A stretch of 64,000 nucleotides of DNA from Promethearchaeota archaeon (GTDB taxonomy: Archaea; Asgardarchaeota; Lokiarchaeia; Sigyniarchaeales; SOKP01), in assembly GCA_048938005.1 (NCBI GenBank), contig JBHLMQ010000003.1:109014-173013 (forward strand), in the 5' to 3' direction. The position numbers were made by a program, and so were the translations under genes. How positions within the stretch are numbered: position 1 is the stretch's first letter; every line of letters begins with the position of its first letter. The notes below the pieces were generated by a model that saw only the letters and a program-made list of their open reading frames with translations, was not told the DNA's origin and made no database searches. This document shows positions 1 through 64,000 of the stretch, in pieces.

Positions 1-1
1 A

Positions 2-706
2 GCCTTTTCAAGAGATCCCCCTGAGTTTGTTGTTGGATGGTGGCATTCACACCCTGGTTTTAAAGTAATGATGTCACATATTGATATCCAAACAACACTA
101 TCTTATCAACAAAACAATCCTTTAGCAATCTCGCTTGTATTTAATCCAATAAGATTACTTCGTCAAATTGAAGTAGCAGAAAAAAAGGGAGATCCCGATA
201 AGCAATTAAAAAATGATCCTGGGTTTAAAATTTTTCGATTAGATGATGTTGGTCGAGGTGTTGAAGCGGCTTATCATACAGTTGATTATAAAATTGAAGG
301 ATATGAAAGTATGGAACAATTAATTAATACAACACAGAAATTTATAATTGATGTTGCTAATTTTTTTCCTAGAGAAAAAGTTCCAAAGACTTATGAAAAA
401 TTCATTGATGATCGTATAAACCAATTTAATGCACTAATTCTTGGAACTGAAGAATATTTAACTACTTTAACACATCGGGGTGAGAAAACAAGAATTCCAG
501 AAGTTTTAGAAAATCAAAATCAAGAAATTCGTAAATTTGTTGCAGATACTTCTGTAAAAATAGAAAATATTAAGGAATTCGCGGACTATTTAGAATATAA
601 AGAAAAGGAAGCAATAGTAACTCAAATTGAGAGTATTTTATATAAATGGGATGAAACTGTTTCTGGATTAGATAAGAGATTGAAACAATTATCTAAGAAA
701 TTTTAA
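2..706 (+). CDS. JAMM/MPN+ metalloprotease, Rpn11/CSN5-like, with helical C-terminus (5'-truncated by the window)
   Basis: The frame is open from position 2, upstream of the ORF-track start: AFSRDPPEFVVGWWHSHPGFKVMMSHIDIQT, matching the JAMM motif GWxHSHPx7SxxD. Confidence 0.85.
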   Translation, partial: AFSRDPPEFVVGWWHSHPGFKVMMSHIDIQTTLSYQQNNPLAISLVFNPIRLLRQIEVAEKKGDPDKQLKNDPGFKIFRLDDVGRGVEAAYHTVDYKIEGYESMEQLINTTQKFIIDVANFFPREKVPKTYEKFIDDRINQFNALILGTEEYLTTLTHRGEKTRIPEVLENQNQEIRKFVADTSVKIENIKEFADYLEYKEKEAIVTQIESILYKWDETVSGLDKRLKQLSKKF

Positions 707-831
707 ATCTAATAATTTTCATCTTATTTTTAATTTTGATAAATTTTTATGTGATTACGTTTTTCTATGATTAATTAAGCTATTTAATAAATTAAGAAAT
801 ATCATAGAATTCTCAAAATACAACTTTTATT

Positions 832-3036
832 ATGAAAAAAATTAATTTTCCGTTTACAGCGATTCTTGGTCAAGAAAAAATGAAGATGGGGTTAATTTTG
901 AATGTTATTGACCCTCAAATAGGTGGAATACTATTAACTGGCCAACAAGGTACTGGAAAAAGCACTGCTGTAAGATCACTCGTAGAATTAATGCCACAAA
1001 TCGAAGTTATTAAGGGTTGTGAATTCTCATGTGACCCTTATTCAGATATAGATGATTTATGTCAAAATTGTATAGAAAAGCAGGAAAAAAAGCAGGTTAA
1101 AACTGAATTCAGGGACATGTGGCTAGTTAATTTACCTTTAGGAGTTACAGAAGACATGGTTTGTGGAAGTTTGTCGATAGACAAAGTGTTAACTGAGGGT
1201 ATAAGAGCTTTACACCCTGGACTACTTGCTAAAGCAAATCGAGGTATTTTATATGTGGATGAAATTAATCTTCTTCAAGATCATATTGTTGATGTTCTTT
1301 TAGATTCTGCTGCTTCAGGTGTGAATATTATAGAAAGAGAAGGCATTTCTGTATCACACCCTTCAAAGTTTGTATTAGTCGGTTCAATGAACCCAGAAGA
1401 AGGCGATTTACGTCCACAAATTGCAGATCGTTTAGGGTTAGAAGTAAGAATAAAAGCACCTAGAGATCCCGAATTGCGTGCTGAAATAACTAAAAGAGTT
1501 ATAGAATTTGATGATCATCCAAAAGAATTCATTAAGAACTTCGAAGATAACCAAGAAAAATTGAGAAAACAAATCTTAAACGCTCGTAAAATATTAAAGG
1601 AAGTTCAAATTCCAAATTCAGTTTATGAATTTGTGTCTAAAATTGTAAATGAGTTAGAAATCTTTTCTCAAAGAGCTGATATTACTTTTATTCGATGTGC
1701 AAGGGCTCATGCAGCATTAAATAACAGAAAAGTTATATCAGAAGATGATCTAAATGTTGCAATGGATTTAGTATTTGAACATAGAATGCAATCGCTCCAT
1801 TATGAAATGACGCCAAAAGAAATTCAATCAAAAATTGCTGAAGTTTATGGCAAAATAAAAGAAGCATATGAAAATCTAAAGGTGCTTCGACCAAATAAAG
1901 AGACAGAAGGGCCTTTAAAGCATTCAGACAAACCACAAAAAGAGTTTCAACGGCAATCTGTAGATCCTGATAAAGTTGATATCTCCGAGTCAAAAGAACA
2001 AAAACTACCTCCTCCAAAATATCCTGATAACAAACAACGGAATCCTAGACCCGCTGGAGGGTGGAAGGTTAAAAATATTCCCTTTGATGATGATCTTAAA
2101 TTCTTTGAAGCGAAAAATGTATCAATGCCATTTATTTATAAAATGGAAAAGAAAATAACTTCAATCTTAGATGATATTAGGAAAGATAAGAAAATTTCTG
2201 ATTATGGTGGAAGAGGAATAGGAAGGAGAATCAAAATCTCTTCATCTCAAAAGGGAAGATATGTATCTTATAGAAAACCAATCCGTGAAGAACCTAAAAG
2301 TATTGCATTAGATGCCACTATTAGAAACTATTTGAAAAATATTATTTACAATAAAACAGATATCCATTTTCCGATTCATTTTAATAAATATGATTTAATG
2401 GATAAAATCTATGAATATCGAGCTCCTTTAGTTTTATTTTTTGTATTAGATAGTTCTGCTTCAATGTACTATGTAATAAAGCAAATGACGGATGTAATAT
2501 TGTCTTTACACAGAGAGGGGTATAGAAAGAGAGATAAAATAGCTTTAATTGTCTTTCGAGGTAAAAAAGCGGTCGTTTTACAAAATCCTACTGTAAATTT
2601 TAAGATGGCAGTAAATAAGTTGAAAAGAATAGAAGGAAAATCATATACTCCTATGGCTGCTGCATTAAAAAAAGTATCAGAGCTTATAAAAGTCGAAAAA
2701 TTAAAAAATCGGCAATCAGTACCTGTAGTTTTCATTTTATCTGATTGTGGTGCCAATATCTCTTCTAAATACCCTGATTTAATAGCCCAAGTAGAAACAG
2801 ATTATACTTTAATAACACATGAATTAAAAGAGTTAACAAAAAAATTATCTAAACAAAATATACATATGGTTGTACTAGAGCCTAAAAAATCTTATGCAAC
2901 ACACGCACTTGGAGTACACACCTATTCTGCAGAAAAAATTAAGAAGAATTTTAAAAAATATGGGAATGCTCATGTATACAAATTTGATAAATATGATCCT
3001 AATTCCTTAATATTAGAATTGAAAAAAATACTCTAA
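832..3036 (+). CDS. Mg-chelatase ChlI/ChlD-like AAA+ ATPase with C-terminal vWA domain
   Basis: FPFTAILGQE, Walker A GQQGTGKS, GLLAKANRGILYVDEINLL, GSMNPEEG, Pro-rich linker, vWA MIDAS FVLDSSASM. Confidence 0.85.
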   Translation: MKKINFPFTAILGQEKMKMGLILNVIDPQIGGILLTGQQGTGKSTAVRSLVELMPQIEVIKGCEFSCDPYSDIDDLCQNCIEKQEKKQVKTEFRDMWLVNLPLGVTEDMVCGSLSIDKVLTEGIRALHPGLLAKANRGILYVDEINLLQDHIVDVLLDSAASGVNIIEREGISVSHPSKFVLVGSMNPEEGDLRPQIADRLGLEVRIKAPRDPELRAEITKRVIEFDDHPKEFIKNFEDNQEKLRKQILNARKILKEVQIPNSVYEFVSKIVNELEIFSQRADITFIRCARAHAALNNRKVISEDDLNVAMDLVFEHRMQSLHYEMTPKEIQSKIAEVYGKIKEAYENLKVLRPNKETEGPLKHSDKPQKEFQRQSVDPDKVDISESKEQKLPPPKYPDNKQRNPRPAGGWKVKNIPFDDDLKFFEAKNVSMPFIYKMEKKITSILDDIRKDKKISDYGGRGIGRRIKISSSQKGRYVSYRKPIREEPKSIALDATIRNYLKNIIYNKTDIHFPIHFNKYDLMDKIYEYRAPLVLFFVLDSSASMYYVIKQMTDVILSLHREGYRKRDKIALIVFRGKKAVVLQNPTVNFKMAVNKLKRIEGKSYTPMAAALKKVSELIKVEKLKNRQSVPVVFILSDCGANISSKYPDLIAQVETDYTLITHELKELTKKLSKQNIHMVVLEPKKSYATHALGVHTYSAEKIKKNFKKYGNAHVYKFDKYDPNSLILELKKIL

Positions 3037-3127
3037 ATATTAAACTAAATTAATTTTTAAAATCCATCACTAATCAATTTCTTAAAATTCAATTTTTTAT
3101 TACCATTTTTAATCCAATTTTTAGATC

Positions 3128-4369
3128 ATGACTGATAACTCAAATTCTGTGCTAGTTGTTGGATATAATACTCGTCCATTAGCTACTTCTCTGAATAAAG
3201 CAGGATATGTTGTATATGCAGTGGATTTTTTTGGCGATTTAGATCTCTATCCCTATATAGAAGATTATATTATAATCGTGAAAGAATTACAAGGTAATTA
3301 TAACTCTTTAAAAGATAAATATAGTAAGTATTTAGTTGATTTTACATTGAACTTATACCGTATTTATAAGGACGTAAAGTTCTTATTAATCGGTAGTGGG
3401 TTAGATGATGCCTACGAAGGGAGAAAACGTATTTTAGACGAAATTAAAAATTTCAGTACAATAAGTGTCAATAACAATTTAGAAATTATAAAAAAATCAA
3501 GAAATATTGAATATCTTTTTGAATTTCTTAAATTCCAAGGGTATAAAGTTCCATTATATTGTTCCTTTGAAAAATTTCAATTAAAGAGATCTATCTTGGA
3601 ATTTCCTTTCATCTTAAAAAAAAAGAGAAGTGCTGGAGGCGTTAATGTTTTTAAAATTGAAGATGAGAGGAATTTTAATTCTCAAGTAAAGATTTTACAA
3701 GAGAAAATGTTTATCGCGTCAGATTGGGTGATTCAAGAATATATCGAAGGAATTCCTGTTAGTTGTACAGTGATTTCAGATGGTAAAGAATGTGAGATTA
3801 TCTCTATCAATCGTCAAATCATAGGAGAAAAGTTTCTAAATTCTCCAAAGGAATTTATGTATTGTGGTAATATTGTACCTGGAGGATTGTTGAAAGATGA
3901 AACGAGAATCATATCTGAAATTTCAAAATTTTTAACTGAAGAATTAGGCTTAAAAGGAATTAATGGATTTGATTTTGTATTAAAAGATCATTATCCATAT
4001 TTTATGGAATGTAATCCAAGAATCCCTGGTTCTATAAGTGCTTCAGAATCTGTACTAGATTTAAATCTCGTAGATTTGCATATAAAAAGCTTTTTGCTTA
4101 ATGAATGGATTAGTATTAAAAAAATGATTAAATCTGCCATGCCAAAAACATTTGCAACAAAATTAATATTTTTTGCCCCCAAAGTTATTGAAAAAAATCT
4201 ATTACCAGAAATTAATAATCTTGAATTTGTTTATGATAAACCTGAACCAATAAAGAATATTTTAAAAGGTGAACCTTTATGTACTGTTTTATATGAAGCA
4301 GATAATTTCTCTGAATCTTTTAATGGGGCAAAAAAGATTGTAAATAAAATAAATAAAATTATTGGATAA
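3128..4369 (+). CDS. ATP-grasp domain protein (COG2232-like)
   Basis: AVDFFGDLDL, SAGGVNV, IQEYIEG, GFDFV, ECNPRIPGS. Confidence 0.75.
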   Translation: MTDNSNSVLVVGYNTRPLATSLNKAGYVVYAVDFFGDLDLYPYIEDYIIIVKELQGNYNSLKDKYSKYLVDFTLNLYRIYKDVKFLLIGSGLDDAYEGRKRILDEIKNFSTISVNNNLEIIKKSRNIEYLFEFLKFQGYKVPLYCSFEKFQLKRSILEFPFILKKKRSAGGVNVFKIEDERNFNSQVKILQEKMFIASDWVIQEYIEGIPVSCTVISDGKECEIISINRQIIGEKFLNSPKEFMYCGNIVPGGLLKDETRIISEISKFLTEELGLKGINGFDFVLKDHYPYFMECNPRIPGSISASESVLDLNLVDLHIKSFLLNEWISIKKMIKSAMPKTFATKLIFFAPKVIEKNLLPEINNLEFVYDKPEPIKNILKGEPLCTVLYEADNFSESFNGAKKIVNKINKIIG

Positions 4370-4380
4370 TTATTCTTATA

Positions 4381-5118
4381 CTACTGGATGATTGCTTTTA
4401 TTTTCGCGATGTAAGTTCCTAATTTCCTCCCATCTGATTCTGGAACAGCAAGTGCTAAGACTCTATTCTCATCTAAATCATGTATTATAACAGAACCATT
4501 TTCTCCACCTATTATTGAATATTCCATACCACTTTCTAATAAAACTCCAGATAAATTATATAATGCAGCAACCATAGCTGAAAGAATAGGTTCAGGCATA
4601 GTAGATTGAATCTTAATTGGTAATCCATCTTTAGTTATTATTGCTAAAACAAGAGTGTTTGGAATAGCTCGTTTCAGTCCCTTAAATATTTCTTCTTTGA
4701 GTATGTCTGATGTCTCAATAATAGCAGATATTTGTAAACTTAATTTTTGTAATTTATCAATATGAGAATCCAGTCCTTCAAGCTCAGCTAATTCTCTATT
4801 TAAATAAGTTATCATAGATATATTTTCTGTTAAAATTGAAAGGACAATTTTATCTTTCCCAATAATTAAATTATAAGAAACTTCTTGATTTAGTGAATCT
4901 CTTAACATTTTAGATGATAGAAATACAAGACTGCTGTTAGCAGCTGTAACTTCCCCTGTTGTCATTTTAATATCTTTTTTAAATTTATTTGCAACTTTAG
5001 TTCCTTCAGGAGTTCCAATATTAATCCCTAATACAGCTGGGGAGGATTGTAGTTCCCTTTCTATTAATTCAGCAATATCTGATTGTAAAGCTTCGATTAT
5101 TTTATCTTGCTTTTCCAT
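4381..5118 (-). CDS. Tandem roadblock/LC7-domain protein
   Basis: Two ~120-aa repeats of roadblock pattern (IGTPEGTKVA...; IITKDGLPI...LSAMVAAL...IIGGENGSVIIH). Confidence 0.7.
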   Translation of the reverse strand: MEKQDKIIEALQSDIAELIERELQSSPAVLGINIGTPEGTKVANKFKKDIKMTTGEVTAANSSLVFLSSKMLRDSLNQEVSYNLIIGKDKIVLSILTENISMITYLNRELAELEGLDSHIDKLQKLSLQISAIIETSDILKEEIFKGLKRAIPNTLVLAIITKDGLPIKIQSTMPEPILSAMVAALYNLSGVLLESGMEYSIIGGENGSVIIHDLDENRVLALAVPESDGRKLGTYIAKIKAIIQ

Positions 5119-5211
5119 GGATGAATATTAATATATTTGAAAATAAAAAGATATTCTAATAATTAAATAATAATTTTAAGAATTTGAATACAAAATTCAT
5201 TTTGGTTATAT

Positions 5212-6336
5212 ATGGCAGATACAAAATCGGATATCTATGTAATAATATTAGCTGCGGGTTTAGCTACTAGATTACGACCTCTCTCAAATAGAATACCAAA
5301 ACCTTTAATAAACATTTGTGGAAGTTCAATAAATTACAGAATAATATCTAATTTTAAGAATGCTGGATTTTTTAGATTTTGTATTTTAATAGGATATAAA
5401 AAGGAACGTGTAAAGAAAGAAGTTTTAAAAAATAAAGATATTGAGATAGAATTCGTAGAACAAAAGGAAATTACAGGTATGGCTGAAGCAATCTCCTTAT
5501 CTATCAACCACATTAATAAAAATAAAGAAAATATAAAAGGTTTTTTTGTAACCGCTGCTGATATTATTCCTGAAAAGTGGGATATTCTTAATATGTATTC
5601 ATTTTATAAAAATTCAAAAGCAGATATTATTCTGAGTTTAATGGTATCACATGATAGCGAAATTGCAAGCGGGCATGCTAATATTAAAATATCAAACGAT
5701 TCAATATTAAGTAAAGAAATAGATCTAAATCATGTTTTGGAAATTATTGATATTATTGAAAAGCCAAAACCTCTTCAGATCTTAAGTGATTATTATTCCC
5801 TACCCTTTTATTTTTTTAATCAGAATATTCTTAAGAATTTCGAAAATATTAATATTTCAGAACGTGGTGAGAAAGAGTTTCAAGATGCGATAAAGAATGC
5901 CTTAATTTCGGGAGATGAGGTTCTTGGAATACCTATAATAGATACTCCGATTACAAAAAATAATATCGGTAAATTCCATTTAACAAATTTAAAGGATATC
6001 ATTAAAATGAACAATAGATTTCTATCTGGTGTAAACCTTGAAAAATTCAAAGGCAAATCTCCTGAATTTTTTGAGCCAGTTAAAATAAAATACGGAGTTG
6101 AGATAGGACATAAGGTTATATTAGGCCCTTATGTGATAATTGGCAAGTTTTGTAAGATAGGTGATTTTTGTGAATTAACAGATGTTATTATCTTCGATAA
6201 TACCATTATTGGAAAATCTTCTAAATTAAGTTGGTGTATTATAGACGAGAACGTAACCGTAACAGATAATTTTCATGCAAAAGACTGTTTTATTACTCAA
6301 AATGATGAAAAAGAATTAGATATAATAAATTTCTAA
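5212..6336 (+). CDS. Sugar-phosphate nucleotidyltransferase with C-terminal left-handed beta-helix
   Basis: ILAAGLATRLRPLSNRIPKPL, IIEKP, SERGEKE, hexapeptide repeats at the C-terminus. Confidence 0.85.
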   Translation: MADTKSDIYVIILAAGLATRLRPLSNRIPKPLINICGSSINYRIISNFKNAGFFRFCILIGYKKERVKKEVLKNKDIEIEFVEQKEITGMAEAISLSINHINKNKENIKGFFVTAADIIPEKWDILNMYSFYKNSKADIILSLMVSHDSEIASGHANIKISNDSILSKEIDLNHVLEIIDIIEKPKPLQILSDYYSLPFYFFNQNILKNFENINISERGEKEFQDAIKNALISGDEVLGIPIIDTPITKNNIGKFHLTNLKDIIKMNNRFLSGVNLEKFKGKSPEFFEPVKIKYGVEIGHKVILGPYVIIGKFCKIGDFCELTDVIIFDNTIIGKSSKLSWCIIDENVTVTDNFHAKDCFITQNDEKELDIINF

Positions 6337-6421
6337 ATTGTAATCATTATAGTAAAAATTATTAATAAAAAACATTATTATTAATGATAAAGGGACTCTA
6401 TATATTAAATTTTTATGCGAA

Positions 6422-7237
6422 GTGATCTTGTTAATGGATGAATTTTCAATAAAAAAACAATTAGAGACTAAAGATAACCTCATTAAATTAAAAGATGAGC
6501 AAGTTAAGACCCTCGAGAATTCTCTTCAATTAAAAGATGAGCAAATTAAAACTCTCGAGAAGACACTCAAAACTAAAGATGATGAGACTAAAACTTTAGA
6601 AAAAACCATTGCATTAAAAGAAGAAGAAATCATAAAAATAGCATCTTCAACAGTTGATACAAGTATTTTAAAAGAGAAAGATGATACGATTACTCAGCTT
6701 CAAAAAGAGATAGAAATATTAAATGAAGAATTAGCTAAAGCAGATGAAGAATTAGAAAGCTTAGAATTGGAAAATGAGAAACTCAGAAAAGCTGAATCTA
6801 GTTCTGCAGATTTTAAAATTATTGATTATACAAATATAAACATCAACAAAACTCAGATTCTTGAGAAAATGAGAGACATATTAGAAAAAGCAATAGCTAA
6901 TGTTAGCATAGTCGTTCCTAGTATTGAGGATTTGCAGGAGTTGTATTTATATGAGCTCAGATCATCTGTGTCCATGTCGATTGCATGTTCAATTAATCCC
7001 GGAATTGATGAGCATTCTGAACTGCTAGAAGAGTTCGAAAGTTTAGATAATATAAATTTGCGAAATTACGAACGAGCAGACAGATATGTATTAACAAGAG
7101 ACGGAGAAGAACTGCTATTAGCAGTAATTGGTGATTCTGAAGATAATAATTTAGTAATCCATACAAAAGATCCTAAACATATTAAATTACTCAATTCTAT
7201 AGCTACAGAGGGTTGGATCCAGAGCCGAAAAATCTAA
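6422..7237 (+). CDS. Coiled-coil protein with C-terminal TrmB/PLD-like alpha/beta domain
   Basis: N-terminal 14-aa repeats; C-terminal pattern ILEKAIANVSIVVP...RDGEELLL resembles TrmB effector folds (inference). Confidence 0.55.
   Translation: MILLMDEFSIKKQLETKDNLIKLKDEQVKTLENSLQLKDEQIKTLEKTLKTKDDETKTLEKTIALKEEEIIKIASSTVDTSILKEKDDTITQLQKEIEILNEELAKADEELESLELENEKLRKAESSSADFKIIDYTNININKTQILEKMRDILEKAIANVSIVVPSIEDLQELYLYELRSSVSMSIACSINPGIDEHSELLEEFESLDNINLRNYERADRYVLTRDGEELLLAVIGDSEDNNLVIHTKDPKHIKLLNSIATEGWIQSRKI
6488..6625 (+). repeat. Intragenic 42-nt (14-aa) degenerate tandem repeat
   Basis: TTAAAAGATGAGCAA at 6488 and 6530; protein LKDEQVKTLENSLQ / LKDEQIKTLEKTLK / TKDDETKTLEKTIA. Confidence 0.75.
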
Positions 7238-7249
7238 AAAATAAGAAGT

Positions 7250-7984
7250 TTAGAAAATAGGACACTCTTCTTTTACACATTTATCGTTAATCTTTGAAAA
7301 AGGACATCTTTTAAAATTATAACCTAAATTTATGCTAAACTTTTCTTGTAAGAATTTTAAAGTTTCTATAATTGATAATCTTACAGATCTCTTGCAGCAA
7401 TGTTCTAAATTATCTGCAATTTTATCTAATGATTGAGATGTTACTTGATTTGCTAATGTCCTTGGACCATCTGTTGCAGGTGTTGCTCCTGTGAAAATAC
7501 TTATTGCTACGCCAGATCCCATACCTGCACCGCATGAGCCATAAAAACCACACCAACCACCTGGGATCTTAGAAGCTCTTCTAATTGCTTCCTTAATATC
7601 AAATAAGGATATCTTATCCCCACTAGGTTTGTTAACTCCATTATTCTTAAGAGATGTTAAAATAACAGCAGGTGTTAGTACATGATGCTCAGGACCATAC
7701 ACTTTAAAATTTGGGTGTTTCATGATTATATCTGCTAATTCAAATGGATCCTTAATATCAGTTTCTTCGCATATTTTTTCAATAATTTCAATTGGGTCTT
7801 TTGAATGGCAAGCATCGCAGATATAATGTCCAACACTGCAGTATATATTAGTTTTAAATTTTTTTTTACAAAATTCACAGTTCAATTCTTTATAATCTTC
7901 CAATTTAGTCGCATAAAGTAAAGTTTCACCACAAATTTCACATTTATCACTTATTTCTTTTTTCATTTTTAATCTTATCAGCAT
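7250..7984 (-). CDS. Cys-rich protein, DUF5714-like
   Basis: CEIC, CEFC, GHYICDACH, GPEHH, PGGWCGFYGSCGA, HCCKRS. Confidence 0.7.
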   Translation of the reverse strand: MLIRLKMKKEISDKCEICGETLLYATKLEDYKELNCEFCKKKFKTNIYCSVGHYICDACHSKDPIEIIEKICEETDIKDPFELADIIMKHPNFKVYGPEHHVLTPAVILTSLKNNGVNKPSGDKISLFDIKEAIRRASKIPGGWCGFYGSCGAGMGSGVAISIFTGATPATDGPRTLANQVTSQSLDKIADNLEHCCKRSVRLSIIETLKFLQEKFSINLGYNFKRCPFSKINDKCVKEECPIF

Positions 7985-7990
7985 GTTTAA

Positions 7991-8845
7991 TTATATTTCA
8001 ATCAAAGTCATTTTTCTTTTGTTAAAATGGGCTAATTGATTGTATCCTATTCTTCTTAACATAACAATTATTTTTTTGAATTCCCAAGCAATATAAACAG
8101 GATTATGAGCATCAGATCCTAGCAAGATTGGAATATCAAGAGAATACATCTCCTTTATGATTTCCTTACTTGGATATTGCTCATTACAGTCCTTCCTCAA
8201 CCCTCCTGTATTAATTTCCATAGCGATATTTCTTTTTCTTTTAATGAGTTCTAAGGTTTTCATTGCTTCATTGAATATTATTTCTTTATTATTAGGAATA
8301 TCATTAAATTTCTTGGGTAAATCGAAATGTGCAATGATATCAAAATTAAATCTGGGTGTTCTTACCATTTTTTGGAGTTTTTGATAATAAAACATATATA
8401 CTTTATCTGCTCCATAATACTCATAATCATTTCTAAACCTAGAATCATCAAAACCCCAAGCTCCTTTTCCATCAAAAAAATTTAAAATATGTATTGAGCC
8501 CAATATAAAATCCAATCTACTTATAATTGGTTTTAGATGATTATTTAATGTAGACTCTTGATTTTTGAGGTAATCTATTTCAAAACCAATCCGAATTGTA
8601 ATATCCTCTTTATACTTCTCTCTTAATTTTTCTGTTGTAGATAAATAATTTTCAATTTCATGTAGAGTTATAGCATATTCCTGATGGGGAATCCTCTCAA
8701 TTTTCTTCAGAAATTCATAGGGAAAATGATCACTTATCCCTATTGTTTTAAGTTCAAGTTCAATAGCTTTTTTAATATAATCTTCAATTGAGCCAATAGC
8801 ATGATGGCATTGTTGATTATGAGTGTGCCAGTCCTCAAGTATCAT
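7991..8845 (-). CDS. PHP-family histidinol-phosphatase (HisJ/HisK-like)
   Basis: DWHTH, SDHFP, GFEID, GSIH, AHFDL, EINTGG, GSDAH. Confidence 0.85.
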   Translation of the reverse strand: MILEDWHTHNQQCHHAIGSIEDYIKKAIELELKTIGISDHFPYEFLKKIERIPHQEYAITLHEIENYLSTTEKLREKYKEDITIRIGFEIDYLKNQESTLNNHLKPIISRLDFILGSIHILNFFDGKGAWGFDDSRFRNDYEYYGADKVYMFYYQKLQKMVRTPRFNFDIIAHFDLPKKFNDIPNNKEIIFNEAMKTLELIKRKRNIAMEINTGGLRKDCNEQYPSKEIIKEMYSLDIPILLGSDAHNPVYIAWEFKKIIVMLRRIGYNQLAHFNKRKMTLIEI

Positions 8846-8942
8846 TTATTATACGACCAAGATTTTTTATACCATTGCTTAATTTTAACAATTAAATAAG
8901 AAAGATAAAATTTATGATTACTTTATATTAGCTGATTTTTTC

Positions 8943-9752
8943 TTGGAATTTAAAAAAAAACAGTTTGATGGACCTTATGAAGTTGCCTCTCTTGATATTT
9001 ATGTTGAAGATGAGTTATTCAAGGGGTTGCTTTATTATCCCCCCATATCTTTTCAAAAACCCTATCCTGTAATAATATATTTTCATGGATTTCCGCAACT
9101 ATTTCCTCTACAAGAGATTGTAAGAAGTTATCATTATCTTTTGGATATTGGTTATGCTTTCATCACATTTAATTTTAGGGGTTATAGATATAGTGAAGGA
9201 GAGGTTTCGATAAAATCTCAAGTAGCAGACGCATACAAAATTATTGATTTTATTAATTCCATGGCTAAAAATGATATCTTTAATTTAACCAACGTTAACA
9301 TTATTGGTCATGATTTTGGTGCATATATTGCGCTGATTCTTTGTTCTCAAATTAACTGTATTACTAAATTGTTATTAATTACTCCAATTATAGATGTAAA
9401 AAAACATATACATGACGATAATTTCTCTCAAGTATTAAATTATATAAATCGATTTCTCCCTGGTAATGTAAAGGGGATTAGCAATATTAATGAATTTATT
9501 AATTTAATTAAGATGGAATTGTCTCAGAAAAAATATCAAATTAGATATTTTATAAACCATCTAACAATCAAAAAATTAAAAATTGTGATTGGAAATGTAG
9601 ATAAAATTACACCTATTTCTGCAGTAGAAGAAGTAATGCATAACTCAAACATCGATTATGAACTGGCATTGATAGAAAATATGGATCATGATATCATTTA
9701 TGAAGAAGATTTATTAAAAATAAAAAAAGAAATAAGGAAATTTTTTGAATAA
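8943..9752 (+). CDS. Alpha/beta-fold hydrolase
   Basis: YFHGFP, FNFRGYRYSEG, GHDFG at the nucleophile elbow, D..MDH. Confidence 0.75.
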   Translation: MEFKKKQFDGPYEVASLDIYVEDELFKGLLYYPPISFQKPYPVIIYFHGFPQLFPLQEIVRSYHYLLDIGYAFITFNFRGYRYSEGEVSIKSQVADAYKIIDFINSMAKNDIFNLTNVNIIGHDFGAYIALILCSQINCITKLLLITPIIDVKKHIHDDNFSQVLNYINRFLPGNVKGISNINEFINLIKMELSQKKYQIRYFINHLTIKKLKIVIGNVDKITPISAVEEVMHNSNIDYELALIENMDHDIIYEEDLLKIKKEIRKFFE

Positions 9753-9826
9753 AAATCGTGAAAACGATGAAAATATTAAAACAATTAACGCTAATGAGCA
9801 TGTTCCAGAAATCTAAACTTTTTACT

Positions 9827-10477
9827 TTATTCTATATATTTTTTAATATATCGTTGTACTTCACTTGTAGGTTGAAAAATCCCGAAATGTCCCTCACATA
9901 AAATATCTGCGTTCAAATCTAAAAGTTTTCGTAAAGAACTTTGATAATCTCCAAAATTACTAACACCGGGTATTATAGGGCCATGAATATCCTGTCCAAA
10001 TAATATCTTCTTATTATCTTCAGTCTCGATTAAAATAGAGATAGAACCAGGAGTATGGCCGGGAGTATGGATACATTGAAACTCATAAATTCCAAATTTT
10101 AAGATTTCAAAATCTCCTTTTAATCTTTTCTGAAGTTTAACTGGTTTATAATTTACTCCGTACCACATAGCTGCTGTTTCTCTATCATGTCCTTTCTCTT
10201 CTATTGCATCTGCATCCAATTCATGAGCGTAAAACTTTACGTTTTTGTTAAATTGTTTAAAATCATAACAAGCACCAATATGATCTATATGGAAATGAGT
10301 GATAATACAATGTTTTATTTCCATTGGATTTAAATTAAGTTTACTGATCTTTTTTATCATTTCAAGACTCATTCCGCAATCTATTAAAATAAGACCATCT
10401 GCGCTATGGGTATTAACTAGAAAAACAGAACATCCACTGTCGCCAATATGGTATACATTCTTATAAATTTCCCTCAT
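9827..10477 (-). CDS. Metallo-beta-lactamase fold hydrolase
   Basis: THFHIDHIG, TPGHTPGS, GQD, CEGH. Confidence 0.85.
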   Translation of the reverse strand: MREIYKNVYHIGDSGCSVFLVNTHSADGLILIDCGMSLEMIKKISKLNLNPMEIKHCIITHFHIDHIGACYDFKQFNKNVKFYAHELDADAIEEKGHDRETAAMWYGVNYKPVKLQKRLKGDFEILKFGIYEFQCIHTPGHTPGSISILIETEDNKKILFGQDIHGPIIPGVSNFGDYQSSLRKLLDLNADILCEGHFGIFQPTSEVQRYIKKYIE

Positions 10478-10525
10478 TTTTTACTCGATTATTTGTTATC
10501 GTAATTATACATTAAAATTTTTTAT

Positions 10526-11257
10526 TTATTTAAAATGTTCCATTATTAGATTTAGAAGTGTATCTGGATAATCTGTATAAATTGCTTGTACAATTTGGCC
10601 CTTATAGCCTAAATTTAATACTTTTTGCATATTGGTTTTGGTGTTAACTCCCCAAATGTAGCATTTAAAATCATTATCAATTACCATTTTAAATAAGTCT
10701 TTAATATATCCTGAACACTTCAAGTTTATTCCACATACATTAATTTTTCTCAATTTATCCACATTTAAAGCGTTATCTCTAAATGTATTGATAATATCTG
10801 TTGAAGTGTAAATAAGTTTAACATCGTTATTTTGTTTCCTTAATAGAGAAAGTGTTATTAATCGTCTATCTGTAATTTCTATTTGATTGAGAAGTGAATA
10901 TTTTTCAGCTAGATTCAAAAGCTCTAACCCTACTTGTTTATTTGAAATATCAAAACTATATCGCAAATCATAAGAACTATTCTTAAAAATTTGAAAGACC
11001 TCTTCAACTAGGGGAATTTTACGCCTATCTTTAAATTGAATTCCCTGAATGTCTTTAAATGTTAAATCACTTATAGCATTGTATCCTGTTCCTATTTTAA
11101 CATAAGGATCATGAAAACATATTAATTTATTATCTTTAGTAATTTGTATATCTGTTTCAATTCCTACTCCCATACTTACTGCTTTTTTAAAAGATGGAAT
11201 TGTATTTTCAATTTCATATCCTGAGGCTCCTCGATGTGCAAAAACATATGGTTTCAT
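10526..11257 (-). CDS. Glycerophosphodiester phosphodiesterase family protein
   Basis: FAHRGAS..ENT, IETDIQITKD, HD, IYTDYP. Confidence 0.88.
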   Translation of the reverse strand: MKPYVFAHRGASGYEIENTIPSFKKAVSMGVGIETDIQITKDNKLICFHDPYVKIGTGYNAISDLTFKDIQGIQFKDRRKIPLVEEVFQIFKNSSYDLRYSFDISNKQVGLELLNLAEKYSLLNQIEITDRRLITLSLLRKQNNDVKLIYTSTDIINTFRDNALNVDKLRKINVCGINLKCSGYIKDLFKMVIDNDFKCYIWGVNTKTNMQKVLNLGYKGQIVQAIYTDYPDTLLNLIMEHFK

Positions 11258-11354
11258 TTTTCAAGAAAAACAGCATTTTTTATGCAAAAATATGAAAAAA
11301 ATACTTTTTATAGAAATTTAAATTACTAATATTACTTAATATTTACTCAAGATT

Positions 11355-12182
11355 TTGGTTGATATGGTACAAGAGAATAGTGATAAGCAAATAGATGATA
11401 ATCCACCATTTTCGGTAAAATTAAAAAATTACTTCAAAAATTTGATTGATTTTTCTCATTATAACACCAAAACTATAATATATATTATTATCTTTGCTGC
11501 TTTAATCATCTTTTCGATAGCTTTATTTATTTACAACTATTTTGTTGATCCTACTTTTCTTTATTCAGTAATTGTTAATTTCTTCGTCAATCCTATACTA
11601 GCAATAGGAGTTTGGGGGATTTTCTTATTTATTGGGATAATGGCAATCCAAGGTTTAATAATCCCTATTCCTTCTGAAATTGTTCTTCTAGCCACAGGAA
11701 TGATTTGGGGCATTTATTATGGAGGAATCATGGGGATCATTGGATCAGTAGCAGCAGGCATGCTTTGCTTTTATATTAGCAAAAAAGGTGGTCGTCCACT
11801 TGCAGAGAAATTTGTTGGAAAGAAAGCTATAAATATGGCTGATGAATTTATTGAAAAGTATGGTATATGGGCAATTCTAATCTCAAGAATGCTTCCGTTC
11901 ATTGCGTTTGATCCTGTTAGTTATGCATCAGGGCTTGTGGAAATGGATACTAAGAAATATTCTATTGGAACTTTGATTGGAGCAATTCCACGTGCTTTTT
12001 TCTTCGCATGGCTCGGATCCCTTTTCGGAATCGACCCCTCCGACCCTAATATTGAAGCACAATCGGTACTTTTTAATATAATCTTCTTAATCATAGTTGG
12101 TGTTCTAGGAACAATATTCATTGTTTATTACCTTTATGGAAGATATTGGAATAAGAAAAAAAAGCTAAAAAAAGGAGATTAA
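11355..12182 (+). CDS. TVP38/DedA (VTT-domain) membrane protein
   Basis: PIPSEIVLLATGMIWG, GGRPL, SRMLPFIAFDPVSYASG. Confidence 0.85.
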   Translation: MVDMVQENSDKQIDDNPPFSVKLKNYFKNLIDFSHYNTKTIIYIIIFAALIIFSIALFIYNYFVDPTFLYSVIVNFFVNPILAIGVWGIFLFIGIMAIQGLIIPIPSEIVLLATGMIWGIYYGGIMGIIGSVAAGMLCFYISKKGGRPLAEKFVGKKAINMADEFIEKYGIWAILISRMLPFIAFDPVSYASGLVEMDTKKYSIGTLIGAIPRAFFFAWLGSLFGIDPSDPNIEAQSVLFNIIFLIIVGVLGTIFIVYYLYGRYWNKKKKLKKGD

Positions 12183-12286
12183 TTCCGGATTTACTTAATA
12201 TCTAGCTTCTTCTTATCTTTTTTTATCAAAATCATAATATTGTGATATTATTGATTTTTTTAATATTTGCAAAAATATAGTTCTGT

Positions 12287-12460
12287 ATGAACGAAAAAGA
12301 AAAAGATTTTGAAGAAATTTCTTCCAAGGAAAACTACGAGCTAAATTTACCAGAGTTTTTTAAAGCACTCAATAAGGCAATAAGTACTAATAACATGCAG
12401 TCTATTTATGGGCTTTCAAAGGTATTTACTAGATATTGTTTTAAAAAATTAGATAACTAA
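12287..12460 (+). CDS. Small hypothetical protein (57 aa, below the ORF-track cutoff)
   Basis: ATG at 12287 to TAA at 12460: MNEKEKDFEEISSKENYELNLPEFFKALNKAISTNNMQSIYGLSKVFTRYCFKKLDN. Confidence 0.45.
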   Translation: MNEKEKDFEEISSKENYELNLPEFFKALNKAISTNNMQSIYGLSKVFTRYCFKKLDN

Positions 12461-12717
12461 GGATTTTTTCGGTTGAGTCAGAGTTAATTACTTATTTTAT
12501 TTTCTAAAGAAATATTGGAAGGAGCTAATAACAATTTATTAAGTTTTTTTATTATCTCCTTTTGAATCTTTTTGTGTACACATCACTATTTTTTTTATGA
12601 ACAAAAATTTTTTGTCCGTAATAATGATATATAAATTTTTTGGTTTGAGTAATTTTATATATCCAAAACCTATGTTTAATTTGAGGTATTTAATATTAAG
12701 TTTAAGGAAGATTTATA

Positions 12718-12975
12718 ATGGCAACAATAAATACTAATCATAACTACGAAAAAATTCTACAAGATAACCTAAAAGATGAACTACAATGGCTCGAAAATGA
12801 ATTTATGTTTCAATTTAAAAATAAAAAGAAAAAAACAAAAGAAGATATTACTCTTGGAAATCAAATTTTAAATAATATAATTGATAGTATTAAAGCAGAT
12901 AACAGTGAAGAAGTCCTTAATCTATTAGCAATAACCTTAAACAGAATTGAACATGATTTTCCAGAATTTTTTTAA
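12718..12975 (+). CDS. Small helical hypothetical protein
   Basis: 85-aa ORF with AAGGAAG upstream; no recognised motif. Confidence 0.65.
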   Translation: MATINTNHNYEKILQDNLKDELQWLENEFMFQFKNKKKKTKEDITLGNQILNNIIDSIKADNSEEVLNLLAITLNRIEHDFPEFF

Positions 12976-13247
12976 TTAAATTCAATTATTCAAAATATAG
13001 GTTCCCTCAATTTTTGTTAATATTGAACTATACAACTTTTTCTTGGAGAGCTCAATTCTTAATACTGTGTTATAATAAAATTTAAGCTTTCAATAATAGA
13101 TTTAACTAATTTCTTAAAAACATAAATTATTATAAGAACAAAAACCATTAATAAGAAAGGGAAATATAATTTAAAACATAAATAAATATTAAATTAAGAA
13201 AAGAAATTCATCAGAACTTCATCAGAAAAATCAAATAAACTTTAATT

Positions 13248-14333
13248 ATGGAAAGAATAATTTTAACTCACTGGAATACTCAGATTGGACCTGAACCAAT
13301 TATCCAATATCCACCAGAAAAACTCTTTCCAACAAAAGATCTTTTTCTAAAAATTTGGGCGAAACATGAACTAAATAAAGAAAATTCAATGATAGAATTT
13401 ATACCAGAGGATGGTGAGTATAGTTATGTTTCAATAATACAAAAATTTGAAGGAGAAATCTACTTTTTAATTTTAGTCTATAGTCAAAAAGACAAGAGTG
13501 AAGACATAATTAAGGATTCCCCAGATATTTTAGCCCTGATAAGTAAGAATTTAATAGAATTAATTAACACAAATAAGATTACTCGTGCGATCTCTGAAGC
13601 ATTTAATACAATAAGAGATTATTCTAAATTAGATGAGGAAGAAAATCTTATTAACTTTTTTCAAGATAGAATCAAATATACAATTCTACAAATTCTAAGA
13701 TCTGGAGTAATTTCCAAATCTAAACTCACTGATATGCTAAGGCATGATTATGGTTTCTCTACAGTAAATATTGATTTGTTATTAATTTCCTTTATTCATG
13801 AAAATTTAATAATCAAAAAAAATGTACCAGGAAGTAAAGAATGCTACTTTCTAATAAAAGATCTTTCTTGTACTAGAATTCCTCCTAAAAATTTACCTTC
13901 AGAACAAATGGAAGAAAGTATTTTAAGAAAATATAGAGAATCTTTAAAAAATTATTATTTGGATTACTATAATCTATCAGATTTTGAGAATAAAACAATA
14001 ATTCAAACAGTCCTTTTTAATAAGGATGTGTTTCATCTATTAAAAACACTTAGAAAAAAAAACTTAACTGTAAATGATTGTCTGAATCTCCTAAATAATA
14101 AAGAAGAACTCTTTAATGAACTTATAGACAAGAAATTTATTTATGAAGCAAAAGGTTTCGTATTTCTTTTCTCCGATATTCGATTTATCAAATTTAGTCC
14201 AAATTACATCATCGAAAAGTTAGTGGAAAGATATGATAATCAAGAGATTTCATTAAATGAATATATAGCCCATTTAAAACTATTAGCAATGCAGATTGAA
14301 GAGCCTCTATCCATTGATTATGAAATTGTGTGA
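13248..14333 (+). CDS. Longin/uDENN-like domain protein
   Basis: N-terminus IILTHWNTQIGPEPIIQYP fits the longin/uDENN first strand plus GP-x4-P pattern; possible winged-helix segments follow. Confidence 0.55.
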   Translation: MERIILTHWNTQIGPEPIIQYPPEKLFPTKDLFLKIWAKHELNKENSMIEFIPEDGEYSYVSIIQKFEGEIYFLILVYSQKDKSEDIIKDSPDILALISKNLIELINTNKITRAISEAFNTIRDYSKLDEEENLINFFQDRIKYTILQILRSGVISKSKLTDMLRHDYGFSTVNIDLLLISFIHENLIIKKNVPGSKECYFLIKDLSCTRIPPKNLPSEQMEESILRKYRESLKNYYLDYYNLSDFENKTIIQTVLFNKDVFHLLKTLRKKNLTVNDCLNLLNNKEELFNELIDKKFIYEAKGFVFLFSDIRFIKFSPNYIIEKLVERYDNQEISLNEYIAHLKLLAMQIEEPLSIDYEIV

Positions 14334-14454
14334 TTAATTCTGATTTTTCAATTTTTTTCTTTAAGTTAATCTTAAGAAAATAAAAATATATATATTAAAT
14401 AATCGAATTTTATACTATTTACTTAAAATATATATTAAAGAAAAGTGATAATTT

Positions 14455-15213
14455 TTGGCACTTGAACCAGTGGATTATCTTCAGGGAAGCTTTAGTCTTA
14501 TATTTGTTATAATTTCTCTCATTATCGGAATTACAATCTTATCAAAATATTTTGAATTTAAAAACCGATTATATATTTTAGTGGGAATTTCATGGATTGG
14601 TGTAGCAATCCCTTGGATGCCAGATTCAATCTCATTTCTTATGAATCTCATTATACAAAAATCGTTGGATCCTGGGTGGTATTTCATTATAGGAAATTGT
14701 TTTCTTCCAATAGCTTTAATAACTTGGTCAATTGCTTTTACAGATATGATCTATAGGCAAGCACAAAAAAAAATTGTTTTAATTGTGATTATTCTTTCAA
14801 TTCTTTTTGAAATTATCTTCTTTACACTGTTTTTTATAGATATAGATTTGATTGGTACAATTGATCCTGTAATCAGACCTTTCACTGCGGATTTTGGATT
14901 ATTTATAATAATCTATTTAATGCTAGCTATCTTATATATGTTAGTTACTGGAGTTATTTTTGCCCAAAAATCAGTTAAATTAGAGGATCGTGAAGTTCGA
15001 TTGAAAGGGAAATTACTTAGAGCTGCATTTATTACCTTTACTGTTGCTGCTGTTTTAGATGCTAGCCTTGGAATGATATTTGAAGATCCAGCTGATCCAC
15101 TTTTAGCGGTTATGGTTGTAATTGTTAGAGTCTTGTTAATATTCAGCGCATTGGAGTTTTATGGTGGATTCTTGCTTCCTAAATGGATGAAAGAAATTTT
15201 TATGAAAAAATAA
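14455..15213 (+). CDS. Polytopic (~7 TM) membrane protein
   Basis: About seven hydrophobic segments; C-terminal GFLLPKWMK. Confidence 0.7.
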   Translation: MALEPVDYLQGSFSLIFVIISLIIGITILSKYFEFKNRLYILVGISWIGVAIPWMPDSISFLMNLIIQKSLDPGWYFIIGNCFLPIALITWSIAFTDMIYRQAQKKIVLIVIILSILFEIIFFTLFFIDIDLIGTIDPVIRPFTADFGLFIIIYLMLAILYMLVTGVIFAQKSVKLEDREVRLKGKLLRAAFITFTVAAVLDASLGMIFEDPADPLLAVMVVIVRVLLIFSALEFYGGFLLPKWMKEIFMKK

Positions 15214-15258
15214 AAATTTAATTTTCAATCTTAATTTTTTTTTAAAATAAAAAGTGAG

Positions 15259-15951
15259 TTAAATAGGTAATATCGAAGTGTCTGAAATTTCTTTATCAAC
15301 TGGAGCTTCTCCATCTCCATATATATGATACAACACAGTTCTTCTAGCAATCTCATAAAAACTACGATATATATCTTTTTCTTGATCGTATAATGCACAA
15401 GTTTTGTAAATTAATGGATTCCAAATAAATAAATTATGTTTAGGCTCATACCAAAGTTTTTCCTTTTTCAATATTTGAATAAAATTGTCATCATTAATTA
15501 CATTTTTGAGATCTTGCTTATTCAACATAATAATAAATGGAATCTCTTTAATGAGTCTATTATTTGTTATGTTTTTTAATTCTAATAGAAATTCAATATT
15601 ATCTTCAAAAAATTTTGTTTGAGAATCTACTACAAAAATTACGGCATCAGTTTGGGCATCAAGACTATTGAAGACTTTAATTCTTAATGGAGTGAATGTT
15701 TTTTGACCTGCAACTGTATATACTCTATAATATATTTTTTTCTTCTTTGTCGATTGGAAAATACCTCTATCAAAATAAAGTGTAGCACCACTTGCTCTAT
15801 CTATTTTTTGTAACTCCCCAACAGGAACAATTTCTCTTTTACTGTCTTTTGTTAGTTTATAAAGAGTTTCCAATATGGTAGTCTTTCCGGATCCTGCCAT
15901 GCCATAGTACACAATCTTCAGGTAGATATTACCGTTTTTGTATTGAACCAT
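15259..15951 (-). CDS. MglA-like small GTPase
   Basis: KIVYYGMAGSGKTT, ATLYFD, YTVAGQ in place of DxxG, VIFVVDS, NKQD. Confidence 0.85.
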   Translation of the reverse strand: MVQYKNGNIYLKIVYYGMAGSGKTTILETLYKLTKDSKREIVPVGELQKIDRASGATLYFDRGIFQSTKKKKIYYRVYTVAGQKTFTPLRIKVFNSLDAQTDAVIFVVDSQTKFFEDNIEFLLELKNITNNRLIKEIPFIIMLNKQDLKNVINDDNFIQILKKEKLWYEPKHNLFIWNPLIYKTCALYDQEKDIYRSFYEIARRTVLYHIYGDGEAPVDKEISDTSILPI

Positions 15952-16249
15952 CAGAAACCACCATGTTATATAAGGAAATGTATTGATTTTATAGAATAAT
16001 TAACATTTATTAGATTTTTTGTTTCTCTTATCATATTTCTTTAAGGAATTCTTTAAAAAATATTTTTTCAATTCGCGTTTAATTTCAAAACTCTAATAAT
16101 TATAATTGGATTAAATATAAAAAATTACAAAATTAAAGATTTTGCTTTGTAAAATTATTTTTATAAATACAATAATTTTTTTACTATGAATTATGATTCT
16201 CTCATAGAAACAGAAAATATCAAATAATAAGCGATAAACAAACGAAATC

Positions 16250-16768
16250 ATGGATGAATATACAGACTCAAACTGGAATTGGGATTTTTATAAAGAACTT
16301 GTAGATGACGTAGATGAAAATAAAAACATAATTCAATGTATATCTTGCGGGAAATGTGTTGGAGATTGTCCTGCCAAAAAAATCTCCAATTTTAATATAA
16401 GAAAAATAATTAGAAAAGTTCTTCGAGGAGATAAGAGCGTTTTAAAAGATTCTGATATCTGGTATTGTTATCTGTGTGAACGCTGTAAACGTGTGTGTCC
16501 AAAAGATAATATCAATATCCCCTTATTAATTATAAATTTAAGAAATGAAAGTTTTAAAAAAGGTTTTGGACCTCGTTATAATGATTTAAGAAAATATGTT
16601 GAAATGTCCGAAAGATTTTTAACTAACGGTACTGTATTGGAAGATCCTTTAGATGGAGGTTTACCACGAGAACGTATGAAAGAATTAAATGAAATTTGCA
16701 ATTTTGCAAGAATAAAATATGTATTTAAAGCAAGTAAACATAAAAAAAAAAATAAAAAGAATAAATAG
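16250..16768 (+). CDS. hdrC: Heterodisulfide reductase subunit C-like 2x[4Fe-4S] protein
   Basis: CISCGKCVGDCP and WYCYLCERCKRVCP; directly upstream of an hdrB-like gene. Confidence 0.75.
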   Translation: MDEYTDSNWNWDFYKELVDDVDENKNIIQCISCGKCVGDCPAKKISNFNIRKIIRKVLRGDKSVLKDSDIWYCYLCERCKRVCPKDNINIPLLIINLRNESFKKGFGPRYNDLRKYVEMSERFLTNGTVLEDPLDGGLPRERMKELNEICNFARIKYVFKASKHKKKNKKNK

Positions 16769-16805
16769 CAATAAATACCAACCAATTTACGTAAATTAAA
16801 TAATA

Positions 16806-17819
16806 ATGGATGGTCAAAATTTAGTTTTAGATTTAGAAAAAATTGAGAAAGAATACCCTGAAAATCCTTTAGAATTTTTTAGGGGTAAAAGATTGTGTTT
16901 ATTTAAAGCTTGTTTAGAGAAATATTTTCCCGGAGTCAGATGGGGCATTCAAGAATTATTAGAAGATTTAGATTTAGAAGTTACTACTTGTAAGAATCAA
17001 TCCTGTTGTAGTGGAACGTTTTTTCAACGAAATTTAATTACAAGAGCGCAATTTGTAGCTATTAATGAAAGAAATCTTAACGAAATGAATCGACAGGCAG
17101 ATATTGTTTTGTTTAGTTGCAATGGATGTTATAATTCCATTTTGAGAGGTCGAGATTTTTTAAAAATCCCAGAAATAATTAAAAAAACACAAGCTATTTT
17201 AAATAGTTTAAAAAATAAAGAGTTTGGGGAAAATTATCCTGGAAAATATGACATTTTAGATAATCCAAAAATTAAAGTCATACACGACTTAGACTTTTTA
17301 TATTTAATAAGGAATGATGTTCTTAATTCTTTAAAATTTGATTTAAAGGGCCTTAAAGTAGCTGCCCACTATGGCTGTCATTATTTAAATTTGGAGAGAG
17401 ATAAAAAAACAGCTGAAAGTTACTTAAGGGATAAAACCAAGTTAGATGATTTTATATCGCTATTTGGTGGCATTCCTGTAGAATATCAAGAAAAAGAAGA
17501 ATGTTGTGGATGGGGTGCATCTCAAGTTGTACTACATCCAAATGAAGCTTTAAAAGGTACATATAAAAAACTTAAAAGTGCTGAAAATGCTGGAGCAGAT
17601 TTTTTATTAATGCCTTGTCCAACTTGCTTATATACACTTAGTAAACCGGAATTTAGGAATGAGATAAATGTTTTATTTGGCGAAAAGATGGATATTCCAA
17701 CTATTCACCTGAATGAGTTAATAGCTATATTACGAGGCTGCGAAGAAGAACGATGTATTACTCTTAGACGAAAAACTCCTCGCATTGATGAGATTTTTGA
17801 AATCATAACTAAGGAATAG
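16806..17819 (+). CDS. hdrB: Heterodisulfide reductase subunit B-like CCG-domain protein
   Basis: QSCCSG, SCNGCY, AHYGCH, ECCG, PCPTC. Confidence 0.78.
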   Translation: MDGQNLVLDLEKIEKEYPENPLEFFRGKRLCLFKACLEKYFPGVRWGIQELLEDLDLEVTTCKNQSCCSGTFFQRNLITRAQFVAINERNLNEMNRQADIVLFSCNGCYNSILRGRDFLKIPEIIKKTQAILNSLKNKEFGENYPGKYDILDNPKIKVIHDLDFLYLIRNDVLNSLKFDLKGLKVAAHYGCHYLNLERDKKTAESYLRDKTKLDDFISLFGGIPVEYQEKEECCGWGASQVVLHPNEALKGTYKKLKSAENAGADFLLMPCPTCLYTLSKPEFRNEINVLFGEKMDIPTIHLNELIAILRGCEEERCITLRRKTPRIDEIFEIITKE

Positions 17820-17858
17820 AAAAAATATGAAATTTCATATTTTAAAACTATAGTTATA

Positions 17859-18254
17859 TTACATTTCTTCAATCGCAAATCTCGGGCAACTATTTACGCA
17901 TAAAAAACAACCAATACATTTCTCGTATGAAAATTCTAACCTTTCTTCTTCATTGAAATGCAGAGCATCAGTTGGACATAAAGAAAGGCATGCTCCACAA
18001 TCAATACATTTTTCAATTTCAACCATTACTCGGCCTTTCTTATTTACAATTATATTACTTTCAGTAAGTGATTCCGTAATAGTTTTTACCTTTTCTTCTG
18101 GTATATCTAATAATAAGTTTATTCCTGCTAAACCGGTTGAAAATTTTAAAATGTTAAAAGTAATATTATATTTTAGAATCTGATTGACAATTTTCGAATA
18201 ATCACCAATATCTTTTACTAAACCAAAAGGGATTGAAACGTTTATTATAGTCAT
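17859..18254 (-). CDS. NIL-domain ferredoxin (MA1822-like partner of homocysteine synthesis enzyme)
   Basis: N-terminal NIL-like domain; CIDCGACLSLCP and CIGCFLCVNSCP; follows the DUF39-CBS gene. Confidence 0.75.
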   Translation of the reverse strand: MTIINVSIPFGLVKDIGDYSKIVNQILKYNITFNILKFSTGLAGINLLLDIPEEKVKTITESLTESNIIVNKKGRVMVEIEKCIDCGACLSLCPTDALHFNEEERLEFSYEKCIGCFLCVNSCPRFAIEEM

Positions 18255-18257
18255 TTC

Positions 18258-19739
18258 TTAGATCATCTCCTCACTAGAAATTAAACCCACAACCTTATTA
18301 TTCTCATCAATAACTGGTAGGGCAGAAATATCATATTCTTTCATTTTTCTGGCAGCATTACTGATTGGTTCATCATCATATGTAGTAATTACGCGTTTAG
18401 TAATAATAGATTTTAATTCATGTTTATCTTCAGCAATAGCTTTTGTAATATCGAAACTTGTAACAATCCCTTTTAAATTATTTTCTTTATCAATAATAAC
18501 TACATGGTTAATGTTTTCATTTATGATCTTTCGAGCAACAGTCTTAATGTCGCAATCTTCATAACATATCTCTGCTTTCTTTTTCAAATCTTTTACGAAT
18601 TTTAACTCTGTCGTTTGTTTCATTGGTTTAAAGATTGTATCCGCAGGCAACGTCTCTGCGGGGTGGTTTAGGTAAAATTTTCCTTCTTGTATCCACTTTT
18701 TAAGAGTTTCAGCGATTTTACGAGCATAGAATAGGGAAGATAGCGAAGAACATTTTAATTTTTTGCCATTTAGTTCGATAAATCCACTTTTTAACTCCTT
18801 ATAATTTACTTGTTTAAGAATTGGTCTGTTTCTTCTTGGCACTCCATAATCCACAACGTCAGTTAAAATATCTTCATCTCTAATAGCAGTTTTTTTAGCT
18901 AAATCTTCATTTAAAATTGGAATTGGGATTCCAACACCTACAAACATTGATGTTCCATACTTTTCATAGGTTACACCACGTAAAAATTCCGGATTCATTT
19001 GCTTTAAATCTCCTTTAAGAAACAATGACCCAAATCTATTTTGGGGGCTATGTTGAGTGCCTTCTCCCATAACATATCCAATACCTCCACCCAAAAATAT
19101 TCTAGTACCTATTCCGATAGTTTCATAGTTAGGATCATTATTCAATGGACTCAAACAACCTGCTCCCGCATAATGGGCATTCCCAAAATGAGGTAATAAA
19201 GTTCCCATATATGTATAGAGAATCCTATCTGAACTATTTACTGCACATACATATCTCTGATATGCATTTCTTGGATTACAGAGGATCGCTTGGTTAATAT
19301 CATCAATAGTAAATTCAGTATCTATCTCCGCGAGAGGATAACAATCTGTAGTGTAAGAGTTACCTCTCAATCTTATTGGCTTCCCAGAAACAAGATCTTC
19401 AATAACATGCCCACCACCATATTCAAATGGACGAACATCAGCCATTCTTGTGCATCCTATATAACAATCTACTGCTGCATTACCATGATAGGCATGAACA
19501 TCATTTAACCATAGATGTTCAAATTTTATAGGCGGATCAGAATGACCAAAATTCAAGAAAGCACCACTTGAACACATAGACCCAAAAGTACCAGTAGTTA
19601 CTACATCAATCTCATCAGCTGCCACCTTGATTCCCTTCTCCTCTACGACATTTATCATTTCTTCCGCTGTAACTACCACAACATTACCATTCTTAATCTT
19701 TTCATTAATTTCATTGTATGTTTTTGGCAAAAAATTCAC
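18258..19739 (-). CDS. L-aspartate semialdehyde sulfurtransferase (DUF39 + CBS, MA1821-like)
   Basis: VDVVTTGTFG-like IDVVTTGTFGSMCSSGA, YGGGHVIEDL, TDCYP, NPRNAYQ, C-terminal CBS pair. Confidence 0.88.
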   Translation of the reverse strand: MNFLPKTYNEINEKIKNGNVVVVTAEEMINVVEEKGIKVAADEIDVVTTGTFGSMCSSGAFLNFGHSDPPIKFEHLWLNDVHAYHGNAAVDCYIGCTRMADVRPFEYGGGHVIEDLVSGKPIRLRGNSYTTDCYPLAEIDTEFTIDDINQAILCNPRNAYQRYVCAVNSSDRILYTYMGTLLPHFGNAHYAGAGCLSPLNNDPNYETIGIGTRIFLGGGIGYVMGEGTQHSPQNRFGSLFLKGDLKQMNPEFLRGVTYEKYGTSMFVGVGIPIPILNEDLAKKTAIRDEDILTDVVDYGVPRRNRPILKQVNYKELKSGFIELNGKKLKCSSLSSLFYARKIAETLKKWIQEGKFYLNHPAETLPADTIFKPMKQTTELKFVKDLKKKAEICYEDCDIKTVARKIINENINHVVIIDKENNLKGIVTSFDITKAIAEDKHELKSIITKRVITTYDDEPISNAARKMKEYDISALPVIDENNKVVGLISSEEMI

Positions 19740-19951
19740 TATTTTTTTACTTTTATAATATTATTGATTGTAATTAATACATTAAAAATATGCAAATTTA
19801 AAAATATAGGCTCCTTAAATATTCATTAAATGCATAAAAAATGCATTAACATAATATTTTAATTATAATATAAAGGCAAAATGAGATTTAGGAATCATTT
19901 TTATCTTTGAAATATTTTTTACAATTATTTCCTAAATTAGATGAAATATGC

Positions 19952-20863
19952 ATGGGTCGAAAAAATCTCAACTCCATCTCTTCTAAACGGGATATAATTG
20001 CCATATTCTTATTGATTCTTACTACCGTTCTTTGGGGTACATCATTTATTATTACTAAAAATATAACTCAAGAGGTCCCGATTTTTCTTTATCTCGGTCT
20101 TAGATTCTTAATTGCTTTTCTTGGATTTATTCCTTTTTTTCCACGTTTAAAAAATCTGAATAAAAAGATCTTTATTATGGGCTTAATAACGGGAATGTTT
20201 TATTTCATTGGGATTGTTTTTCAAACTTATGGTCTTCAATTTCAATCTACGACTGCAGGAAAAGCGGGGTTTATCACAGGATTAAGTACTGTTATTGTTC
20301 CCTTCTTAACATGGATTGGATTTAAAAAACGACCTCAAATTAGAGTTTGGTTAGCGGTAATATTATCAGTTGTCGGTATGGCGTTTTTATTATTGGAAGG
20401 TGAATCAGGATTCATCATTGGAGATATTTTTGTATTAATTTGTGCATTTTTCTTTGCACTTTATATCGTTTTAAATGATAAATATGTTCGGCTCACTGAT
20501 ATCTATCTTTATTCTATTATTCAAGTTTTAATGATTTCAGCATCAAGTTTTATTTGTTCTTTACTTTTTAGAGAGAAATATGATTTATTGGCCTATCCTT
20601 TACCTTTTTGGATCGTAATGATTTATATGGGTATTGCCGTAATGACACTAACTATTATCTTTCAAAATTGGGCTCAACAATACCAAGGACCAACCCAAAC
20701 AGCAATAATTTTTACCCTTGAACCTGTATTTGCAGCTCTATTCGGATTCTTTATTGGGAATGAAATGTTTTCATTATTTGGGTGGGTTGGTTGTGTGCTT
20801 ATTTTTGCTGCAATTCTGATCACAGTTTTAAAACGCACAAATAATGTTGAAAAAAACAAGTAA
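19952..20863 (+). CDS. DMT/EamA family transporter
   Basis: LWGTSF, RFLIA, TTAGKAGFITGL, IFTLEPVFAA. Start placed at ATG 19952 rather than the upstream TTG. Confidence 0.88.
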   Translation: MGRKNLNSISSKRDIIAIFLLILTTVLWGTSFIITKNITQEVPIFLYLGLRFLIAFLGFIPFFPRLKNLNKKIFIMGLITGMFYFIGIVFQTYGLQFQSTTAGKAGFITGLSTVIVPFLTWIGFKKRPQIRVWLAVILSVVGMAFLLLEGESGFIIGDIFVLICAFFFALYIVLNDKYVRLTDIYLYSIIQVLMISASSFICSLLFREKYDLLAYPLPFWIVMIYMGIAVMTLTIIFQNWAQQYQGPTQTAIIFTLEPVFAALFGFFIGNEMFSLFGWVGCVLIFAAILITVLKRTNNVEKNK

Positions 20864-21104
20864 AAATTATTTCGAATATATCAAAGAGTTTAAATTTTTA
20901 TAAGCGTCTTACTTTAACACATCAAAAAAAGGTCGAAAAACTTAATACGTACGGAAATCCAAAAATTTTTACTTAACGATCTATTTAAATAAATATATCT
21001 TTATATTATAAATAAGGGTTGTTTCTTGGCAAATTACTCTTTTATTAGGTAAAAAAATATAATGAACTTTAAGTTATTATAATCAAACACTTGTGATATG
21101 ATAC

Positions 21105-21263
21105 ATGACCGTCCGTAAATTAAAACCAAAAGATCTAATCCTATGTGAAAAGTGCGGGAATGTAATGATCACGAGAAAAATTCGTACTAATAATTCTAAC
21201 AAAATTGAATTCCAAAAAGTTTTACAGTGCATTGTTTGCAGATATTGGGTGGCTGTAGAGTAA
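21105..21263 (+). CDS. Small zinc-ribbon protein (52 aa, not in the ORF track)
   Basis: MTVRKLKPKDLILCEKCGNVMITRKIRTNNSNKIEFQKVLQCIVCRYWVAVE, with two CxxC pairs. Confidence 0.75.
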   Translation: MTVRKLKPKDLILCEKCGNVMITRKIRTNNSNKIEFQKVLQCIVCRYWVAVE

Positions 21264-21477
21264 TTATGTTTTATAATCTTCAAGCTTGAGCGATATAAAC
21301 TCATTTATTATGAATGTCTTTACAGGCATTTTTCCCTAATATTGTTAAGATTTCTCATAAATATAAATCTTTAGCTCCCTTCATATTCAGATTATATGTT
21401 TTCATTTTTCCGTTATATTAGAACATAAATAAAATATAATAATATGATTTTTATATCAAAAAAATCTAATATTGTAT

Positions 21478-21650
21478 AGGAAGGGAAGTCTTTAGATAAT
21501 CTGCTGCGTAACATTGGATACATGAATTACGTCCCCTTTTTAGGGTACCGTCGATTCGACACCTGCCAAAATTCGCCCTCTATTAAACTCTTTGAGTTTA
21601 ATTCTCTCCCTGATTTTAAAATTTCCGCGCAGATTTCTTTTCCCTTACCT
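21478..21650 (+). ncRNA. Putative structured non-coding RNA of unknown family
   Basis: Paired ends, long-range helix 21498-21508/21626-21635 and three internal hairpins. GC is raised relative to the flanks, a TTTATA box lies ~25 nt upstream and a T-rich tract follows. Strand is tentative. Confidence 0.5.
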
Positions 21651-21748
21651 TTTCTTTAATTCTTTTGTTAGGGATAATAATCATGATTTTTAGGTGTAAA
21701 ATGCGTCTAATTTTAATTATCGTATTTGGGTTATCACATAAACTAATT

Positions 21749-22555
21749 TTATTTTAAAAGTTCTCTAATATTTATTTTCAAACCATCTTCAGCAGCAATA
21801 ATGTTTTTTATATTTGTGTTTTCTTGAAGTTTTTTTACTTGACTGGGAACAAAATTTTTTGTCATTCGAGGACTATCCATTAATGAACCAAAATGTGTAA
21901 TGATAAGACTCTCAAGAGGGGGGTAAATCTTGTTTAGATATGGGATAACTTCATCAGTACATAAATGCCTTCTACATACTTTTGAGTCTGGTCGCAGAAG
22001 GTTAAGGATTAAAATATTGACACCAGAAAATTCTTCAGAAAAATCATCATATACCATTGTGTCACTTGTAAAAGCTATAGAATAATTTTTAAGGTTAAAT
22101 TTAATGCCAAATCCTTCATTATAAGGTGAATGAACGACTTTAGTACCATTAATTTCTACACCTTTATAATTGAATATATCTCCTGCTTTAAATTTCACTA
22201 TCTCCTCAAGCATGTTAAGATGATAATCTGAAATATACTTAAGAACTTCAATCGTAGTAATTAGTGTGCCTTTTTTATAGTAATTATAATTTCTATCGTG
22301 TAAAATTTCTCTTGAACTTTCAATTATAGCACTTAAATCACTATAATGGTCAACATGAGCATGAGTTACAAAAAAAAGTTCTGTTTTTACCGGATCTTGT
22401 TGAAATTGGTTAATTCTTACAATTGCACCAGGTCCCGGATCTATATGTGATTGAATTCCATTGAATTTGTAAAGAATACCTCCTGTGGCTCTATATTGAG
22501 TTCTAACATGATGCCGTCCACCACCAGAGCCTAATATAACAATTTCATCTTCCAT
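21749..22555 (-). CDS. MBL-fold metallohydrolase (archaeal PhnP/COG1235-like)
   Basis: LGSGGGR, RATGG, IDPGPGA, THAHVDH, TSDT, THFG. Confidence 0.82.
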   Translation of the reverse strand: MEDEIVILGSGGGRHHVRTQYRATGGILYKFNGIQSHIDPGPGAIVRINQFQQDPVKTELFFVTHAHVDHYSDLSAIIESSREILHDRNYNYYKKGTLITTIEVLKYISDYHLNMLEEIVKFKAGDIFNYKGVEINGTKVVHSPYNEGFGIKFNLKNYSIAFTSDTMVYDDFSEEFSGVNILILNLLRPDSKVCRRHLCTDEVIPYLNKIYPPLESLIITHFGSLMDSPRMTKNFVPSQVKKLQENTNIKNIIAAEDGLKINIRELLK

Positions 22556-22583
22556 GATTCCTTTTTAAAAAGATTATTTTGAA

Positions 22584-23102
22584 TCAGTATTTATATGTTT
22601 CAGTTAATTTTTTTATGAGAATATCAAATGTTTTTTCGATATGATAACCTGTTTTTGAAGATGTCTTTATGTAGTCTATCATATTAAATGTATTCTTTAA
22701 ATGAAGAGCACTATCATCATCAACAGCAATTAAATCTTCTAGATCAAATTTTGTTCCTACAAGGAGGATTGGTAAGTTTATATCATGTAATCGAGCAATA
22801 TTTACCCATTCTAATATATCCCTTATAAGAGGCATTCTTGTTAAATCAAATAAGAGAAGCGCTCCCCTTGCGCCCATTACAAAATTTTCAAGAAGATATC
22901 TGAATCGCTCTTGACCCCCTAAATCCCATAATTGTAATAGGCAATGAGCATTATCAAAATCTAGCTCTTTTATGAAGAAGTCTACTCCTACTGTCATTAT
23001 AGTGCTTTCATCAAAAAAGCCATCAACGTATCTTCTTAGAAATGAAGTTTTACCAACTCCACCATTTCCAGTAAGAAGAATTTTGAATATATAGTTTTTC
23101 AT
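22584..23102 (-). CDS. Rab-like small GTPase (no C-terminal prenylation tail)
   Basis: FKILLTGNGGVGKTS, TVGVDF, WDLGGQERFR, GTKFDL, TSSKTG. Confidence 0.9.
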   Translation of the reverse strand: MKNYIFKILLTGNGGVGKTSFLRRYVDGFFDESTIMTVGVDFFIKELDFDNAHCLLQLWDLGGQERFRYLLENFVMGARGALLLFDLTRMPLIRDILEWVNIARLHDINLPILLVGTKFDLEDLIAVDDDSALHLKNTFNMIDYIKTSSKTGYHIEKTFDILIKKLTETYKY

Positions 23103-23187
23103 GTTTGAATGGGTAAACCTATAATATGTGATAAATGTAAAACCACTTATTTATTTTAATGCGTTAAAATTTATCTTAATTGAAATT

Positions 23188-25446
23188 TTAACTAGGATGA
23201 AGTTCTTTCATCAGAATTTCATCAATTTGGTTAAAAATAGGTTTTAATTTTTCATTTAACATATTTTGAATTTTAAATTTACTAAAATCACTTTTAATGT
23301 TTTTAATAAAAGTGTTAATGTTCTGTATTGCCAGTACTTGACCTTTTTTTCCCAGTTCCGCTAATTTCCGATGGTTAGGATTATTGATTTCAAACTTCTG
23401 AATAGGAATGTCGAGTGGAAGCTTAAAGATATGTCTTGAACTCTTCATAATTTTTACTTGATTTGTTATAAGGTGAGAATTTAGGATAGCTGCTAAATAG
23501 AATGCCTCTTCTAGGTTTGCTGTGTCATAGAAAGATAAATCTCCTGTAATCAAGTAATCTCCTTGTATTACAGCGGAATTCAGTATAGAACCAGAATTAT
23601 TGTAAACAACCTTGATTTTTGAAATTTGCCTTTGGTTAATTAACTTAGCCCATCGATTTAAATTTTCCATCAAAGAATTATGTTTTGTTGTTTCCTTTTT
23701 GTATTTAATATATAAATTATTGATTTTATCATAAAATAATTTAGCATGTTTATCCAATTTGTCATATTCAAAGATTAAGTCGGATTTTGAGAGCGGGAGA
23801 AAAACATTATAATAGTTATACACATGAAATTTAACTAACTCGGTGCTTTTAATTACTTTAAATATATATTTTATTTCAATAATATCATCTTTAAATTCTC
23901 TTTTATCCCAAGGTGCTTTAGCTCTTCGAAAAATTCTCTCATCAGGATTGATTTTTACTAACCCCTCGCTAACATTATTAAATCTAACAAATATCAGATT
24001 TCGTGGATTTAAGTCTGCTCCTTTATGAAAAAGTATTTTATAATGGCTTTGTTTAAGTGGTAAGAGATTTTTAAAGCTTTGTTTTGAAATAAGTTTTTTG
24101 ATATATGTTTTTTCTCCTTTTTTTTCAATAGAATAAGGTATTAAGGTGTCTACTTTATCCAATTCCAATTCTATGTCTTCAAAATAATCAATATTCTCCA
24201 TTTCATTCTTTAAAGTAAAATGGTATGATTTAATCTCCTCGTTCGGATTTGCCCCTAAATTTTTTGATTTCTTCCCAAACAAACATATAAAATCGATATT
24301 AAATATTCTCTCGATTTTTTTATCAAAAGTCCAAACTTTAATATCTGAAAATCCTTTAAAATTGCGGAATCTAGATGCATGGGAACCTGTAATAACTCCT
24401 TTTGTGATTACGAAAAAAATTTTAGCGTCTTCTTTCATGAAAGTTTTCTGCGCCTTAACAAAGAATATTGTAGATATTTCTAAATTAAGTAGATTCTTTG
24501 GAAGTGGCTTAATCTCTAATTGTTCTGCTAATTTTTTCATTTTTTCTTGATAATAAACAGATTCTATGTCATGAAATGTATACCACGGAGGATTTCCTAT
24601 TATTAAATCAAATCTCCTATTAAAATTTTTGTCTTTTTGAAATAATGAATCGAACATATATAAATTCAATTTGATAGCAGAGATTTGATCTTTCAATAGA
24701 TACAATAAATTAATTTTTGAAATATAAATTGAAATTGGATTTATATCATAACCATATATCTTGTTTATTGCTGCAAATTTTTCTTCCATAGGTTTATCTT
24801 GGGATAGAATAAATTTTACTACTTCAGTTAGGAAATTTCCTGAACCGCAGCAAGGATCAAGGATAGTTTCCCCAAATGAATAAGAATCTTTAATCATCTG
24901 TTTTACTAAGAATGGAGGAGTATAGAACTCTCCAGATTTATGTCTAATAATTGGGGATAGAATTTTTTGAATAAGATAATCGAAAAAATATTCTGGTGAA
25001 ATCTCTAGGTTAAAAACATAATTAGACACATTTAAAATGAGAAAATAGAAAAAAGTTAGATCTTTTTTTTCAGAAAGAGAAAATAATGGATTAAAATAAT
25101 TAAAATCAAAAATTTTAAGGTCTTTATAATTGGATTTTACATTTTCTTCAACCTTTTTAAAATTTTTTAAGGAAATATTATGGTTCAGTAGAAAATTTTT
25201 ATTGTGCAGAATAAATTTAGAAATAAAGACATACCCAACTAAGTGAATTAAAGCAAAAACAACATATAAGTGTAAATTAATCTGTTTTTTGCCATATATT
25301 CTTTCAAAATCTTTGCGCCATTCTTTAAACTCATTTTTGCTGTAAATTTCATTTCTAATTAATATATTTTCTATTTTTTTTAGATTCTCATTAATAAAAG
25401 TGAATTTAAAATCTATTTTATTATTTGGATTTAGTAGTATTGCCAA
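23188..25446 (-). CDS. N6-adenine DNA methyltransferase with putative target-recognition region
   Basis: GEFYTP, LDPCCGSGNF, GYDINP, IIGNPPW. Confidence 0.85.
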   Translation of the reverse strand: MAILLNPNNKIDFKFTFINENLKKIENILIRNEIYSKNEFKEWRKDFERIYGKKQINLHLYVVFALIHLVGYVFISKFILHNKNFLLNHNISLKNFKKVEENVKSNYKDLKIFDFNYFNPLFSLSEKKDLTFFYFLILNVSNYVFNLEISPEYFFDYLIQKILSPIIRHKSGEFYTPPFLVKQMIKDSYSFGETILDPCCGSGNFLTEVVKFILSQDKPMEEKFAAINKIYGYDINPISIYISKINLLYLLKDQISAIKLNLYMFDSLFQKDKNFNRRFDLIIGNPPWYTFHDIESVYYQEKMKKLAEQLEIKPLPKNLLNLEISTIFFVKAQKTFMKEDAKIFFVITKGVITGSHASRFRNFKGFSDIKVWTFDKKIERIFNIDFICLFGKKSKNLGANPNEEIKSYHFTLKNEMENIDYFEDIELELDKVDTLIPYSIEKKGEKTYIKKLISKQSFKNLLPLKQSHYKILFHKGADLNPRNLIFVRFNNVSEGLVKINPDERIFRRAKAPWDKREFKDDIIEIKYIFKVIKSTELVKFHVYNYYNVFLPLSKSDLIFEYDKLDKHAKLFYDKINNLYIKYKKETTKHNSLMENLNRWAKLINQRQISKIKVVYNNSGSILNSAVIQGDYLITGDLSFYDTANLEEAFYLAAILNSHLITNQVKIMKSSRHIFKLPLDIPIQKFEINNPNHRKLAELGKKGQVLAIQNINTFIKNIKSDFSKFKIQNMLNEKLKPIFNQIDEILMKELHPS

Positions 25447-25562
25447 AAATTCATACTCCTTTTTCTTTATAGCCTATCATAATCAATGAATTAATATTTA
25501 AATATTAATTAAATATTTGTATATTAGTTATTAATCTAAAAATTAAGAGAATTTTTCTAGTT

Positions 25563-26159
25563 TTGACCATAACAGAGATTAAGATCTCTTCGATTCTTGA
25601 AAATGGGATTGAATTTTCCTGCCAAATGTGCGGTAAGTGCTGTAAGGGGTTCAACGAAGGAGAAGTTTATTTATATAAAGATGATATTCTTAGACTAACT
25701 AAATTTTTAAATTTTAAAGGAAAGAATGGATTAAGAAAATTCGCTGAAAAATATTTAAAAGTTATTAATGACTCTTTTTTCTGGAAAGATCCAGGAGCAC
25801 AGAGAGGAAAAACATACCGTTTTAAAACACTTGGATTCAAATTTACAGGAGAGGATGAGCATTGTCATTTTCTAAAAAATAACAAATGTAGTGTTCATGT
25901 AGCCCGTCCCTTCCAATGTAGATCATTTCCCTTTTGGCAAATGATGGTGTCAAATAGAAAAAATTTTGAAGACTATACAAAAAAATGCAAAGGTTTACAG
26001 GTTTTAAAGGGTAAATATTATTCAAGGGATGACATATTAAATTGGGCGAAAGCAGAATACGAAATCGAGAAGAAATACTTTTTAGAAATGAAGAAAAACA
26101 ATTTTGACATTTTTAAAGTATACCCTTTTCTATCAAAAAAAATGCTTCAGAATAGTTAA
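25563..26159 (+). CDS. YkgJ-family cysteine-cluster protein
   Basis: CQMCGKCC, CHFL...CSVHVARPFQCRSFPFW, C. Confidence 0.85.
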   Translation: MTITEIKISSILENGIEFSCQMCGKCCKGFNEGEVYLYKDDILRLTKFLNFKGKNGLRKFAEKYLKVINDSFFWKDPGAQRGKTYRFKTLGFKFTGEDEHCHFLKNNKCSVHVARPFQCRSFPFWQMMVSNRKNFEDYTKKCKGLQVLKGKYYSRDDILNWAKAEYEIEKKYFLEMKKNNFDIFKVYPFLSKKMLQNS

Positions 26160-26307
26160 AAATATAGAAAAACTGACCTTCTCATTAATTTATGTTTTTA
26201 TTTAAATAATTAAATAAAAAACTTAACCAACTGATTCTATTGGTTAATTCAATTAAAATAAAAAAAAAAATAGTTTAATGTTTTATTTAAAACGTCTAAT
26301 TATTTTA

Positions 26308-27000
26308 TTAAAAGTCAAGCAGTCGCAAAATGAACGCAATTAATAAGACTTGACCTCCCCAACTTCCCCAATAATTAACAAGGGGGATACCCAATGCAAA
26401 AGCAACAGAGGCGGAATATAAAGAAATCCATGCAAAGAACATAAATCCAATTATTAAGAGAACCCACCATTCATAAGGTATCTTAATATCAACAAAATCA
26501 AAGATTAATATTATCAAAATTATACATAAGATTAATCCAAAAAGACCTGCTAAGAAATAGTCAGTATCCCAGCCAAATGAAAGGGCGTAAAATAGTAAAA
26601 TGCATTCATATATACCAAGAGCTGCACCTAGGAGTGCCATCATCTTATTTGCTTTCCATCCTTTCTTTCCACCGAAAAACTCAACTAACCCTGCCATTAT
26701 TGCGAGTGTTCCCGCCCAATATGACATAAAACTACCAAGATATCCAAAAATCAGAGTGACTGCACCAAGGATTACTAATAACCACCAGTAAAATGGAACT
26801 TTAATTGGTATCAAGTCCCACAATGCTAAACCCAAAAAGACATATAAAGCAAATACCAGTTCTAATATTCCGTAAAGAATTAGTAACTCTGTACCGGGAC
26901 CAACCGCCATGAAGTACATAACAGAATCAAAAAACCAGAATAGTACTGCTGACAAGGCAAGTATTACCATTCCAGATAATTCTCTTTTTTCTTCACCCAT
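26308..27000 (-). CDS. Polytopic membrane protein with internal duplication
   Basis: Two similar halves: DLIPIKVPFYWWLLVILG and DFVDIKIPYEWWVLLIIG. Confidence 0.7.
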   Translation of the reverse strand: MGEEKRELSGMVILALSAVLFWFFDSVMYFMAVGPGTELLILYGILELVFALYVFLGLALWDLIPIKVPFYWWLLVILGAVTLIFGYLGSFMSYWAGTLAIMAGLVEFFGGKKGWKANKMMALLGAALGIYECILLFYALSFGWDTDYFLAGLFGLILCIILIILIFDFVDIKIPYEWWVLLIIGFMFFAWISLYSASVAFALGIPLVNYWGSWGGQVLLIAFILRLLDF

Positions 27001-27367
27001 ATAAGAACACTTCTTTTTTTTTTAAATGTTTTTCAATTTTTTTTTCCAAATTGGAATTAGTTTAAAGTTATACTCCCCAGTTTAAAAAATTTTTCCTATT
27101 TTTTATTAGAAGCTTAATAGCATAATATTCCTTAAAATGAAAAATAAAATGAAATTTATATATAAATTTTAATTTTAAAATATCCCAGTTTTATCCCTAG
27201 AAAATTGTGTAGAGGAAAAAGAAGTTGAGACTGTTATTTCATTAGTTTTGTATATATGTCTAATTTATATTTTAATTTAAAATACTAATATCTTATTTCT
27301 AAAAATAATCTCAACAATTATTAAAAAATTGACCTTATATTAATTAAAGAATAAAGACGAATTCTTT

Positions 27368-29776
27368 TTGGTTAGTGGTTTAAAATTGAAAATTGGTCTA
27401 TTTTTATGTGATTGTGGAAAGAATATAAGTGGTGTAATCGATAACGAGAAATTAATTAAACATTTTGAGTCATATTCTGATTTATATGTGTTTAGAGACC
27501 AATATCTCTGTTCTGAATTAGGTTTAAACAAGATTATTGACGAAATAAAAGAAAAAAAGGTTGATCGAGTTGTTATTGCTGCTTGTTCATTTAAATTACA
27601 TGGATTGTTATTTCGAAAAACTATTGAAAAAGCAGGAATCAACCGATTCTTGATATCATTCGCTAACGTACGAGAACAGAATTCATGGGTTCATTATGAT
27701 GAGCCAGAAAAAGCAACAAGAAAAGCAATAGATCAAATTAATATGGCAATAGAACAAGTTAAGCTTTTAGAACCATTAGACATTCAATATTCTAATATAA
27801 CTCCCTCGGCGCTAATTATAGGGGGAGGAATAGCGGGAATAAAAGCTGCTTTAGCAATCGCAGATACCGGTCATAAAGTATATTTAGTTGAGAAGGAACC
27901 TACAATTGGAGGTCATATGGCTCTATTTGATAAAACATTTCCAACCCTAGATTGTTCAATTTGCATACTTGGGCCCTTGATGACGGAAGTTAAAGATCAC
28001 CCTAATATTGAATTATACACTTATTCAACCGTGGAGAACGTTGACGGATTTATTGGAAATTTTGATATAACAATTAAGAAAAACCCTCGATTCATAATAG
28101 AAGAAGATTGTGTGGGGTGTTTTGATATATGTAGAGATGTATGTCCTATAGATATTGAAGATACGTTTTTTCCAAGAAAAGCTATAGATGTTCCTTATCC
28201 TCAAGCAATACCTTTATTTCCAAATATATTAGAAGAATATTGTGTTGGCTGTAAAGCCTGTGCTCAAGCTTGCGATAGAGATGCTATTGATTTTGATCAA
28301 AAACCAGAAATTATTAACATTAAAGTAGGATCAATTATAGTTGCGACTGGCCTTAAGCCGTTTGATCCATCTATTTTAGGGGAATACGGTTATGAAAAAT
28401 ACGCGGATGTCATAACAACGATGCAGATGGAGAGATTATTTAATAGCGATGGTCCAACCCATGGAAGAGTTGTAAGACCTTCTAATGGACAGCCTCCTAA
28501 AAAAGTATCTTTTGTTTTATGTGTTGGGTCCCGGAATAAAAAAATTCATCGGGAGTATTGTAGTCAAGTATGTTGTAATGTAGCGATTAAACAAGCGGTC
28601 TTACTAAAAAAAGAAAATCCTTATGTAAACATTAATATTTATTATACTGATATTAGAGCAATAAGTAAAAATTGTGAAGAATTTTACAATAGAGCCCGTG
28701 AAACTTTTGGTGTTCGCTTTATAAAAAGTAATATTTCAGCAATTCTAAAAAGTGATACTTCAGATGAGTTAATCCTTCGTGGTGAAGATGTTATCGAAGA
28801 TGCTCTTTTCGAAAATAAGACAGATTTAGTGGTATTAGCTGTAGGCATAGATCCTGCAGAAGGAACAGATGAGTTAAGTAAGATTTTAAATATATCTCAA
28901 GATCCTAATGGTTTTTTATTAGAAAAACATTTAAAAGTCAAACCCTCTGAAACGCTTGTAAGTGGGATATATTTAGCAGGAGCAATTCAAGCACCTAAAG
29001 ATATACCTAATAGCATTGCTCAAGCAGAGAGCGCCGCAGCCAAAGCAATAGCATTAATTACACGTGGTAAAGTAGAGTTGGACCCACATATTATTTATTT
29101 TAATAAGGAAAAATGTGATTTATGCAGATTATGTGAAAATATATGTGAATTTAATGCTTTAAAAATCGAAGATAATCAGTTGAAAATTACTCAAGCCAAT
29201 TGTTCGGGATGCGGCGCTTGTGCAGCGATGTGTCCTTATGATGCACTTTTTATCCCAGGGTTTCAAAAAGCACAAATTTCTGTACAATTAAAATCTGTTC
29301 TTAGTGAGAAGAAAGAATCTCCGTTGATAGTAGCATTTTTGTGTAATTGGTGTTCTTATGTAGGTGCTGATCTTGCAGGAACAAGTAAAATAATTTATCC
29401 TACAAACGTTAGAACAATTCATGTTATGTGTACTGCAATGCTTAATCCGTCTTTAGTATTTGAAAGTTTCTTCTATGGCGCTGATGGGGTATTAATTGCT
29501 GGCTGTCATCCTCAAGATTGTCATTATGAAATGGGATTCACCAAAGCAGAAACAAGATATGAGAGTATAAAAGAAATGTTAGCTGAAGCGAATATAAATG
29601 AAAATCGTATTAAAATTGTTAGTATATCGGCTGGAGAAGGAGAAAAATTTGCTAAAACAATAGAACAATTTAAAGAAGAATTAACTAATTTAGGTCCAAT
29701 TCGACCAGGTGAATATCTAAAACCTCCAACAACAAAAGAACAATTAAAATATAAAGCAAAATTAGACGAAATTTAA
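27368..29776 (+). CDS. hdrA: Heterodisulfide reductase subunit A fused to MvhD/FlpD
   Basis: CDCGKNI, AACS, ANVREQNSWVH, GGGIAG, DKTFPTLDCSIC, CVGSR, YCSQVCC, ferredoxin motifs; C-terminal FLCNWCSY...GADGVLIAGCH..DCHY. Confidence 0.92.
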   Translation: MVSGLKLKIGLFLCDCGKNISGVIDNEKLIKHFESYSDLYVFRDQYLCSELGLNKIIDEIKEKKVDRVVIAACSFKLHGLLFRKTIEKAGINRFLISFANVREQNSWVHYDEPEKATRKAIDQINMAIEQVKLLEPLDIQYSNITPSALIIGGGIAGIKAALAIADTGHKVYLVEKEPTIGGHMALFDKTFPTLDCSICILGPLMTEVKDHPNIELYTYSTVENVDGFIGNFDITIKKNPRFIIEEDCVGCFDICRDVCPIDIEDTFFPRKAIDVPYPQAIPLFPNILEEYCVGCKACAQACDRDAIDFDQKPEIINIKVGSIIVATGLKPFDPSILGEYGYEKYADVITTMQMERLFNSDGPTHGRVVRPSNGQPPKKVSFVLCVGSRNKKIHREYCSQVCCNVAIKQAVLLKKENPYVNINIYYTDIRAISKNCEEFYNRARETFGVRFIKSNISAILKSDTSDELILRGEDVIEDALFENKTDLVVLAVGIDPAEGTDELSKILNISQDPNGFLLEKHLKVKPSETLVSGIYLAGAIQAPKDIPNSIAQAESAAAKAIALITRGKVELDPHIIYFNKEKCDLCRLCENICEFNALKIEDNQLKITQANCSGCGACAAMCPYDALFIPGFQKAQISVQLKSVLSEKKESPLIVAFLCNWCSYVGADLAGTSKIIYPTNVRTIHVMCTAMLNPSLVFESFFYGADGVLIAGCHPQDCHYEMGFTKAETRYESIKEMLAEANINENRIKIVSISAGEGEKFAKTIEQFKEELTNLGPIRPGEYLKPPTTKEQLKYKAKLDEI

Positions 29777-29921
29777 AAATTTATAAATAAATATTATTTT
29801 CTTTAAGATCAAATGTTAATTTTTTATTGCTAACTCTCTTATAAACATTATTAAGAGATTTTTTTTATTATATTATAGGATGCGAATTTTAATTTTAAAA
29901 TAATAATTTAATGAGTTAAAT

Positions 29922-31211
29922 ATGAAAGTTCGTGCAATTACAATTGGGCAGATAATTCCTTTTTTACTTAAAAATGAATCTATCTTATCGTTTTTACAAA
30001 ATAAACTTGCCTCTTTTTCTGAATTTAACGGTGTAATGATAGATTCTTTGAAAGAAATAGACATTCCTGTACAAACTACTCGAATATGCTCACAACCACT
30101 TTTCAGCTACGATAATAAATTATTTTATGAAAAAAACTTGAAAGAGACATTAATAGATATAAGTAAGCAATTGAGTTTTTTGCAAGACATATTTAAAGAT
30201 TATGGATTTGATTACTTTGCTTGTTGCATGATGTTAGCAAATCAAATTCAAGAATTGGGAATTTTTGAGAAGTTGTTATTAAATGAAGTTCCTAAATTTA
30301 TTAAAAATAATAGGATGTTTTTCACGTCTTTACCTGTAGCATCTAATGAAAATGGTATTAATATTCCCGCTTTAAAATCGGGAGCAAAGATAATAAAGGA
30401 ATTATCTGACCCAGATCCTTTTAATAACCTACAATTTTGTGTGTCCGCTAACGTAGGCCCAAATATTCCTTTCTTTCCTGCTGCATATCATTTTGCAGAA
30501 AAACCAGGTTTTTCCCTAGCTTTAGAAATGGCGGATGAGGTAATAAACGTCGTCCAACAATCAAAGACATTGAAAGACGCTCAGCTAAACCTATTAGCAA
30601 AATTTAATGAAATTTATGATGATTTAACAAAAATTGCTGAGAAAGCCAGTAGGAATTATGATATTGAATTTAAAGGAATTGATTTTTCCCCTGCTTCTTA
30701 TCCCGAGATTGATAAGAGTATTGGAACCGCTATAGAAAAATTAGGATTTGAATATTTTGGAGCTAATGGAACATTAACGGGTGTTGCTTTAATTAAGAGT
30801 TCTATCCCCGCAAATAAAGAGAAAGTAATAGGTTTTTCAGGTTTTATGCAACCTGTTTTAGAAGATTTTATTTTGTCAAAAAGATTGTCTGAGAATAAAT
30901 TCAATTTAGATTCACTCTTATTGTATTCTACTATGTGTGGAGCAGGACTCGATGTAGTTCCCCTTCCTGGCGATATTACAGAAAAAGAATTATTTTACAT
31001 CCTACTCGATATATGTACTATTTCCGTTACATTAGATAAGCCTTTAACTTGTAGACTTATGCCCATCCCAGGAAAAAGCTCGGGTGATGATGTTGAGTTT
31101 GATTTTGAATATTTTGCACCTTCTAAGATAATTGACTTTAGAAGATTGGTTACCGACAATAAGAATGATATATTCAATCGAAATGAGAGAAATTTGAAAT
31201 TTCTTGAATAA
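29922..31211 (+). CDS. DUF711-family protein
   Basis: MKVRAITIG, PFFPAAYH, GFSGFMQPVLED, STMCGAGLDVVPLPG, RLMPIPG. Confidence 0.75.
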   Translation: MKVRAITIGQIIPFLLKNESILSFLQNKLASFSEFNGVMIDSLKEIDIPVQTTRICSQPLFSYDNKLFYEKNLKETLIDISKQLSFLQDIFKDYGFDYFACCMMLANQIQELGIFEKLLLNEVPKFIKNNRMFFTSLPVASNENGINIPALKSGAKIIKELSDPDPFNNLQFCVSANVGPNIPFFPAAYHFAEKPGFSLALEMADEVINVVQQSKTLKDAQLNLLAKFNEIYDDLTKIAEKASRNYDIEFKGIDFSPASYPEIDKSIGTAIEKLGFEYFGANGTLTGVALIKSSIPANKEKVIGFSGFMQPVLEDFILSKRLSENKFNLDSLLLYSTMCGAGLDVVPLPGDITEKELFYILLDICTISVTLDKPLTCRLMPIPGKSSGDDVEFDFEYFAPSKIIDFRRLVTDNKNDIFNRNERNLKFLE

Positions 31212-31241
31212 AATTTTTTAGAGAGAGTATCTAATTATTTT

Positions 31242-31730
31242 TTGATAAATTCTAAAAATTATTTATTTATTTCCTATATGAGAGAGAAAAAAAAAGAGAA
31301 AACATTACGCTTCTTTAATGAAGCGGCTGAATACATTGATAAATATGACACTCAAGACATCTTAATAGAAGAAGCTACAACTCCTTTAAATACAAGTAAC
31401 CCTAACTCGAATTTTTTAAGAGATGAAATGCTAAATGAATTAAATAATCTGAGTAATATCATTAGGGATAACCCAGATTTAAAAATTGAGAAGTTATCAG
31501 AAGAAGAAAAAGAAATTTTTTATGACTTTATTAAATTTTATAGGATATGTCCATTATGCGGGAATCCAAATCACTTTTTTAATTTAAAAAAAATATTTTT
31601 TGATGAGAATAAAAAACTCCTAATAGAGCAATTAATTCGATTAATGACATTAAAAAATAGTAAATTAAAAAAATATCATCTAAATTTAGGAGTTCCATGT
31701 TGTAAATGTTATAAAAGTTTAATCGAATAG
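31242..31730 (+). CDS. Hypothetical protein with zinc-binding motifs
   Basis: CPLCG..NH and PCCKC; the true start may be ATG 31278. Confidence 0.65.
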   Translation: MINSKNYLFISYMREKKKEKTLRFFNEAAEYIDKYDTQDILIEEATTPLNTSNPNSNFLRDEMLNELNNLSNIIRDNPDLKIEKLSEEEKEIFYDFIKFYRICPLCGNPNHFFNLKKIFFDENKKLLIEQLIRLMTLKNSKLKKYHLNLGVPCCKCYKSLIE

Positions 31731-31746
31731 CAAAATCAAACTTTTT

Positions 31747-32133
31747 TTACTTAAAATATTCAATTACCTTCCCACCCTGAGTAATCTCATAAAAAATTTC
31801 ATCGGTTTTTTCATCCTTTATAGATTGAATACAAAAAGCTTTGATTAAAAAATCCATGTGATAATTAAACATGGACTCATCTTCAATAATTTTATTATCA
31901 AGAAGCTTTCTTATCAAATCTTTTTTTGAAATCCGTTTTAATTTATTCGCTATTTCCAAAATTTCTCGTCTTATAGGGTTATTTACCGCTTTCAGATATC
32001 GGTCATGTAAATATTTAGTACCTTCAACAGATTTGCTATACTCTTCCATTGTCTTATAATTCTTGAAATCGAACTCATCAGGCATATGAAAGGAAAAGAA
32101 TAATAAAAGAAAAAGCTTGTCTTTTTGGCTCAA
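31747..32133 (-). CDS. ArsR-like winged-helix protein
   Basis: KAVNNPIRREIL, FNYHMDFL, YEITQGG; the true start is probably MPDEF further downstream. Confidence 0.7.
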   Translation of the reverse strand: MSQKDKLFLLLFFSFHMPDEFDFKNYKTMEEYSKSVEGTKYLHDRYLKAVNNPIRREILEIANKLKRISKKDLIRKLLDNKIIEDESMFNYHMDFLIKAFCIQSIKDEKTDEIFYEITQGGKVIEYFK

Positions 32134-32191
32134 GCTAAATTAAAACTTTATATGTTATTTTATAGGAATCCTTATTAACAAATTAAATAAT

Positions 32192-33274
32192 TTAATTAAA
32201 TAACTCCTTAATAAATTCTCCTATCTTATTTAACGCCTCTTTTGCTTCCGGTAAATCAGTAAATCCAAAATATTGGAAAACATGGGTGGTATTTTCCCAT
32301 TCTTGTAGTGTAACATCTAAACCTGCGGCTTTAGCTCGTTTAACGAAACGTGTTGAATGATCATATAACATTTCGCTTTTACTTACTTGTATTAAGATTG
32401 GAGGTAAACCTCTTAAATCTGCGAGAACTGGTGAAATTAGAGGATTATTGGGATCGGCTCCTGCTAAATAAGCTGGTACCCACCAAAATACTCCGATATC
32501 AGCTAATACCGGATCTGTCTTAGCATTTTCTAAAATGGTTTTGCTATTGTTCGTATAATCGATACCTGGTGACATTGCAACGGCTCCAGCTGGCAATGGA
32601 ATTTTATCATCTCTCAATTTAATTAAAGTTGCTATAGTTAAGTTACCACCACCAGAATCGCCAGCAATAACTATGTTTTCTGCTTTAATTCCTTGTGATA
32701 AAAGCCAATTATAAACGTTAACACAATCTTCTAATCCTGCTGGGAAAGGATGTTCAGGAGCAAGACGATAATCAACACTTAACACTCGCATCTTAGTCAT
32801 TTTAGCTAGTTCTATTGTTAAATGTCTATGAGTTTTTGGAGACATCATAATCATGCCTCCTCCATGAAAATATAAAAGAACTTTTTCATTTATCACCCCC
32901 GGTACAATTTGCCATTCTGCAGGAACACTTTTAACATTGATTTTTTTTATTTCTACATCTTCCGGAAGTGGATATTGCTCTAACCGAATATCTACTGAAT
33001 AATCGATTATAAATCGAAATAATTTCGCTAATAAACGCATTTCTTCGTCGGTTAGGATCCCATAAAGAACTTCTATAGTACTCTCCTTGTTAGATAGTCT
33101 TTGAAAAAATCTCTCATTTTCTTCTGTTATTTTTTGCATATATGCTTGCAGGTTGACCCTTTTATTCTCTTCAAGTTTTAAGAATTCTAACGCACCCTTC
33201 AATTGAATTTTTTGGCTTTCATCTATAAGCTTAAGAATCTCAGGACGGATTTTTGATCTGTCTAAAATTGTCAT
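32192..33274 (-). CDS. HSL-family esterase/lipase
   Basis: YFHGGG, DYRLAPEHPFPA, GDSGGG, HVFQ. Confidence 0.92.
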   Translation of the reverse strand: MTILDRSKIRPEILKLIDESQKIQLKGALEFLKLEENKRVNLQAYMQKITEENERFFQRLSNKESTIEVLYGILTDEEMRLLAKLFRFIIDYSVDIRLEQYPLPEDVEIKKINVKSVPAEWQIVPGVINEKVLLYFHGGGMIMMSPKTHRHLTIELAKMTKMRVLSVDYRLAPEHPFPAGLEDCVNVYNWLLSQGIKAENIVIAGDSGGGNLTIATLIKLRDDKIPLPAGAVAMSPGIDYTNNSKTILENAKTDPVLADIGVFWWVPAYLAGADPNNPLISPVLADLRGLPPILIQVSKSEMLYDHSTRFVKRAKAAGLDVTLQEWENTTHVFQYFGFTDLPEAKEALNKIGEFIKELFN

Positions 33275-33461
33275 GTTTTATTTACACTCTTAGCTTTAAT
33301 TTTAATTTTATAAATAATTATCCAAATAATCCTTCTTAATTTTAATTTTATTAAAATTAAATTCATCTCTACAAATGAATTTTTAATTCAGAAATGAAAA
33401 GTAAAATATTTTATTTTGGCACTCTTATTTCTTCATTAATTTTAATTTAAATGTAAATGAG

Positions 33462-34535
33462 ATGAAAAAAAAAATGAATTTAGATGAAATTAAGAATCTA
33501 TTAGGACCAGAAGCAGATGATTTATTAAATCATACATGTACTGGAATCCCAAAAGAAATGATACATCCTCCTGGACCTGATTTTATTGAAAGAGTAGTAG
33601 CACACTCAGATAGGAATAATCTAGTATTGAATAACATGAGTCGCCTGTTTAATCAAATTGGTAGATTAGCGGGGACTGGATATCTTTCAGTATTACCTGT
33701 AGATCAAGGAATTGAACATAGTGCTTCAGCTAGTTTTGCTGTTAATCCATCATATTTTGATCCTGAAAATATTATCAAATTAGCTATTAATGGAGGTTGT
33801 AGCGCTGTAGCATCCACTCTTGGTGTTTTGGGTTCTATATCAAGAAGATACGCTCATAAAATTCCATTTATTGTGAAAATAAATCACAATGAATTACTTA
33901 CAAAACCCACTCTTTCTGATCAAACATTATTCGCAAGTGTGGATCAGGCATGGGATATGGGAGCAGCAGCAGTAGGAGCAACTATATATTTTGGTTCACT
34001 AAACTCACGGCGCCAAATCCAGGAAATTAGTGAAGCTTTTAAATATGCACATGAATTAGGTCTTGTATGTGTTCTTTGGACTTATTTGAGGAATCCTGAA
34101 GAATTTATTAAAGAGGGAAAGGATTATCATACGGCAAATGATTTAGAAAGTCAAGCTAATTATCTTGGAGTTACTATTGAGGCAGATATTATTAAGCAAA
34201 AACTATCAACTCTCAGCCGAGGTTTCCTTGATTTAAACTTTGGTAAAACAGATAAAATTGTTTATGAAAAATTAGCAATTGATCACCCAATTGAATGGAA
34301 TAGATATCAAGTAGCAAATTGTTTTATGGGACGTGCGGGTTTAATTAATTCTGGTGGAGAGTCTGGTGGTACTGATCTTCAGGATGCTATAATGGCAGCT
34401 GTTATTAATAAACGTTCAGGAGGTATGGGCTTAATCTTGGGACGGAAAGCATTTAAAAAACCAACTCCGGAAGGTATCAAAATTCTTAATGCGGTACAAG
34501 ATGTATACCTGAATAAGGATATTACTATTGCCTAA
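33462..34535 (+). CDS. fbaB: Class I fructose-bisphosphate aldolase (FbaB/DhnA type)
   Basis: [49 protein letters not shown]. Confidence 0.92.
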
Positions 34536-34631
34536 AAAACTTTTTTTTTTCTCTTTTTTTTAATTAAATTAAAATTAAAAATATAAATATCATTATTCAT
34601 ACTAAAGAACTAATTTTTTCTTAAGATTATT

Positions 34632-35228
34632 ATGGGAAAAGATAGGAATTTTAGACCAGATCCAAATGTGAATCCTTATAGAGTTAGACAGGCCCCCTCT
34701 CCTCCCAAAAGATCTTTTATCGATTTCAATATCCGTAGAATTTGCCCAGCATGTGGAAAGGACATCAAAATAACTCATAATTTTTGTAAATATTGTGGTG
34801 TTGACTTAAGCGCAATAGAACCGATTGGTAAAGATGAAATATCAAAACAATTGGCTAATACAGCTGTAACCGATCCAGATCCCGAGGTTAGAAAAGAAGC
34901 TGTTGATACATTAGGAGAATTTGGAGATAATAGCGTTTTAGGAGTTCTTACATATATTCTTTTAAACGATCCAGACGAAAATGTAAGAATGAAGGCTGCT
35001 GATGAGCTGGGAGATTTACACCATCCATTAAGTTTAGATGTATTGGCTAAGGCACTCAAAGATGAAAGTGCTTTAGTTAGAAAAGAAGCGATCGAAGGAT
35101 TAAAAAAGATTAAAAAGGAGACCAAACCAAAAGAAGAATATGAAGAAAAACCAGAGAGTAGGGAAATTGAAAAAAGTAAACCTGAACTAAAAAAAACTAC
35201 TGAAGAAAATAACAATGATTTATTTTAA
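34632..35228 (+). CDS. Zinc-ribbon plus HEAT-repeat protein
   Basis: CPACG...FCKYCG; DPDPEVRKEAVDTLG, DPDENVRMKAADELG, DESALVRKEAIEGL. Confidence 0.85.
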   Translation: MGKDRNFRPDPNVNPYRVRQAPSPPKRSFIDFNIRRICPACGKDIKITHNFCKYCGVDLSAIEPIGKDEISKQLANTAVTDPDPEVRKEAVDTLGEFGDNSVLGVLTYILLNDPDENVRMKAADELGDLHHPLSLDVLAKALKDESALVRKEAIEGLKKIKKETKPKEEYEEKPESREIEKSKPELKKTTEENNNDLF

Positions 35229-35327
35229 AAAAATCTTGTTTTTCCATTTATTTATAATATTCATCTAAAATCAGATTACTAAATATTAAAACAGGGCTAA
35301 AAAAATCATAATTTTATAAATAAGATT

Positions 35328-36470
35328 TTAATAGTTCTTACTTGGAATTTTTGGTAATTGTCTTCGATTACTTGGATTTTTCTCTTTGGATTTCTCTAAT
35401 ATTCCTATTATTTCAGCTTTTCTTGCATTAGTAGGCAAATCTATTTTTTTTTCTTTAGCGTAAGTTTTAAGATCTTTTACAGTCATAGATTTAAAATCTG
35501 TTATTTCTTTAGCAGTAGCCACTTGTCTTGTAGGAGTAATACTCTTTGAGGCTTTTTTCATTGAAGCTGGCTTGGTTGGCATTGAAGTTAATGAATATTT
35601 TTGTTTTTTAGTTGAATCTATTTCTGATTCTATAACGATCTTCTTTTCTGAGGAACTTTTTGGTTTTTTTTCTTTTTCTAATACTTCTATAGCCTCTACA
35701 ATTCCTTTTTTTTCGTCAAAATAGACTCGTAACACATTATTGTCCAATTCCAGCATATCTTTTGGAACTTTTTTAACAGGTTCCCAATAAGTCTCTTCAA
35801 CTTCTTTTCCAAAAACTTCAGCAGTTTTTGAAACTGCTCCATAAAGCGTATGACCTAGAATGAGATTTAATCTTTTATAATCTTTAGGGACATCTCTTTT
35901 TAATATTTTCTCCTTAATTTTTTGTTTTTGTTCCTCTGTTAATCCTATTGCTTTAAGTTCGCTTGGAGCATAAGATGAAATTACTACTTCATTACTCGTG
36001 TCTTGTAATGCCGGTGAAAAATATCCTTCTTCTGCTTGCACTTTCATTGTTTTTGGAGTAATATCTGTTATAGTTGCCTGTTCCATTTTTACTCTTTCAA
36101 TATTTCGAATATATCGCATATCTGCTAATCTTTCAGTAACTTCCATTGATTCCAATTTAAAAGCATTTAAAAATTCTGTGGGTTCATCTCCTGCATCTAC
36201 AGAAACAATCTTACAACGATGGTATCTCGCATCTCTCATTAACTCATCTTGCAAAGATTGAGCTACTCTTGAACTAATGAATCGTTTTCGAACAGGTGAT
36301 TTTGGACCTTTCCAAATAAAAATTCTCCGTAAGTCTTCTCTTACAATTACTAACACTTGTTCTGGATGCAAATTGGTTTTAAGTTCTTCTTCATTTATGT
36401 CTAATTTCTTACGTTCTCCCGATTCCTCCAATTCATAAACCATAAACGTTTCAATTTCTGTCATTTTCAT
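35328..36470 (-). CDS. Gelsolin-domain protein with central domain and C-terminal HeH/Rho-N-like motif
   Basis: LHPEQVLVIV...IFIWKGPKS....RF...VDAGDEPTEFLNAF; C-terminal MTVKDLKTYAKEKKIDLPTNARKAEII. Confidence 0.78.
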   Translation of the reverse strand: MKMTEIETFMVYELEESGERKKLDINEEELKTNLHPEQVLVIVREDLRRIFIWKGPKSPVRKRFISSRVAQSLQDELMRDARYHRCKIVSVDAGDEPTEFLNAFKLESMEVTERLADMRYIRNIERVKMEQATITDITPKTMKVQAEEGYFSPALQDTSNEVVISSYAPSELKAIGLTEEQKQKIKEKILKRDVPKDYKRLNLILGHTLYGAVSKTAEVFGKEVEETYWEPVKKVPKDMLELDNNVLRVYFDEKKGIVEAIEVLEKEKKPKSSSEKKIVIESEIDSTKKQKYSLTSMPTKPASMKKASKSITPTRQVATAKEITDFKSMTVKDLKTYAKEKKIDLPTNARKAEIIGILEKSKEKNPSNRRQLPKIPSKNY

Positions 36471-36679
36471 TCGTTAGTGTATTTAATCGTAGATATTTCA
36501 ATATCTAAGAAAATTATTAATTAATGTGTTATAAAAATTTGATTTTTCTTTTCAAATTTAATTATTTTAAAGAAAATATAAATTACATTTATAAAAATTT
36601 TATTTTTTAAAAAAAATAGGAAGAAATTTTTTAGTATAATAATTTTTAAAGTTGTTAAAAAAACATTAGTTTCATTACA

Positions 36680-37426
36680 TCACGTACGAGCGAAAGCACC
36701 GACAGAATCATGTAAGACATTGTCGATTGAAAGGACAAATCCTACTAAAATTCGGCGATCAGTTTCATTATCAAGGATTTTAAGAGCATAAGTGTCTTTA
36801 AAGTCAAACACCCCTCCAAGGAAGAAATCTCTCCACCTATCAGCTTTTTCGATTTCTGCGACAATTTTTCCGGTTGCTACTTCATACACTTTAAAGCTAA
36901 AACCAAAAAAATTACCAATGGCTTCATACCATCGTGTTCCATCAGGCGCTTCTAAGAAAAATTTATTCTTGAAAAATGTAAGTATCTTTTTCTTAATTCT
37001 TGCTATTAAATTCCCTTGTGGATCCTTTAAATCTTGAGCCCCTCGAGCAGATACGATTTTAGCGTGAATAGTAGCAGCTACGGTACCATCAATTTCTTGT
37101 AATTCAACCCTACGTCTAATACTTAAGATTATTCGTTTCATCTTTCCAATAACTTGACCATTCTCATCTAAGATATCACCACTACCCCATTTGGGTTTAG
37201 AAGGGAACCCCTCCTAAACATCCCAGTATTTTTCTTTAAGGATGTAATAATTGCGGTTAATATCAAACAATCCTCCTCCAGGAGTAGGAGTCTTTTTTGA
37301 TGGAATTATTGGAGGTGATACTTCTTCTTGTGTTTTTGCACTCTCAGGTATTGGTGAACCACACTTCTCACAAAAATTCTGGGATGGATCGGTTATCTCA
37401 TCCCCACAATTCGGACAATATGGCAT
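36680..37426 (-). CDS. Zinc-ribbon + LURP-one/scramblase-like protein, split by a 30-nt intron (exons 37426-37220 and 37189-36680; 238 aa spliced)
   Basis: GAGGT SD upstream of ATG 37426; CPNC/CEKC. The spliced junction reads YYILKEKYWD-WGSGDILDENGQVIGKMKR and joins the 70-aa and 153-aa ORF-track pieces. Confidence 0.8.
37190..37219 (-). other. Putative BHB-type mRNA intron (30 nt)
   Basis: TGGG AT^G TTTAGGAGGG-GTT-CCCTTCTAAA CCCA AA^T: 4-bp central helix TGGG/CCCA, 3-nt bulges and a ~10-bp inner stem; contains an in-frame TAG. Confidence 0.82.
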
Positions 37427-37589
37427 ATTTTTACCTCTAATTTTTAATTATTATGTTTTGTTTTGATTAGTGAATGGTGATGTGGTTTTATAAAGTTTCG
37501 GGTAAGTATGCTGATAATTTTATCTTCATGAAAACGTTTTAATTAAATAAGGATTAATTATTATTAATTGAATATTATAGGAAAGCAGT

Positions 37590-38351
37590 ATGTCAACTAT
37601 AATTATACCAAAACTATTGAAATTAAAAGATTACATTACGCTTATAGGGACTACTTTAGGGATTATCGCTCTAGTCTGTGCCTGTTTTGGTACTCGCGAA
37701 TCTATTTCTTTAGGATTTTTTCTGATATCCCTCTCTCTTGGTACTGACATGATTGATGGATATATTGCTCGAAAAACTAAAACTGTGAATGAAATGGGCA
37801 GAGAATTAGATTCATTGAGCGATTCTTTAACATTTGGTATCGCACCAGCAGTACTAACATACCAATCTTTTAAAACTGGGGATTTTTTTGATATTATTAT
37901 TATAATAGGAGCAATTTGTTTTGCTATTGGTGCAATGCTTAGATTAGCGCGATTTAATATTTCAGAAAGTCCAGGATATACAGGTTTACCAACACCATTA
38001 AGTGCCTTATTGTTAATTAACTTTTTCTATGCTAATTATTTTTATGCGTTCGCCATGGGCGGCAATACATATCCTTTTCTGGAGATATCTTCCTATATAA
38101 TACCTATTTTTATGGTTCTTATCGGCTGGTTTAATATCACAACTTACATTCGATTTGGTGAGAAAGGTAAGACAATTTATATTATTTTTTCAGCTTTAGC
38201 CCCATTATGCCCTATACTGGGTATTATTGGAATATTGAATCCAAATTTTCTAATTTCAATTATCGTAGCTATTTTCTTTTTAGGAGCTTTTATATTTATG
38301 TTAATATTAATTGTTAGGGGATTTATTGTTTATCTTATTACCAAGGCATAA
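37590..38351 (+). CDS. pssA: CDP-alcohol phosphatidyltransferase (archaetidylserine synthase-like)
   Basis: DMIDGYIAR...GRELDSLSDSLTFGIAPA, LRLARFN, YTGLPTP. Confidence 0.82.
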   Translation: MSTIIIPKLLKLKDYITLIGTTLGIIALVCACFGTRESISLGFFLISLSLGTDMIDGYIARKTKTVNEMGRELDSLSDSLTFGIAPAVLTYQSFKTGDFFDIIIIIGAICFAIGAMLRLARFNISESPGYTGLPTPLSALLLINFFYANYFYAFAMGGNTYPFLEISSYIIPIFMVLIGWFNITTYIRFGEKGKTIYIIFSALAPLCPILGIIGILNPNFLISIIVAIFFLGAFIFMLILIVRGFIVYLITKA

Positions 38352-38418
38352 ATAATAAATATTTGTCAACAAATAATTTCAGCATCAAATTAACAAAAAA
38401 AAGTTATCCCTACTAAAT

Positions 38419-40407
38419 TTAAAATATTTTCTTTTTCCAACTATCAATATTTTCAATAATTTCTGTTTTATCATGCGCATCTAATAGAGTAGGTTTTTCT
38501 TTATACTTATTTATCGTGCTTCTTAATTTATGTAAAGTTACCGAAAAACCTTTTTTCTCTAGGATTAAATCAGCAATGTCTTGTAGTTCTTTTCCAAACT
38601 CACTTCCCTTAAGATTATCCAACTTATGAATTAAATTAGTGAAAGCAGTATTAATTTGTATAGCTGCTTCATCTCCAGCCTTAGGTTGAGCTGCTGATAA
38701 AAAATCAATTTTATCTTGTAATTTTTGTTTTAAATCTGTAATCTGGGGCTGGGGTGAGGTTGGACTTGGCATATATTTTGTTTGACTTTTAGTAAACCTC
38801 TTATCATCTTTAGGTATTTCTTGAATTTTACTAGGGATGGATATTGTTGGTTTCGCCTTATCGGTTTCAATTTTAATTGGCTTTTTTTCAACCTTTTGAA
38901 ACTGAATTCTTGACGAAATTATAGGTTTAAATGTAGTGAGTGTTTTAGTAGTTGCTGTTATCTTATCAATTTGTGGTTTTGATACCTGAGCAGCATGAAA
39001 AGTGTCTGAATATGCATTTTCCCATATATCTTTTACCAATGGATCGAGTAATGTGATTAATGGATCAAAAGAACTACCAATTCCAATAAAATTATTTAGA
39101 GGGTCCTTTGAATCTTGGATTACTCCCGTATAAATTTGGTTATCACCCTTTAAAATAATTAAATTTTCATTTTCATACATCTTATAAATTAAATTCTTAA
39201 TATTCTTGAAACTTTTAACAATACTATTAGTATGAGCTTCTGAAGATGCTATTTTAATTTTTAAATTATCAGCAATTTTTTCAAATTGTTCAGGAGCTAA
39301 ATGATTTTCAATATGAGGAATTATTAAAGTTAAGTTTTCCTTGGAATTTAAGATAAGATTTTGAATTGCTTCATTAATCTGTGTTACACTGTTTATTATC
39401 CAAATATTACTAAAAATTGATTTATCAATTGAATTTATCTTTTGAATGTAATTTTTCATTAAGATTTCAATAGGTTTATTCAGATTAGAAACTTCATTTA
39501 TGGAATTCTGGATAACAGCATTGATATTTTCTATAATAATGTTTTCAAGATTTTTCATAGCAGCAGAAAGATTATCATTATTATCTTTAATAATTTCATG
39601 AATCGCATTCATTTTAGTTTCGAAATTAGTCAGCATATTCAATAAAAGCATTTTGAAGTCGTTGCGATATTCAAGTATCAAATCTGTGGTTTTATCAATT
39701 GGTTTAGCGGTTTCATCAAATTCTTTTTCAATTAATTCATGTAAGGTGTTGACGAAATCTTTAATCATTTTATCTACTTTCTCTTTAAAAGTTTGTTCAA
39801 TAAGAGATACAATATCTTTCTTTTTTATCTTTTCAAGTAACTCTTTTTTAATTGCATTTAAAGTTTTAATTAAATCAGTAAATTTTGTTTGTGTGATCTT
39901 TTTAATATTTTGGTGAAGATCAGAAAACTTTTTATTAACTTTCTTTAATTCTTCCATGCCCTCAACAATATCTTCTACATCTTGTTTCTGAATAATTGAA
40001 TCCTCTTCAATATCTTTTCTAATCTCTTGAAAAGTATTTAAAATTGAATCTAACTCAATTGCCTTGTTTTCCTGGAAAATTCTATTAACAGAATTAACCA
40101 TTAGTTCATGAATTGAATTTTTAATGTTAGGTAAATTTGCGTTTATATTATCATAATAATTTAAGATCGGAAGAATTGGAGGTAAAGGTGAATAATGTAT
40201 AATAAATTCTTGGTTTTTAGAAATATTCTGAACTAATAAACCAGCATTTATAAGTTCTTTTAGACTTTCATTAAATTCCTCTGGAGTTGCTTTAGGAACA
40301 ATAGTATATAATTCATAATAAGTAAGCGGAAATTTACCTAATGATTTAAGATATATCTCGATAGTGTTTTCTGATAGTTGCATTTTTCTTAAAAAGTTAT
40401 CCATCAA
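38419..40407 (-). CDS. Large protein: N-terminal TrmB-like HTH, long coiled coil, TrmB/PLD-like domain, helical C-terminus
   Basis: LSENTIEIYLKSL...LKELINAGLL...YSPLPP; heptad-rich middle; INEAIQNLILNSKENLTLIIP. Domain names are inference. Confidence 0.6.
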   Translation of the reverse strand: MMDNFLRKMQLSENTIEIYLKSLGKFPLTYYELYTIVPKATPEEFNESLKELINAGLLVQNISKNQEFIIHYSPLPPILPILNYYDNINANLPNIKNSIHELMVNSVNRIFQENKAIELDSILNTFQEIRKDIEEDSIIQKQDVEDIVEGMEELKKVNKKFSDLHQNIKKITQTKFTDLIKTLNAIKKELLEKIKKKDIVSLIEQTFKEKVDKMIKDFVNTLHELIEKEFDETAKPIDKTTDLILEYRNDFKMLLLNMLTNFETKMNAIHEIIKDNNDNLSAAMKNLENIIIENINAVIQNSINEVSNLNKPIEILMKNYIQKINSIDKSIFSNIWIINSVTQINEAIQNLILNSKENLTLIIPHIENHLAPEQFEKIADNLKIKIASSEAHTNSIVKSFKNIKNLIYKMYENENLIILKGDNQIYTGVIQDSKDPLNNFIGIGSSFDPLITLLDPLVKDIWENAYSDTFHAAQVSKPQIDKITATTKTLTTFKPIISSRIQFQKVEKKPIKIETDKAKPTISIPSKIQEIPKDDKRFTKSQTKYMPSPTSPQPQITDLKQKLQDKIDFLSAAQPKAGDEAAIQINTAFTNLIHKLDNLKGSEFGKELQDIADLILEKKGFSVTLHKLRSTINKYKEKPTLLDAHDKTEIIENIDSWKKKIF

Positions 40408-40581
40408 ATCTTCACCAACTTATTTCACATATTTTTGACTATTTTATATAAAGCCATATGAATTTTTATTTATAATTATTTTATCTATCTTTTCTAAAAA
40501 ATATTTAAGATGGTATTATCATTATGATTATTAATACTATTTGAGATAATTACAGAAGTTGATCACACAGGTGCGGGAAAA

Positions 40582-41925
40582 ATGATAGAGGACATATATT
40601 TTTACTTGGACTTAACAAAAGATTTACTGAAAAAAAAAGAAATAGTAAAAGCTATTAAATATTATATTGAGGAAAAAAACAAAATAAATGTAAATAGCCA
40701 CTTTTCTCTTCTGATTTTCCAAGAAGAAGGGAACCCTATCTTTATTATGGATAAAAAGGATTCTGGTATAATTACTAAATCTATTGAAGAAAACTGGAAA
40801 AGTCGCCCAAAAGAACAAAGCTTTTTTGAAAATGGATTATTCTATATTTTTTCTTATATAGCCGAGACAGTAAGAAAAAAATCTAAATTTAATAGAATTC
40901 TTGTTATTACAGATACCCCTTCAGATTTATCTGAGGATTATCAAGAAGCCTTATTTAATTTAGTGTCAAAAATAAAAAATTTTCCAACATTTATCGATAT
41001 CATAAGAGTATCTGAAAAAGATAAACGATTCTTTAGCGATGATGTAAAATTGAATATGCTATCATCTGATACTAAGGGAGGCATTTTCTATGTTCAAGAT
41101 AGAAAAGAATTCTTTGAAGTTATTAAGAAATTAATTAAAACCAAACAATTTGTCTCTACTTTTGTCGATCGACCAGATCGAATTAGAATTACTAAAGAAG
41201 ATTATGCTTTTTATAATCACTTAGCAAAATCATTAAAAAAAGCAGAAAATGTGGAAGGATTAGTTTGTTATTTTTGCAAAGAAGAAGTTTGTCCAGTGTG
41301 TACAGATATTTATGATATCCCTTTAGTTTGCGAGGATTGTAATTCCAGCTTCCATAATTGCTGTGTTACTAATTATGTTATAAATCATAATATAGGTATA
41401 CCTAATATCTTTCGTTGTCCTAATAATGAATGCGATGTGCTTTTAAAAATAGATGAAGATGAAATTATTGAAGTAAGTGGAGAAGTAGAAATAAGTTCTG
41501 TAAAAAAATACTTGGAAGAGGATATACTAGAGAAAATTACTAAAAAATTTCCTAAAGTGAAACCATTACCACCATTAGCTTCTACGATAAAAAAGGAAAA
41601 AATCAAGAAAGGAGAATCATTAGCAATTACAAACAACATTCCTGTAGAAGAAAAAACAGTTAAAACTGTTAGAATTGGAGGATTTTTTGGAAAATTATAT
41701 ACTGTAAAGAAAGTTGGTGACAAAATTGTGTACGAAAAAACTACCCAGACTGCTTTTAAGCCAAGCCCTACAAATCAAAATGGAAAAATTTTAACAACAA
41801 AAAAAATAATATCGTCTAATAATGAAAAAGAAAAGAAGAAGGCTAGCTTTTTTATATGTCCTCACTGCGGAACGCAGATGAATTCACAACAATTCAGATG
41901 TCCTAATTGTGGACATAAAATATAA
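40582..41925 (+). CDS. vWA-like domain + Cys/His-rich (RING/PHD-like) finger + C-terminal zinc ribbon; paralog 1
   Basis: EDIYFYLDL, RILVITD, FIDIIRV, TKGGIFY; CYFC, CPVC, CEDC..SFHNCC, RCPNNEC; CPHC, CPNC. Confidence 0.7.
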   Translation: MIEDIYFYLDLTKDLLKKKEIVKAIKYYIEEKNKINVNSHFSLLIFQEEGNPIFIMDKKDSGIITKSIEENWKSRPKEQSFFENGLFYIFSYIAETVRKKSKFNRILVITDTPSDLSEDYQEALFNLVSKIKNFPTFIDIIRVSEKDKRFFSDDVKLNMLSSDTKGGIFYVQDRKEFFEVIKKLIKTKQFVSTFVDRPDRIRITKEDYAFYNHLAKSLKKAENVEGLVCYFCKEEVCPVCTDIYDIPLVCEDCNSSFHNCCVTNYVINHNIGIPNIFRCPNNECDVLLKIDEDEIIEVSGEVEISSVKKYLEEDILEKITKKFPKVKPLPPLASTIKKEKIKKGESLAITNNIPVEEKTVKTVRIGGFFGKLYTVKKVGDKIVYEKTTQTAFKPSPTNQNGKILTTKKIISSNNEKEKKKASFFICPHCGTQMNSQQFRCPNCGHKI

Positions 41926-42089
41926 GAACAAGAAAGAAACTGAGTTCCATTATACTTTTATTATATAGTCTTTTAATAAAAACAAATTAAAAGAGAATTA
42001 TATTAAAGAAAAAATAATCGAATTTTGTATTATCAGTAAAAATAAATAGTACTTCTGTTATTATTTTTTTAATTAGGATTGATGTTAAA

Positions 42090-43346
42090 ATGTTACCCAC
42101 CCTATCTGAAGAATTCATATTTTATATTGATTTAGTTAGTAACTTTCTAAAAAAGAGACCTTTAACGAAAGCTATTAGTGCTTTTATTAGAGAAAAAGAT
42201 AAATTTAATGCGCTAACATCTTATGGGGTAGTAATATTCCAAAAAAATGAAAATCCTGTTAACATTTATGATTTAAAAGATTCGGACTCAGTTTTGAATA
42301 CTATCAATGATGCATGGGAAACTCGAGAAAATGAGAATAGTTATTTAGAAAATGGATTATACGAGATTCTAGCATATATTTTTAGAAAAAGCCGAAAAGC
42401 AAGAAAGCAGTATCGTGTAATAATATTTTCAGATACGCCAAGTAAATTGTCTGAGGATTATTACAATGCGCTTTATGATTTGCTAATTAAAGCTAAAAAA
42501 TTCTCAGCCTTTATTGATATTATCCGTATTGGAGATGAGAAATTTTATGAAGACGATGTGAAACTCAAAGTTATTGCAAGTGAAACTCATGGAGGTACAT
42601 TCTATTGCCCAAATGAAAAACTTCTCCAAAATATATTAGGGTCATTAATTCAAAATAAAAAAGAATTCAAGATTATAAAAGCTGATGAGATTGACCAAAT
42701 TTTCTATGAAGATAAAGTATTTTATGAACGTTTAGCAGTAGATCTCATCAGTCTCTCTCCAGAAGATCAAGAAATATGTGATATATGTGAACAAGAGCTA
42801 TGTCCTATTTGTGAAGCACATTCTGATGAAGTACATAAATGTTTTAATTGTGGTACTAAATTTCATAATTGTTGTGCTGCAAAATATTCCCTCGCAAAAA
42901 ATATTGGTTTTAGACACATATTTAGGTGCATACAGTGTGAAACTTTGTTAAAATTGGATGAGGAATTTGTTGATTTGATATATGAAGAAGAATTAGAAGA
43001 AGAATTACCTCAGATGGAATTACAAGAACCTATAGCAGAAGATATTGTAGAAGAAATAGAAGAGGCAAGTATAGAGGAAAAAGTAATTTCACCACCTAAT
43101 GAAGTCAAAAAAGTGAGACTTGGAGGATTCTTTGGGAAAGATATTACAATAGAAACAAAGAATATAAAAAAACCTACAATTAAAGAAATTTCAGAGCCAA
43201 CTGATTCACTAGAAAAACCCCTTTCTATAACTTCATTGAAACCACCAAGAAAAAAAGGTACTATATCAATAAAAGTCTGTAAAATATGTGGTGCAACTAT
43301 TCAAAATACTCAAAATTGTCCAACATGTGGAGCTAAAATAGATTAG
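42090..43346 (+). CDS. vWA-like domain + Cys/His-rich finger + C-terminal zinc ribbon; paralog 2
   Basis: Shares ENGL..I..YI, DTPS.LSEDY, FIDIIR, DDVKL, FHNCC, IFRC, VR.GGFFGK with the upstream gene. Confidence 0.7.
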   Translation: MLPTLSEEFIFYIDLVSNFLKKRPLTKAISAFIREKDKFNALTSYGVVIFQKNENPVNIYDLKDSDSVLNTINDAWETRENENSYLENGLYEILAYIFRKSRKARKQYRVIIFSDTPSKLSEDYYNALYDLLIKAKKFSAFIDIIRIGDEKFYEDDVKLKVIASETHGGTFYCPNEKLLQNILGSLIQNKKEFKIIKADEIDQIFYEDKVFYERLAVDLISLSPEDQEICDICEQELCPICEAHSDEVHKCFNCGTKFHNCCAAKYSLAKNIGFRHIFRCIQCETLLKLDEEFVDLIYEEELEEELPQMELQEPIAEDIVEEIEEASIEEKVISPPNEVKKVRLGGFFGKDITIETKNIKKPTIKEISEPTDSLEKPLSITSLKPPRKKGTISIKVCKICGATIQNTQNCPTCGAKID

Positions 43347-43359
43347 TTTCTTTAAAACT

Positions 43360-43908
43360 TTAAATTTTTAAATTTTCAACAAGAACTACTCCTGAAATAT
43401 TAGTTTCTTTTAACGCATTAAATTGTTTCCCCATTCTTTTAGCATATTCCTTTAGTAATCGTAGAATTTGATTAATTTTTTGTTTAGGAAATTCTAACAA
43501 GCTTAATTTAAATGTTCTATCAGAATTTTGTTGAACAAAATGAAGTTCATATATATGAAATGGTTTGTAATTAAATTTTCTTAATTTTATCTCTAACTTT
43601 TTGAATTCCGACCAGTAAATTAGAAATAATGGGGTTTTAGGTATTAATATCTCAATTTTTTCATTACATATTAAAAATTTTCTAATACCAGGATTTCTAG
43701 TTAAAATGTAAGAATAATACAAACCGAATATAAATACTATAATCAAGCTTGCACCGACACCGATTAAAGTTCCAGGAAATAAAAACATTAAATATATATT
43801 TAATGATGATAAAAGACCTATAAAAAGCAAACAGATTGAACAAGGTATTGAAATTTTATTGAATTTTTCCCCAGAAAAATCAACTATTTCAACTTTATCT
43901 GATTTCAT
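43360..43908 (-). CDS. Two-TM membrane protein with soluble C-terminal domain
   Basis: Two hydrophobic helices followed by a beta-rich region. Confidence 0.6.
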   Translation of the reverse strand: MKSDKVEIVDFSGEKFNKISIPCSICLLFIGLLSSLNIYLMFLFPGTLIGVGASLIIVFIFGLYYSYILTRNPGIRKFLICNEKIEILIPKTPLFLIYWSEFKKLEIKLRKFNYKPFHIYELHFVQQNSDRTFKLSLLEFPKQKINQILRLLKEYAKRMGKQFNALKETNISGVVLVENLKI

Positions 43909-44046
43909 TTACTTAAACTTAGATTAATCAATTTTACATTTAAATTTTAATAAAAATTTTTTTGAGATTTTAATTATTGTAGAATAAAGTAGTTTTAAAA
44001 ATCTAAATATAAAATTAAAAGTAAACAAAAAATTTTGATGATTTAA

Positions 44047-45387
44047 ATGTTTCTTAAAGAGGAATTAGAAGAATTTCGTAAAAATAGACCTAAATCGAGA
44101 GAAATTTGGCAAAAAGCACTTAAAGTTTTACCCGGCGGTATTTCTCATAATATCCGAACATTTGGTTTACCTTTACTAGGTGCTTTTCCAGTTTTTATTA
44201 ATTCAGCTAGTGGTCCATATCTTACAGATATTGATAACAACAAATATATTGATTGTTGGAATGGTCATTTTGCAATGATTCTAGGTCATAATCCTCCTGA
44301 AGTTCAGAAAGTTATCAAAAAATATTTAGCATATGGATGGCATTTTGGTACAAATACCGAATATCAAGTTGAATTAGCAGAACGTATTATAAAAGATAAT
44401 TCAGGGATTGAAAAAATTAGATTTTGTACAAGTGGAACAGAAGCTACTATGTATGCTATAAGATTAGCTCGAGCATTTACAAATAGAAAACTTGTAGCCA
44501 AAGCAGGACTTGGATGGCATGGAGCAAACGACACGCTTTCTTATGCTGTAGGGACATTGAATGGTACAATTTCTTCCCCTGGTCTCCCGACCCCAGAAGA
44601 AGCAGGAATTTTAACTTTTGAGATTAATAATGAAAGTACTTTCAATTTAATAAAAGATAATTATAAAAATTTAGCTGCAATAATTTTAGAACCTGTCTTA
44701 GGAGGTGGCGGTGGATTTCCAGTTGATATAGAATTTTTAAAAAGGTTAAGAGAAGAAACTGAGCAACATGATATACTACTTATTTTTGATGAAGTGATTA
44801 CGGGTTATCGCTTCAACAACTGTTTATTTCAGAATGATATTAAAATAACACCAGATTTAACTACAATGGGCAAAATTATCGGAGGGGGTATGCCTATAGG
44901 AGCAATCGGAGGAAGAAAAGAAATTATTGAGCAATCTAGTCCTGAAATCGAGAATCAAGTTTTAATTGGAGGAGGAACTTTTTCAGGATATCCACTTAGT
45001 ATGATTGCAGGATTAAAAACCTTAAATTTATTGAGAAATTCCCAACAGGATTATTATCGCATAAATCAGGAGGGTAATAAACTGCTTAATAGTCTCAACC
45101 AATTTTTTAGTGAAGAGAAATTACCAATTATTGCTAAGGGATTTAAATCTATAATTATGCTTCATGCACTTTTAAAATGGATTGAAAATCCTTCAATGCG
45201 GAAAATAATTGAATTCAAAGATAAAAAACGAGAAGCTCTAATCCAATTATCACTCTTTAATAGGAATGTGTCAGGTTTACACGGCTTAGGTTCAATTTCA
45301 ATGGCTCATACTCATGAAAACATTGTTAAAATAGAAGAGGTTGTTAAGGAAATAGGACCTCCAGTTGCTCAATCAAACTTTAATTAA
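44047..45387 (+). CDS. Class III PLP aminotransferase (glutamate-1-semialdehyde aminomutase-like)
   Basis: LPGGISHNIR, RFCTSGTEATM, IFDEVITGYR, PDLTTMGKIIGGGMPIGA, GTFSG. Confidence 0.85.
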   Translation: MFLKEELEEFRKNRPKSREIWQKALKVLPGGISHNIRTFGLPLLGAFPVFINSASGPYLTDIDNNKYIDCWNGHFAMILGHNPPEVQKVIKKYLAYGWHFGTNTEYQVELAERIIKDNSGIEKIRFCTSGTEATMYAIRLARAFTNRKLVAKAGLGWHGANDTLSYAVGTLNGTISSPGLPTPEEAGILTFEINNESTFNLIKDNYKNLAAIILEPVLGGGGGFPVDIEFLKRLREETEQHDILLIFDEVITGYRFNNCLFQNDIKITPDLTTMGKIIGGGMPIGAIGGRKEIIEQSSPEIENQVLIGGGTFSGYPLSMIAGLKTLNLLRNSQQDYYRINQEGNKLLNSLNQFFSEEKLPIIAKGFKSIIMLHALLKWIENPSMRKIIEFKDKKREALIQLSLFNRNVSGLHGLGSISMAHTHENIVKIEEVVKEIGPPVAQSNFN

Positions 45388-45463
45388 AATTACCATGTAA
45401 ATTTTAATCAATTAATTATCTAAAATTTAGTTTGAACTGAAATAATAAAGAGAAGTAATAAAT

Positions 45464-46492
45464 ATGAGTAAGAAATATACTGTTATTCAAGTAGGATTAG
45501 GTCCGATGGGGAAAATAATAACACATCTCCTTCTTGAACGTAAAAATTTATCACTAAAGGGAGTAATTGATATTGATCCTCAGCTTATAGGTAAAAAATT
45601 AAGCGAGATTCTTAATTTTGAGGATGAGATAGGTTTAGTTATTGAATCTAATTTAAAAACAGTGATTTCTAAAGAAAAAGTTGATGTTGTTATTATTGCT
45701 ACCTCCTCTGCTTTAGAAGAAATTACTCCAATAATTAAAGAAGCAATAAATTCAGGAAGTAATGTAATTTCCATATGTGAGGAATTATCTTACCCTTTCC
45801 AATATTTTCCTAAGCTTTCCGAAGAACTTCATCAACTAGCAGAATCTCACAATGTTACTGTAGTTGGAACAGGAATTAATCCTGGATATCTTATGGATCT
45901 ATTACCTATTGTTATTACAGCACCGTGCCAATCCTTAGAAGCAATTAAAGTTACAAGGATGATGAACTCAGCAAAAAGAAGAGAATCGTTTCAACGTAAG
46001 ATCGGAACAGGCTTATCATCAGAAGAATTTCGTCAGAAGATTCAGAAAAAAGAAATTACAGGGCATGTAGGATTAACTCAATCCATTCAAATGATAGTAG
46101 CAGCTTTAGGAATTGAATATGATGAAATTATGGAAATTCCTCCTAAAGAAATAATTGCTGAAAAAGAATTCACAACAACTTATGGTGAAAATATCCCGAA
46201 AGGATACGTTTGTGGCTTACAAAGTAAAGCTATTGCCAAGAAAAAAGGTAAGGTGATAATTCTATTAGATTTTGTAGCTTATGCTGGCGAACATGATGAA
46301 TTTGATAGTATAATAATCGAGGGTAATCCTAATATCCATCAAAAAATTATTGGAGGCGTTCATGGTGATTTGGGTACCGCTGCAATGGTTGTTAATTTAA
46401 TTCCTAATGTAATAGGTGCTGAATCTGGACTTTTAACTATGAAAGATCTATCTGTACCTTGCTACACTGCAAATATATGGAAAAATGAGTAA
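45464..46492 (+). CDS. 2,4-diaminopentanoate dehydrogenase-like NAD(P) oxidoreductase
   Basis: GLGPMG, NVISICEEL, GTGINPGYLMD, KIGTG, GHVGL, GGVHGD. Confidence 0.75.
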   Translation: MSKKYTVIQVGLGPMGKIITHLLLERKNLSLKGVIDIDPQLIGKKLSEILNFEDEIGLVIESNLKTVISKEKVDVVIIATSSALEEITPIIKEAINSGSNVISICEELSYPFQYFPKLSEELHQLAESHNVTVVGTGINPGYLMDLLPIVITAPCQSLEAIKVTRMMNSAKRRESFQRKIGTGLSSEEFRQKIQKKEITGHVGLTQSIQMIVAALGIEYDEIMEIPPKEIIAEKEFTTTYGENIPKGYVCGLQSKAIAKKKGKVIILLDFVAYAGEHDEFDSIIIEGNPNIHQKIIGGVHGDLGTAAMVVNLIPNVIGAESGLLTMKDLSVPCYTANIWKNE

Positions 46493-46518
46493 TAAAAAAA
46501 TATAAGAGAGTCTTCTTT

Positions 46519-47487
46519 TTAAGTCGCTATTACTGCATTAATCGGAAAGTATAGTATGATTGATAGAATTGCTGCCATTGGAAATGTTAAAAACCAGATT
46601 AGAACTATTTTCCACATACCTTTCTTAGTAGGAGTATGACTCGCTTTAGATAATCCCACAAGAGACGCCACTAGCATATGAGATCCAGATAAAGGAATTC
46701 CTAGGGCCGTACCAACGAATAATATCGCAGCTGTAGGAATTTGGGCGGCAAAAGCGGTACTTGGATACAGCTCAGTGATTCTTCCAACACTTTTAATAAC
46801 TCCTCGACCTAAAACTATTAATCCTCCTGCTAAACTTAAACCAGTTATTAAAAGAAGAAGATTTATTTGGAATTCTCCAACTCCAACAACTATTCCTACC
46901 GCATTCGAACAATCATTTCCTGATCTCGAGAACGCAGTGATACAAATAATTATTAGAACTATATAAGTGAAGATTTTCTCAGTTTTTTCTAAGCTCTGAA
47001 ATCCATTTAAGTGTTTAACTTTATATAGATGCATAAGCTTAAAAACAATAAATGAGACAACATAGCCAATAATCGGAGATAAAATCCACCAAATGCCCAA
47101 TTCAAGAATTTTAAACCAATCAAGACTAGCATTAAGAGCTATCCCAAGACCTATAACAGCACCGATTGTTGCGTGAGTAGTTGATATTGGTAATCCTAAG
47201 GAAGATGATAATATCAACCAGATAGCAGATGATATTAAAATAGTTATTACAATTGCATTAGTAAGATACAATGGTGGAAATATGCCTTTGCCTACCGTTT
47301 TACTTACAGCTTCCCCCAATATAAGGGCTCCTGTTATTGCGAAAATTGTAGCTAAGATTAAAATGTATTTCATATTTAGAATTCTCGAACCATAGACTCC
47401 AGCAAAAGTCTCGTCATTCGCACCTATTCCAAATGCGATAATAATTGCTATAACTAAAAATATCGTCAAAATAATTGGAAATGCCAT
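46519..47487 (-). CDS. PiT-family inorganic phosphate transporter
   Basis: GIGAND, LPISTTHA, SGNDCSNAVG, GIPLSGSH. Confidence 0.88.
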   Translation of the reverse strand: MAFPIILTIFLVIAIIIAFGIGANDETFAGVYGSRILNMKYILILATIFAITGALILGEAVSKTVGKGIFPPLYLTNAIVITILISSAIWLILSSSLGLPISTTHATIGAVIGLGIALNASLDWFKILELGIWWILSPIIGYVVSFIVFKLMHLYKVKHLNGFQSLEKTEKIFTYIVLIIICITAFSRSGNDCSNAVGIVVGVGEFQINLLLLITGLSLAGGLIVLGRGVIKSVGRITELYPSTAFAAQIPTAAILFVGTALGIPLSGSHMLVASLVGLSKASHTPTKKGMWKIVLIWFLTFPMAAILSIILYFPINAVIAT

Positions 47488-47502
47488 TTCAATCGCCTTT
47501 AA

Positions 47503-48165
47503 TTATTTACTTGGATATTTCACAATTAAGCTTCTTAGAAAATCGCTAATCTCTTCAGCCCTTACAATCATATCAAATATTTTTATGCATATTTTAGATG
47601 TTAGATATACTCGAAGTGACTTTTCTTCTGGTTTTTTATAAATCACTTCTAGGACTTTATATTTTGCTTCACGAGCACTTCGTTTTAGCTTTTCGATATA
47701 AAAACTTTTTTGGTAAGCAGTTTTAAAATCTGTTTCCATAAGATTTACCATATCCACTAAAGTATCAATAGTTTCTTGATACAAGTCGTTTATTGTTTTC
47801 ATCTCTGTTTTAATGTCATCAAACAGTTTAAAGGGATAAACTTTCAGACCCATTGCTAGTTCCTCTGAACTATCTGAAACAATATCTAAATATTTAATTA
47901 ACCTATAACGATCTTCGACTAGAAAAGGGAGAGCCCGTTGATCTCTATAAAGTAAATCAATATATTTTTCTTTAGCACGATCTGCTTTATGTTCACATTG
48001 CATCACTTCATCTAATTTTTTCTTATCTAACTTTCCATTTACCAGATCATTAATACAATCATGTAGTAATAATGAACCGTTTAAAACTTCACTATTAAAT
48101 TCGCTTGCTGCATTTAATAATTGATTTCTTTTATCACTTTTTAATTTCAATTTCATTAGTCTCAC
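47503..48165 (-). CDS. DUF47 (PhoU-like) phosphate transport regulator
   Basis: EHKAD, LPFLVEDR, AEEISD; directly upstream of the PiT gene. Confidence 0.82.
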   Translation of the reverse strand: MRLMKLKLKSDKRNQLLNAASEFNSEVLNGSLLLHDCINDLVNGKLDKKKLDEVMQCEHKADRAKEKYIDLLYRDQRALPFLVEDRYRLIKYLDIVSDSSEELAMGLKVYPFKLFDDIKTEMKTINDLYQETIDTLVDMVNLMETDFKTAYQKSFYIEKLKRSAREAKYKVLEVIYKKPEEKSLRVYLTSKICIKIFDMIVRAEEISDFLRSLIVKYPSK

Positions 48166-48330
48166 ATCAAGAATGTTTTAATTATTTAACTAATAGGACC
48201 TAATAGTCACACATATCATTTATTTCTTAAAAAAAATTTCTATTTTTGTTTTAGTAATAAAGAAATTCAAATTCAAAAAAATATTATAATTAATTAAAAT
48301 AATAATATTTCAAATGCAGTAAAACTTTTC

Positions 48331-48891
48331 TTGCCGTTTCTAGAAATAAGTTTAAATGATTTAGCTTTTGACCCAAAAGTACAGACATATTGTGTAAAAC
48401 CTAATTTTAGATGTCCTAGTTATGGTCATTCATGGGCTTGTCCACCAGAGGCTCCATATTTGGAACATGAAGTATCAAAATATAAACAATTTTATCTTAT
48501 TTTTGTTAAATACAATTTAAGAAGTTATATAGAGAAAGAAAAAGAAAAACATCCAAAAAGAAACGAAAATAGCATAAGAAATGCTTTTTTTATGAAAAAC
48601 CTATTACGAGATAAGTTAGAACAAGAAATTGAATCATTTATTAATGAAAATCAAAACCTCTATGACGAAAAACTTATTTTATGGGATGGATTTTGTAGAT
48701 TATGTTTTAATGAAAAAGATAAGGGATGTACTTATGATGCTGGTGATCCTTGTCGCTATCCAGATAAAAAGAGGTATTCTATGGAAGCAGTAGGAATTGA
48801 TGTAACTCAAACTGTAAAAAATTTAAATTTTAATTTAGAATGGCCTCCTAATAAATATGTTTATCGTTTTGGTCTAGCATGCTTTAAATAA
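48331..48891 (+). CDS. DUF2284-family metal-binding protein
   Basis: CPSYGHSWACPP, CRLC, CRYP...SMEAVGIDV. Confidence 0.8.
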   Translation: MPFLEISLNDLAFDPKVQTYCVKPNFRCPSYGHSWACPPEAPYLEHEVSKYKQFYLIFVKYNLRSYIEKEKEKHPKRNENSIRNAFFMKNLLRDKLEQEIESFINENQNLYDEKLILWDGFCRLCFNEKDKGCTYDAGDPCRYPDKKRYSMEAVGIDVTQTVKNLNFNLEWPPNKYVYRFGLACFK

Positions 48892-48909
48892 ATAGTAAAA
48901 GTAAGGAGA

Positions 48910-50242
<1,333 letters not shown>

Positions 50243-50429
50243 ATCTCATATTACTTTTGATAGTTTTGTATAATCTAATTCATAATTTAATCCAAAAAAG
50301 ATTATTCTATACAGTTTAAAAAATTTTTGGTAGATAAGACTGTAAAAAATAGATATATAAATATAGATTTTCTTGTAAGTCATAATCTATTTTTAATATT
50401 TCTTACTAAAAGCCTTCATCGTTGTTGAT

Positions 50430-51347
50430 ATGCTTAAAAAAAATGTTGTAATTGATTTAACTCATAATGAAATGTTAAATATTGATGATGAAGAATTCAA
50501 GGAATTCCTTGGCCTCCTTAAGAGATTGGATCTAAAGATAAAAAAGAATGAGGATGAACATATAACAAAAGAAGCTTTAGAGAATATTGATCTTTTAATC
50601 ATTGGTAATCCTATTGATGATTTCTTTTCAAGCTTAGAAATCAAACATATTGTTGATCATGTAAGAAGTGGAGGTGGCTTATTATTATTGAGTGAATATG
50701 GGGCCGATTATCTTCAAAAAACTAATTTAAATGATATTGCTGGAAGATTTGGTATATTTTTCGAGAAAAACATAATAAAAGAGATTAATAGTGCCAATCA
50801 AAACTGTACAAGCATTTTACACATTCAGGATTTTTTAAAGCATGAGATAACAAAAAATATAAGAGAAATCATAATTGGTGGAGCTTGTTCCTTACTTCTA
50901 AATAAAGAAGTAAGACCATTATTACAAACGAATGATCATTCTATTTGGTCGGAAGTTTATAATAATACATCCGAGAAATGGACAAAAGAAGACGAGAAAC
51001 AACAAATTGTTGCAGCATATACAGAATTTGGCCAAGGGAAAGTCGTAGCTATTGGAGATATCGACATTTTTACTACGAATTCAAGAATAGGCATAAATTC
51101 ATTGGATAATCGAAAATTTATACAAAATCTTATTAATTGGTTAATAGAACCTGTTCGGGAATCTAAAGTCATGGAATTTATCCTTAGTCAATTAGGTGAA
51201 CTACAATATGAAATAAGAGAAACTAATAAGGTACTTAATAACATTATAGAAACAATGACAATTTTAGAAAAAAGAATCAGTTATTTAGAAGAGAAGTCTA
51301 AAGTATCTGCCCAACCAGCAGATACAGAAAATAGTTTTGAAAATTAG
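50430..51347 (+). CDS. DUF4350/GldG/IFT52 (GIFT)-like domain protein with C-terminal coiled coil
   Basis: IDLTHNE, DLLIIGNP...F...E...I..HVRSGGGLLLL, GQGKVVAIGD..IF, DN..FIQNLINWL. Confidence 0.7.
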   Translation: MLKKNVVIDLTHNEMLNIDDEEFKEFLGLLKRLDLKIKKNEDEHITKEALENIDLLIIGNPIDDFFSSLEIKHIVDHVRSGGGLLLLSEYGADYLQKTNLNDIAGRFGIFFEKNIIKEINSANQNCTSILHIQDFLKHEITKNIREIIIGGACSLLLNKEVRPLLQTNDHSIWSEVYNNTSEKWTKEDEKQQIVAAYTEFGQGKVVAIGDIDIFTTNSRIGINSLDNRKFIQNLINWLIEPVRESKVMEFILSQLGELQYEIRETNKVLNNIIETMTILEKRISYLEEKSKVSAQPADTENSFEN

Positions 51348-51489
51348 TTTTTTAATGTGATCTATTCTAAAATATTCGAGAAAAATCTAAAGAACTTTTT
51401 TTTATTATAATTAAGTATTAAAAATTTTGAAGTTTATAAACATTAAATCATATTATCATCAATTAAATTATTTCAAAAGAGGTAATAAA

Positions 51490-52935
51490 ATGCCTTTAAA
51501 AACACCAGAACAATACCTTGAATCTATCAAAAGACCTGTAAATTTGTATATGTTTGGAGAGAAAGTAAAAGAATTTTGGAACCACCCTATTATAAGACCT
51601 TCAATTAATACTGTAATGAAGATTTATGAATTAGCTCAAATGGAGGAGTATAAAGAGATTATGACTGCAAAATCTCATTTAACAGGTGAATTAATTAATA
51701 GATTCACCCATATTCATCAATCCGTAGATGATTTAATTAAAAAAGTAAAAATGCAGAGATTACTTGGACAAAAAACTGCCTGTTGTTTTCAAAGATGTGT
51801 AGGTTTTGACACTGCAAACGCTTTATACAGTGTAACATATGAAATGGATAAAAAAAACAATACTAATTATCATGAACGTTTTAAGAAATATTGGATCGAC
51901 GTTCAAACCCAAGATCTAATGGTAGATGGCGCAATGACGGATACTAAGGGAGACAGAAGTAAAAGACCTAAAGATCAACCTGATCCAGATGCATATCTGC
52001 ATATAATTGACGAAAGTGACGATGGTATTATAGTTCGAGGTGCTAAAGTTCATCAAACAGGATTTCTTAACTCTCATAAGGCAATTGTTATGCCCACTCT
52101 CACATTAAGACCAGGTGAAGAGGAATATGCAATTAGTTTTGGAATTGAGACAAATGCGGCTGGAATAACCCTAATATATGGAAGACAATCATGTGATACA
52201 AGAAAATTGGAAAACGAGAAACTGGATATTGGAAATTTTAAGTATGGTGGTCAAGAAATTTTTGTTGTTTTCGACAATGTCTTTATTCCTAATGAGAATA
52301 TTTTTATGAAGGGTGAAATCGAATTCTCTCGAGAATTGGTTAATCGTTTTGCTGGATTTCATCGGCAATCTTATGGAGGATGCAAAGTGGGGGTTGGAGA
52401 TGTACTTATAGGAGCTACAGCTCTGATTTCTGAATATAACGGTACTCAAAACGCATCTCATGTTAAAGATAAACTTGTTGAAATGACACATTTAAATGAG
52501 ACTTTATATAGCTGTGGTATAGCTTGCAGCTCATTAGGTTTTCAAAGAGAAGCAGGCAATTATGAAATGGATATGTTACTAGCTAATGTATGTAAACAAA
52601 ATGTCACTCGGTTTCCTTACGAAATAGGAAGATTGGCTGAAGATTTGGCAGGAGGGATGATTTGTACTATGCCCTCTGAAGCTGATATTAAATCAAAAGA
52701 GATAGGATCGCTAATTGAAAAATATTTAACTACATGTGAGGGAGTCTGCGCTGAGGATCGCTTTAAAGTATTACGTTTTATTGAGAATTTAACAATGGGG
52801 GTTGCATCTGTTAGCTATCGAACCGAATCCATGCATGGGGCAGGCTCACCTGCTACTCAAAGAATTATGATAGCAAGACAAGCAAATCTGGAAGAAAAGA
52901 AAAAACTAGTAAAAGAGATTCTGGATATTGAATAA
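51490..52935 (+). CDS. abfD: 4-hydroxybutyryl-CoA dehydratase (AbfD/HpaB family)
   Basis: TACCFQRCVG, GAMTDTKGDRS, VRGAKVHQTG, HRQSYGGCK, ESMHGAGSP; GAGGT SD before ATG 51490. Confidence 0.82.
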   Translation: MPLKTPEQYLESIKRPVNLYMFGEKVKEFWNHPIIRPSINTVMKIYELAQMEEYKEIMTAKSHLTGELINRFTHIHQSVDDLIKKVKMQRLLGQKTACCFQRCVGFDTANALYSVTYEMDKKNNTNYHERFKKYWIDVQTQDLMVDGAMTDTKGDRSKRPKDQPDPDAYLHIIDESDDGIIVRGAKVHQTGFLNSHKAIVMPTLTLRPGEEEYAISFGIETNAAGITLIYGRQSCDTRKLENEKLDIGNFKYGGQEIFVVFDNVFIPNENIFMKGEIEFSRELVNRFAGFHRQSYGGCKVGVGDVLIGATALISEYNGTQNASHVKDKLVEMTHLNETLYSCGIACSSLGFQREAGNYEMDMLLANVCKQNVTRFPYEIGRLAEDLAGGMICTMPSEADIKSKEIGSLIEKYLTTCEGVCAEDRFKVLRFIENLTMGVASVSYRTESMHGAGSPATQRIMIARQANLEEKKKLVKEILDIE

Positions 52936-52970
52936 TTGTTTTAGGGAATATAAAAAAAAAAAGAAGATAT

Positions 52971-54200
52971 TTATTTATCTTTCTTAATTTCGACTTTAAT
53001 TAAATTATAAACTCTTGTTCCTAGTCCAATTTCCTCAGCTGCTTTTAATTGCAGCTGCCAATGTTTTGATTCTTTTCCATCTGGATTCATATCCATCTCA
53101 CCTGATTCAGGATCAAAACGAGGGGTATGAGAAAACCATTCAAAAGGTCCTTTTGATGGAATATTTTTAACCTCAGAGAGAATTGAATGTGGATTGATTG
53201 AAGATTTATGTATGAGATCTACAGTTGCTTGATCTAATGCAACAGGATCTAAAGAAGCTAAAATCCCTATATCTGGAACAAACGGAACGTCTGAACCTCC
53301 TGTACAATCACATTGATATGTGATATCTATAGCATAATTAAGATAAAAGATTTTATCTTTTCCAAAATAGTCAACTACTCCTTTGGCATTATCTACAAAT
53401 CCATTAATAAAATCCTCTCTTGTAGATGATCCTGCTCCAATCACCCCTTTATCACATATAGATCTACACATATAGCAATAACGGCACTTATCCCAATCCT
53501 TTTTAAGAACTTTATTAACTGTTTTACTTAAAGCACCAGTTGGACAAACTTTTATACATTTATCACAATCTTCAACACATTTATCTAAATCATAATCAAA
53601 TTTTGTGCCCAGATGAGCTCGGATTTTTTGGCCTTTTGCCACAGAACCAATACCTAAGTTTTTCAAAGCACCTCCAAAGCCAGCTCCAGCGTGTCCTTTA
53701 AAATGGGATGCTAATATTATATAATCAAATTCTCTTAAACGTCCAGCAACAAGAATTTCATCAAATCTCTTTCCATCAATTTTTTGAACGTTATAATCAA
53801 TACCATAAGGCCCATCCAACATAATAATAGGCGTACCCATTGTTTCTCCCGTAAAACCATGTAATAATGCAACTTTTAAATATTCTTCTTCATTTGCCCT
53901 TCCAGAATATTCAGTATGAATTCCTGAAATGTTCTCAGGCAATCCCCAACCACAAGATTCTGCTACTGAAGGAACTCCTCCTATATCTTTAACGTAATCG
54001 CATAAAAATCGTATATAACTTGGACGGAGATATCTTGTATTTTCTAAAGCTCCAAAATGTGTTTTAATTACTACTTTTTCCCCACTTTTAATTCTCTGCT
54101 TAATTCCAAGCTTCTCTAGAGCTAAAGGACCCTTAAACTTGCTCATACTCTGTTCATGAGAGTGAGTTCGAGCTGTAAAATAAAATACATCTGACGTCAT
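52971..54200 (-). CDS. DUF362-family Fe-S protein
   Basis: IKTHFG, SHFKGH..AGFGGALKNLGIG, inserted ferredoxin, CDC, DIGILASLDPVALDQA. Confidence 0.85.
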   Translation of the reverse strand: MTSDVFYFTARTHSHEQSMSKFKGPLALEKLGIKQRIKSGEKVVIKTHFGALENTRYLRPSYIRFLCDYVKDIGGVPSVAESCGWGLPENISGIHTEYSGRANEEEYLKVALLHGFTGETMGTPIIMLDGPYGIDYNVQKIDGKRFDEILVAGRLREFDYIILASHFKGHAGAGFGGALKNLGIGSVAKGQKIRAHLGTKFDYDLDKCVEDCDKCIKVCPTGALSKTVNKVLKKDWDKCRYCYMCRSICDKGVIGAGSSTREDFINGFVDNAKGVVDYFGKDKIFYLNYAIDITYQCDCTGGSDVPFVPDIGILASLDPVALDQATVDLIHKSSINPHSILSEVKNIPSKGPFEWFSHTPRFDPESGEMDMNPDGKESKHWQLQLKAAEEIGLGTRVYNLIKVEIKKDK

Positions 54201-54350
54201 TTCCCTTAAATGTTAAAAAGTCCTATTTAATTCGTACAAATATTAAGAGTTTTAAAGTTAACTCAAAAAATATTTTAAAACTAATTAATTCTATTAATAT
54301 AATATATCAACACAATAATGACTCTGAATAAAAAATAGGATGGTATTATA

Positions 54351-54610
54351 ATGGCTCGCTGCCCAGAAAGTGTCTGGCTCGATGCCTAAACCTGAAATGC
54401 GGAGGCTTTATGAAATACCATTCAGCCATAAAACAAGTTGTTTGTCAATCTTGTGGACTTTCGCTTACAAGACATGAACTGGATGGATATTGGAAAAAGG
54501 TAAGGAGTGAAAATATTACAGAGGTAGATGATTTGCAAAAAAAGAAAAATCGACGAAAGGAATGGCTTGAATGGTATAGTAAATCTAAATCCGAGAAAGA
54601 AAGTTATTAA
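54351..54610 (+). CDS. Small zinc-ribbon protein, split by a 29-nt intron (exons 54351-54368 and 54398-54610; 76 aa spliced)
   Basis: Spliced MARCPE-CGGFMKYHSAIKQVVCQSCGLSLT restores the first CxxC of the ribbon; SD-like AGGATGGT lies upstream. Confidence 0.8.
54369..54397 (+). other. Putative relaxed BHB-type mRNA intron (29 nt)
   Basis: CTGC CCAG AA^A GTGTCTGGC-TCGAT-GCCTAAAC CTGA AA^T GCGG: central helix has 3 of 4 pairs, 4-bp exon stem; the unspliced frame hits TAA. Confidence 0.75.
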
Positions 54611-54706
54611 CCCAAGCTTGAATAAGAAATTCTAAAAAAAAATTGAATTCTATTTAGAAATCAGCAAAAAAAAGAGTCGTATTGTTTTAAACTTTTAGGG
54701 TATTAA

Positions 54707-55903
54707 TTAACTGCCAAATTTTTTTTCTAAGATATCATCCAATAACTCTAATAGTTTTGTTGCAGGTATATCTAGCAGAGTTATCTCTAAATGCCTTCCA
54801 CGAGTTGCATCTTCGATCCTTACAGTTTTTGAAGCAACAATTTTTAATTGAGTAAGTTGACGTACATATTTTCTAAAACTCATTTTTACATGTGGTTCTA
54901 TAGAATAATTCTCGCATATTACTTTATATTCATCAAATGCATCATCTACTAATGTAAAGGGTGTATCTGTGTTAATTAATGATCTCGTAATCCCATGCAG
55001 AGCTAAAAGTTCTTGGTCTTTTAATTGATCTACAATATCATTTCTGAATGTTGGATACACATCATTTGAAGCTTCTCTAATTATATCTGCTGTAATATGA
55101 TCCAAACCTTCCTTATCACAATATGAACCACTTTTTCGTAGGATCTCGATGCCATGTCGCATGTTTTTATGATCTACTACGATTTGAGCAATCATCGTTA
55201 AAAGGTTAAAGTTATCAATAACATTTTCCCTTAATGCAAGTTCACTACGATATTCTAAGATTTGCATAGATTCTTCAAAATCATAGGGTTTAAGTAGAAT
55301 TTTTTCATTTAATCTACTTAATATTCTCTCATTTTCTATTTTCATCCAATCTTTACTTCTTGAAACTAAAAGTAATGATAACTTAGCATTTTGATGACCA
55401 AATGTTTCAGCGATGTCTAAAAATGCAAGTACTTCATCTGGCTTTAATAGGTGAATCTCATCAATAATTAATAACATGTATCCCTTTTCCCGAATTAGTT
55501 GCGAGAGAATTAATTTTAACGCCTCATCGTCACTGAACCCACGTCCGCTACCATGCTGATATTTAGCGAGGAGCTCTCTGATTATCTTACTTTTGGAACG
55601 AAAATTAATGCAATTAAAATATTCTAAGAATAGTTTAACATCATTTTCGATTGCTATAGTTTTAAAATGTTTACCAAAAAAACGTGCAGTAACTGTTTTT
55701 CCTACTCCACCTTTCCCTAAAATTAAAAAATTGATGGAAGGTTGTTCTTTTTCTTCTAAAATCCGCCGATAATTGAAAATTAATGATTTTAGAGCATCAT
55801 CACGACAATGTAACTTTTCTGGGACATAACTCGAATCAAGGGAACTCGCTTGTCGAAAAACTGATTTCTTCATGAATTGCTTTCTGAATCCATCCTCATC
55901 CAT
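54707..55903 (-). CDS. cdc6: Cdc6/Orc1 replication initiator family protein
   Basis: LDSSYVPEKLHCRD, GKGGVGKT, FNC, IIDEIH, PYD...ILEYR, C-terminal wHTH with TRGR. Confidence 0.9.
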   Translation of the reverse strand: MDEDGFRKQFMKKSVFRQASSLDSSYVPEKLHCRDDALKSLIFNYRRILEEKEQPSINFLILGKGGVGKTVTARFFGKHFKTIAIENDVKLFLEYFNCINFRSKSKIIRELLAKYQHGSGRGFSDDEALKLILSQLIREKGYMLLIIDEIHLLKPDEVLAFLDIAETFGHQNAKLSLLLVSRSKDWMKIENERILSRLNEKILLKPYDFEESMQILEYRSELALRENVIDNFNLLTMIAQIVVDHKNMRHGIEILRKSGSYCDKEGLDHITADIIREASNDVYPTFRNDIVDQLKDQELLALHGITRSLINTDTPFTLVDDAFDEYKVICENYSIEPHVKMSFRKYVRQLTQLKIVASKTVRIEDATRGRHLEITLLDIPATKLLELLDDILEKKFGS

Positions 55904-56040
55904 GCTAAATCGAGTAAACTCACTATTTAATTTTGCTGTATAAGTTAATAAAAGAACAATTTAAGTTTAAATTTTCTTATACTTATGAAATTATGTTTTA
56001 TCTAAAATAAATTTAATAATTAAAAAACAAAGGATTTCAA

Positions 56041-56994
56041 TTACATTTTATCTAAATTGTTTAAAGGGTGCATTTGTGAGTAAGATTCCTTTAATTTGGA
56101 AATATCATTCTTAGCGTAAATTCGTGTTGTATTTGGACTGGAGTGTCCCAAAATATCCTGTAATTCACTGATATCCATTCCTGAACGCCTTAAATGTGTT
56201 GCTCCTGTATGTCGGAAAACATGGGGCGTGATAATTTTAGAATCTGGAAAACCACATTTCTCTTTAATGGTTTTAATATCTGATTGTACAACTCGAGGGC
56301 TTAATTTTTGGTTCCTTGTATTTATTAAAAGATAATCTTCAGAATCATAGCTTATCCTATTTTTAAGATGCTCCTTAAAAATCTCAAGAGTTTTTTGATC
56401 GACTGGTACAATTCGTTCCTTATTTCCTTTTCCACGGAGTTTTATATAACCTCTTTCAAAATCAATATCTCTTACTCTTATATTACATAATTCACTTACT
56501 CTAGCCATAGTAGAATATAATAATCGAACAATTAGATAATAGCGTTCACTTTTTCTTGAGTTAAACAAACGGCGATTTTTCAAATTTTCAAAAATCTCCT
56601 CCATATCAGAAATTTTTAAAAACTTAGGTAAACTTTCCTCAAGTTTGATTTTAGGTGTTTTGATTGTACTCATAGGATCTTTTGACATAAATTCATTTAA
56701 AGTTAAAAATTTGAAGTAGGAACGTAATGAAGCGATTTTTCTTCCGATTCCTTTCTTCGTATAATTCATTTCATTCAATTTTTTTAAAAAGAGTCGGACT
56801 TTCTGACGCACTGAAGGAGAATTGATCTGGAGATCTCCTACAAGTTCAATGAATTTTTGAATATCATATCGATAAGCTTTAATGGTAGAGGGTGAGCAAC
56901 CTTCCTCAACCTCTTTTGCGAGCAGGAAATCTTCCAAAAAGTCAGAAATCTTATAGGTTTCCATAATAATTAATGTATTATCATGATAATACAT
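56041..56994 (-). CDS. xerA: XerA-like tyrosine recombinase
   Basis: SPSTIKAYRYDI, RKIASLRSYFKFL, MARVSEL, GKGNKERIVP, TPHVFRHTGAT, LGHSSPNTTRIY. The start may be ATG 56964. Confidence 0.85.
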   Translation of the reverse strand: MYYHDNTLIIMETYKISDFLEDFLLAKEVEEGCSPSTIKAYRYDIQKFIELVGDLQINSPSVRQKVRLFLKKLNEMNYTKKGIGRKIASLRSYFKFLTLNEFMSKDPMSTIKTPKIKLEESLPKFLKISDMEEIFENLKNRRLFNSRKSERYYLIVRLLYSTMARVSELCNIRVRDIDFERGYIKLRGKGNKERIVPVDQKTLEIFKEHLKNRISYDSEDYLLINTRNQKLSPRVVQSDIKTIKEKCGFPDSKIITPHVFRHTGATHLRRSGMDISELQDILGHSSPNTTRIYAKNDISKLKESYSQMHPLNNLDKM

Positions 56995-57108
56995 AATACA
57001 AAGTAATATTTACATAATATCTCAAATAGAGATCAGAGTGATATTTATTTTAGCATGCAAAATTCATTGGAAAAATTTAATTATTTTTGAGAAAATTAGT
57101 ACTTTTAA

Positions 57109-57897
57109 TTATTTTCCCCTTATTTTTCTTATAACCCGATCTTGAAATTTTTTTAGGTATTTAACAATATCAACTTTTATTATTTGGTTTGCAGATATTT
57201 TCTCGATTATTTTACTTGGAGCTATTTCTGTTTCATGTCCAGTCTTCTTTTGAGCCCAACCCCACCCCTTTGAAATTTTAAAATTTTCGAAATTGGGATG
57301 CTGAGAGACGAGCAATGAGAAAATTTTTTTAACTTGAGGTGTTTTTCTCTGTTCTTCTGGCATTTTTTTTACCATTTCAGAATCTTTAAGAGAAGGACTC
57401 TTTTCAAATGTCCATTCTATATCATCAAATAAAATCCAAGCTCCGGGTTTTAAGAGTTTTTCAACTAAAAAAAACGCTAACCCGTCTACTTCCCATGTAT
57501 GTGCTCCATCAATAAAACAAAAATCAAAAATTGGTGTACATATTCCTTGAATTGAATTTTTTTCAACAATTTTCATTAATTCCCAATTATATGATCTTTC
57601 TGCGAATATAGGGGTTATAATATCTTTAAAATTAAGAATTTTTGTAAGATCAAAAATATTTGGTTTTCTTTCTTTTGCAGAATGCCTATCAATTGTTGTT
57701 ATATCACCGAATCCATTTTCCTTAAGTGCAGCTGCCATATAGCATGTAGATGTGCCATGAGCAAAACCTAATTCCAATATGTGGTTAAATTTTTTAACTC
57801 TAATAAAATCATACAATACTTTCCCATTTTCAATTCCCATGTGGGGGATATTTTTTAAGATTATAACAATATCATTGAATTTCATATTAATGACCAT
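57109..57897 (-). CDS. Class I SAM-dependent methyltransferase (Methyltransf_24-like)
   Basis: LELGFAHGTST, FDFCFIDGAH, LLKPGAWILFDD. Confidence 0.85.
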   Translation of the reverse strand: MVINMKFNDIVIILKNIPHMGIENGKVLYDFIRVKKFNHILELGFAHGTSTCYMAAALKENGFGDITTIDRHSAKERKPNIFDLTKILNFKDIITPIFAERSYNWELMKIVEKNSIQGICTPIFDFCFIDGAHTWEVDGLAFFLVEKLLKPGAWILFDDIEWTFEKSPSLKDSEMVKKMPEEQRKTPQVKKIFSLLVSQHPNFENFKISKGWGWAQKKTGHETEIAPSKIIEKISANQIIKVDIVKYLKKFQDRVIRKIRGK

Positions 57898-58047
57898 ATT
57901 TCATTTGTATTAATTTGTAAAGAATAATTCTCTAAAAATTTAATTTTTATAAAATTGAATTAATAATTTAATTCCTTTTGTTTTAAAGCTAATTTTTATC
58001 GATTTTCGTTCTCGGATCTTTTGCTAAAATATGGATCAGAGATGTAT

Positions 58048-58992
58048 CTATCTTGTTAATCCTTCTCCATACCATCCTTGTTTGATATAAAGATATGCAT
58101 TCATCGCGGCAGTGGTTGCTTCCCCCACTGCAGTCGTTACCTGTCGAATCCCACCTGTTACATCTCCAGCAGCATATATACCAGGATAATTAGTCTCTTG
58201 ATCTTTATTTACTTTAATATTATTATCCTTATCAAGTTCAATACCCGCTTCTTTCGCTAATTCACTCTGGGGCTCAACTCCTATAGCAATGAAAAGAGCT
58301 TTTACATTTATTTTGGAGATTTCACCAGTCTCATGATTTTTTACTACCAATTCTTCTAATTTATCATCCTTAGCTATTGCTTCTTCAATGGTACAATTAT
58401 ACATTGGCACAATATTGGGTAATGAATCAACCTCGTCTACAATACATGCCTCTGCGCGCATACAATGTCGTCTATGAATAAGATAAACTTTTTTTGCTAT
58501 ACCAGAAAGATAAATTACTTCTAGCCCTGCAGCATTACTGCCGCCAACTGTGGCAACTATTTGATCTCGAAATAGAGGGCCATCACATGTAGCACAATAA
58601 GATATTCCATTGCCTACTAATTCATACTCATTAGACAATCCAAGTGAAAGATATTTTGAACCAGTAGCAATTATTATCGCCTTGGCTTTTGTGTCTCCTT
58701 CATATGTAGTTATAGTCATTTCCTTTGGATTAATCGCGGAAACTTCATTAAAGAAAAAAGTAGTTCCCCAATCTTCAGCTTGTTTCCTCATTCTTTCTGT
58801 TAAGTCAAGGCCATTGATAGTTTCAAATCCCGGATAATTTTCAATTTTGGGAGCTGTCCCAGCTAAACCTCCAAAAGCTTTACCTTCATAGAGAGCGGTT
58901 TTTAAACCCATTCTTCCGCCATAAATTGCTGCTGTTAATCCTGCTGGTCCACCACCAATAATTGCTAGCTCTACTTCATTTTTAACTGTCAT
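58048..58992 (-). CDS. trxB: Thioredoxin reductase
   Basis: GGGPAGLTA, IENYPG, ATG, SYCATCDG, VGGSN, HRR, YAAGDV. Confidence 0.92.
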   Translation of the reverse strand: MTVKNEVELAIIGGGPAGLTAAIYGGRMGLKTALYEGKAFGGLAGTAPKIENYPGFETINGLDLTERMRKQAEDWGTTFFFNEVSAINPKEMTITTYEGDTKAKAIIIATGSKYLSLGLSNEYELVGNGISYCATCDGPLFRDQIVATVGGSNAAGLEVIYLSGIAKKVYLIHRRHCMRAEACIVDEVDSLPNIVPMYNCTIEEAIAKDDKLEELVVKNHETGEISKINVKALFIAIGVEPQSELAKEAGIELDKDNNIKVNKDQETNYPGIYAAGDVTGGIRQVTTAVGEATTAAMNAYLYIKQGWYGEGLTR

Positions 58993-59129
58993 TTTTAGAC
59001 ATCTCTATATGAAAGTTTATTCAAATTTACCTATAATAATCATAATAAAAGTTTAAATTTTTTCTAATTTTTTATCCGGTGAATTATATCAAATAGATAA
59101 TAGAATATTACATCTAATTATAATCAAGT

Positions 59130-60074
59130 TTATTCCTTCTGCAATTGCCGAAGATATTTGCAAGCATTTATTCCCGCTCGTGCACCTTCTGCAACAGCAA
59201 AAACCACTTGAAAAATTCCACCAGTGCAATCACCCGCAGCATAAACTCCTTTAAGATTTGACTTTTGATCTTCATCTACTTTAATATTTCCTACATTATC
59301 TAATTCTACTCCTGCTTTTTTAAAAATAGAATTAGAGGATATATGAGACAAAATAAATAAACAATTTAATTCAAATTCCTTTATTTCTTCAAGATTTTCT
59401 GATTCAGGTTTATTAGACTTACATATAATTTTTTGAATCATACCTTCTGAATCTGGGACTGCTTCAATTACTTCCATATTATCAAAAACTTCAATTCCAA
59501 TTTGTTTTACTTCATAAATCTTTTCAGGCAATTTATCAATACCAACATCACTTATCACAATTACAATACAACCCATTTTTTTAAGGGCTAATGCTTCTTC
59601 TAACATTTCTTCGTCTCTCCCATATAAGTAGACAACTTTATCTTTATATAATGGGCCATCATTTAATGCGCTATAGGAAACACCATATCCAAGTAAACCA
59701 TCTTCTCCTTTTATTATTTCTTTTCGAGTTCCTCTCCCAGTAGCAATAATAACAACATCAGAGGTTATATTAGCTGTTCTGGTGGATGTCAGATTTACTC
59801 CCATTCCAAGCATCAGAGCAATTACATCACCTTTAATAATTCTCAAATTTTCAGAATAACTTTCAGCATGAGTTCTAAATCTTTTTAATAAATGCTTTCC
59901 CTTAATATCAATTTCTCCAGGCCAATTTTGAATTTCCTTTGTTCTTGTTAATGCTGACAATTCTTTACCTTCGAGAATAATTACATCCCTATTTGCTCGG
60001 GCACAATAAATACCAGCACTTAATCCTGCTGGACCCGTTCCAATTATCAAAACTTCACATTTAAGCTCATCCAT
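59130..60074 (-). CDS. Thioredoxin reductase-like flavoprotein lacking the CxxC motif
   Basis: GTGPAGLSAG, QNWPG, ATG, YAAGDC retained; SYSALNDG replaces SYCATCDG. Confidence 0.82.
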   Translation of the reverse strand: MDELKCEVLIIGTGPAGLSAGIYCARANRDVIILEGKELSALTRTKEIQNWPGEIDIKGKHLLKRFRTHAESYSENLRIIKGDVIALMLGMGVNLTSTRTANITSDVVIIATGRGTRKEIIKGEDGLLGYGVSYSALNDGPLYKDKVVYLYGRDEEMLEEALALKKMGCIVIVISDVGIDKLPEKIYEVKQIGIEVFDNMEVIEAVPDSEGMIQKIICKSNKPESENLEEIKEFELNCLFILSHISSNSIFKKAGVELDNVGNIKVDEDQKSNLKGVYAAGDCTGGIFQVVFAVAEGARAGINACKYLRQLQKE

Positions 60075-60288
60075 TTATTTTACCTCATAGAGTGATATAT
60101 TATAATTATTAAAAGAAGCGCTGAGTGGTAACTTATTGTATTATCATTTTGTGTTTATAATAAATATAATGTCTAAATAAATTTAATAATATGATCATAA
60201 AATGTCTTTCTAAACGTAAATGACTATTTCAATGTCAAATCAAGAAATACATAAAAAAATAGATACATAATTTGTTATTAACTTGAGC

Positions 60289-60699
60289 TTATAGCTTTTG
60301 AATAAATATAATCCTCACAATTATACCCCACATATGAAAACTAACCTGTTCATCTAATTTCTCTACAATAAATAACACTTTTAAACCAACAATTTTAAAT
60401 TCTGAGGGTAAATTTACTGGATCATAGTGATTGCCATCATAGGAAATAATACCAAAAAAGCCACCTTCAAAAGAAAGATACACAATTTCTCCTTTACTAT
60501 AAATTAAATCTTGTTTAGCATTTTCAGGCTGATTAATTTGTCCTATTACAACTAAAGGAATACTAACTCCTAATGCTACTGCTATAAGACTTAAACCGAA
60601 GATCTTGTAACCTTTCGTATTTCTCATTTTGAATGATTCCTCTATGTTTATAATCACACAAATGTATTTAAATGAAATTGTCATAAAAATATAATACAT
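60289..60699 (-). CDS. Hypothetical membrane-anchored protein
   Basis: One TM helix, then GEIVYLSFEGGFFGII...YDPVNLP; the start may lie further downstream. Confidence 0.6.
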   Translation of the reverse strand: MYYIFMTISFKYICVIINIEESFKMRNTKGYKIFGLSLIAVALGVSIPLVVIGQINQPENAKQDLIYSKGEIVYLSFEGGFFGIISYDGNHYDPVNLPSEFKIVGLKVLFIVEKLDEQVSFHMWGIIVRIIFIQKL

Positions 60700-60737
60700 A
60701 ATTATTAAGTTATATCAGAATAAAGAGGTAGAAAACA

Positions 60738-61154
60738 ATGCCGCGTGTAGATAGGAAAATTGAAATTAATGCTTCTCAAAAGAGGATTTTTGATATTTTA
60801 GATGACGCTATGCTTGGTCCTAAGTGGAATCTCGCGTTAAACGAATTAACTAAAATCTCTGAAGATACATATGCAGCAAAATCTACAGTTGGGGATTTCA
60901 CTTCTATCCGTACAGAAACTGTGGAATCAGAAAAAATTTCGATGAGGATTGAAGATGGAATTTTTAATTCAATGGGTTATATCTTAAAACCAAAAGGAGA
61001 TAAGGTTGAAGCTACGATATGGGGTGAATTTGATGATGAAAAGAATGAAAAAATCCTTGTGAGATCTGCTGAAATACTATTAAAAGGATTAAAAAATTTC
61101 GCAGAATTTCTCGAAGAAGGCGGAAATCCTGATGATTTTAATAAGAAAAAATAA
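60738..61154 (+). CDS. SRPBCC/START-like protein
   Basis: IEINASQKRIFDILDD...PKW, C-terminal helix LKGLKNFAE; GAGGT SD. Confidence 0.75.
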   Translation: MPRVDRKIEINASQKRIFDILDDAMLGPKWNLALNELTKISEDTYAAKSTVGDFTSIRTETVESEKISMRIEDGIFNSMGYILKPKGDKVEATIWGEFDDEKNEKILVRSAEILLKGLKNFAEFLEEGGNPDDFNKKK

Positions 61155-61202
61155 TTGTATCTTCTAATTTAAAATTTTTTTTTTATTACGTAATATCTAT
61201 TC

Positions 61203-62306
61203 TTATTTTCTTACTGCCCAGAAATAAGTTCCCTTTTCTCTTATAAACTCAGCACTTTTGAAAGGTGTAGAATCAACAAATTCTTTAAAAGATTTCTCGT
61301 CGTAAAAACCAGCAAAATCCGCTTCAAGGAACTTATGCATAACATCAAAAAGTAGAAAATCTTTATGTGGACTAAAAGTATCAGGTATCATACTTTCTCC
61401 AACAAGTAATATACCGTCATCTTTTAACAAGGAATATAGATCATTAAAAACATCCAACCTATATTTTTCATTTTTATCCATCTCATGAAGAACTTGATTT
61501 AATAATATAAGATCAAATTTATCTTCTGTTTTTTTTGCATATTCATTAATTGGAATTTCAAGAATTTCAACTTTATCGCTCCAATTATTTTCTTCTACTA
61601 ATTTTTGTGCAAATGATACTCCCTTAGGATCAATATCAATTCCCACAAAATGAGCTTTCTTGTATCTATTTAACCAAACCGCTAAATTATAACCATAACC
61701 ACATCCAATTGAAAGAATAGAGGATTCACTTCGTAAAGTTTTGCAAAAATCCTTGAAATTTTTAGCAAATAGCCTTTCGATCAATGATCCAATTCTTGCA
61801 CTCATTCGCTGTGAATCTTTAATTATTTCTTCAGGGAATTCTTCATAGATTTCTGTAGTAGATACCCCTCTTTCCTTTCTAAAAACTTCAAGTATTGCAT
61901 CTTGTAATGGTGCGAGATAATAAAATGATCCTATAGTATCTCCAACATAAAACATATGATTACGGTCGATTAATAAACTGTATACATGTGGCGCAGTTTT
62001 TATTGTTCTTTCCCTCGCATCATCGATTTCGAAAATACCACATTCAAGTCCTAAATGAATCCAAGCATCCAAATAATTTGGATTTAAATTGAACTTTTCC
62101 GATAATTCCTCTGGAGTAAAATTAACTGAAGAAATGGGACCAGATTCTGATAATTTCTTAGCTTTTTCATCAAGATAATCAAAAATGCCAAGTCGCCTTC
62201 CCAGGCCAAATGTAAGGATAGTGTTAAATCCATAGAAACCTTTTATTAGAAATTTTTTCATTTGGTCTCTCATAGTAATTTCTTTATCATCTTGATTTTG
62301 AGACAT
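61203..62306 (-). CDS. Class I SAM methyltransferase with N-terminal wHTH
   Basis: GRRLGIFD, YLDAW, LSIGCGYG, GIDID, VLHEM, LKDDGILLVGE. Confidence 0.85.
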   Translation of the reverse strand: MSQNQDDKEITMRDQMKKFLIKGFYGFNTILTFGLGRRLGIFDYLDEKAKKLSESGPISSVNFTPEELSEKFNLNPNYLDAWIHLGLECGIFEIDDARERTIKTAPHVYSLLIDRNHMFYVGDTIGSFYYLAPLQDAILEVFRKERGVSTTEIYEEFPEEIIKDSQRMSARIGSLIERLFAKNFKDFCKTLRSESSILSIGCGYGYNLAVWLNRYKKAHFVGIDIDPKGVSFAQKLVEENNWSDKVEILEIPINEYAKKTEDKFDLILLNQVLHEMDKNEKYRLDVFNDLYSLLKDDGILLVGESMIPDTFSPHKDFLLFDVMHKFLEADFAGFYDEKSFKEFVDSTPFKSAEFIREKGTYFWAVRK

Positions 62307-62476
62307 TTTTTTTCAACTTAGACTTCGATTAATTTTTTTATTATATCTAGTTATTTATTCCACTTTATAACACTTTAGATTTGATATGATAAATCTTCTT
62401 ATATCAAATTTTTAAATATAATTTTGTATAGTTATAACAAAATAGTAAATTAAGAGTCCGATCGTTAATAAAGTTA

Positions 62477-64000
62477 TTATCTTGTGCTTTGAATAAATAA
62501 TCGTTCCTTCTTTTGCTCTTTTTCCCATTTTTTACGTTCAGAACGAAGCTTGAATATATCAATATCTTTAAAAATTATTCCCTCTTCTTTTGGAGGTACC
62601 ATTCGCTCAGTTCGATCTTTTTCTGGTGTGTAGATTAGGGATTCTCCAAATTCACCAATATTGGCAAAAAAACAATATGCATATATAGATCTGCGAGCAT
62701 CAAAATGGGCTGCTTTAAAGTCGGCTGTAACTGGAGTAAACGCGGGATTTAGGATTATATCAATAGGGGGCTCAAAATTTTTTAACTCTACTCTTAAATC
62801 CATATCAAGGAAGTCCCGGCAAATTATAATAGCTATTCTCCCATATTCTGTATTGCAAATGATTGTTCTCCGAGGTAAATCGCTAACTTCTATCCCTTCT
62901 TTAAAGCGATCTCCTTCTCCAGTACTAATAATTGCGGGTATATGCTTTTCTTGCTCCCAGAGAATTCCTTCTGGTCCAAAAACCATGCTAATATTATGGT
63001 GCGTTTCTTGGTCATGAAACGATCCTGGAACGATATACATCTTATATAATTTCGTCATATCTGATATTTCTTTAAATAACTCTCCATAATTAAGGTCAAT
63101 AGACATTTCAGGAAAGAGTAAGAGGTTTACTCCTTCATTGTGTGCTTTTTCAATTAAATTTTTAACTTTTGATTTTATTTCTTCAATTTTATTCTCTCTT
63201 ACTCTTAGAAGTCCTGAAGATTTTGTATCGAATAGTTCTTTCATAATATCTCCCGTCTCAGATACAACAATTTGAGCAATACCAACTCTACACTCGCTTT
63301 TTTGTACTTGAGGATATTCTTTAAAAAGATCTCTATAGACTAATTGATATTTCTTTCTTTTCATTCTCTCTATCGCTACACGTTTTTCTTCATCGCTAAA
63401 CTGACGAGCTTCGCTTAATCGAGGAGATTGGCTACTTTCAAGTGGACAAGAAGGAGCAACTATCCCTAAAGTACTTCGGGAAATTGAGGGCTCTTTTATC
63501 GTGCTTAAAGCTGAAAAAAGGATTGATTCTTCCTTCTCAACCCTATTTAATCGATCTTGAACTTCTTTCTCCTTGTCTTTATACCCCGCTTTTCCAAATA
63601 ATTCTACTGCAGATTTTAAATATTTCGCACCTATTCCTAGAAGCTTTCCTTTTTCTTGAAGATCTGTTTCTTCATCAGCTCTAATTAAGTGCCATGCCGC
63701 GTCAAAATATATTGAAGTTGCTTGAGCCCAGTCAGCTCCGCTTTCAAAACCTCCTTTTTCATATAAAGTAGCGGCTTTACTAAGCGTTACCTTGACTCTT
63801 GGGTACAATTCTTTTTTAATGTCCATTTCAATGGATTTATCAAACTTACAGCCAAATTCAAGCGCTTGGCAAAATGTTGAATTCCCAGAAGCTAGCATTT
63901 TTAACTTTGCATCCGTGAAAAGATCACTTGCTTTTGCAAACAATCCTGCTGCTTCGGAAAATCTGTAAGGATCTTCATATTTTTCAGCAAGTTCCATATT
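62477..64000 (-). CDS. TPR-like helical repeat protein with C-terminal nitrilase/CN-hydrolase domain (probably truncated by the window edge)
   Basis: Helical repeats (AAGLFAKA, AVELFGKAG); LLLFPE, QEKHIP, IICRDF form an E-K-C triad. Confidence 0.75.
   Translation of the reverse strand, partial: NMELAEKYEDPYRFSEAAGLFAKASDLFTDAKLKMLASGNSTFCQALEFGCKFDKSIEMDIKKELYPRVKVTLSKAATLYEKGGFESGADWAQATSIYFDAAWHLIRADEETDLQEKGKLLGIGAKYLKSAVELFGKAGYKDKEKEVQDRLNRVEKEESILFSALSTIKEPSISRSTLGIVAPSCPLESSQSPRLSEARQFSDEEKRVAIERMKRKKYQLVYRDLFKEYPQVQKSECRVGIAQIVVSETGDIMKELFDTKSSGLLRVRENKIEEIKSKVKNLIEKAHNEGVNLLLFPEMSIDLNYGELFKEISDMTKLYKMYIVPGSFHDQETHHNISMVFGPEGILWEQEKHIPAIISTGEGDRFKEGIEVSDLPRRTIICNTEYGRIAIIICRDFLDMDLRVELKNFEPPIDIILNPAFTPVTADFKAAHFDARRSIYAYCFFANIGEFGESLIYTPEKDRTERMVPPKEEGIIFKDIDIFKLRSERKKWEKEQKKERLFIQSTR

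Follow-up and report, generated by a model that had tools for sequence, protein, structure and literature searches.

Insertions in three genes of a Promethearchaeota genome

Three protein-coding genes within the 64,000-nt stretch of Promethearchaeota DNA analysed here (the window) are each interrupted by a short insertion. An earlier note on this DNA had reported the insertions, and all three were found where it placed them, with lengths of 30, 31 and 29 nt (Table 1). The adenylosuccinate synthetase gene purA is single-copy, with one match only in the whole genome, and its insert interrupts an Asp codon within the phosphate-binding loop. Since the Adenylsucc_synt match of purA exon 2 starts at profile position 10, the first nine positions of the profile are absent from that exon. 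In the small zinc-ribbon gene the insert is positioned between both Cys of the first CPxCG knuckle; exon 2 of this gene gave no family match in Pfam or NCBIfam.

Table 1. Positions of the inserts and flanking exons in the window
Feature	Coordinates	Strand	Description
Putative intron 1	37190..37219	-	30 nt, phase 0; zinc-ribbon and LURP-one-related (LURP-like) gene
Exon 1, LURP-like gene	37220..37426	-	69 codons, zinc ribbon; Pfam Zn_Ribbon_1, E 5.1e-08
Exon 2, LURP-like gene	36680..37189	-	169 codons and stop; Pfam LOR PF04525, E 4.9e-10
Putative intron 2	50172..50202	-	31 nt, phase 1; purA (adenylosuccinate synthetase)
Exon 1, purA	50203..50242	-	13 codons and 1 base
Exon 2, purA	48910..50171	-	Pfam Adenylsucc_synt, E 8.8e-153, profile positions 10-416 of 416
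Putative intron 3	54369..54397	+	29 nt, phase 0; gene for 76-aa zinc-ribbon protein
Exon 1, small zinc-ribbon gene	54351..54368	+	6 codons
Exon 2, small zinc-ribbon gene	54398..54610	+	70 codons and stop

When the flanks were joined by script, with start codons at 37426 (LURP-like), 50242 (purA) and 54351 (zinc-ribbon), open frames of 238, 433 and 76 aa without internal stops were obtained, bearing out the claim that excision restores the reading frame. Unspliced, the same frames end after 70, 14 and 12 residues, respectively, at in-frame stops that had likewise been predicted; in putative intron 1 the stop is a TAG at the second codon. The layout that had been proposed, in which a 4-nt exon strand and a 3-nt bulge are followed by a hairpin (10 bp in putative intron 1), a complementary 4-nt strand and a second 3-nt bulge, was recovered apart from the pairing of the third insert. 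The central helix has all four pairs in putative introns 1 and 2 (one of them G-U in purA) but only three of four in putative intron 3. All six bulges begin with A, and the predicted cut, following base two of each bulge, agrees with the three junctions.

Distribution of the inserts among relatives

Each insert is present in some and absent from other loci of the same genus, the relatives' records being titled Promethearchaeota. Of 22 same-genus purA loci, 10 carry the insert and 12 lack it; for the LURP-like gene, 6 of 23 carry it and 14 are without it to the base; and for the small zinc-ribbon gene, 12 of 23 carry it and 11 do not. Loci of other genera are without it in every case (8/8 for purA and 7/7 for each of the other two genes, 22/22 together), and insert-free loci, in the same genus and beyond, are contiguous precisely at the excision point in all three genes. 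The uninterrupted orthologues matching the spliced product that the earlier note had anticipated do exist; for instance, the LURP-like junction is read through in one frame. In wider sets, the purA insert was detected at 20 of 51 evaluable genome_contigs loci and in 9 of 47 evaluable metagenome contigs, and occupied sites recur in records from many separate projects. The metagenome contigs were multi-gene genomic ones with at most 92% identity to the query, and no spliced-transcript-like contig was seen among them.

Insert lengths (30, 31 and 32 nt in purA; 28, 29 and 31 nt in the small zinc-ribbon gene) vary independently of codon phase within an overall range of 28-32 nt, and the exons stay in register. 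Where species carry the intron, the protein sequence of the first exon is conserved; this includes the purA exon 1 peptide, of which the same Leu-Ser is encoded by different codons in some relatives. Directly 3′ of the 5′ junction of putative intron 1, the in-frame stop is TAG, TGA or TAA depending on the species. Codons split in phase 1 (purA) and in phase 2 (a gene on contig C37, see below) are intact in relatives, and in three genes the site of the putative intron differs between species, with two sites per gene.

Conservation of structure and position of the junctions

In the purA insert structure, 8 of 18 pairs are changed on both sides (compensatory), a value reached by none of 500 shuffles, and 80% of structure cells are paired versus 36-51% when the partners are slid. 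For the LURP-like gene the figures are 98.7% versus 12-67%, with 5 of 13 pairs compensatory. The intron-side hairpin is present and covaries in both genes, and their central helix is 97.5-100% paired across species, with 4/4 pairs in 18 of 20 purA carriers and in all six LURP-like carriers; in the small zinc-ribbon gene 3/4 pairs are formed in 12 of 12 carriers, which represents a relaxed form. The outer exon-exon helix of the canonical hBHBh′ arrangement is paired in 69% of cells in purA and is not evident in the LURP-like and zinc-ribbon genes, and because it is so poorly conserved the inserts would be relaxed substrates. Minimum-free-energy folds of the local sequence did not reproduce the exact 3-nt bulges.

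Junctions fixed by comparison with intron-less relatives fall after the second bulge base in all five of the putative introns located in this genome, two of them outside the window. The genome's tRNA introns (Ser-UGA, Arg-CCU and Met-CAU), whose ends were placed on the tRNA fold by ARAGORN, show the same register with zero shift. The relaxed motif fits 5/5 of the junctions known in the genome, two of which were discovered without it, and as a chance control it fits just 0.4% of (position, length) combinations genome-wide.

Splicing enzyme genes and tRNAs

Two tRNA_int_endo (EndA) genes, located on contigs C26 and C56, and one RtcB gene are encoded in the genome. The type of EndA, a point on which the earlier note had sought identification, is that of a two-subunit alpha/beta pair, comprising an alpha-like and a beta-like gene. 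One EndA aligns gap-free with the catalytic chains of a solved heterotetramer (3p1z_B, E 1.8e-35), and the second has no His at the catalytic position. The alignment of the catalytic subunit spans the loop region associated with relaxed substrates, a link described for Asgard EndA. ARAGORN detected only 16 tRNA genes in the genome, 12 of them with introns, and none in the window; Rfam at gathering scores returned no match in the window or at the GC-rich locus of contig C76.

Proposed mechanism and alternative explanations

The comparison of genomes supports the claim that Asgard protein genes contain intervening sequences of the tRNA (bulge-helix-bulge, BHB) type. The inserts are probably removed from RNA, and it is highly likely that they are BHB introns in mRNA that are spliced by EndA and RtcB, because their presence and absence are site-precise, their structures show compensatory changes, their lengths take no account of phase, they split codons, and the genome has EndA alpha/beta and RtcB genes. 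In the pre-mRNA, four exon bases 5′ of a 3-nt bulge would pair with four intron bases 5′ of a second 3-nt bulge, the remaining intron sequence folding into a hairpin; the EndA alpha/beta pair would then cut after the second base of either bulge, and ligation of the exons by RtcB would restore the reading frame. Both the cleavage by EndA and the ligation by RtcB are steps that we infer from sequence. The lineage appears to use its tRNA-splicing enzymes on several unrelated mRNAs.

Removal from RNA by some other nuclease and ligase, or by self-cleavage, is improbable. The weak outer helix of the canonical motif in purA and the mismatched central helix of putative intron 3 in all 12 of its carriers would accord with such a route, but 5/5 junctions follow the second base of two 3-nt bulges with a 4-nt helix between, as in the genome's own tRNA introns, and the EndA catalytic subunit aligns across the relaxed-substrate loop region. 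Inserts of 28-32 nt are moreover too short for group I or group II ribozymes, which have a core of hundreds of bases, and such introns are excluded by this size and by the lack of any Rfam match in the window. It is more doubtful still that the genes are broken or cut short, or that they restart downstream, with the inserts being tolerated DNA hairpin insertions. Against this stand the single copy of purA, the exon 2 of which is without the first half of the phosphate-binding loop; first-exon peptides that are retained where an intron is present, in some species through other codons for identical residues; the maintenance of insert structure by compensatory changes over many species; and the occupation of the same site in records of many separate projects. 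In mechanical ORF lists each second exon does have a potential start further downstream, and the genomes are metagenome assemblies.

Programmed translational bypassing, in which ribosomes would hop over the inserts, is suggested by the shortness of the hairpin inserts, by a stop codon directly after the take-off point and by the Trp codon found on both sides of the putative intron 1 insert. This is very improbable, as the phase-1 purA and phase-2 C37 inserts split codons, and hopping could not restore the Asp or Asn seen in every intron-less relative; the codon before the insert also differs from the insert's last triplet in purA and in the small zinc-ribbon gene, and a hop has no need of an exon-intron helix with two 3-nt bulges. 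An artefact of assembly or binning can be dismissed with near certainty: although all of the genomes are draft metagenome assemblies and the one studied here was scored as 7% contaminated, diverged inserts occupy the same sites in 10 (purA), 6 (LURP-like) and 12 (zinc-ribbon) same-genus genomes, and that of purA recurs in the wider genomic and metagenomic sets given above.

Comparison with known systems

The predicted BHB splicing of these mRNAs has its closest precedent in the cbf5 pre-mRNA of Crenarchaeota, which contains a BHB intron (Watanabe 2002, cited in PMC7714728 and PMC5829648; Yokobori 2009, PMC2738675). In the portions of the literature covered, archaeal protein-coding BHB introns amount to this one gene plus one 5′-UTR case (PMC7714728). 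As far as those portions describe it, the cbf5 intron is likewise a tRNA-type intron in a protein gene at a BHB motif, gained and lost among related species, and is linked to heterotetrameric EndA, an alpha/beta pair of which is encoded here. Whereas cbf5 introns are described there from one gene in one phylum, putative introns of a uniform 28-32 nt occur here in at least five genes of one Asgard genome, with more genes and sites in relatives. The TruB-family cbf5 gene of this genome is itself uninterrupted, both TruB_N matches lying in one 342-aa open frame with no internal stop. The 5′-UTR case, a BHB element in the leader of the Haloferax volcanii HVO_1309 mRNA, is an EndA substrate in vivo and in vitro according to the part of the source covered (PMC7714728). 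It resembles the present cases, for which this is predicted, in that mRNA serves as the substrate, but it lies in an untranslated leader, whereas the inserts described here interrupt coding sequence.

The same cut geometry is used by the tRNA introns of this genome, and, as in Asgard tRNA genes, gains appear to recur at neighbouring sites; the hosts here encode proteins, however, so that excision must restore a reading frame. In the portions covered, the two papers on Asgard tRNA introns deal with tRNA genes only, and their intron-rich classes are other Asgard classes. The literature covered, at the level of article text, yielded no description of such introns in mRNAs of Asgard archaea.

Bypass elements, known from phage T4 gene 60 and as the 'byp' elements of yeast mitochondria, are not removed from the mRNA, and their take-off and landing codons have to match. 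Like the present inserts, they are numerous short hairpins in coding genes and begin with a stop codon; the inserts described here differ in splitting codons and in having BHB geometry, and in purA and the zinc-ribbon gene the triplets do not match. In HAC1/XBP1 splicing, a short intron defined by RNA structure is cut out by a protein endonuclease and the exons are sealed by RtcB, its removal altering the reading frame. These features are shared with the inserts, for which endonuclease cutting and RtcB sealing are predicted, although HAC1/XBP1 involves another endonuclease and stem-loop motif and is stress-regulated, and no sign of regulation was seen here. This unconventional mRNA splicing by IRE1 and RtcB is named in PMC13149111.

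Number and turnover of the putative introns

In a motif-free census, 890 kb of one same-genus genome and 400 kb of a genome from another family were aligned with the whole genome. Two further 30-nt inserts were detected outside the window, in a NifU-like gene (contig C29) and an uncharacterised gene (contig C37), both of which fit the relaxed motif, and one more putative intron was found in a relative's protein gene. Three per 64 kb, which the earlier note had considered might be representative, is not borne out by the two additional cases from the census. A second version of an N-terminal exon detector recovered purA, its 14 other candidates being weak or in-frame. The small zinc-ribbon gene scored under the cut-off of the N-terminal exon census; its first exon is only 18 nt, and the census accordingly underestimates short first exons. 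A genome probably holds from about ten to a few tens of introns of this kind. At least five protein genes of the genome appear to carry such introns, which form a 28-32 nt class that is polymorphic among species of one Promethearchaeota genus.

The whole-genome motif scan for split genes that had also been suggested gave no more frame-restoring hits than did frame-shifted controls; a loose BHB pattern with an ORF-fusion test produced 7490 hits versus 7556 and 7605 in the controls. Scans refined by GC-rich helix, A-first bulges, longer stems, lengths of 28-32 nt, codon-usage scores, lack of a nearby start codon or hairpin energy never rose above the controls. Taken by itself the BHB motif is a poor predictor, and introns of this kind are rare. 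Three other window-specific insertions are not introns: a 22-nt insert at 4363 consists of repeated sequence about a stop codon and does not alter the protein, and inserts of 45 nt at 6377 and 31 nt at 8848 lie upstream of start codons. Indels of 21-60 nt that keep the frame and contain no stop were taken as ordinary length variation.

Tentatively, BHB mini-introns of about 30 nt may be turning over in the protein genes of this Asgard genus, entering at new and often neighbouring sites and being lost precisely. Such turnover might proceed via reverse splicing or copy-back from spliced RNA. If so, sister species would differ at several genes, and mRNA introns would be actively gained and lost in close prokaryotic relatives of eukaryotes by means of tRNA-splicing enzymes and no spliceosome. 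The apparent use of tRNA-splicing enzymes on several mRNAs of this lineage offers a natural system, within the archaeal group nearest to eukaryotes, for studying how protein genes gain and lose introns where no spliceosome is involved. With a uniform size of 28-32 nt and polymorphism at the species level, the putative introns lend themselves to direct testing of this idea. Standard gene callers would truncate or split such genes in the genus, purA included, and so distort metabolic reconstructions; as the earlier note had pointed out, mechanical ORF calls are indeed truncated at the three genes of the window.

Intron Positions and Reading Frames

Three inserts interrupt a LURP-like gene, purA and a small zinc-ribbon gene of the window (introns 1, 2 and 3; see table) at the coordinates proposed in the earlier note. 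With the flanks joined, the frames are open over 238, 433 and 76 aa without internal stops, in agreement with the proposal that removal restores the frame, and each insert holds an in-frame stop, as had been described, the unspliced frames ending after 70, 14 and 12 residues. The expectation that standard gene calls would be truncated is also correct, since all three genes appear split or shortened in mechanical ORF lists. The Pfam Adenylsucc_synt match of the downstream purA exon begins at profile position 10 of 416.

Coordinates of introns and other inserts (window positions unless another sequence is named)
Feature	Position	Strand	Description
Intron 1	37190-37219	minus	30 nt; between 69-codon zinc-ribbon exon and 169-codon LURP-one-related exon (Pfam)
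Intron 2	50172-50202	minus	31 nt; adenylosuccinate synthetase (purA), after codon 13 plus one base
Intron 3	54369-54397	plus	29 nt; 76-aa protein, after codon 6, between two cysteines of CPxCG knuckle
C37-gene intron, G000	C37 10505-10535 (L190/L239)	plus	uncharacterised gene
Hydrolase-gene insert, G022	L169:5809-5928	minus	30 nt; NCBIfam PRK00685-like; 9-bp perfect hairpin
Intron-less hydrolase gene, G000	C34 20437-21100		metal-dependent hydrolase
BHB-like insert, G022	L173:9623-9742	minus	30 nt
Insert-free counterpart, G000	C76 near 6065; L189 about 994-1143		GC-rich stretch between two genes
Window-specific inserts, rejected	4363-4384; 6377-6421; 8848-8878		22, 45 and 31 nt

Presence and Absence in Relatives

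Matches to each downstream exon were sought in 24 genomes of the same genus and 16 of the same order, and the DNA upstream of every match was read. The purA insert occupies the identical site in 10 of 22 same-genus loci, SWGDEGKGK being uninterrupted in the other 12 and in all eight other-genus loci fetched. For the LURP-like gene, a 30-nt insert is found at the window's site in 6/23 same-genus loci and a 28-30-nt insert 12 nt upstream in a further three; the gene is contiguous in 14/23 and in 7/7 other-genus loci. The zinc-ribbon gene carries an insert in 12 of 23 same-genus loci, with MARCPECGG contiguous in 11 and in 7/7 from other genera. All three genes therefore have the uninterrupted relatives, matching the spliced product, that the earlier note had anticipated, and on this comparison the predicted junctions are confirmed by intron-less relatives. 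Among named public genome records, some of which are the same genomes so that the counts overlap, purA has the insert in 20 of 51 evaluable loci and lacks it in 31 (three more are unreadable); among metagenome contigs it is present in 9 of 47 evaluable loci. The attribution to an Asgard-type archaeon holds because the relatives' record titles are Promethearchaeota, apart from a few that name other Asgard groups and one bacterial title that is evidently wrong.

No report of introns with the archaeal tRNA-intron motif, bulge-helix-bulge (BHB), in Asgard protein-coding genes was found in a search that lay outside subscription journals and supplements, where an earlier description is possible. Besides its own 5′-UTR case, the available text of PMC7714728 gives crenarchaeal cbf5 as the only mRNA intron reported earlier; as far as their accessible portions go, PMC11291895 and bioRxiv 10.64898/2026.10.13.758758 deal with tRNA introns, and that of PMC13149111 does not mention archaeal mRNA introns. 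In the genome to which the window belongs (G000), cbf5 is uninterrupted.

Structure of the Inserts

With junctions fixed beforehand by the relatives, all carriers share an exon-intron helix and two 3-nt bulges with a hairpin between them. The layout of 4-nt helix and 3-nt bulge described earlier stands for purA (4/4 pairs between exon and intron strands in 18 of 20 carriers) and the LURP-like gene (6/6 carriers), but the zinc-ribbon gene forms only 3/4 pairs in each of its 12. Both bulges start with A in 38/38 carriers, extending what had been noted for the window. Hairpins are more stable than shuffled copies. In purA, 8 of 18 pairs have changes on both sides, a level reached by none of 500 shuffles, and 80% of cells are paired vs 36-51% with partners slid; corresponding values for the LURP-like gene are 98.7% vs 12-67%, with 5/13 pairs compensatory, although, as that set comprises only six related sequences, its shuffle figures are inflated and it is safer to rely on the slid partners. 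Pairing in the exon-side outer helix is weak, at 69% in purA. In G000, three tRNA introns with ends set by ARAGORN on the tRNA fold have the same register (cut after four exon bases and two bulge bases) with zero shift, the check being limited to these three as the remaining ARAGORN calls are too imprecise.

Evidence for Removal at the RNA Level

Insert length differs among species (30, 31 or 32 nt in purA; 28, 29 or 31 nt in the zinc-ribbon gene), yet both exons remain conserved and keep their register, a combination impossible for a segment that is translated or causes a frameshift. That a single kind of stop codon is reassigned or read through is ruled out by variation at intron 1, where the stop directly after the 5′ junction is TAG in the window, other carriers having TGA or TAA. 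Ribosome hopping is likewise ruled out, because the introns split an Asp codon of the phosphate-binding loop in purA and an Asn codon in a further gene of G000 (uncharacterised, contig C37), codons intact in every intron-less relative. The first exons are under protein-level constraint in carriers, as illustrated by Leu-Ser of purA, encoded by entirely different codons in two of them; purA is single-copy in G000. Judged from these comparisons, the inserts must be removed from the RNA; we infer splicing, the responsible enzyme and any regulatory role from comparison of DNA.

G000 encodes two tRNA_int_endo proteins (EndA, the tRNA splicing endonuclease) and one RtcB ligase. Over its whole length, one EndA aligns with catalytic chains from solved structures of two-subunit enzymes (3p1z_B, E 1.8e-35), and the alignment is gap-free through the loop tied to relaxed substrates in Crenarchaeota. 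The second lacks His at the catalytic position (alignment to 1a79_A), as expected of a structural subunit. By sequence alignment the EndA is of a two-subunit type, one member catalytic-like and one without the catalytic His. The part of PMC5829648 available describes an (αβ)2 EndA with this loop insert in Asgard archaea. ARAGORN finds only 16 tRNA genes in G000 (3.7 Mb) and calls introns in 12 of these; the majority of the genome's tRNA genes probably have interruptions at sites that its model does not cover.

Frequency of Introns

A genome scan for split genes with flanking BHB motifs, envisaged in the earlier note, gave no signal separable from noise when G000 was scanned by motif only, and motif-free alignments were therefore used. 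Comparison of the window with the syntenic regions in five relatives (30 indel blocks from 157 alignments) yielded introns 1 and 2 as the only coding-flanked inserts with stops; intron 3, in a gene with a first exon of only 18 nt, was not recovered. Three window-specific inserts were rejected as introns, since their positions, at a stop codon or ahead of start codons, leave coding sequence uninterrupted.

Alignment of G000 with 890 kb of one same-genus genome (G022; 351 and 383 aligned segments) revealed two new 30-nt inserts in G000, in a NifU-like gene (contig C29) and the C37 gene. In each, a stop follows the 5′ junction directly, and both match a relaxed BHB pattern that fits only 0.4% of (position, length) combinations. 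G022 in turn has an insert in a metal-dependent hydrolase gene that is intron-less in G000, and a BHB-like insert in a GC-rich stretch between two genes that has no clear ORF beyond one of 49 aa and no Rfam match; an RNA gene so far unrecognised may lie here. When 152 orthologue-like queries were compared with 400 kb of a genome from another family, intron 1 was recovered, and among 65 N-termini tested purA alone was convincing, no further introns being found. The rate outside the window is roughly ten times below three per 64 kb, and that density is not representative, the condition under which the earlier note had expected many introns genome-wide; the total is put roughly at between ten and a few tens of introns per genome, from a census that under-counts short first exons.

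Turnover among Species

Two genomes have the NifU-like insert at the G000 site, and a third (L209, G003) has one at another site, ~108 nt downstream in the conserved Cys-x-x-Cys region and with 4/4 central pairs; internal stops occur only in these three of 21 same-genus matches. The C37 gene has the insert at the G000 site in four genomes and 9 nt upstream in two, again the only six of 24 same-genus matches with internal stops. A quick maximum-likelihood tree was made from the five proteins (34 rows, 916 columns). On it, purA needs at least seven state changes, the zinc-ribbon gene eight, the two LURP-like sites five and three and the C37 gene four, and sister genomes differ at several genes; the tree is small and built from the same genes, and gain and loss are not separable on it. 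Recombination between species may have contributed to the pattern.

At the C37-gene intron, a palindromic 4-mer and A-rich bulge are repeated at the 5′ junction and the intron 3′ end, and the two relatives with the upstream site (L230, L241) have a comparable repeated flank, which in sequence looks like a duplicated target site. Three tRNA-like loci have 25-31-nt inserts in G022 that are absent in G000 (contigs C85, C97 and C41), so that tRNA introns are polymorphic within the genus too.

Follow-up and report, generated by a model that had tools for sequence, protein, structure and literature searches.

The window analysed here, a stretch of 64,000 nucleotides from a Promethearchaeota archaeon (contig JBHLMQ010000003.1, positions 109,014–173,013), carries on its minus strand a gene that is broken by a stop codon lying within a short hairpin. 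The arrangement raises the question of whether the hairpin is an intron removed from the mRNA, a segment that ribosomes translate or hop over, or a lesion in a gene that no longer encodes one protein. Comparison with related genes indicates that it is very probably a relaxed BHB (HBh') endonuclease-type intron, located at 37190–37219 in the mRNA of this one gene.

The interrupted gene and its homologues

Translation of positions 36680–37426 of the minus strand gives a single frame comprising a 70-aa ORF (37214–37426) and a 153-aa ORF (36680–37141), with TAG at 37216–37214 as the sole internal stop. This bears out the initial annotation, in which the two ORFs were described as in-frame and split by one TAG. 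The gene is organized as follows:

37220–37426, minus strand: exon 1, from the ATG at 37426–37424 through a Zn-ribbon, a variable linker and the conserved LFDINRNYYILKEKYWD up to the Asp codon at 37222–37220
37190–37219, minus strand: predicted 30-nt BHB-type (HBh') intron with the in-frame TAG at 37216–37214, coinciding with a 10-column gap in the homologues and showing covariation
36680–37189, minus strand: exon 2, opening with WGSGDILDENG..., containing the LURP-one/tubby-like barrel and closed by the stop TGA at 36682–36680

With the stop read as X, Pfam assigns the Zn-ribbon of exon 1 to PF13240 (29.1 bits, cut-off 25, residues 3–25) and the LURP-one-related domain to PF04525 (38–40 bits, 38.2 in the window gene, cut-off 24.5). 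An intron-less orthologue modelled with AlphaFold (pLDDT 70.4) has a confident strand at residues 66–70, followed by a turn, the junction at 75/76 and a strand at 78–82. This model matches the LURP-one-related structure 1zxu (E 1.6e-4, TM 0.72 by target), as well as the C-domains of Tubby/TULP1. The Zn-ribbon and LURP-one/tubby identity, first proposed from the letters of the sequence, is thus upheld both by Pfam and by the fold match of the orthologue model. The LFDINRNYYILKEKYWD segment of exon 1 is nearly invariant among homologues and corresponds to the first strand (residues 66–70) of the predicted barrel domain. The PF04525 (LOR) match begins at profile position 32, past the junction, even in the intron-less P0002, and Pfam therefore does not establish a single domain across the break.

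No further copy of the interrupted gene is present in this 95%-complete genome, the second match being 25 residues of another Zn-ribbon. The G+C content is 29.8% in the host genome and 26–33% along the window. The neighbouring ORF (380 aa, window positions 35328–36470, minus strand) has a Lys-rich tail that ends in a SAP/HeH-like stretch.

Searching the protein collection returned 454 relatives, which, where named, are LURP-one-related or zinc-ribbon proteins from MAGs of Promethearchaeota, Lokiarchaeota, Hodarchaeota, and Hermodarchaeota. The junction was examined in the 120 that were listed. A segment of 10 codons is missing in 115 of these 120, with ...KEKYWD/WGSGD... continuous, and the missing codons are exactly 37190–37219; the uninterrupted YWDWGSG expected of homologues is therefore what the alignment contains. 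The remainder are two homologues with a stop-less insert, two that were not placed, and the fragment of the window gene itself. The stop-less insert, found in P0021 and P0042, reads NWETLPLEPE and lies at the same site as in the window; it has Trp at the position of the window's TAG, and gene callers read through it.

The hairpin, its orthologues and the alternatives to splicing

On the minus strand, positions 37225–37189 read UGGG / AUG / UUUAGGAGGG / GUU / CCCUUCUAAA / CCCA / AAU, and comprise the following elements:

37222–37225, minus strand: exon strand UGGG of the central 4-bp helix (MFE fold)
37219–37221, minus strand: 5' bulge AUG, three unpaired nucleotides, with a predicted cut between 37220 and 37219
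37196–37218, minus strand: inner hairpin h', with a 10-bp stem (37218–37209 / 37205–37196) and the loop GUU (37208–37206)
37192–37195, minus strand: intron strand CCCA of the central helix (MFE fold and covariation)
37189–37191, minus strand: proposed 3' bulge AAU, with a predicted cut between 37190 and 37189

The MFE fold contains the 4-bp helix UGGG/CCCA, the 3-nt 5' bulge and the 10-bp inner stem, including one G-U pair. On the 3' side of AAU, both the fold and the alignment allow at most one C-G or U-G pair. The perfect TGGG/CCCA helix, the ATG and AAT bulges and the weak outer stem with one C-G pair, all listed in the initial annotation, agree with the sequence and the fold. AAU is counted as a 3-nt bulge by analogy with the 5' bulge, there being no outer helix that closes it; in the absence of that helix the motif is a relaxed HBh' (bulge-helix-loop) rather than a strict hBHBh'. 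One study of Asgard tRNA introns uses as its criterion one or more flanking helices (h or h') of at least two pairs (bioRxiv 10.64898/2026.10.13.758758); here h' has 9–10 bp and is 96.8% paired. Computationally, cutting each bulge behind its second residue excises exactly 30 nt and restores YWD/WGSG. The rule stated for cbf5 introns likewise places the cuts between the second and third bulge residues (PMC2738675).

Taken alone, the hairpin is unremarkable. The energy of a 71-nt fold around it is unexceptional (z = -0.76, with 41 of 200 shuffles folding equally well), and the same geometry with a stem of at least 7 bp occurs at 15,416 places in the genome. Since neither energy nor geometry stands out, the case rests on comparison with relatives. 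The genome was also scanned for places where the BHB geometry is present and its removal joins two long open frames. There were 646 matches versus 538 at random positions, and 78 of the 15,416 places with a stem of at least 7 bp satisfied the criterion. Fifteen candidates inspected by eye were mostly ordinary gene-gene junctions, with a start codon within or adjoining the supposed "intron", or had junk upstream frames. No clear second mRNA intron of the BHB kind was found in the genome by this geometry scan with 15 candidates viewed.

Among 154 genomes of the order, six-frame searching detected the gene in 141. The window's genus is represented by 54 genomes; the DNA of the best match was read in 50, the other four having weak matches or none. 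Inserts are present in 18 of these 50 orthologues and absent from 32, and they occupy two sites that are never filled together. Site A, that of the window, is occupied in 10 of the 50 genomes, including the window's own, and each insert is exactly 30 nt long; its second codon is TAG, TAA or TGA, and one insert carries two stops. Site B lies 12 nt upstream, between LKE and KYWD, and is occupied in 8 of the 50 genomes by inserts of 30, 27, 30, 30, 30, 28, 29, and 29 nt. Three of these (28, 29, and 29 nt) throw the second half of the gene out of frame with the first. The same cut rule, applied computationally at site B, restores LKE/KYWD. Inserts at either site are absent from ten loci of six other genera of the order; other genomes outside the genus were judged solely from stops within the six-frame match. 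Among 80 metagenome loci, four have an insert at site A, one at site B, and 75 have none, in a sample biased to intron-less genes, since one of the peptide patterns employed in the scan runs across the junction. One of the metagenome loci (L131) has an in-frame stop in the SIRRRVEL motif (SIR-stop-RVEL) and an insert at neither site; this stop resembles a plain nonsense mutation or a sequencing artefact.

Covariation at site A was evaluated in 14 sequences (10 genomes and four metagenome contigs) over the 4-bp central helix and 9 bp of the inner stem. Pairing is retained in 97.8% of 182 cells, and in slid controls, with partners shifted by 1–3 columns, 8–64% of cells pair. Six of the 13 pairs change on both sides, all six being among the nine tested pairs of the inner hairpin. 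Cells with a two-sided change number 17 versus 5.5 in shuffles, a value reached in none of 500 shuffles. All 56 cells of the central helix pair; the exon strand UGGG of this helix is set by the Trp and Asp codons, and its intron strand varies (CCCA, CUCG, CUCA or CCUG) yet always pairs. The peptide encoded by the insert is not conserved among orthologues.

At site B, single-sequence folds give each of the eight introns its own inner hairpin, with differing stem sequences. RNAalifold, run on the MAFFT alignment of the site-B introns, did not recover these inner stems because their loop lengths differ. The third base of the Lys codon covaries with the central-helix strand of the intron, forming G-C in three cases, A-U in three and G-U in two, with no broken pair. 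The codon string ATC CTT AAR GAA occurs in all eight site-B hosts versus 4 of 32 intron-less genes and 3 of 10 site-A loci; for 8/8 versus 4/32 the hypergeometric probability is about 6e-6, computed over relatives that are not independent.

Two further features of these loci were observed. In site-B hosts the exon bases AUCCU (Ile-Leu) can pair with the downstream GGGAU (Trp-Asp), which would make an outer helix across a gap of 8–9 nt; the Ile codon is ATC in all eight of these hosts and variable among intron-less genes. At site A, introns resemble each other more closely than do the third codon positions of exon 2 in 41 of 45 species pairs, for instance 90% versus 54% in G080/G071, in a comparison that is ungapped, has saturated dS and includes pairs with G058, G065 and G100 that look misregistered. 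Such similarity may reflect either a constraint beyond pairing or a recent spread of intron-bearing alleles.

These data bear on several ways in which the gene could do without splicing. Readthrough or recoding, with TAG decoded as pyrrolysine or some other amino acid, would yield a protein with 10 extra residues. As all site-A inserts are 30 nt long, the frame is kept and cannot by itself exclude translation at this site, and the two homologues whose 10-aa insert at this position lacks a stop would suit such a reading. However, the pyrrolysine alternative, which the initial annotation had proposed to check through the pyl genes, is not upheld: PylS (PylS_Cterm) reaches 27.2 bits where the cut-off is 178.15, and PylD 24.1 where it is 150.05, and ARAGORN finds no CUA tRNA in the 95%-complete genome. 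TAG terminates 174 of 1396 long ORFs, similar to TGA (177). Orthologous inserts with TAA, TGA or two stops, together with the frame-shifting lengths of three site-B inserts, mean that readthrough is not a general answer, and the stem covaries as RNA with no conservation of the inserted peptide. The probability of readthrough is negligible.

A small palindromic insertion might instead have destroyed the function of the gene, or divided it into two parts that are expressed separately, one a Zn-ribbon peptide and the other a barrel truncated at its N terminus. Gene callers do split the window gene (P0079, 164 aa), the LOR match starts past the junction even in intron-less orthologues, and the insert is patchily present among close relatives. 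Against this, both halves are open, with no further defect at the sites read, in 18 species and five metagenome contigs, and the genome has no other copy. Every insert-bearing host retains LFDINRNYYILKEKYWD, the first strand of the predicted barrel, and there is no in-frame start near the break. The median dN/dS of exon 2 is 0.065 for intron-bearing genes (92 pairs) versus 0.070 for intron-less genes (402 pairs), rough values from ungapped comparisons with saturated dS, of which the medians alone were used, as pairs with G058, G065, G076, G084, G098, and G100 look misregistered. They lend rough support to similar purifying selection on exon 2 in both groups. Compensatory changes that preserve the BHB geometry, moreover, would not be expected of an inert insertion. 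Inactivation or splitting of the gene is accordingly regarded as improbable.

Ribosomes could also hop over the hairpin or shift frame, as in the bypass models of phage T4 gene 60 and the "byp" elements of yeast mitochondria. The insert resembles a bypass element in being a short hairpin, GC-richer than its AT-rich host, with a stop near the 5' end. Bypass of the gene-60 type requires matching take-off and landing codons around the gap. The AAA codons flanking the site-B insert could serve in this way, but at site A only 1 of 10 genomes has the take-off codon (GAU/GAC) repeated just ahead of the landing point. One 28-nt insert (G049) lacks an in-frame stop and would suit a frameshift; the other seven of the eight site-B inserts have in-frame stops ahead of any slippery run, which leaves a +1 shift able to rescue just one gene of the eight. 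Bypass also gives no reason for the 4-bp helix and 3-nt bulge to be kept in 56 of 56 cells. We know of no translational bypassing in archaea, whereas machinery for BHB processing (two EndA genes and RtcB) is encoded in the genome. Bypass or frameshift is thus considered highly improbable. Excision of the insert as an intron, the reading of the initial annotation, is supported by the gap in the homologues, by the orthologous inserts and by covariation.

Turnover of the probable intron and the splicing machinery

When exon 2 is placed on a tree (60 rows), genes with a site-A insert, a site-B insert or none lie intermixed, and the starred branches force at least three changes per label. Closely related genes can differ in intron state, as in the following pairs:

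G070 (none) and G055 (site B): exon-2 identity 96.3%
G094 (none) and G063 (site B): exon-2 identity 93.0%
G064 (none) and G084 (site B): exon-2 identity 91.0%
G092 (none) and G060 (site A): exon-2 identity 91.2%
G061 (none) and G058 (site A): exon-2 identity 90.1%

With a gene tree of 456 nt, such changes may be loss, gain or allele exchange. Frequent change of intron state is in line with the frequent gain and loss of tRNA introns between close relatives among Asgard archaea, as reported in bioRxiv 10.64898/2026.10.13.758758.

The first 12–14 nt of four site-B introns (L045, L047, L012, and L046, belonging to G049, G055, G099, and G057, respectively) resemble the following 12 exon bases, which encode Lys-Tyr-Trp-Asp. 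By eye, such a duplicate-like start is clear in about 3–4 of the eight site-B introns. This resemblance hints that site-B introns may arise by local duplication into a BHB-competent fold.

The genome contains two EndA-domain genes, detected by profile search at 104.7 and 73.8 bits and encoding proteins of 198 and 205 aa, whose best solved relatives are 3p1z_B and 1a79_A; RtcB is also encoded (568 bits). Asgard EndA is described by Kaneta (2018; PMC5829648) as an (alpha-beta)2 enzyme with an L1 loop and broad specificity. The presence of two EndA genes suggests that the enzyme of the host is heteromeric and of the broad-specificity form found in Asgard archaea. ARAGORN found just 16 tRNA genes in the 95%-complete genome, 12 of them intron-bearing; the low count fits heavily interrupted and partly undetectable Asgard tRNA genes.

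A look-up of sequencing runs for window positions 35300–38400 returned none from RNA. From the anatomy of the insert, its conservation and the enzymes encoded, we infer the following course of cleavage and ligation. In the transcript, exon UGGG would pair with intron CCCA, leaving a 3-nt bulge on each strand, and the 10-bp intron hairpin would stack on this helix. The splicing endonuclease would cleave between residues two and three of each proposed 3-nt bulge, at sites predicted from the fold and the homologues, and RtcB would join the exons to give ...KEKYWD/WGSGD... in a protein of about 238 aa. Without splicing, the product would be 70 residues long, containing the Zn-ribbon and linker alone. 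A broader proposal is speculative and, on present evidence, rather unlikely. In it, Asgard protein genes contain not relics but mini-introns in active turnover, which entered or re-entered the same gene at two sites 12 nt apart and which differ in presence between sister species with only 4–10% divergence in exon 2. As the unspliced message would code for no more than the Zn-ribbon part, splicing by the tRNA enzymes could then switch between the 70-aa peptide and the full protein, as an archaeal counterpart of HAC1/XBP1 splicing in the closest relatives of eukaryotes.

Comparison with known introns

A search of the literature outside subscription journals and supplements retrieved no account of a comparable intron in mRNAs of Asgard archaea or in LURP-one genes. 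The intron suggests that, in the closest relatives of eukaryotes, the machinery of tRNA splicing probably processes mRNAs too. Sister species with and without it offer a natural system for the gain and loss of such introns. For annotation, the case is a warning that separate "zinc-ribbon" and "LURP-one" calls in these genomes belong to one gene.

Among archaeal mRNAs, a BHB intron was reportedly found by Watanabe in 2002 and by Yoshinari in 2006 in the cbf5 pre-mRNA of Crenarchaeota. The cbf5 intron hosts belong to the Desulfurococcales and Sulfolobales, and cbf5 is given as the only confirmed case of archaeal pre-mRNA splicing as of 2009, others being predicted (Yokobori, 2009; PMC2738675). 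The cbf5 introns and the intron described here have in common that a short intron with a relaxed BHB lies in an archaeal protein gene, that the cuts are predicted between the second and third bulge residues, and that the intron is tied to an EndA that is hetero-oligomeric, in our case probably, and patchily distributed through gain and loss (PMC2738675). They differ in host, which here is a Zn-ribbon and LURP-one-related gene of an Asgard archaeon and in cbf5 a pseudouridine synthase gene, and in the two alternative insertion sites, 12 nt apart, found here within one genus. Splicing of cbf5 was shown experimentally, whereas that of the LURP-one gene is predicted from sequence comparison.

The BHB introns of archaeal and Asgard tRNAs resemble it in the enzymes involved and in repeated gains and losses among close relatives, according to PMC5829648 and bioRxiv 10.64898/2026.10.13.758758; the latter does not treat mRNAs. 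The tRNA genes of the host genome are themselves intron-rich (12 of 16 by ARAGORN). The difference lies in the host RNA, which here is an mRNA, so that excision must also restore the reading frame.

In eukaryotes, HAC1/XBP1 mRNAs are cut by IRE1 and ligated by RtcB or Trl1. That system shares with the proposed mechanism a non-spliceosomal enzyme that cuts at two stem-loops of an mRNA, joining by a tRNA ligase and an altered protein product. Its endonuclease is, however, IRE1, which recognizes another motif, and its splicing is stress-regulated; the intron of the LURP-one gene is not a member of this system.

Follow-up and report, generated by a model that had tools for sequence, protein, structure and literature searches.

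The pre-mRNA of cbf5 in Crenarchaeota is said, after the work of Watanabe in 2002 and of Yoshinari in 2006, to carry a bulge-helix-bulge (BHB) intron. This intron has been followed through Desulfurococcales and Sulfolobales (Yokobori 2009, PMC2738675), and an account of Haloferax volcanii HVO_1309, whose 5' UTR contains a 46-nt BHB intron documented by circRNA-seq and in vitro cleavage, describes cbf5 as the only archaeal mRNA BHB intron reported before that case, as of 2020 (PMC7714728). Within tRNA genes, non-canonical introns of Asgard and TACK archaea have been described as substrates of an (alpha-beta)2 EndA with an L1/CSL loop (PMC5829648; PMC11291895; 10.64898/2026.10.13.758758), and an EndA of this architecture with the L1 loop has been reported for Asgard archaea (PMC5829648). 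Apart from crenarchaeal cbf5, essentially no BHB introns have been published from within the protein-coding sequence of archaea, and a full-text literature search, with most subscription journals outside its scope, found no published Asgard protein-coding BHB intron.

The locus considered here lies in a 64,000-nt stretch of DNA from a Promethearchaeota archaeon (GCA_048938005.1, JBHLMQ010000003.1:109014-173013), referred to below as the window, in which positions 54369–54397 probably form a BHB pre-mRNA intron of a small zinc-ribbon gene. Very probably this insert is of the same kind as the crenarchaeal cbf5 intron, which is rare in archaeal protein genes. As described for cbf5, the candidate intron is short, interrupts an archaeal protein-coding gene and places a BHB at the exon-intron borders; the genome encodes a hetero-oligomeric EndA, as do the cbf5 hosts; presence among relatives is patchy, as with the lineage-specific loss of the cbf5 intron, and gene callers mis-predict the gene. 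Unlike cbf5, the host gene encodes a putative 76-aa zinc-ribbon protein, belongs to the Asgard phylum and has an exon 1 of only 18 nt, the central helix of the motif contains three pairs and a mismatch in every copy, and several sequence families of four lengths occupy one site within one genus. Moreover, splicing of cbf5 was shown experimentally, whereas that of the zinc-ribbon gene is predicted from sequence. Like HVO_1309, as described, the insert would be a case in which the tRNA splicing endonuclease acts on an mRNA and not on tRNA or rRNA, but the HVO_1309 intron resides in an untranslated leader and restores no reading frame (PMC7714728). The non-canonical tRNA introns of Asgard and TACK archaea, to judge by their descriptions, are similar in size range, relaxed motif and enzyme type (PMC5829648; PMC11291895; 10.64898/2026.10.13.758758), but here the host RNA is a messenger.

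Exon 1 (ATG GCT CGC TGC CCA GAA, on the plus strand) is followed, 29 nt past its final GAA, by TGC GGA GGC TTT ATG in the frame of an annotated 66-aa ORF (54410–54610), and without splicing the exon-1 frame comprises 12 codons before reaching a TAA (54387–54389) inside the insert (Table 1). These elements were recovered at the coordinates given in the preliminary description, which had placed a 29-nt intron inside the first CxxC of a zinc-ribbon gene next to cdc6; its observation that the ORF-track protein retains only one CxxC (CQSC) was borne out, and Pfam matches identify the neighbour as cdc6. In most of the loci inspected, whether interrupted or not, a GGTAT-type motif precedes the ATG by 5–9 nt, and is a putative ribosome-binding site. 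Further downstream, the internal ATG at 54410 may serve as the start of a truncated product translated from unspliced RNA, and the balance between the full-length protein and this knuckle-less 66-aa form, initiated at the internal GGAGG-ATG, could depend on whether the intron is retained or removed. Of the flanking genes, the upstream DUF362 gene appears unrelated to the insert. The zinc-ribbon and Orc1/Cdc6 genes are adjacent in 46 of 49 loci of the genus, and also in six of seven loci with 1.5-kb flanks from other families of this taxonomic order, in which both proteins are only ~40% identical to those of the window; such adjacency may reflect a functional link or a position near an origin.

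Table 1. Features of the interrupted zinc-ribbon locus and its surroundings, in window coordinates; a slash within a bulge marks the predicted cut
Feature	Position	Strand	Remark
DUF362 protein, 409 aa, with 4Fe-4S ferredoxin motifs; upstream neighbour	52971–54200	-	Pfam
Leader with GGTAT-type motif	54338–54346	+	just 5' of the exon-1 ATG
Exon 1, 18 nt, MARCPE (first Cys and Pro-Glu of the CPxC knuckle)	54351–54368	+	
BHB outer helix h, 5' strand CUGC	54359–54362	+	4/4 pairs with 54399–54402
BHB central helix H, 5' strand CCAG (Pro codon and G of Glu)	54363–54366	+	
5' bulge AA/A	54367–54369	+	predicted cut between 54368 and 54369; geometry from sequence
Candidate intron, 29 nt	54369–54397	+	insert missing at exactly this junction in uninterrupted relatives
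Inner helix h', GU (54370–71) with AC (54390–91), closing the hairpin	54370–54391	+	
BHB central helix H, 3' strand CUGA	54392–54395	+	3/4 pairs with CCAG
3' bulge AA/U	54396–54398	+	predicted cut between 54397 and 54398
Exon 2, CGGFMKYH..., with second knuckle CQSCG	54398–54610	+	stop codon 54608–54610
BHB outer helix h, 3' strand GCGG	54399–54402	+	one pair is G-U
GGAGG, then internal ATG 54410 (start used by gene callers) 4 nt on	54401–54412	+	read from sequence
Orc1/Cdc6 gene, convergent neighbour	54707–55903	-	Pfam Cdc6_lid, AAA_22, Cdc6_C

A search with the exon-2 protein returned 67 homologues, few of them with a source name (Lokiarchaeota, Promethearchaeota or Hermodarchaeota archaeon), and 38 were fetched. 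The preliminary description had proposed a homologue alignment in which an N-terminal first CxxC should appear, and this knuckle is indeed present and uninterrupted in 26 of the 38, those nearest the window starting with MARCPECGGFMKYH, which is exactly the product predicted after removal of 54369–54397. Five others are read-through calls (...WPAAQKV...LKCGGF) in which exon 1 continues in a shifted frame through the insert, and the remainder comprise five proteins starting at MKY, one starting further in, and a fragment. Residues R3, C4, P5, E6 and C7 (RCPEC) are invariant in the 23 aligned full-length homologues, as are all four cysteines of CPEC...CQSC in full-length orthologues. Removal of the insert restores this conserved reading frame, giving the N-terminus of the uninterrupted orthologues, and the predicted spliced protein corresponds to a conserved 76-residue protein with a putative zinc ribbon. 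At the DNA level, the joined exons of the window agree with L009 and L031, two uninterrupted loci, across the 36 nt compared. An AlphaFold model of a full-length orthologue (mean pLDDT 77.5) shows a zinc ribbon for residues 1–30 (pLDDT 82–90), with strands at residues 10–14 and 19–22, followed by a long helix for residues 31–66. The best Foldseek matches are the zinc ribbons of TFS4, TFIIB and PriA over ~29 residues, none with E <= 0.001, and Pfam zinc-ribbon matches to the host protein all fall under their cut-offs. The 66-aa database proteins were rejected as proof of an insert: the entries P0057 (72 aa) and P0061 (62 aa), identical from MKYE onward and each listed with a longest contig of 107,140 bases, are probably alternative gene calls on one uninterrupted sequence, so that short proteins starting at MKY are not in themselves evidence of an insert.

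The distribution of the insert was established by reading the junction in all 49 gene-bearing genomes among the 54 of the window's genus. In 16 of these 49 an insert lies exactly between GAA and TGC or TGT, with a length of 28 nt (n = 5), 29 nt (n = 7) or 31 nt (n = 4), and the remaining 33 are uninterrupted, two of these (L053, and L056 at a contig end) having been called by eye because their pattern was unparsed. Four other families of the same taxonomic order contributed 13 loci, none of which is interrupted; nine begin MA[RK]CPECGG and four have an unbroken CPEC. A metagenome set of 31 loci, 30 of them inspected upstream and L108, a match of 37% identity, left out, contributed 27 loci reaching the junction, four of which carry an insert, in one case of 32 nt; some of these contigs may derive from the same organisms as the genus genomes. 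The resulting 20 interrupted loci thus have inserts of 28, 29, 31 or 32 nt, none a multiple of three, and in each of them the exon-1 frame, if left unspliced, either stops early or continues out of frame. The inserts form at least five sequence families, and every uninterrupted locus shows a clean GAA/TGY junction. In the 31-nt family (L002, L007, L034, L088) the last six intron bases read ATGGNN, which creates an in-frame ATG two codons before Cys-7 (M-E/D/V-CGGF...) and a possible alternative start on unspliced RNA. In L017 and L034 the intron begins with T and not A, so that their unspliced RNA reads GAA TGT and encodes MARCPEC before a stop.

The pattern of variation along the 20 interrupted loci differs between the presumed coding and non-coding segments. 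Exon 1 varies at four of its 18 sites, all of them third codon positions, and encodes a single peptide, MARCPE, in every locus. The 24-nt leader immediately beside it is variable at 20 sites, the largest intron family (type A, 29 nt) at 14 of 29, and the first 60 nt of exon 2 contain 23 variable sites, 18 of which are third positions. If the exon-1 frame is followed into the insert, the peptide tails that result after MARCPE differ in every intron family. This coding-type conservation of exon 1 is the strongest evidence for the predicted intron. Neither a relic nor a simple upstream ORF would preserve such a pattern.

Folding of the interrupted RNA offers a second view of the insert. The register put forward in the preliminary description, with CTGC/GCGG as exon stem, CCAG/CTGA containing one C-A mismatch (C54363 against A54395), and bulges AAA and AAT, was reproduced as stated, and the inner hairpin of the window is further closed by pairing of GGC (54376–78) with GCC (54384–86). 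In all 16 interrupted loci of the genus the outer helix forms three or four of its four pairs (96.9% of cells paired) and the inner GU...AC pairs are kept, with other intron families presenting hairpins of differing sequence at the same place. The central helix forms three of four pairs in these 16 and in the four metagenome loci, and never all four; the mismatch is at the outer end of the helix in 13 genus loci and at the inner end in three, and one metagenome locus with CCG for proline still forms a G-U pair. The third base of the 5' bulge is A or U among the loci, and the two intron bases of the 3' bulge read AA, AG, AU or UU. Because the central helix is never fully paired, the motif is relaxed and not canonical: 3-nt bulges flank a helix of three pairs and a mismatch in 20 of 20 loci, departing from the strict hBHBh' form, and the bulge-helix unit, helices h and h' and symmetric cuts after the second base of each bulge are those of the relaxed motif. 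Two other placements were discarded by hand, as shifting both cuts by -1 or -2 yields the same product but no helix, and a perfect 4-bp register available in the 31-nt family gives an out-of-frame product and fails in L034.

Several measures bear on how far this fold could be fortuitous. In an alignment of the 16 genus loci 88.8% of the cells are paired, vs 18–41% when the 3' strand is slid by 1–3 columns. Among random site/length draws from the genome an equally good fold, defined by an outer helix of 4/4 pairs, a central helix of at least 3/4 and two inner pairs, was obtained in 1,509 of 1,995,383 (7.6e-4), and relaxed BHB folds occur by chance at a rate of 5e-3 per site and length in this genome. 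The Pro-Glu codons within the helix read CCAGAA in all 16 interrupted vs 14 of 31 uninterrupted genus loci (Fisher p = 1e-4, with kinship ignored), the other uninterrupted loci using CCC, CCG, CCT or GAG instead. No double-sided covariation was found in the core pairs across the aligned loci, where the exon side is fixed by codons, and all 500 of 500 column shuffles reach the observed values, since most columns are invariant. Energetically, the BHB-constrained fold coincides with the minimum free energy (MFE) structure in three of 20 loci and lies at most 1.3 kcal/mol above it in 10 of 20, with larger gaps of 3.2 kcal/mol in the window and 7.0 kcal/mol in L087. A 65-nt segment of the window is not unusually stable (MFE -15.9 kcal/mol, z = -0.39), as 61 of 200 shuffles fold as well.

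The BHB could form by pairing of the exon bases CUGC-CCAG-AA and U-GCGG with A-GU...AC-CUGA-AA of the intron, producing in order the outer helix, a 3-nt bulge, the central helix of three pairs plus mismatch, a second 3-nt bulge and the inner hairpin. A two-subunit EndA would then cut after the second base of each bulge, and RtcB would join the exons, such that CCA GAA/TGC GGA restores the first CPECG zinc knuckle; in the predicted spliced RNA the exon-1 end CCAGAA is followed directly by TGCGGAGGC. We infer that cleavage and ligation of this pre-mRNA do occur.

The components for such a reaction are encoded in the genome, which contains two EndA paralogues (PF01974 matches of 104.7 and 73.8 bits) and an RtcB ligase (568 bits). 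As judged by reading their sequences, one paralogue of 198 aa carries the catalytic Tyr, His and Lys residues, and the other, of 205 aa, is without the catalytic His. The closest solved relative of the catalytic paralogue is the Aeropyrum pernix EndA alpha subunit (3p1z_B, E = 1.8e-35), and its KPR aligns with the K44-P-R46 loop of the A. pernix protein, in which the K44/R46 loop is reported to confer broad substrate specificity (PMC3241643). The pair is consistent with an (alpha-beta)2 enzyme carrying an L1 loop, and the broad-specificity EndA that the relaxed fold had been thought to need is thereby accounted for by a catalytic and a non-catalytic paralogue with a KPR loop as in A. pernix. 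In this genome, which is 95% complete, Aragorn detects only 16 tRNAs, of which 12 contain introns, and Rfam yields 27 tRNA matches, 25 over the gathering score and ~13 spanning 90–124 nt. These tRNA genes carry introns of 9–65 nt, and such heavy interruption has also been reported for other Asgard lineages. In tRNA-Met(CAU) and tRNA-Glu(UUC) canonical-position introns form an outer helix of 4/4 and a central helix of 3/4 pairs, with the mismatch at the inner end in the former and the outer end in the latter, the same two forms as are found in the mRNA insert.

Only two RNA runs showed a trace of the sequence, each with a 0.04 share of sampled words. One placed no contigs; the other placed four, from relatives and less than 90% alike, at 54403–54577 and 54621–54657. 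Three of these contigs begin at 54403–54409 and one covers 54621–54657, so that all are downstream of the junction; none shows a joint.

An insert at this junction need not be an intron, and a distinctly improbable alternative is that it persists as a permanent scar, such as a local duplication of the gene's start that has since decayed. Translation would then begin downstream, at MKYH (54410) or at M[E/D/V]CGG in the 31-nt family, the first knuckle would be partly or wholly lost, and exon 1 would be a relic or a short upstream ORF. The 66-aa proteins delivered by gene callers conform to this view, as does the ATG of the 31-nt family, in frame and two codons ahead of Cys-7, and the 11/12 match of intron positions 54375–54386 to exon-1 positions 54352–54363 is what a decayed duplication could leave behind. 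The GGAGG four nt before ATG 54410 likewise suits a downstream start, but it occurs equally in uninterrupted genes, where the same letters encode GGFM, and so is not specific to interrupted ones. A relic should decay, yet MARCPE persists in 20 of 20 loci with third-position changes only, beside a leader and an intron varying at 20/24 and 14/29 sites, respectively, and the diverging peptide tails are not those of a maintained upstream ORF. The truncated protein would, moreover, be without two of four invariant cysteines, and the kept BHB and the CCAGAA bias would be left unexplained. Inactivation of the whole gene in the insert-bearing lineages is very improbable indeed. At the DNA level the gene does have a broken frame, as a pseudogene would, but exon 2 evolves in a coding-like manner (18 of 23 variable sites at third positions in its first 60 nt), none of the 20 loci shows a further frame break, and the interruption is always at one junction and always foldable.

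That ribosomes cross the insert by programmed frameshifting, or by translational bypassing of the kind known from T4 gene 60, while the RNA stays unspliced, is hardly credible. In its favour, the GAA codon directly before TGC in L002 equals the take-off GAA of exon 1, and in the window the downstream frame is open through the insert. Across the loci, however, the landing codon varies (AAA, AAG, GAA, GAU, GUU), the shift needed at inserts of 28/31 nt would be opposite to that at inserts of 29/32 nt, and a stop in the downstream frame lies inside the insert of L002, L014 and L088. The frameshift product would bear 9–10 unconserved residues within the invariant CPEC knuckle, and neither a conserved slippery site nor matched take-off and landing codons distinguish these loci. 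A self-splicing group I/II intron or a member of another Rfam family was also rejected: no Rfam match with E <= 1 was found in 53900–54900 on either strand, and 29 nt is far too short.

For the proposed BHB intron, a history can be sketched from a Cdc6 protein tree of 46 rows, in which 14 of the 16 interrupted loci had cdc6 in reach. Interrupted and uninterrupted loci are interleaved on this tree, implying at least nine changes, of which well-supported branches force only two, and a basal clade of five rows is without the insert. Repeated precise loss is the simplest reading, because one intron family sits in several separate places. No second copy of the intron was found in the genome, and the idea of a mobile element was set aside, as the best other genomic match amounts to 15–16 nt inside a coding stretch (...LPKPEIK...) and was taken as chance. 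Elsewhere in the genome, the best match to mevalonate kinase occupies a single open frame of 316 aa in which no interruption was seen.

How the intron arose is a more tentative matter. Intron positions 54375–54386 match exon-1 positions 54352–54363 at 11 of 12 positions, a likeness equalled by two of 2000 shuffles and by none of 122 other windows of the locus, and the intron end CCTGAAA/TGCGG echoes the CCAGAA/TGCGG of uninterrupted genes. The intron may have originated on the spot when the 5' end of its own gene underwent a small tandem duplication, a doubtful proposal since the signal is weak or absent beyond the locus of the window: in other type-A loci 125 to 1528 of 2000 shuffles score as well, and in other intron families 353 to 1949 of 2000. 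According to this scheme the intron copy TGGCTCGATGCC...CCTGAAA would still resemble exon 1, TGGCTCGCTGCC CAGAA, each copy would provide one half of the pseudo-symmetric BHB, consisting of a helix strand plus an AA bulge, and a single A-to-T change would have made CAG/CAG into the pairing CAG/CUG. The intron copy at 54375–54386 is also letter-for-letter identical to the exon-1 variant of loci L012 and L015. In L021 the 29-nt intron holds a further internal copy of CCTGAAAGTA, a repeat by which CCWGAAA occurs three times within 40 nt, suggesting repeated local slippage or duplication at this site. A 2026 preprint on Asgard tRNA introns tested gene-to-gene copying, mobile elements and reverse transcription, and its accessible text makes no mention of tandem duplication (10.64898/2026.10.13.758758).

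If true, a duplication origin would represent de novo gain of an archaeal intron with neither a mobile element nor a donor intron, and would explain why introns are born at sites whose exon is able to contribute one half of the motif. The Asgard case itself, if true, would mean that messages, too, are edited by the machinery for tRNA splicing in those archaea that are most closely related to eukaryotes. Micro-exons of only 18 nt escape gene callers, and the protein that they call here is short of half its zinc site. Comprising 20 alleles that are interrupted at one junction and many that are not, the locus offers a natural series spanning several intron families, through which the gain, maintenance and precise loss of BHB introns may be addressed, together with the tying of codon choice to RNA structure.
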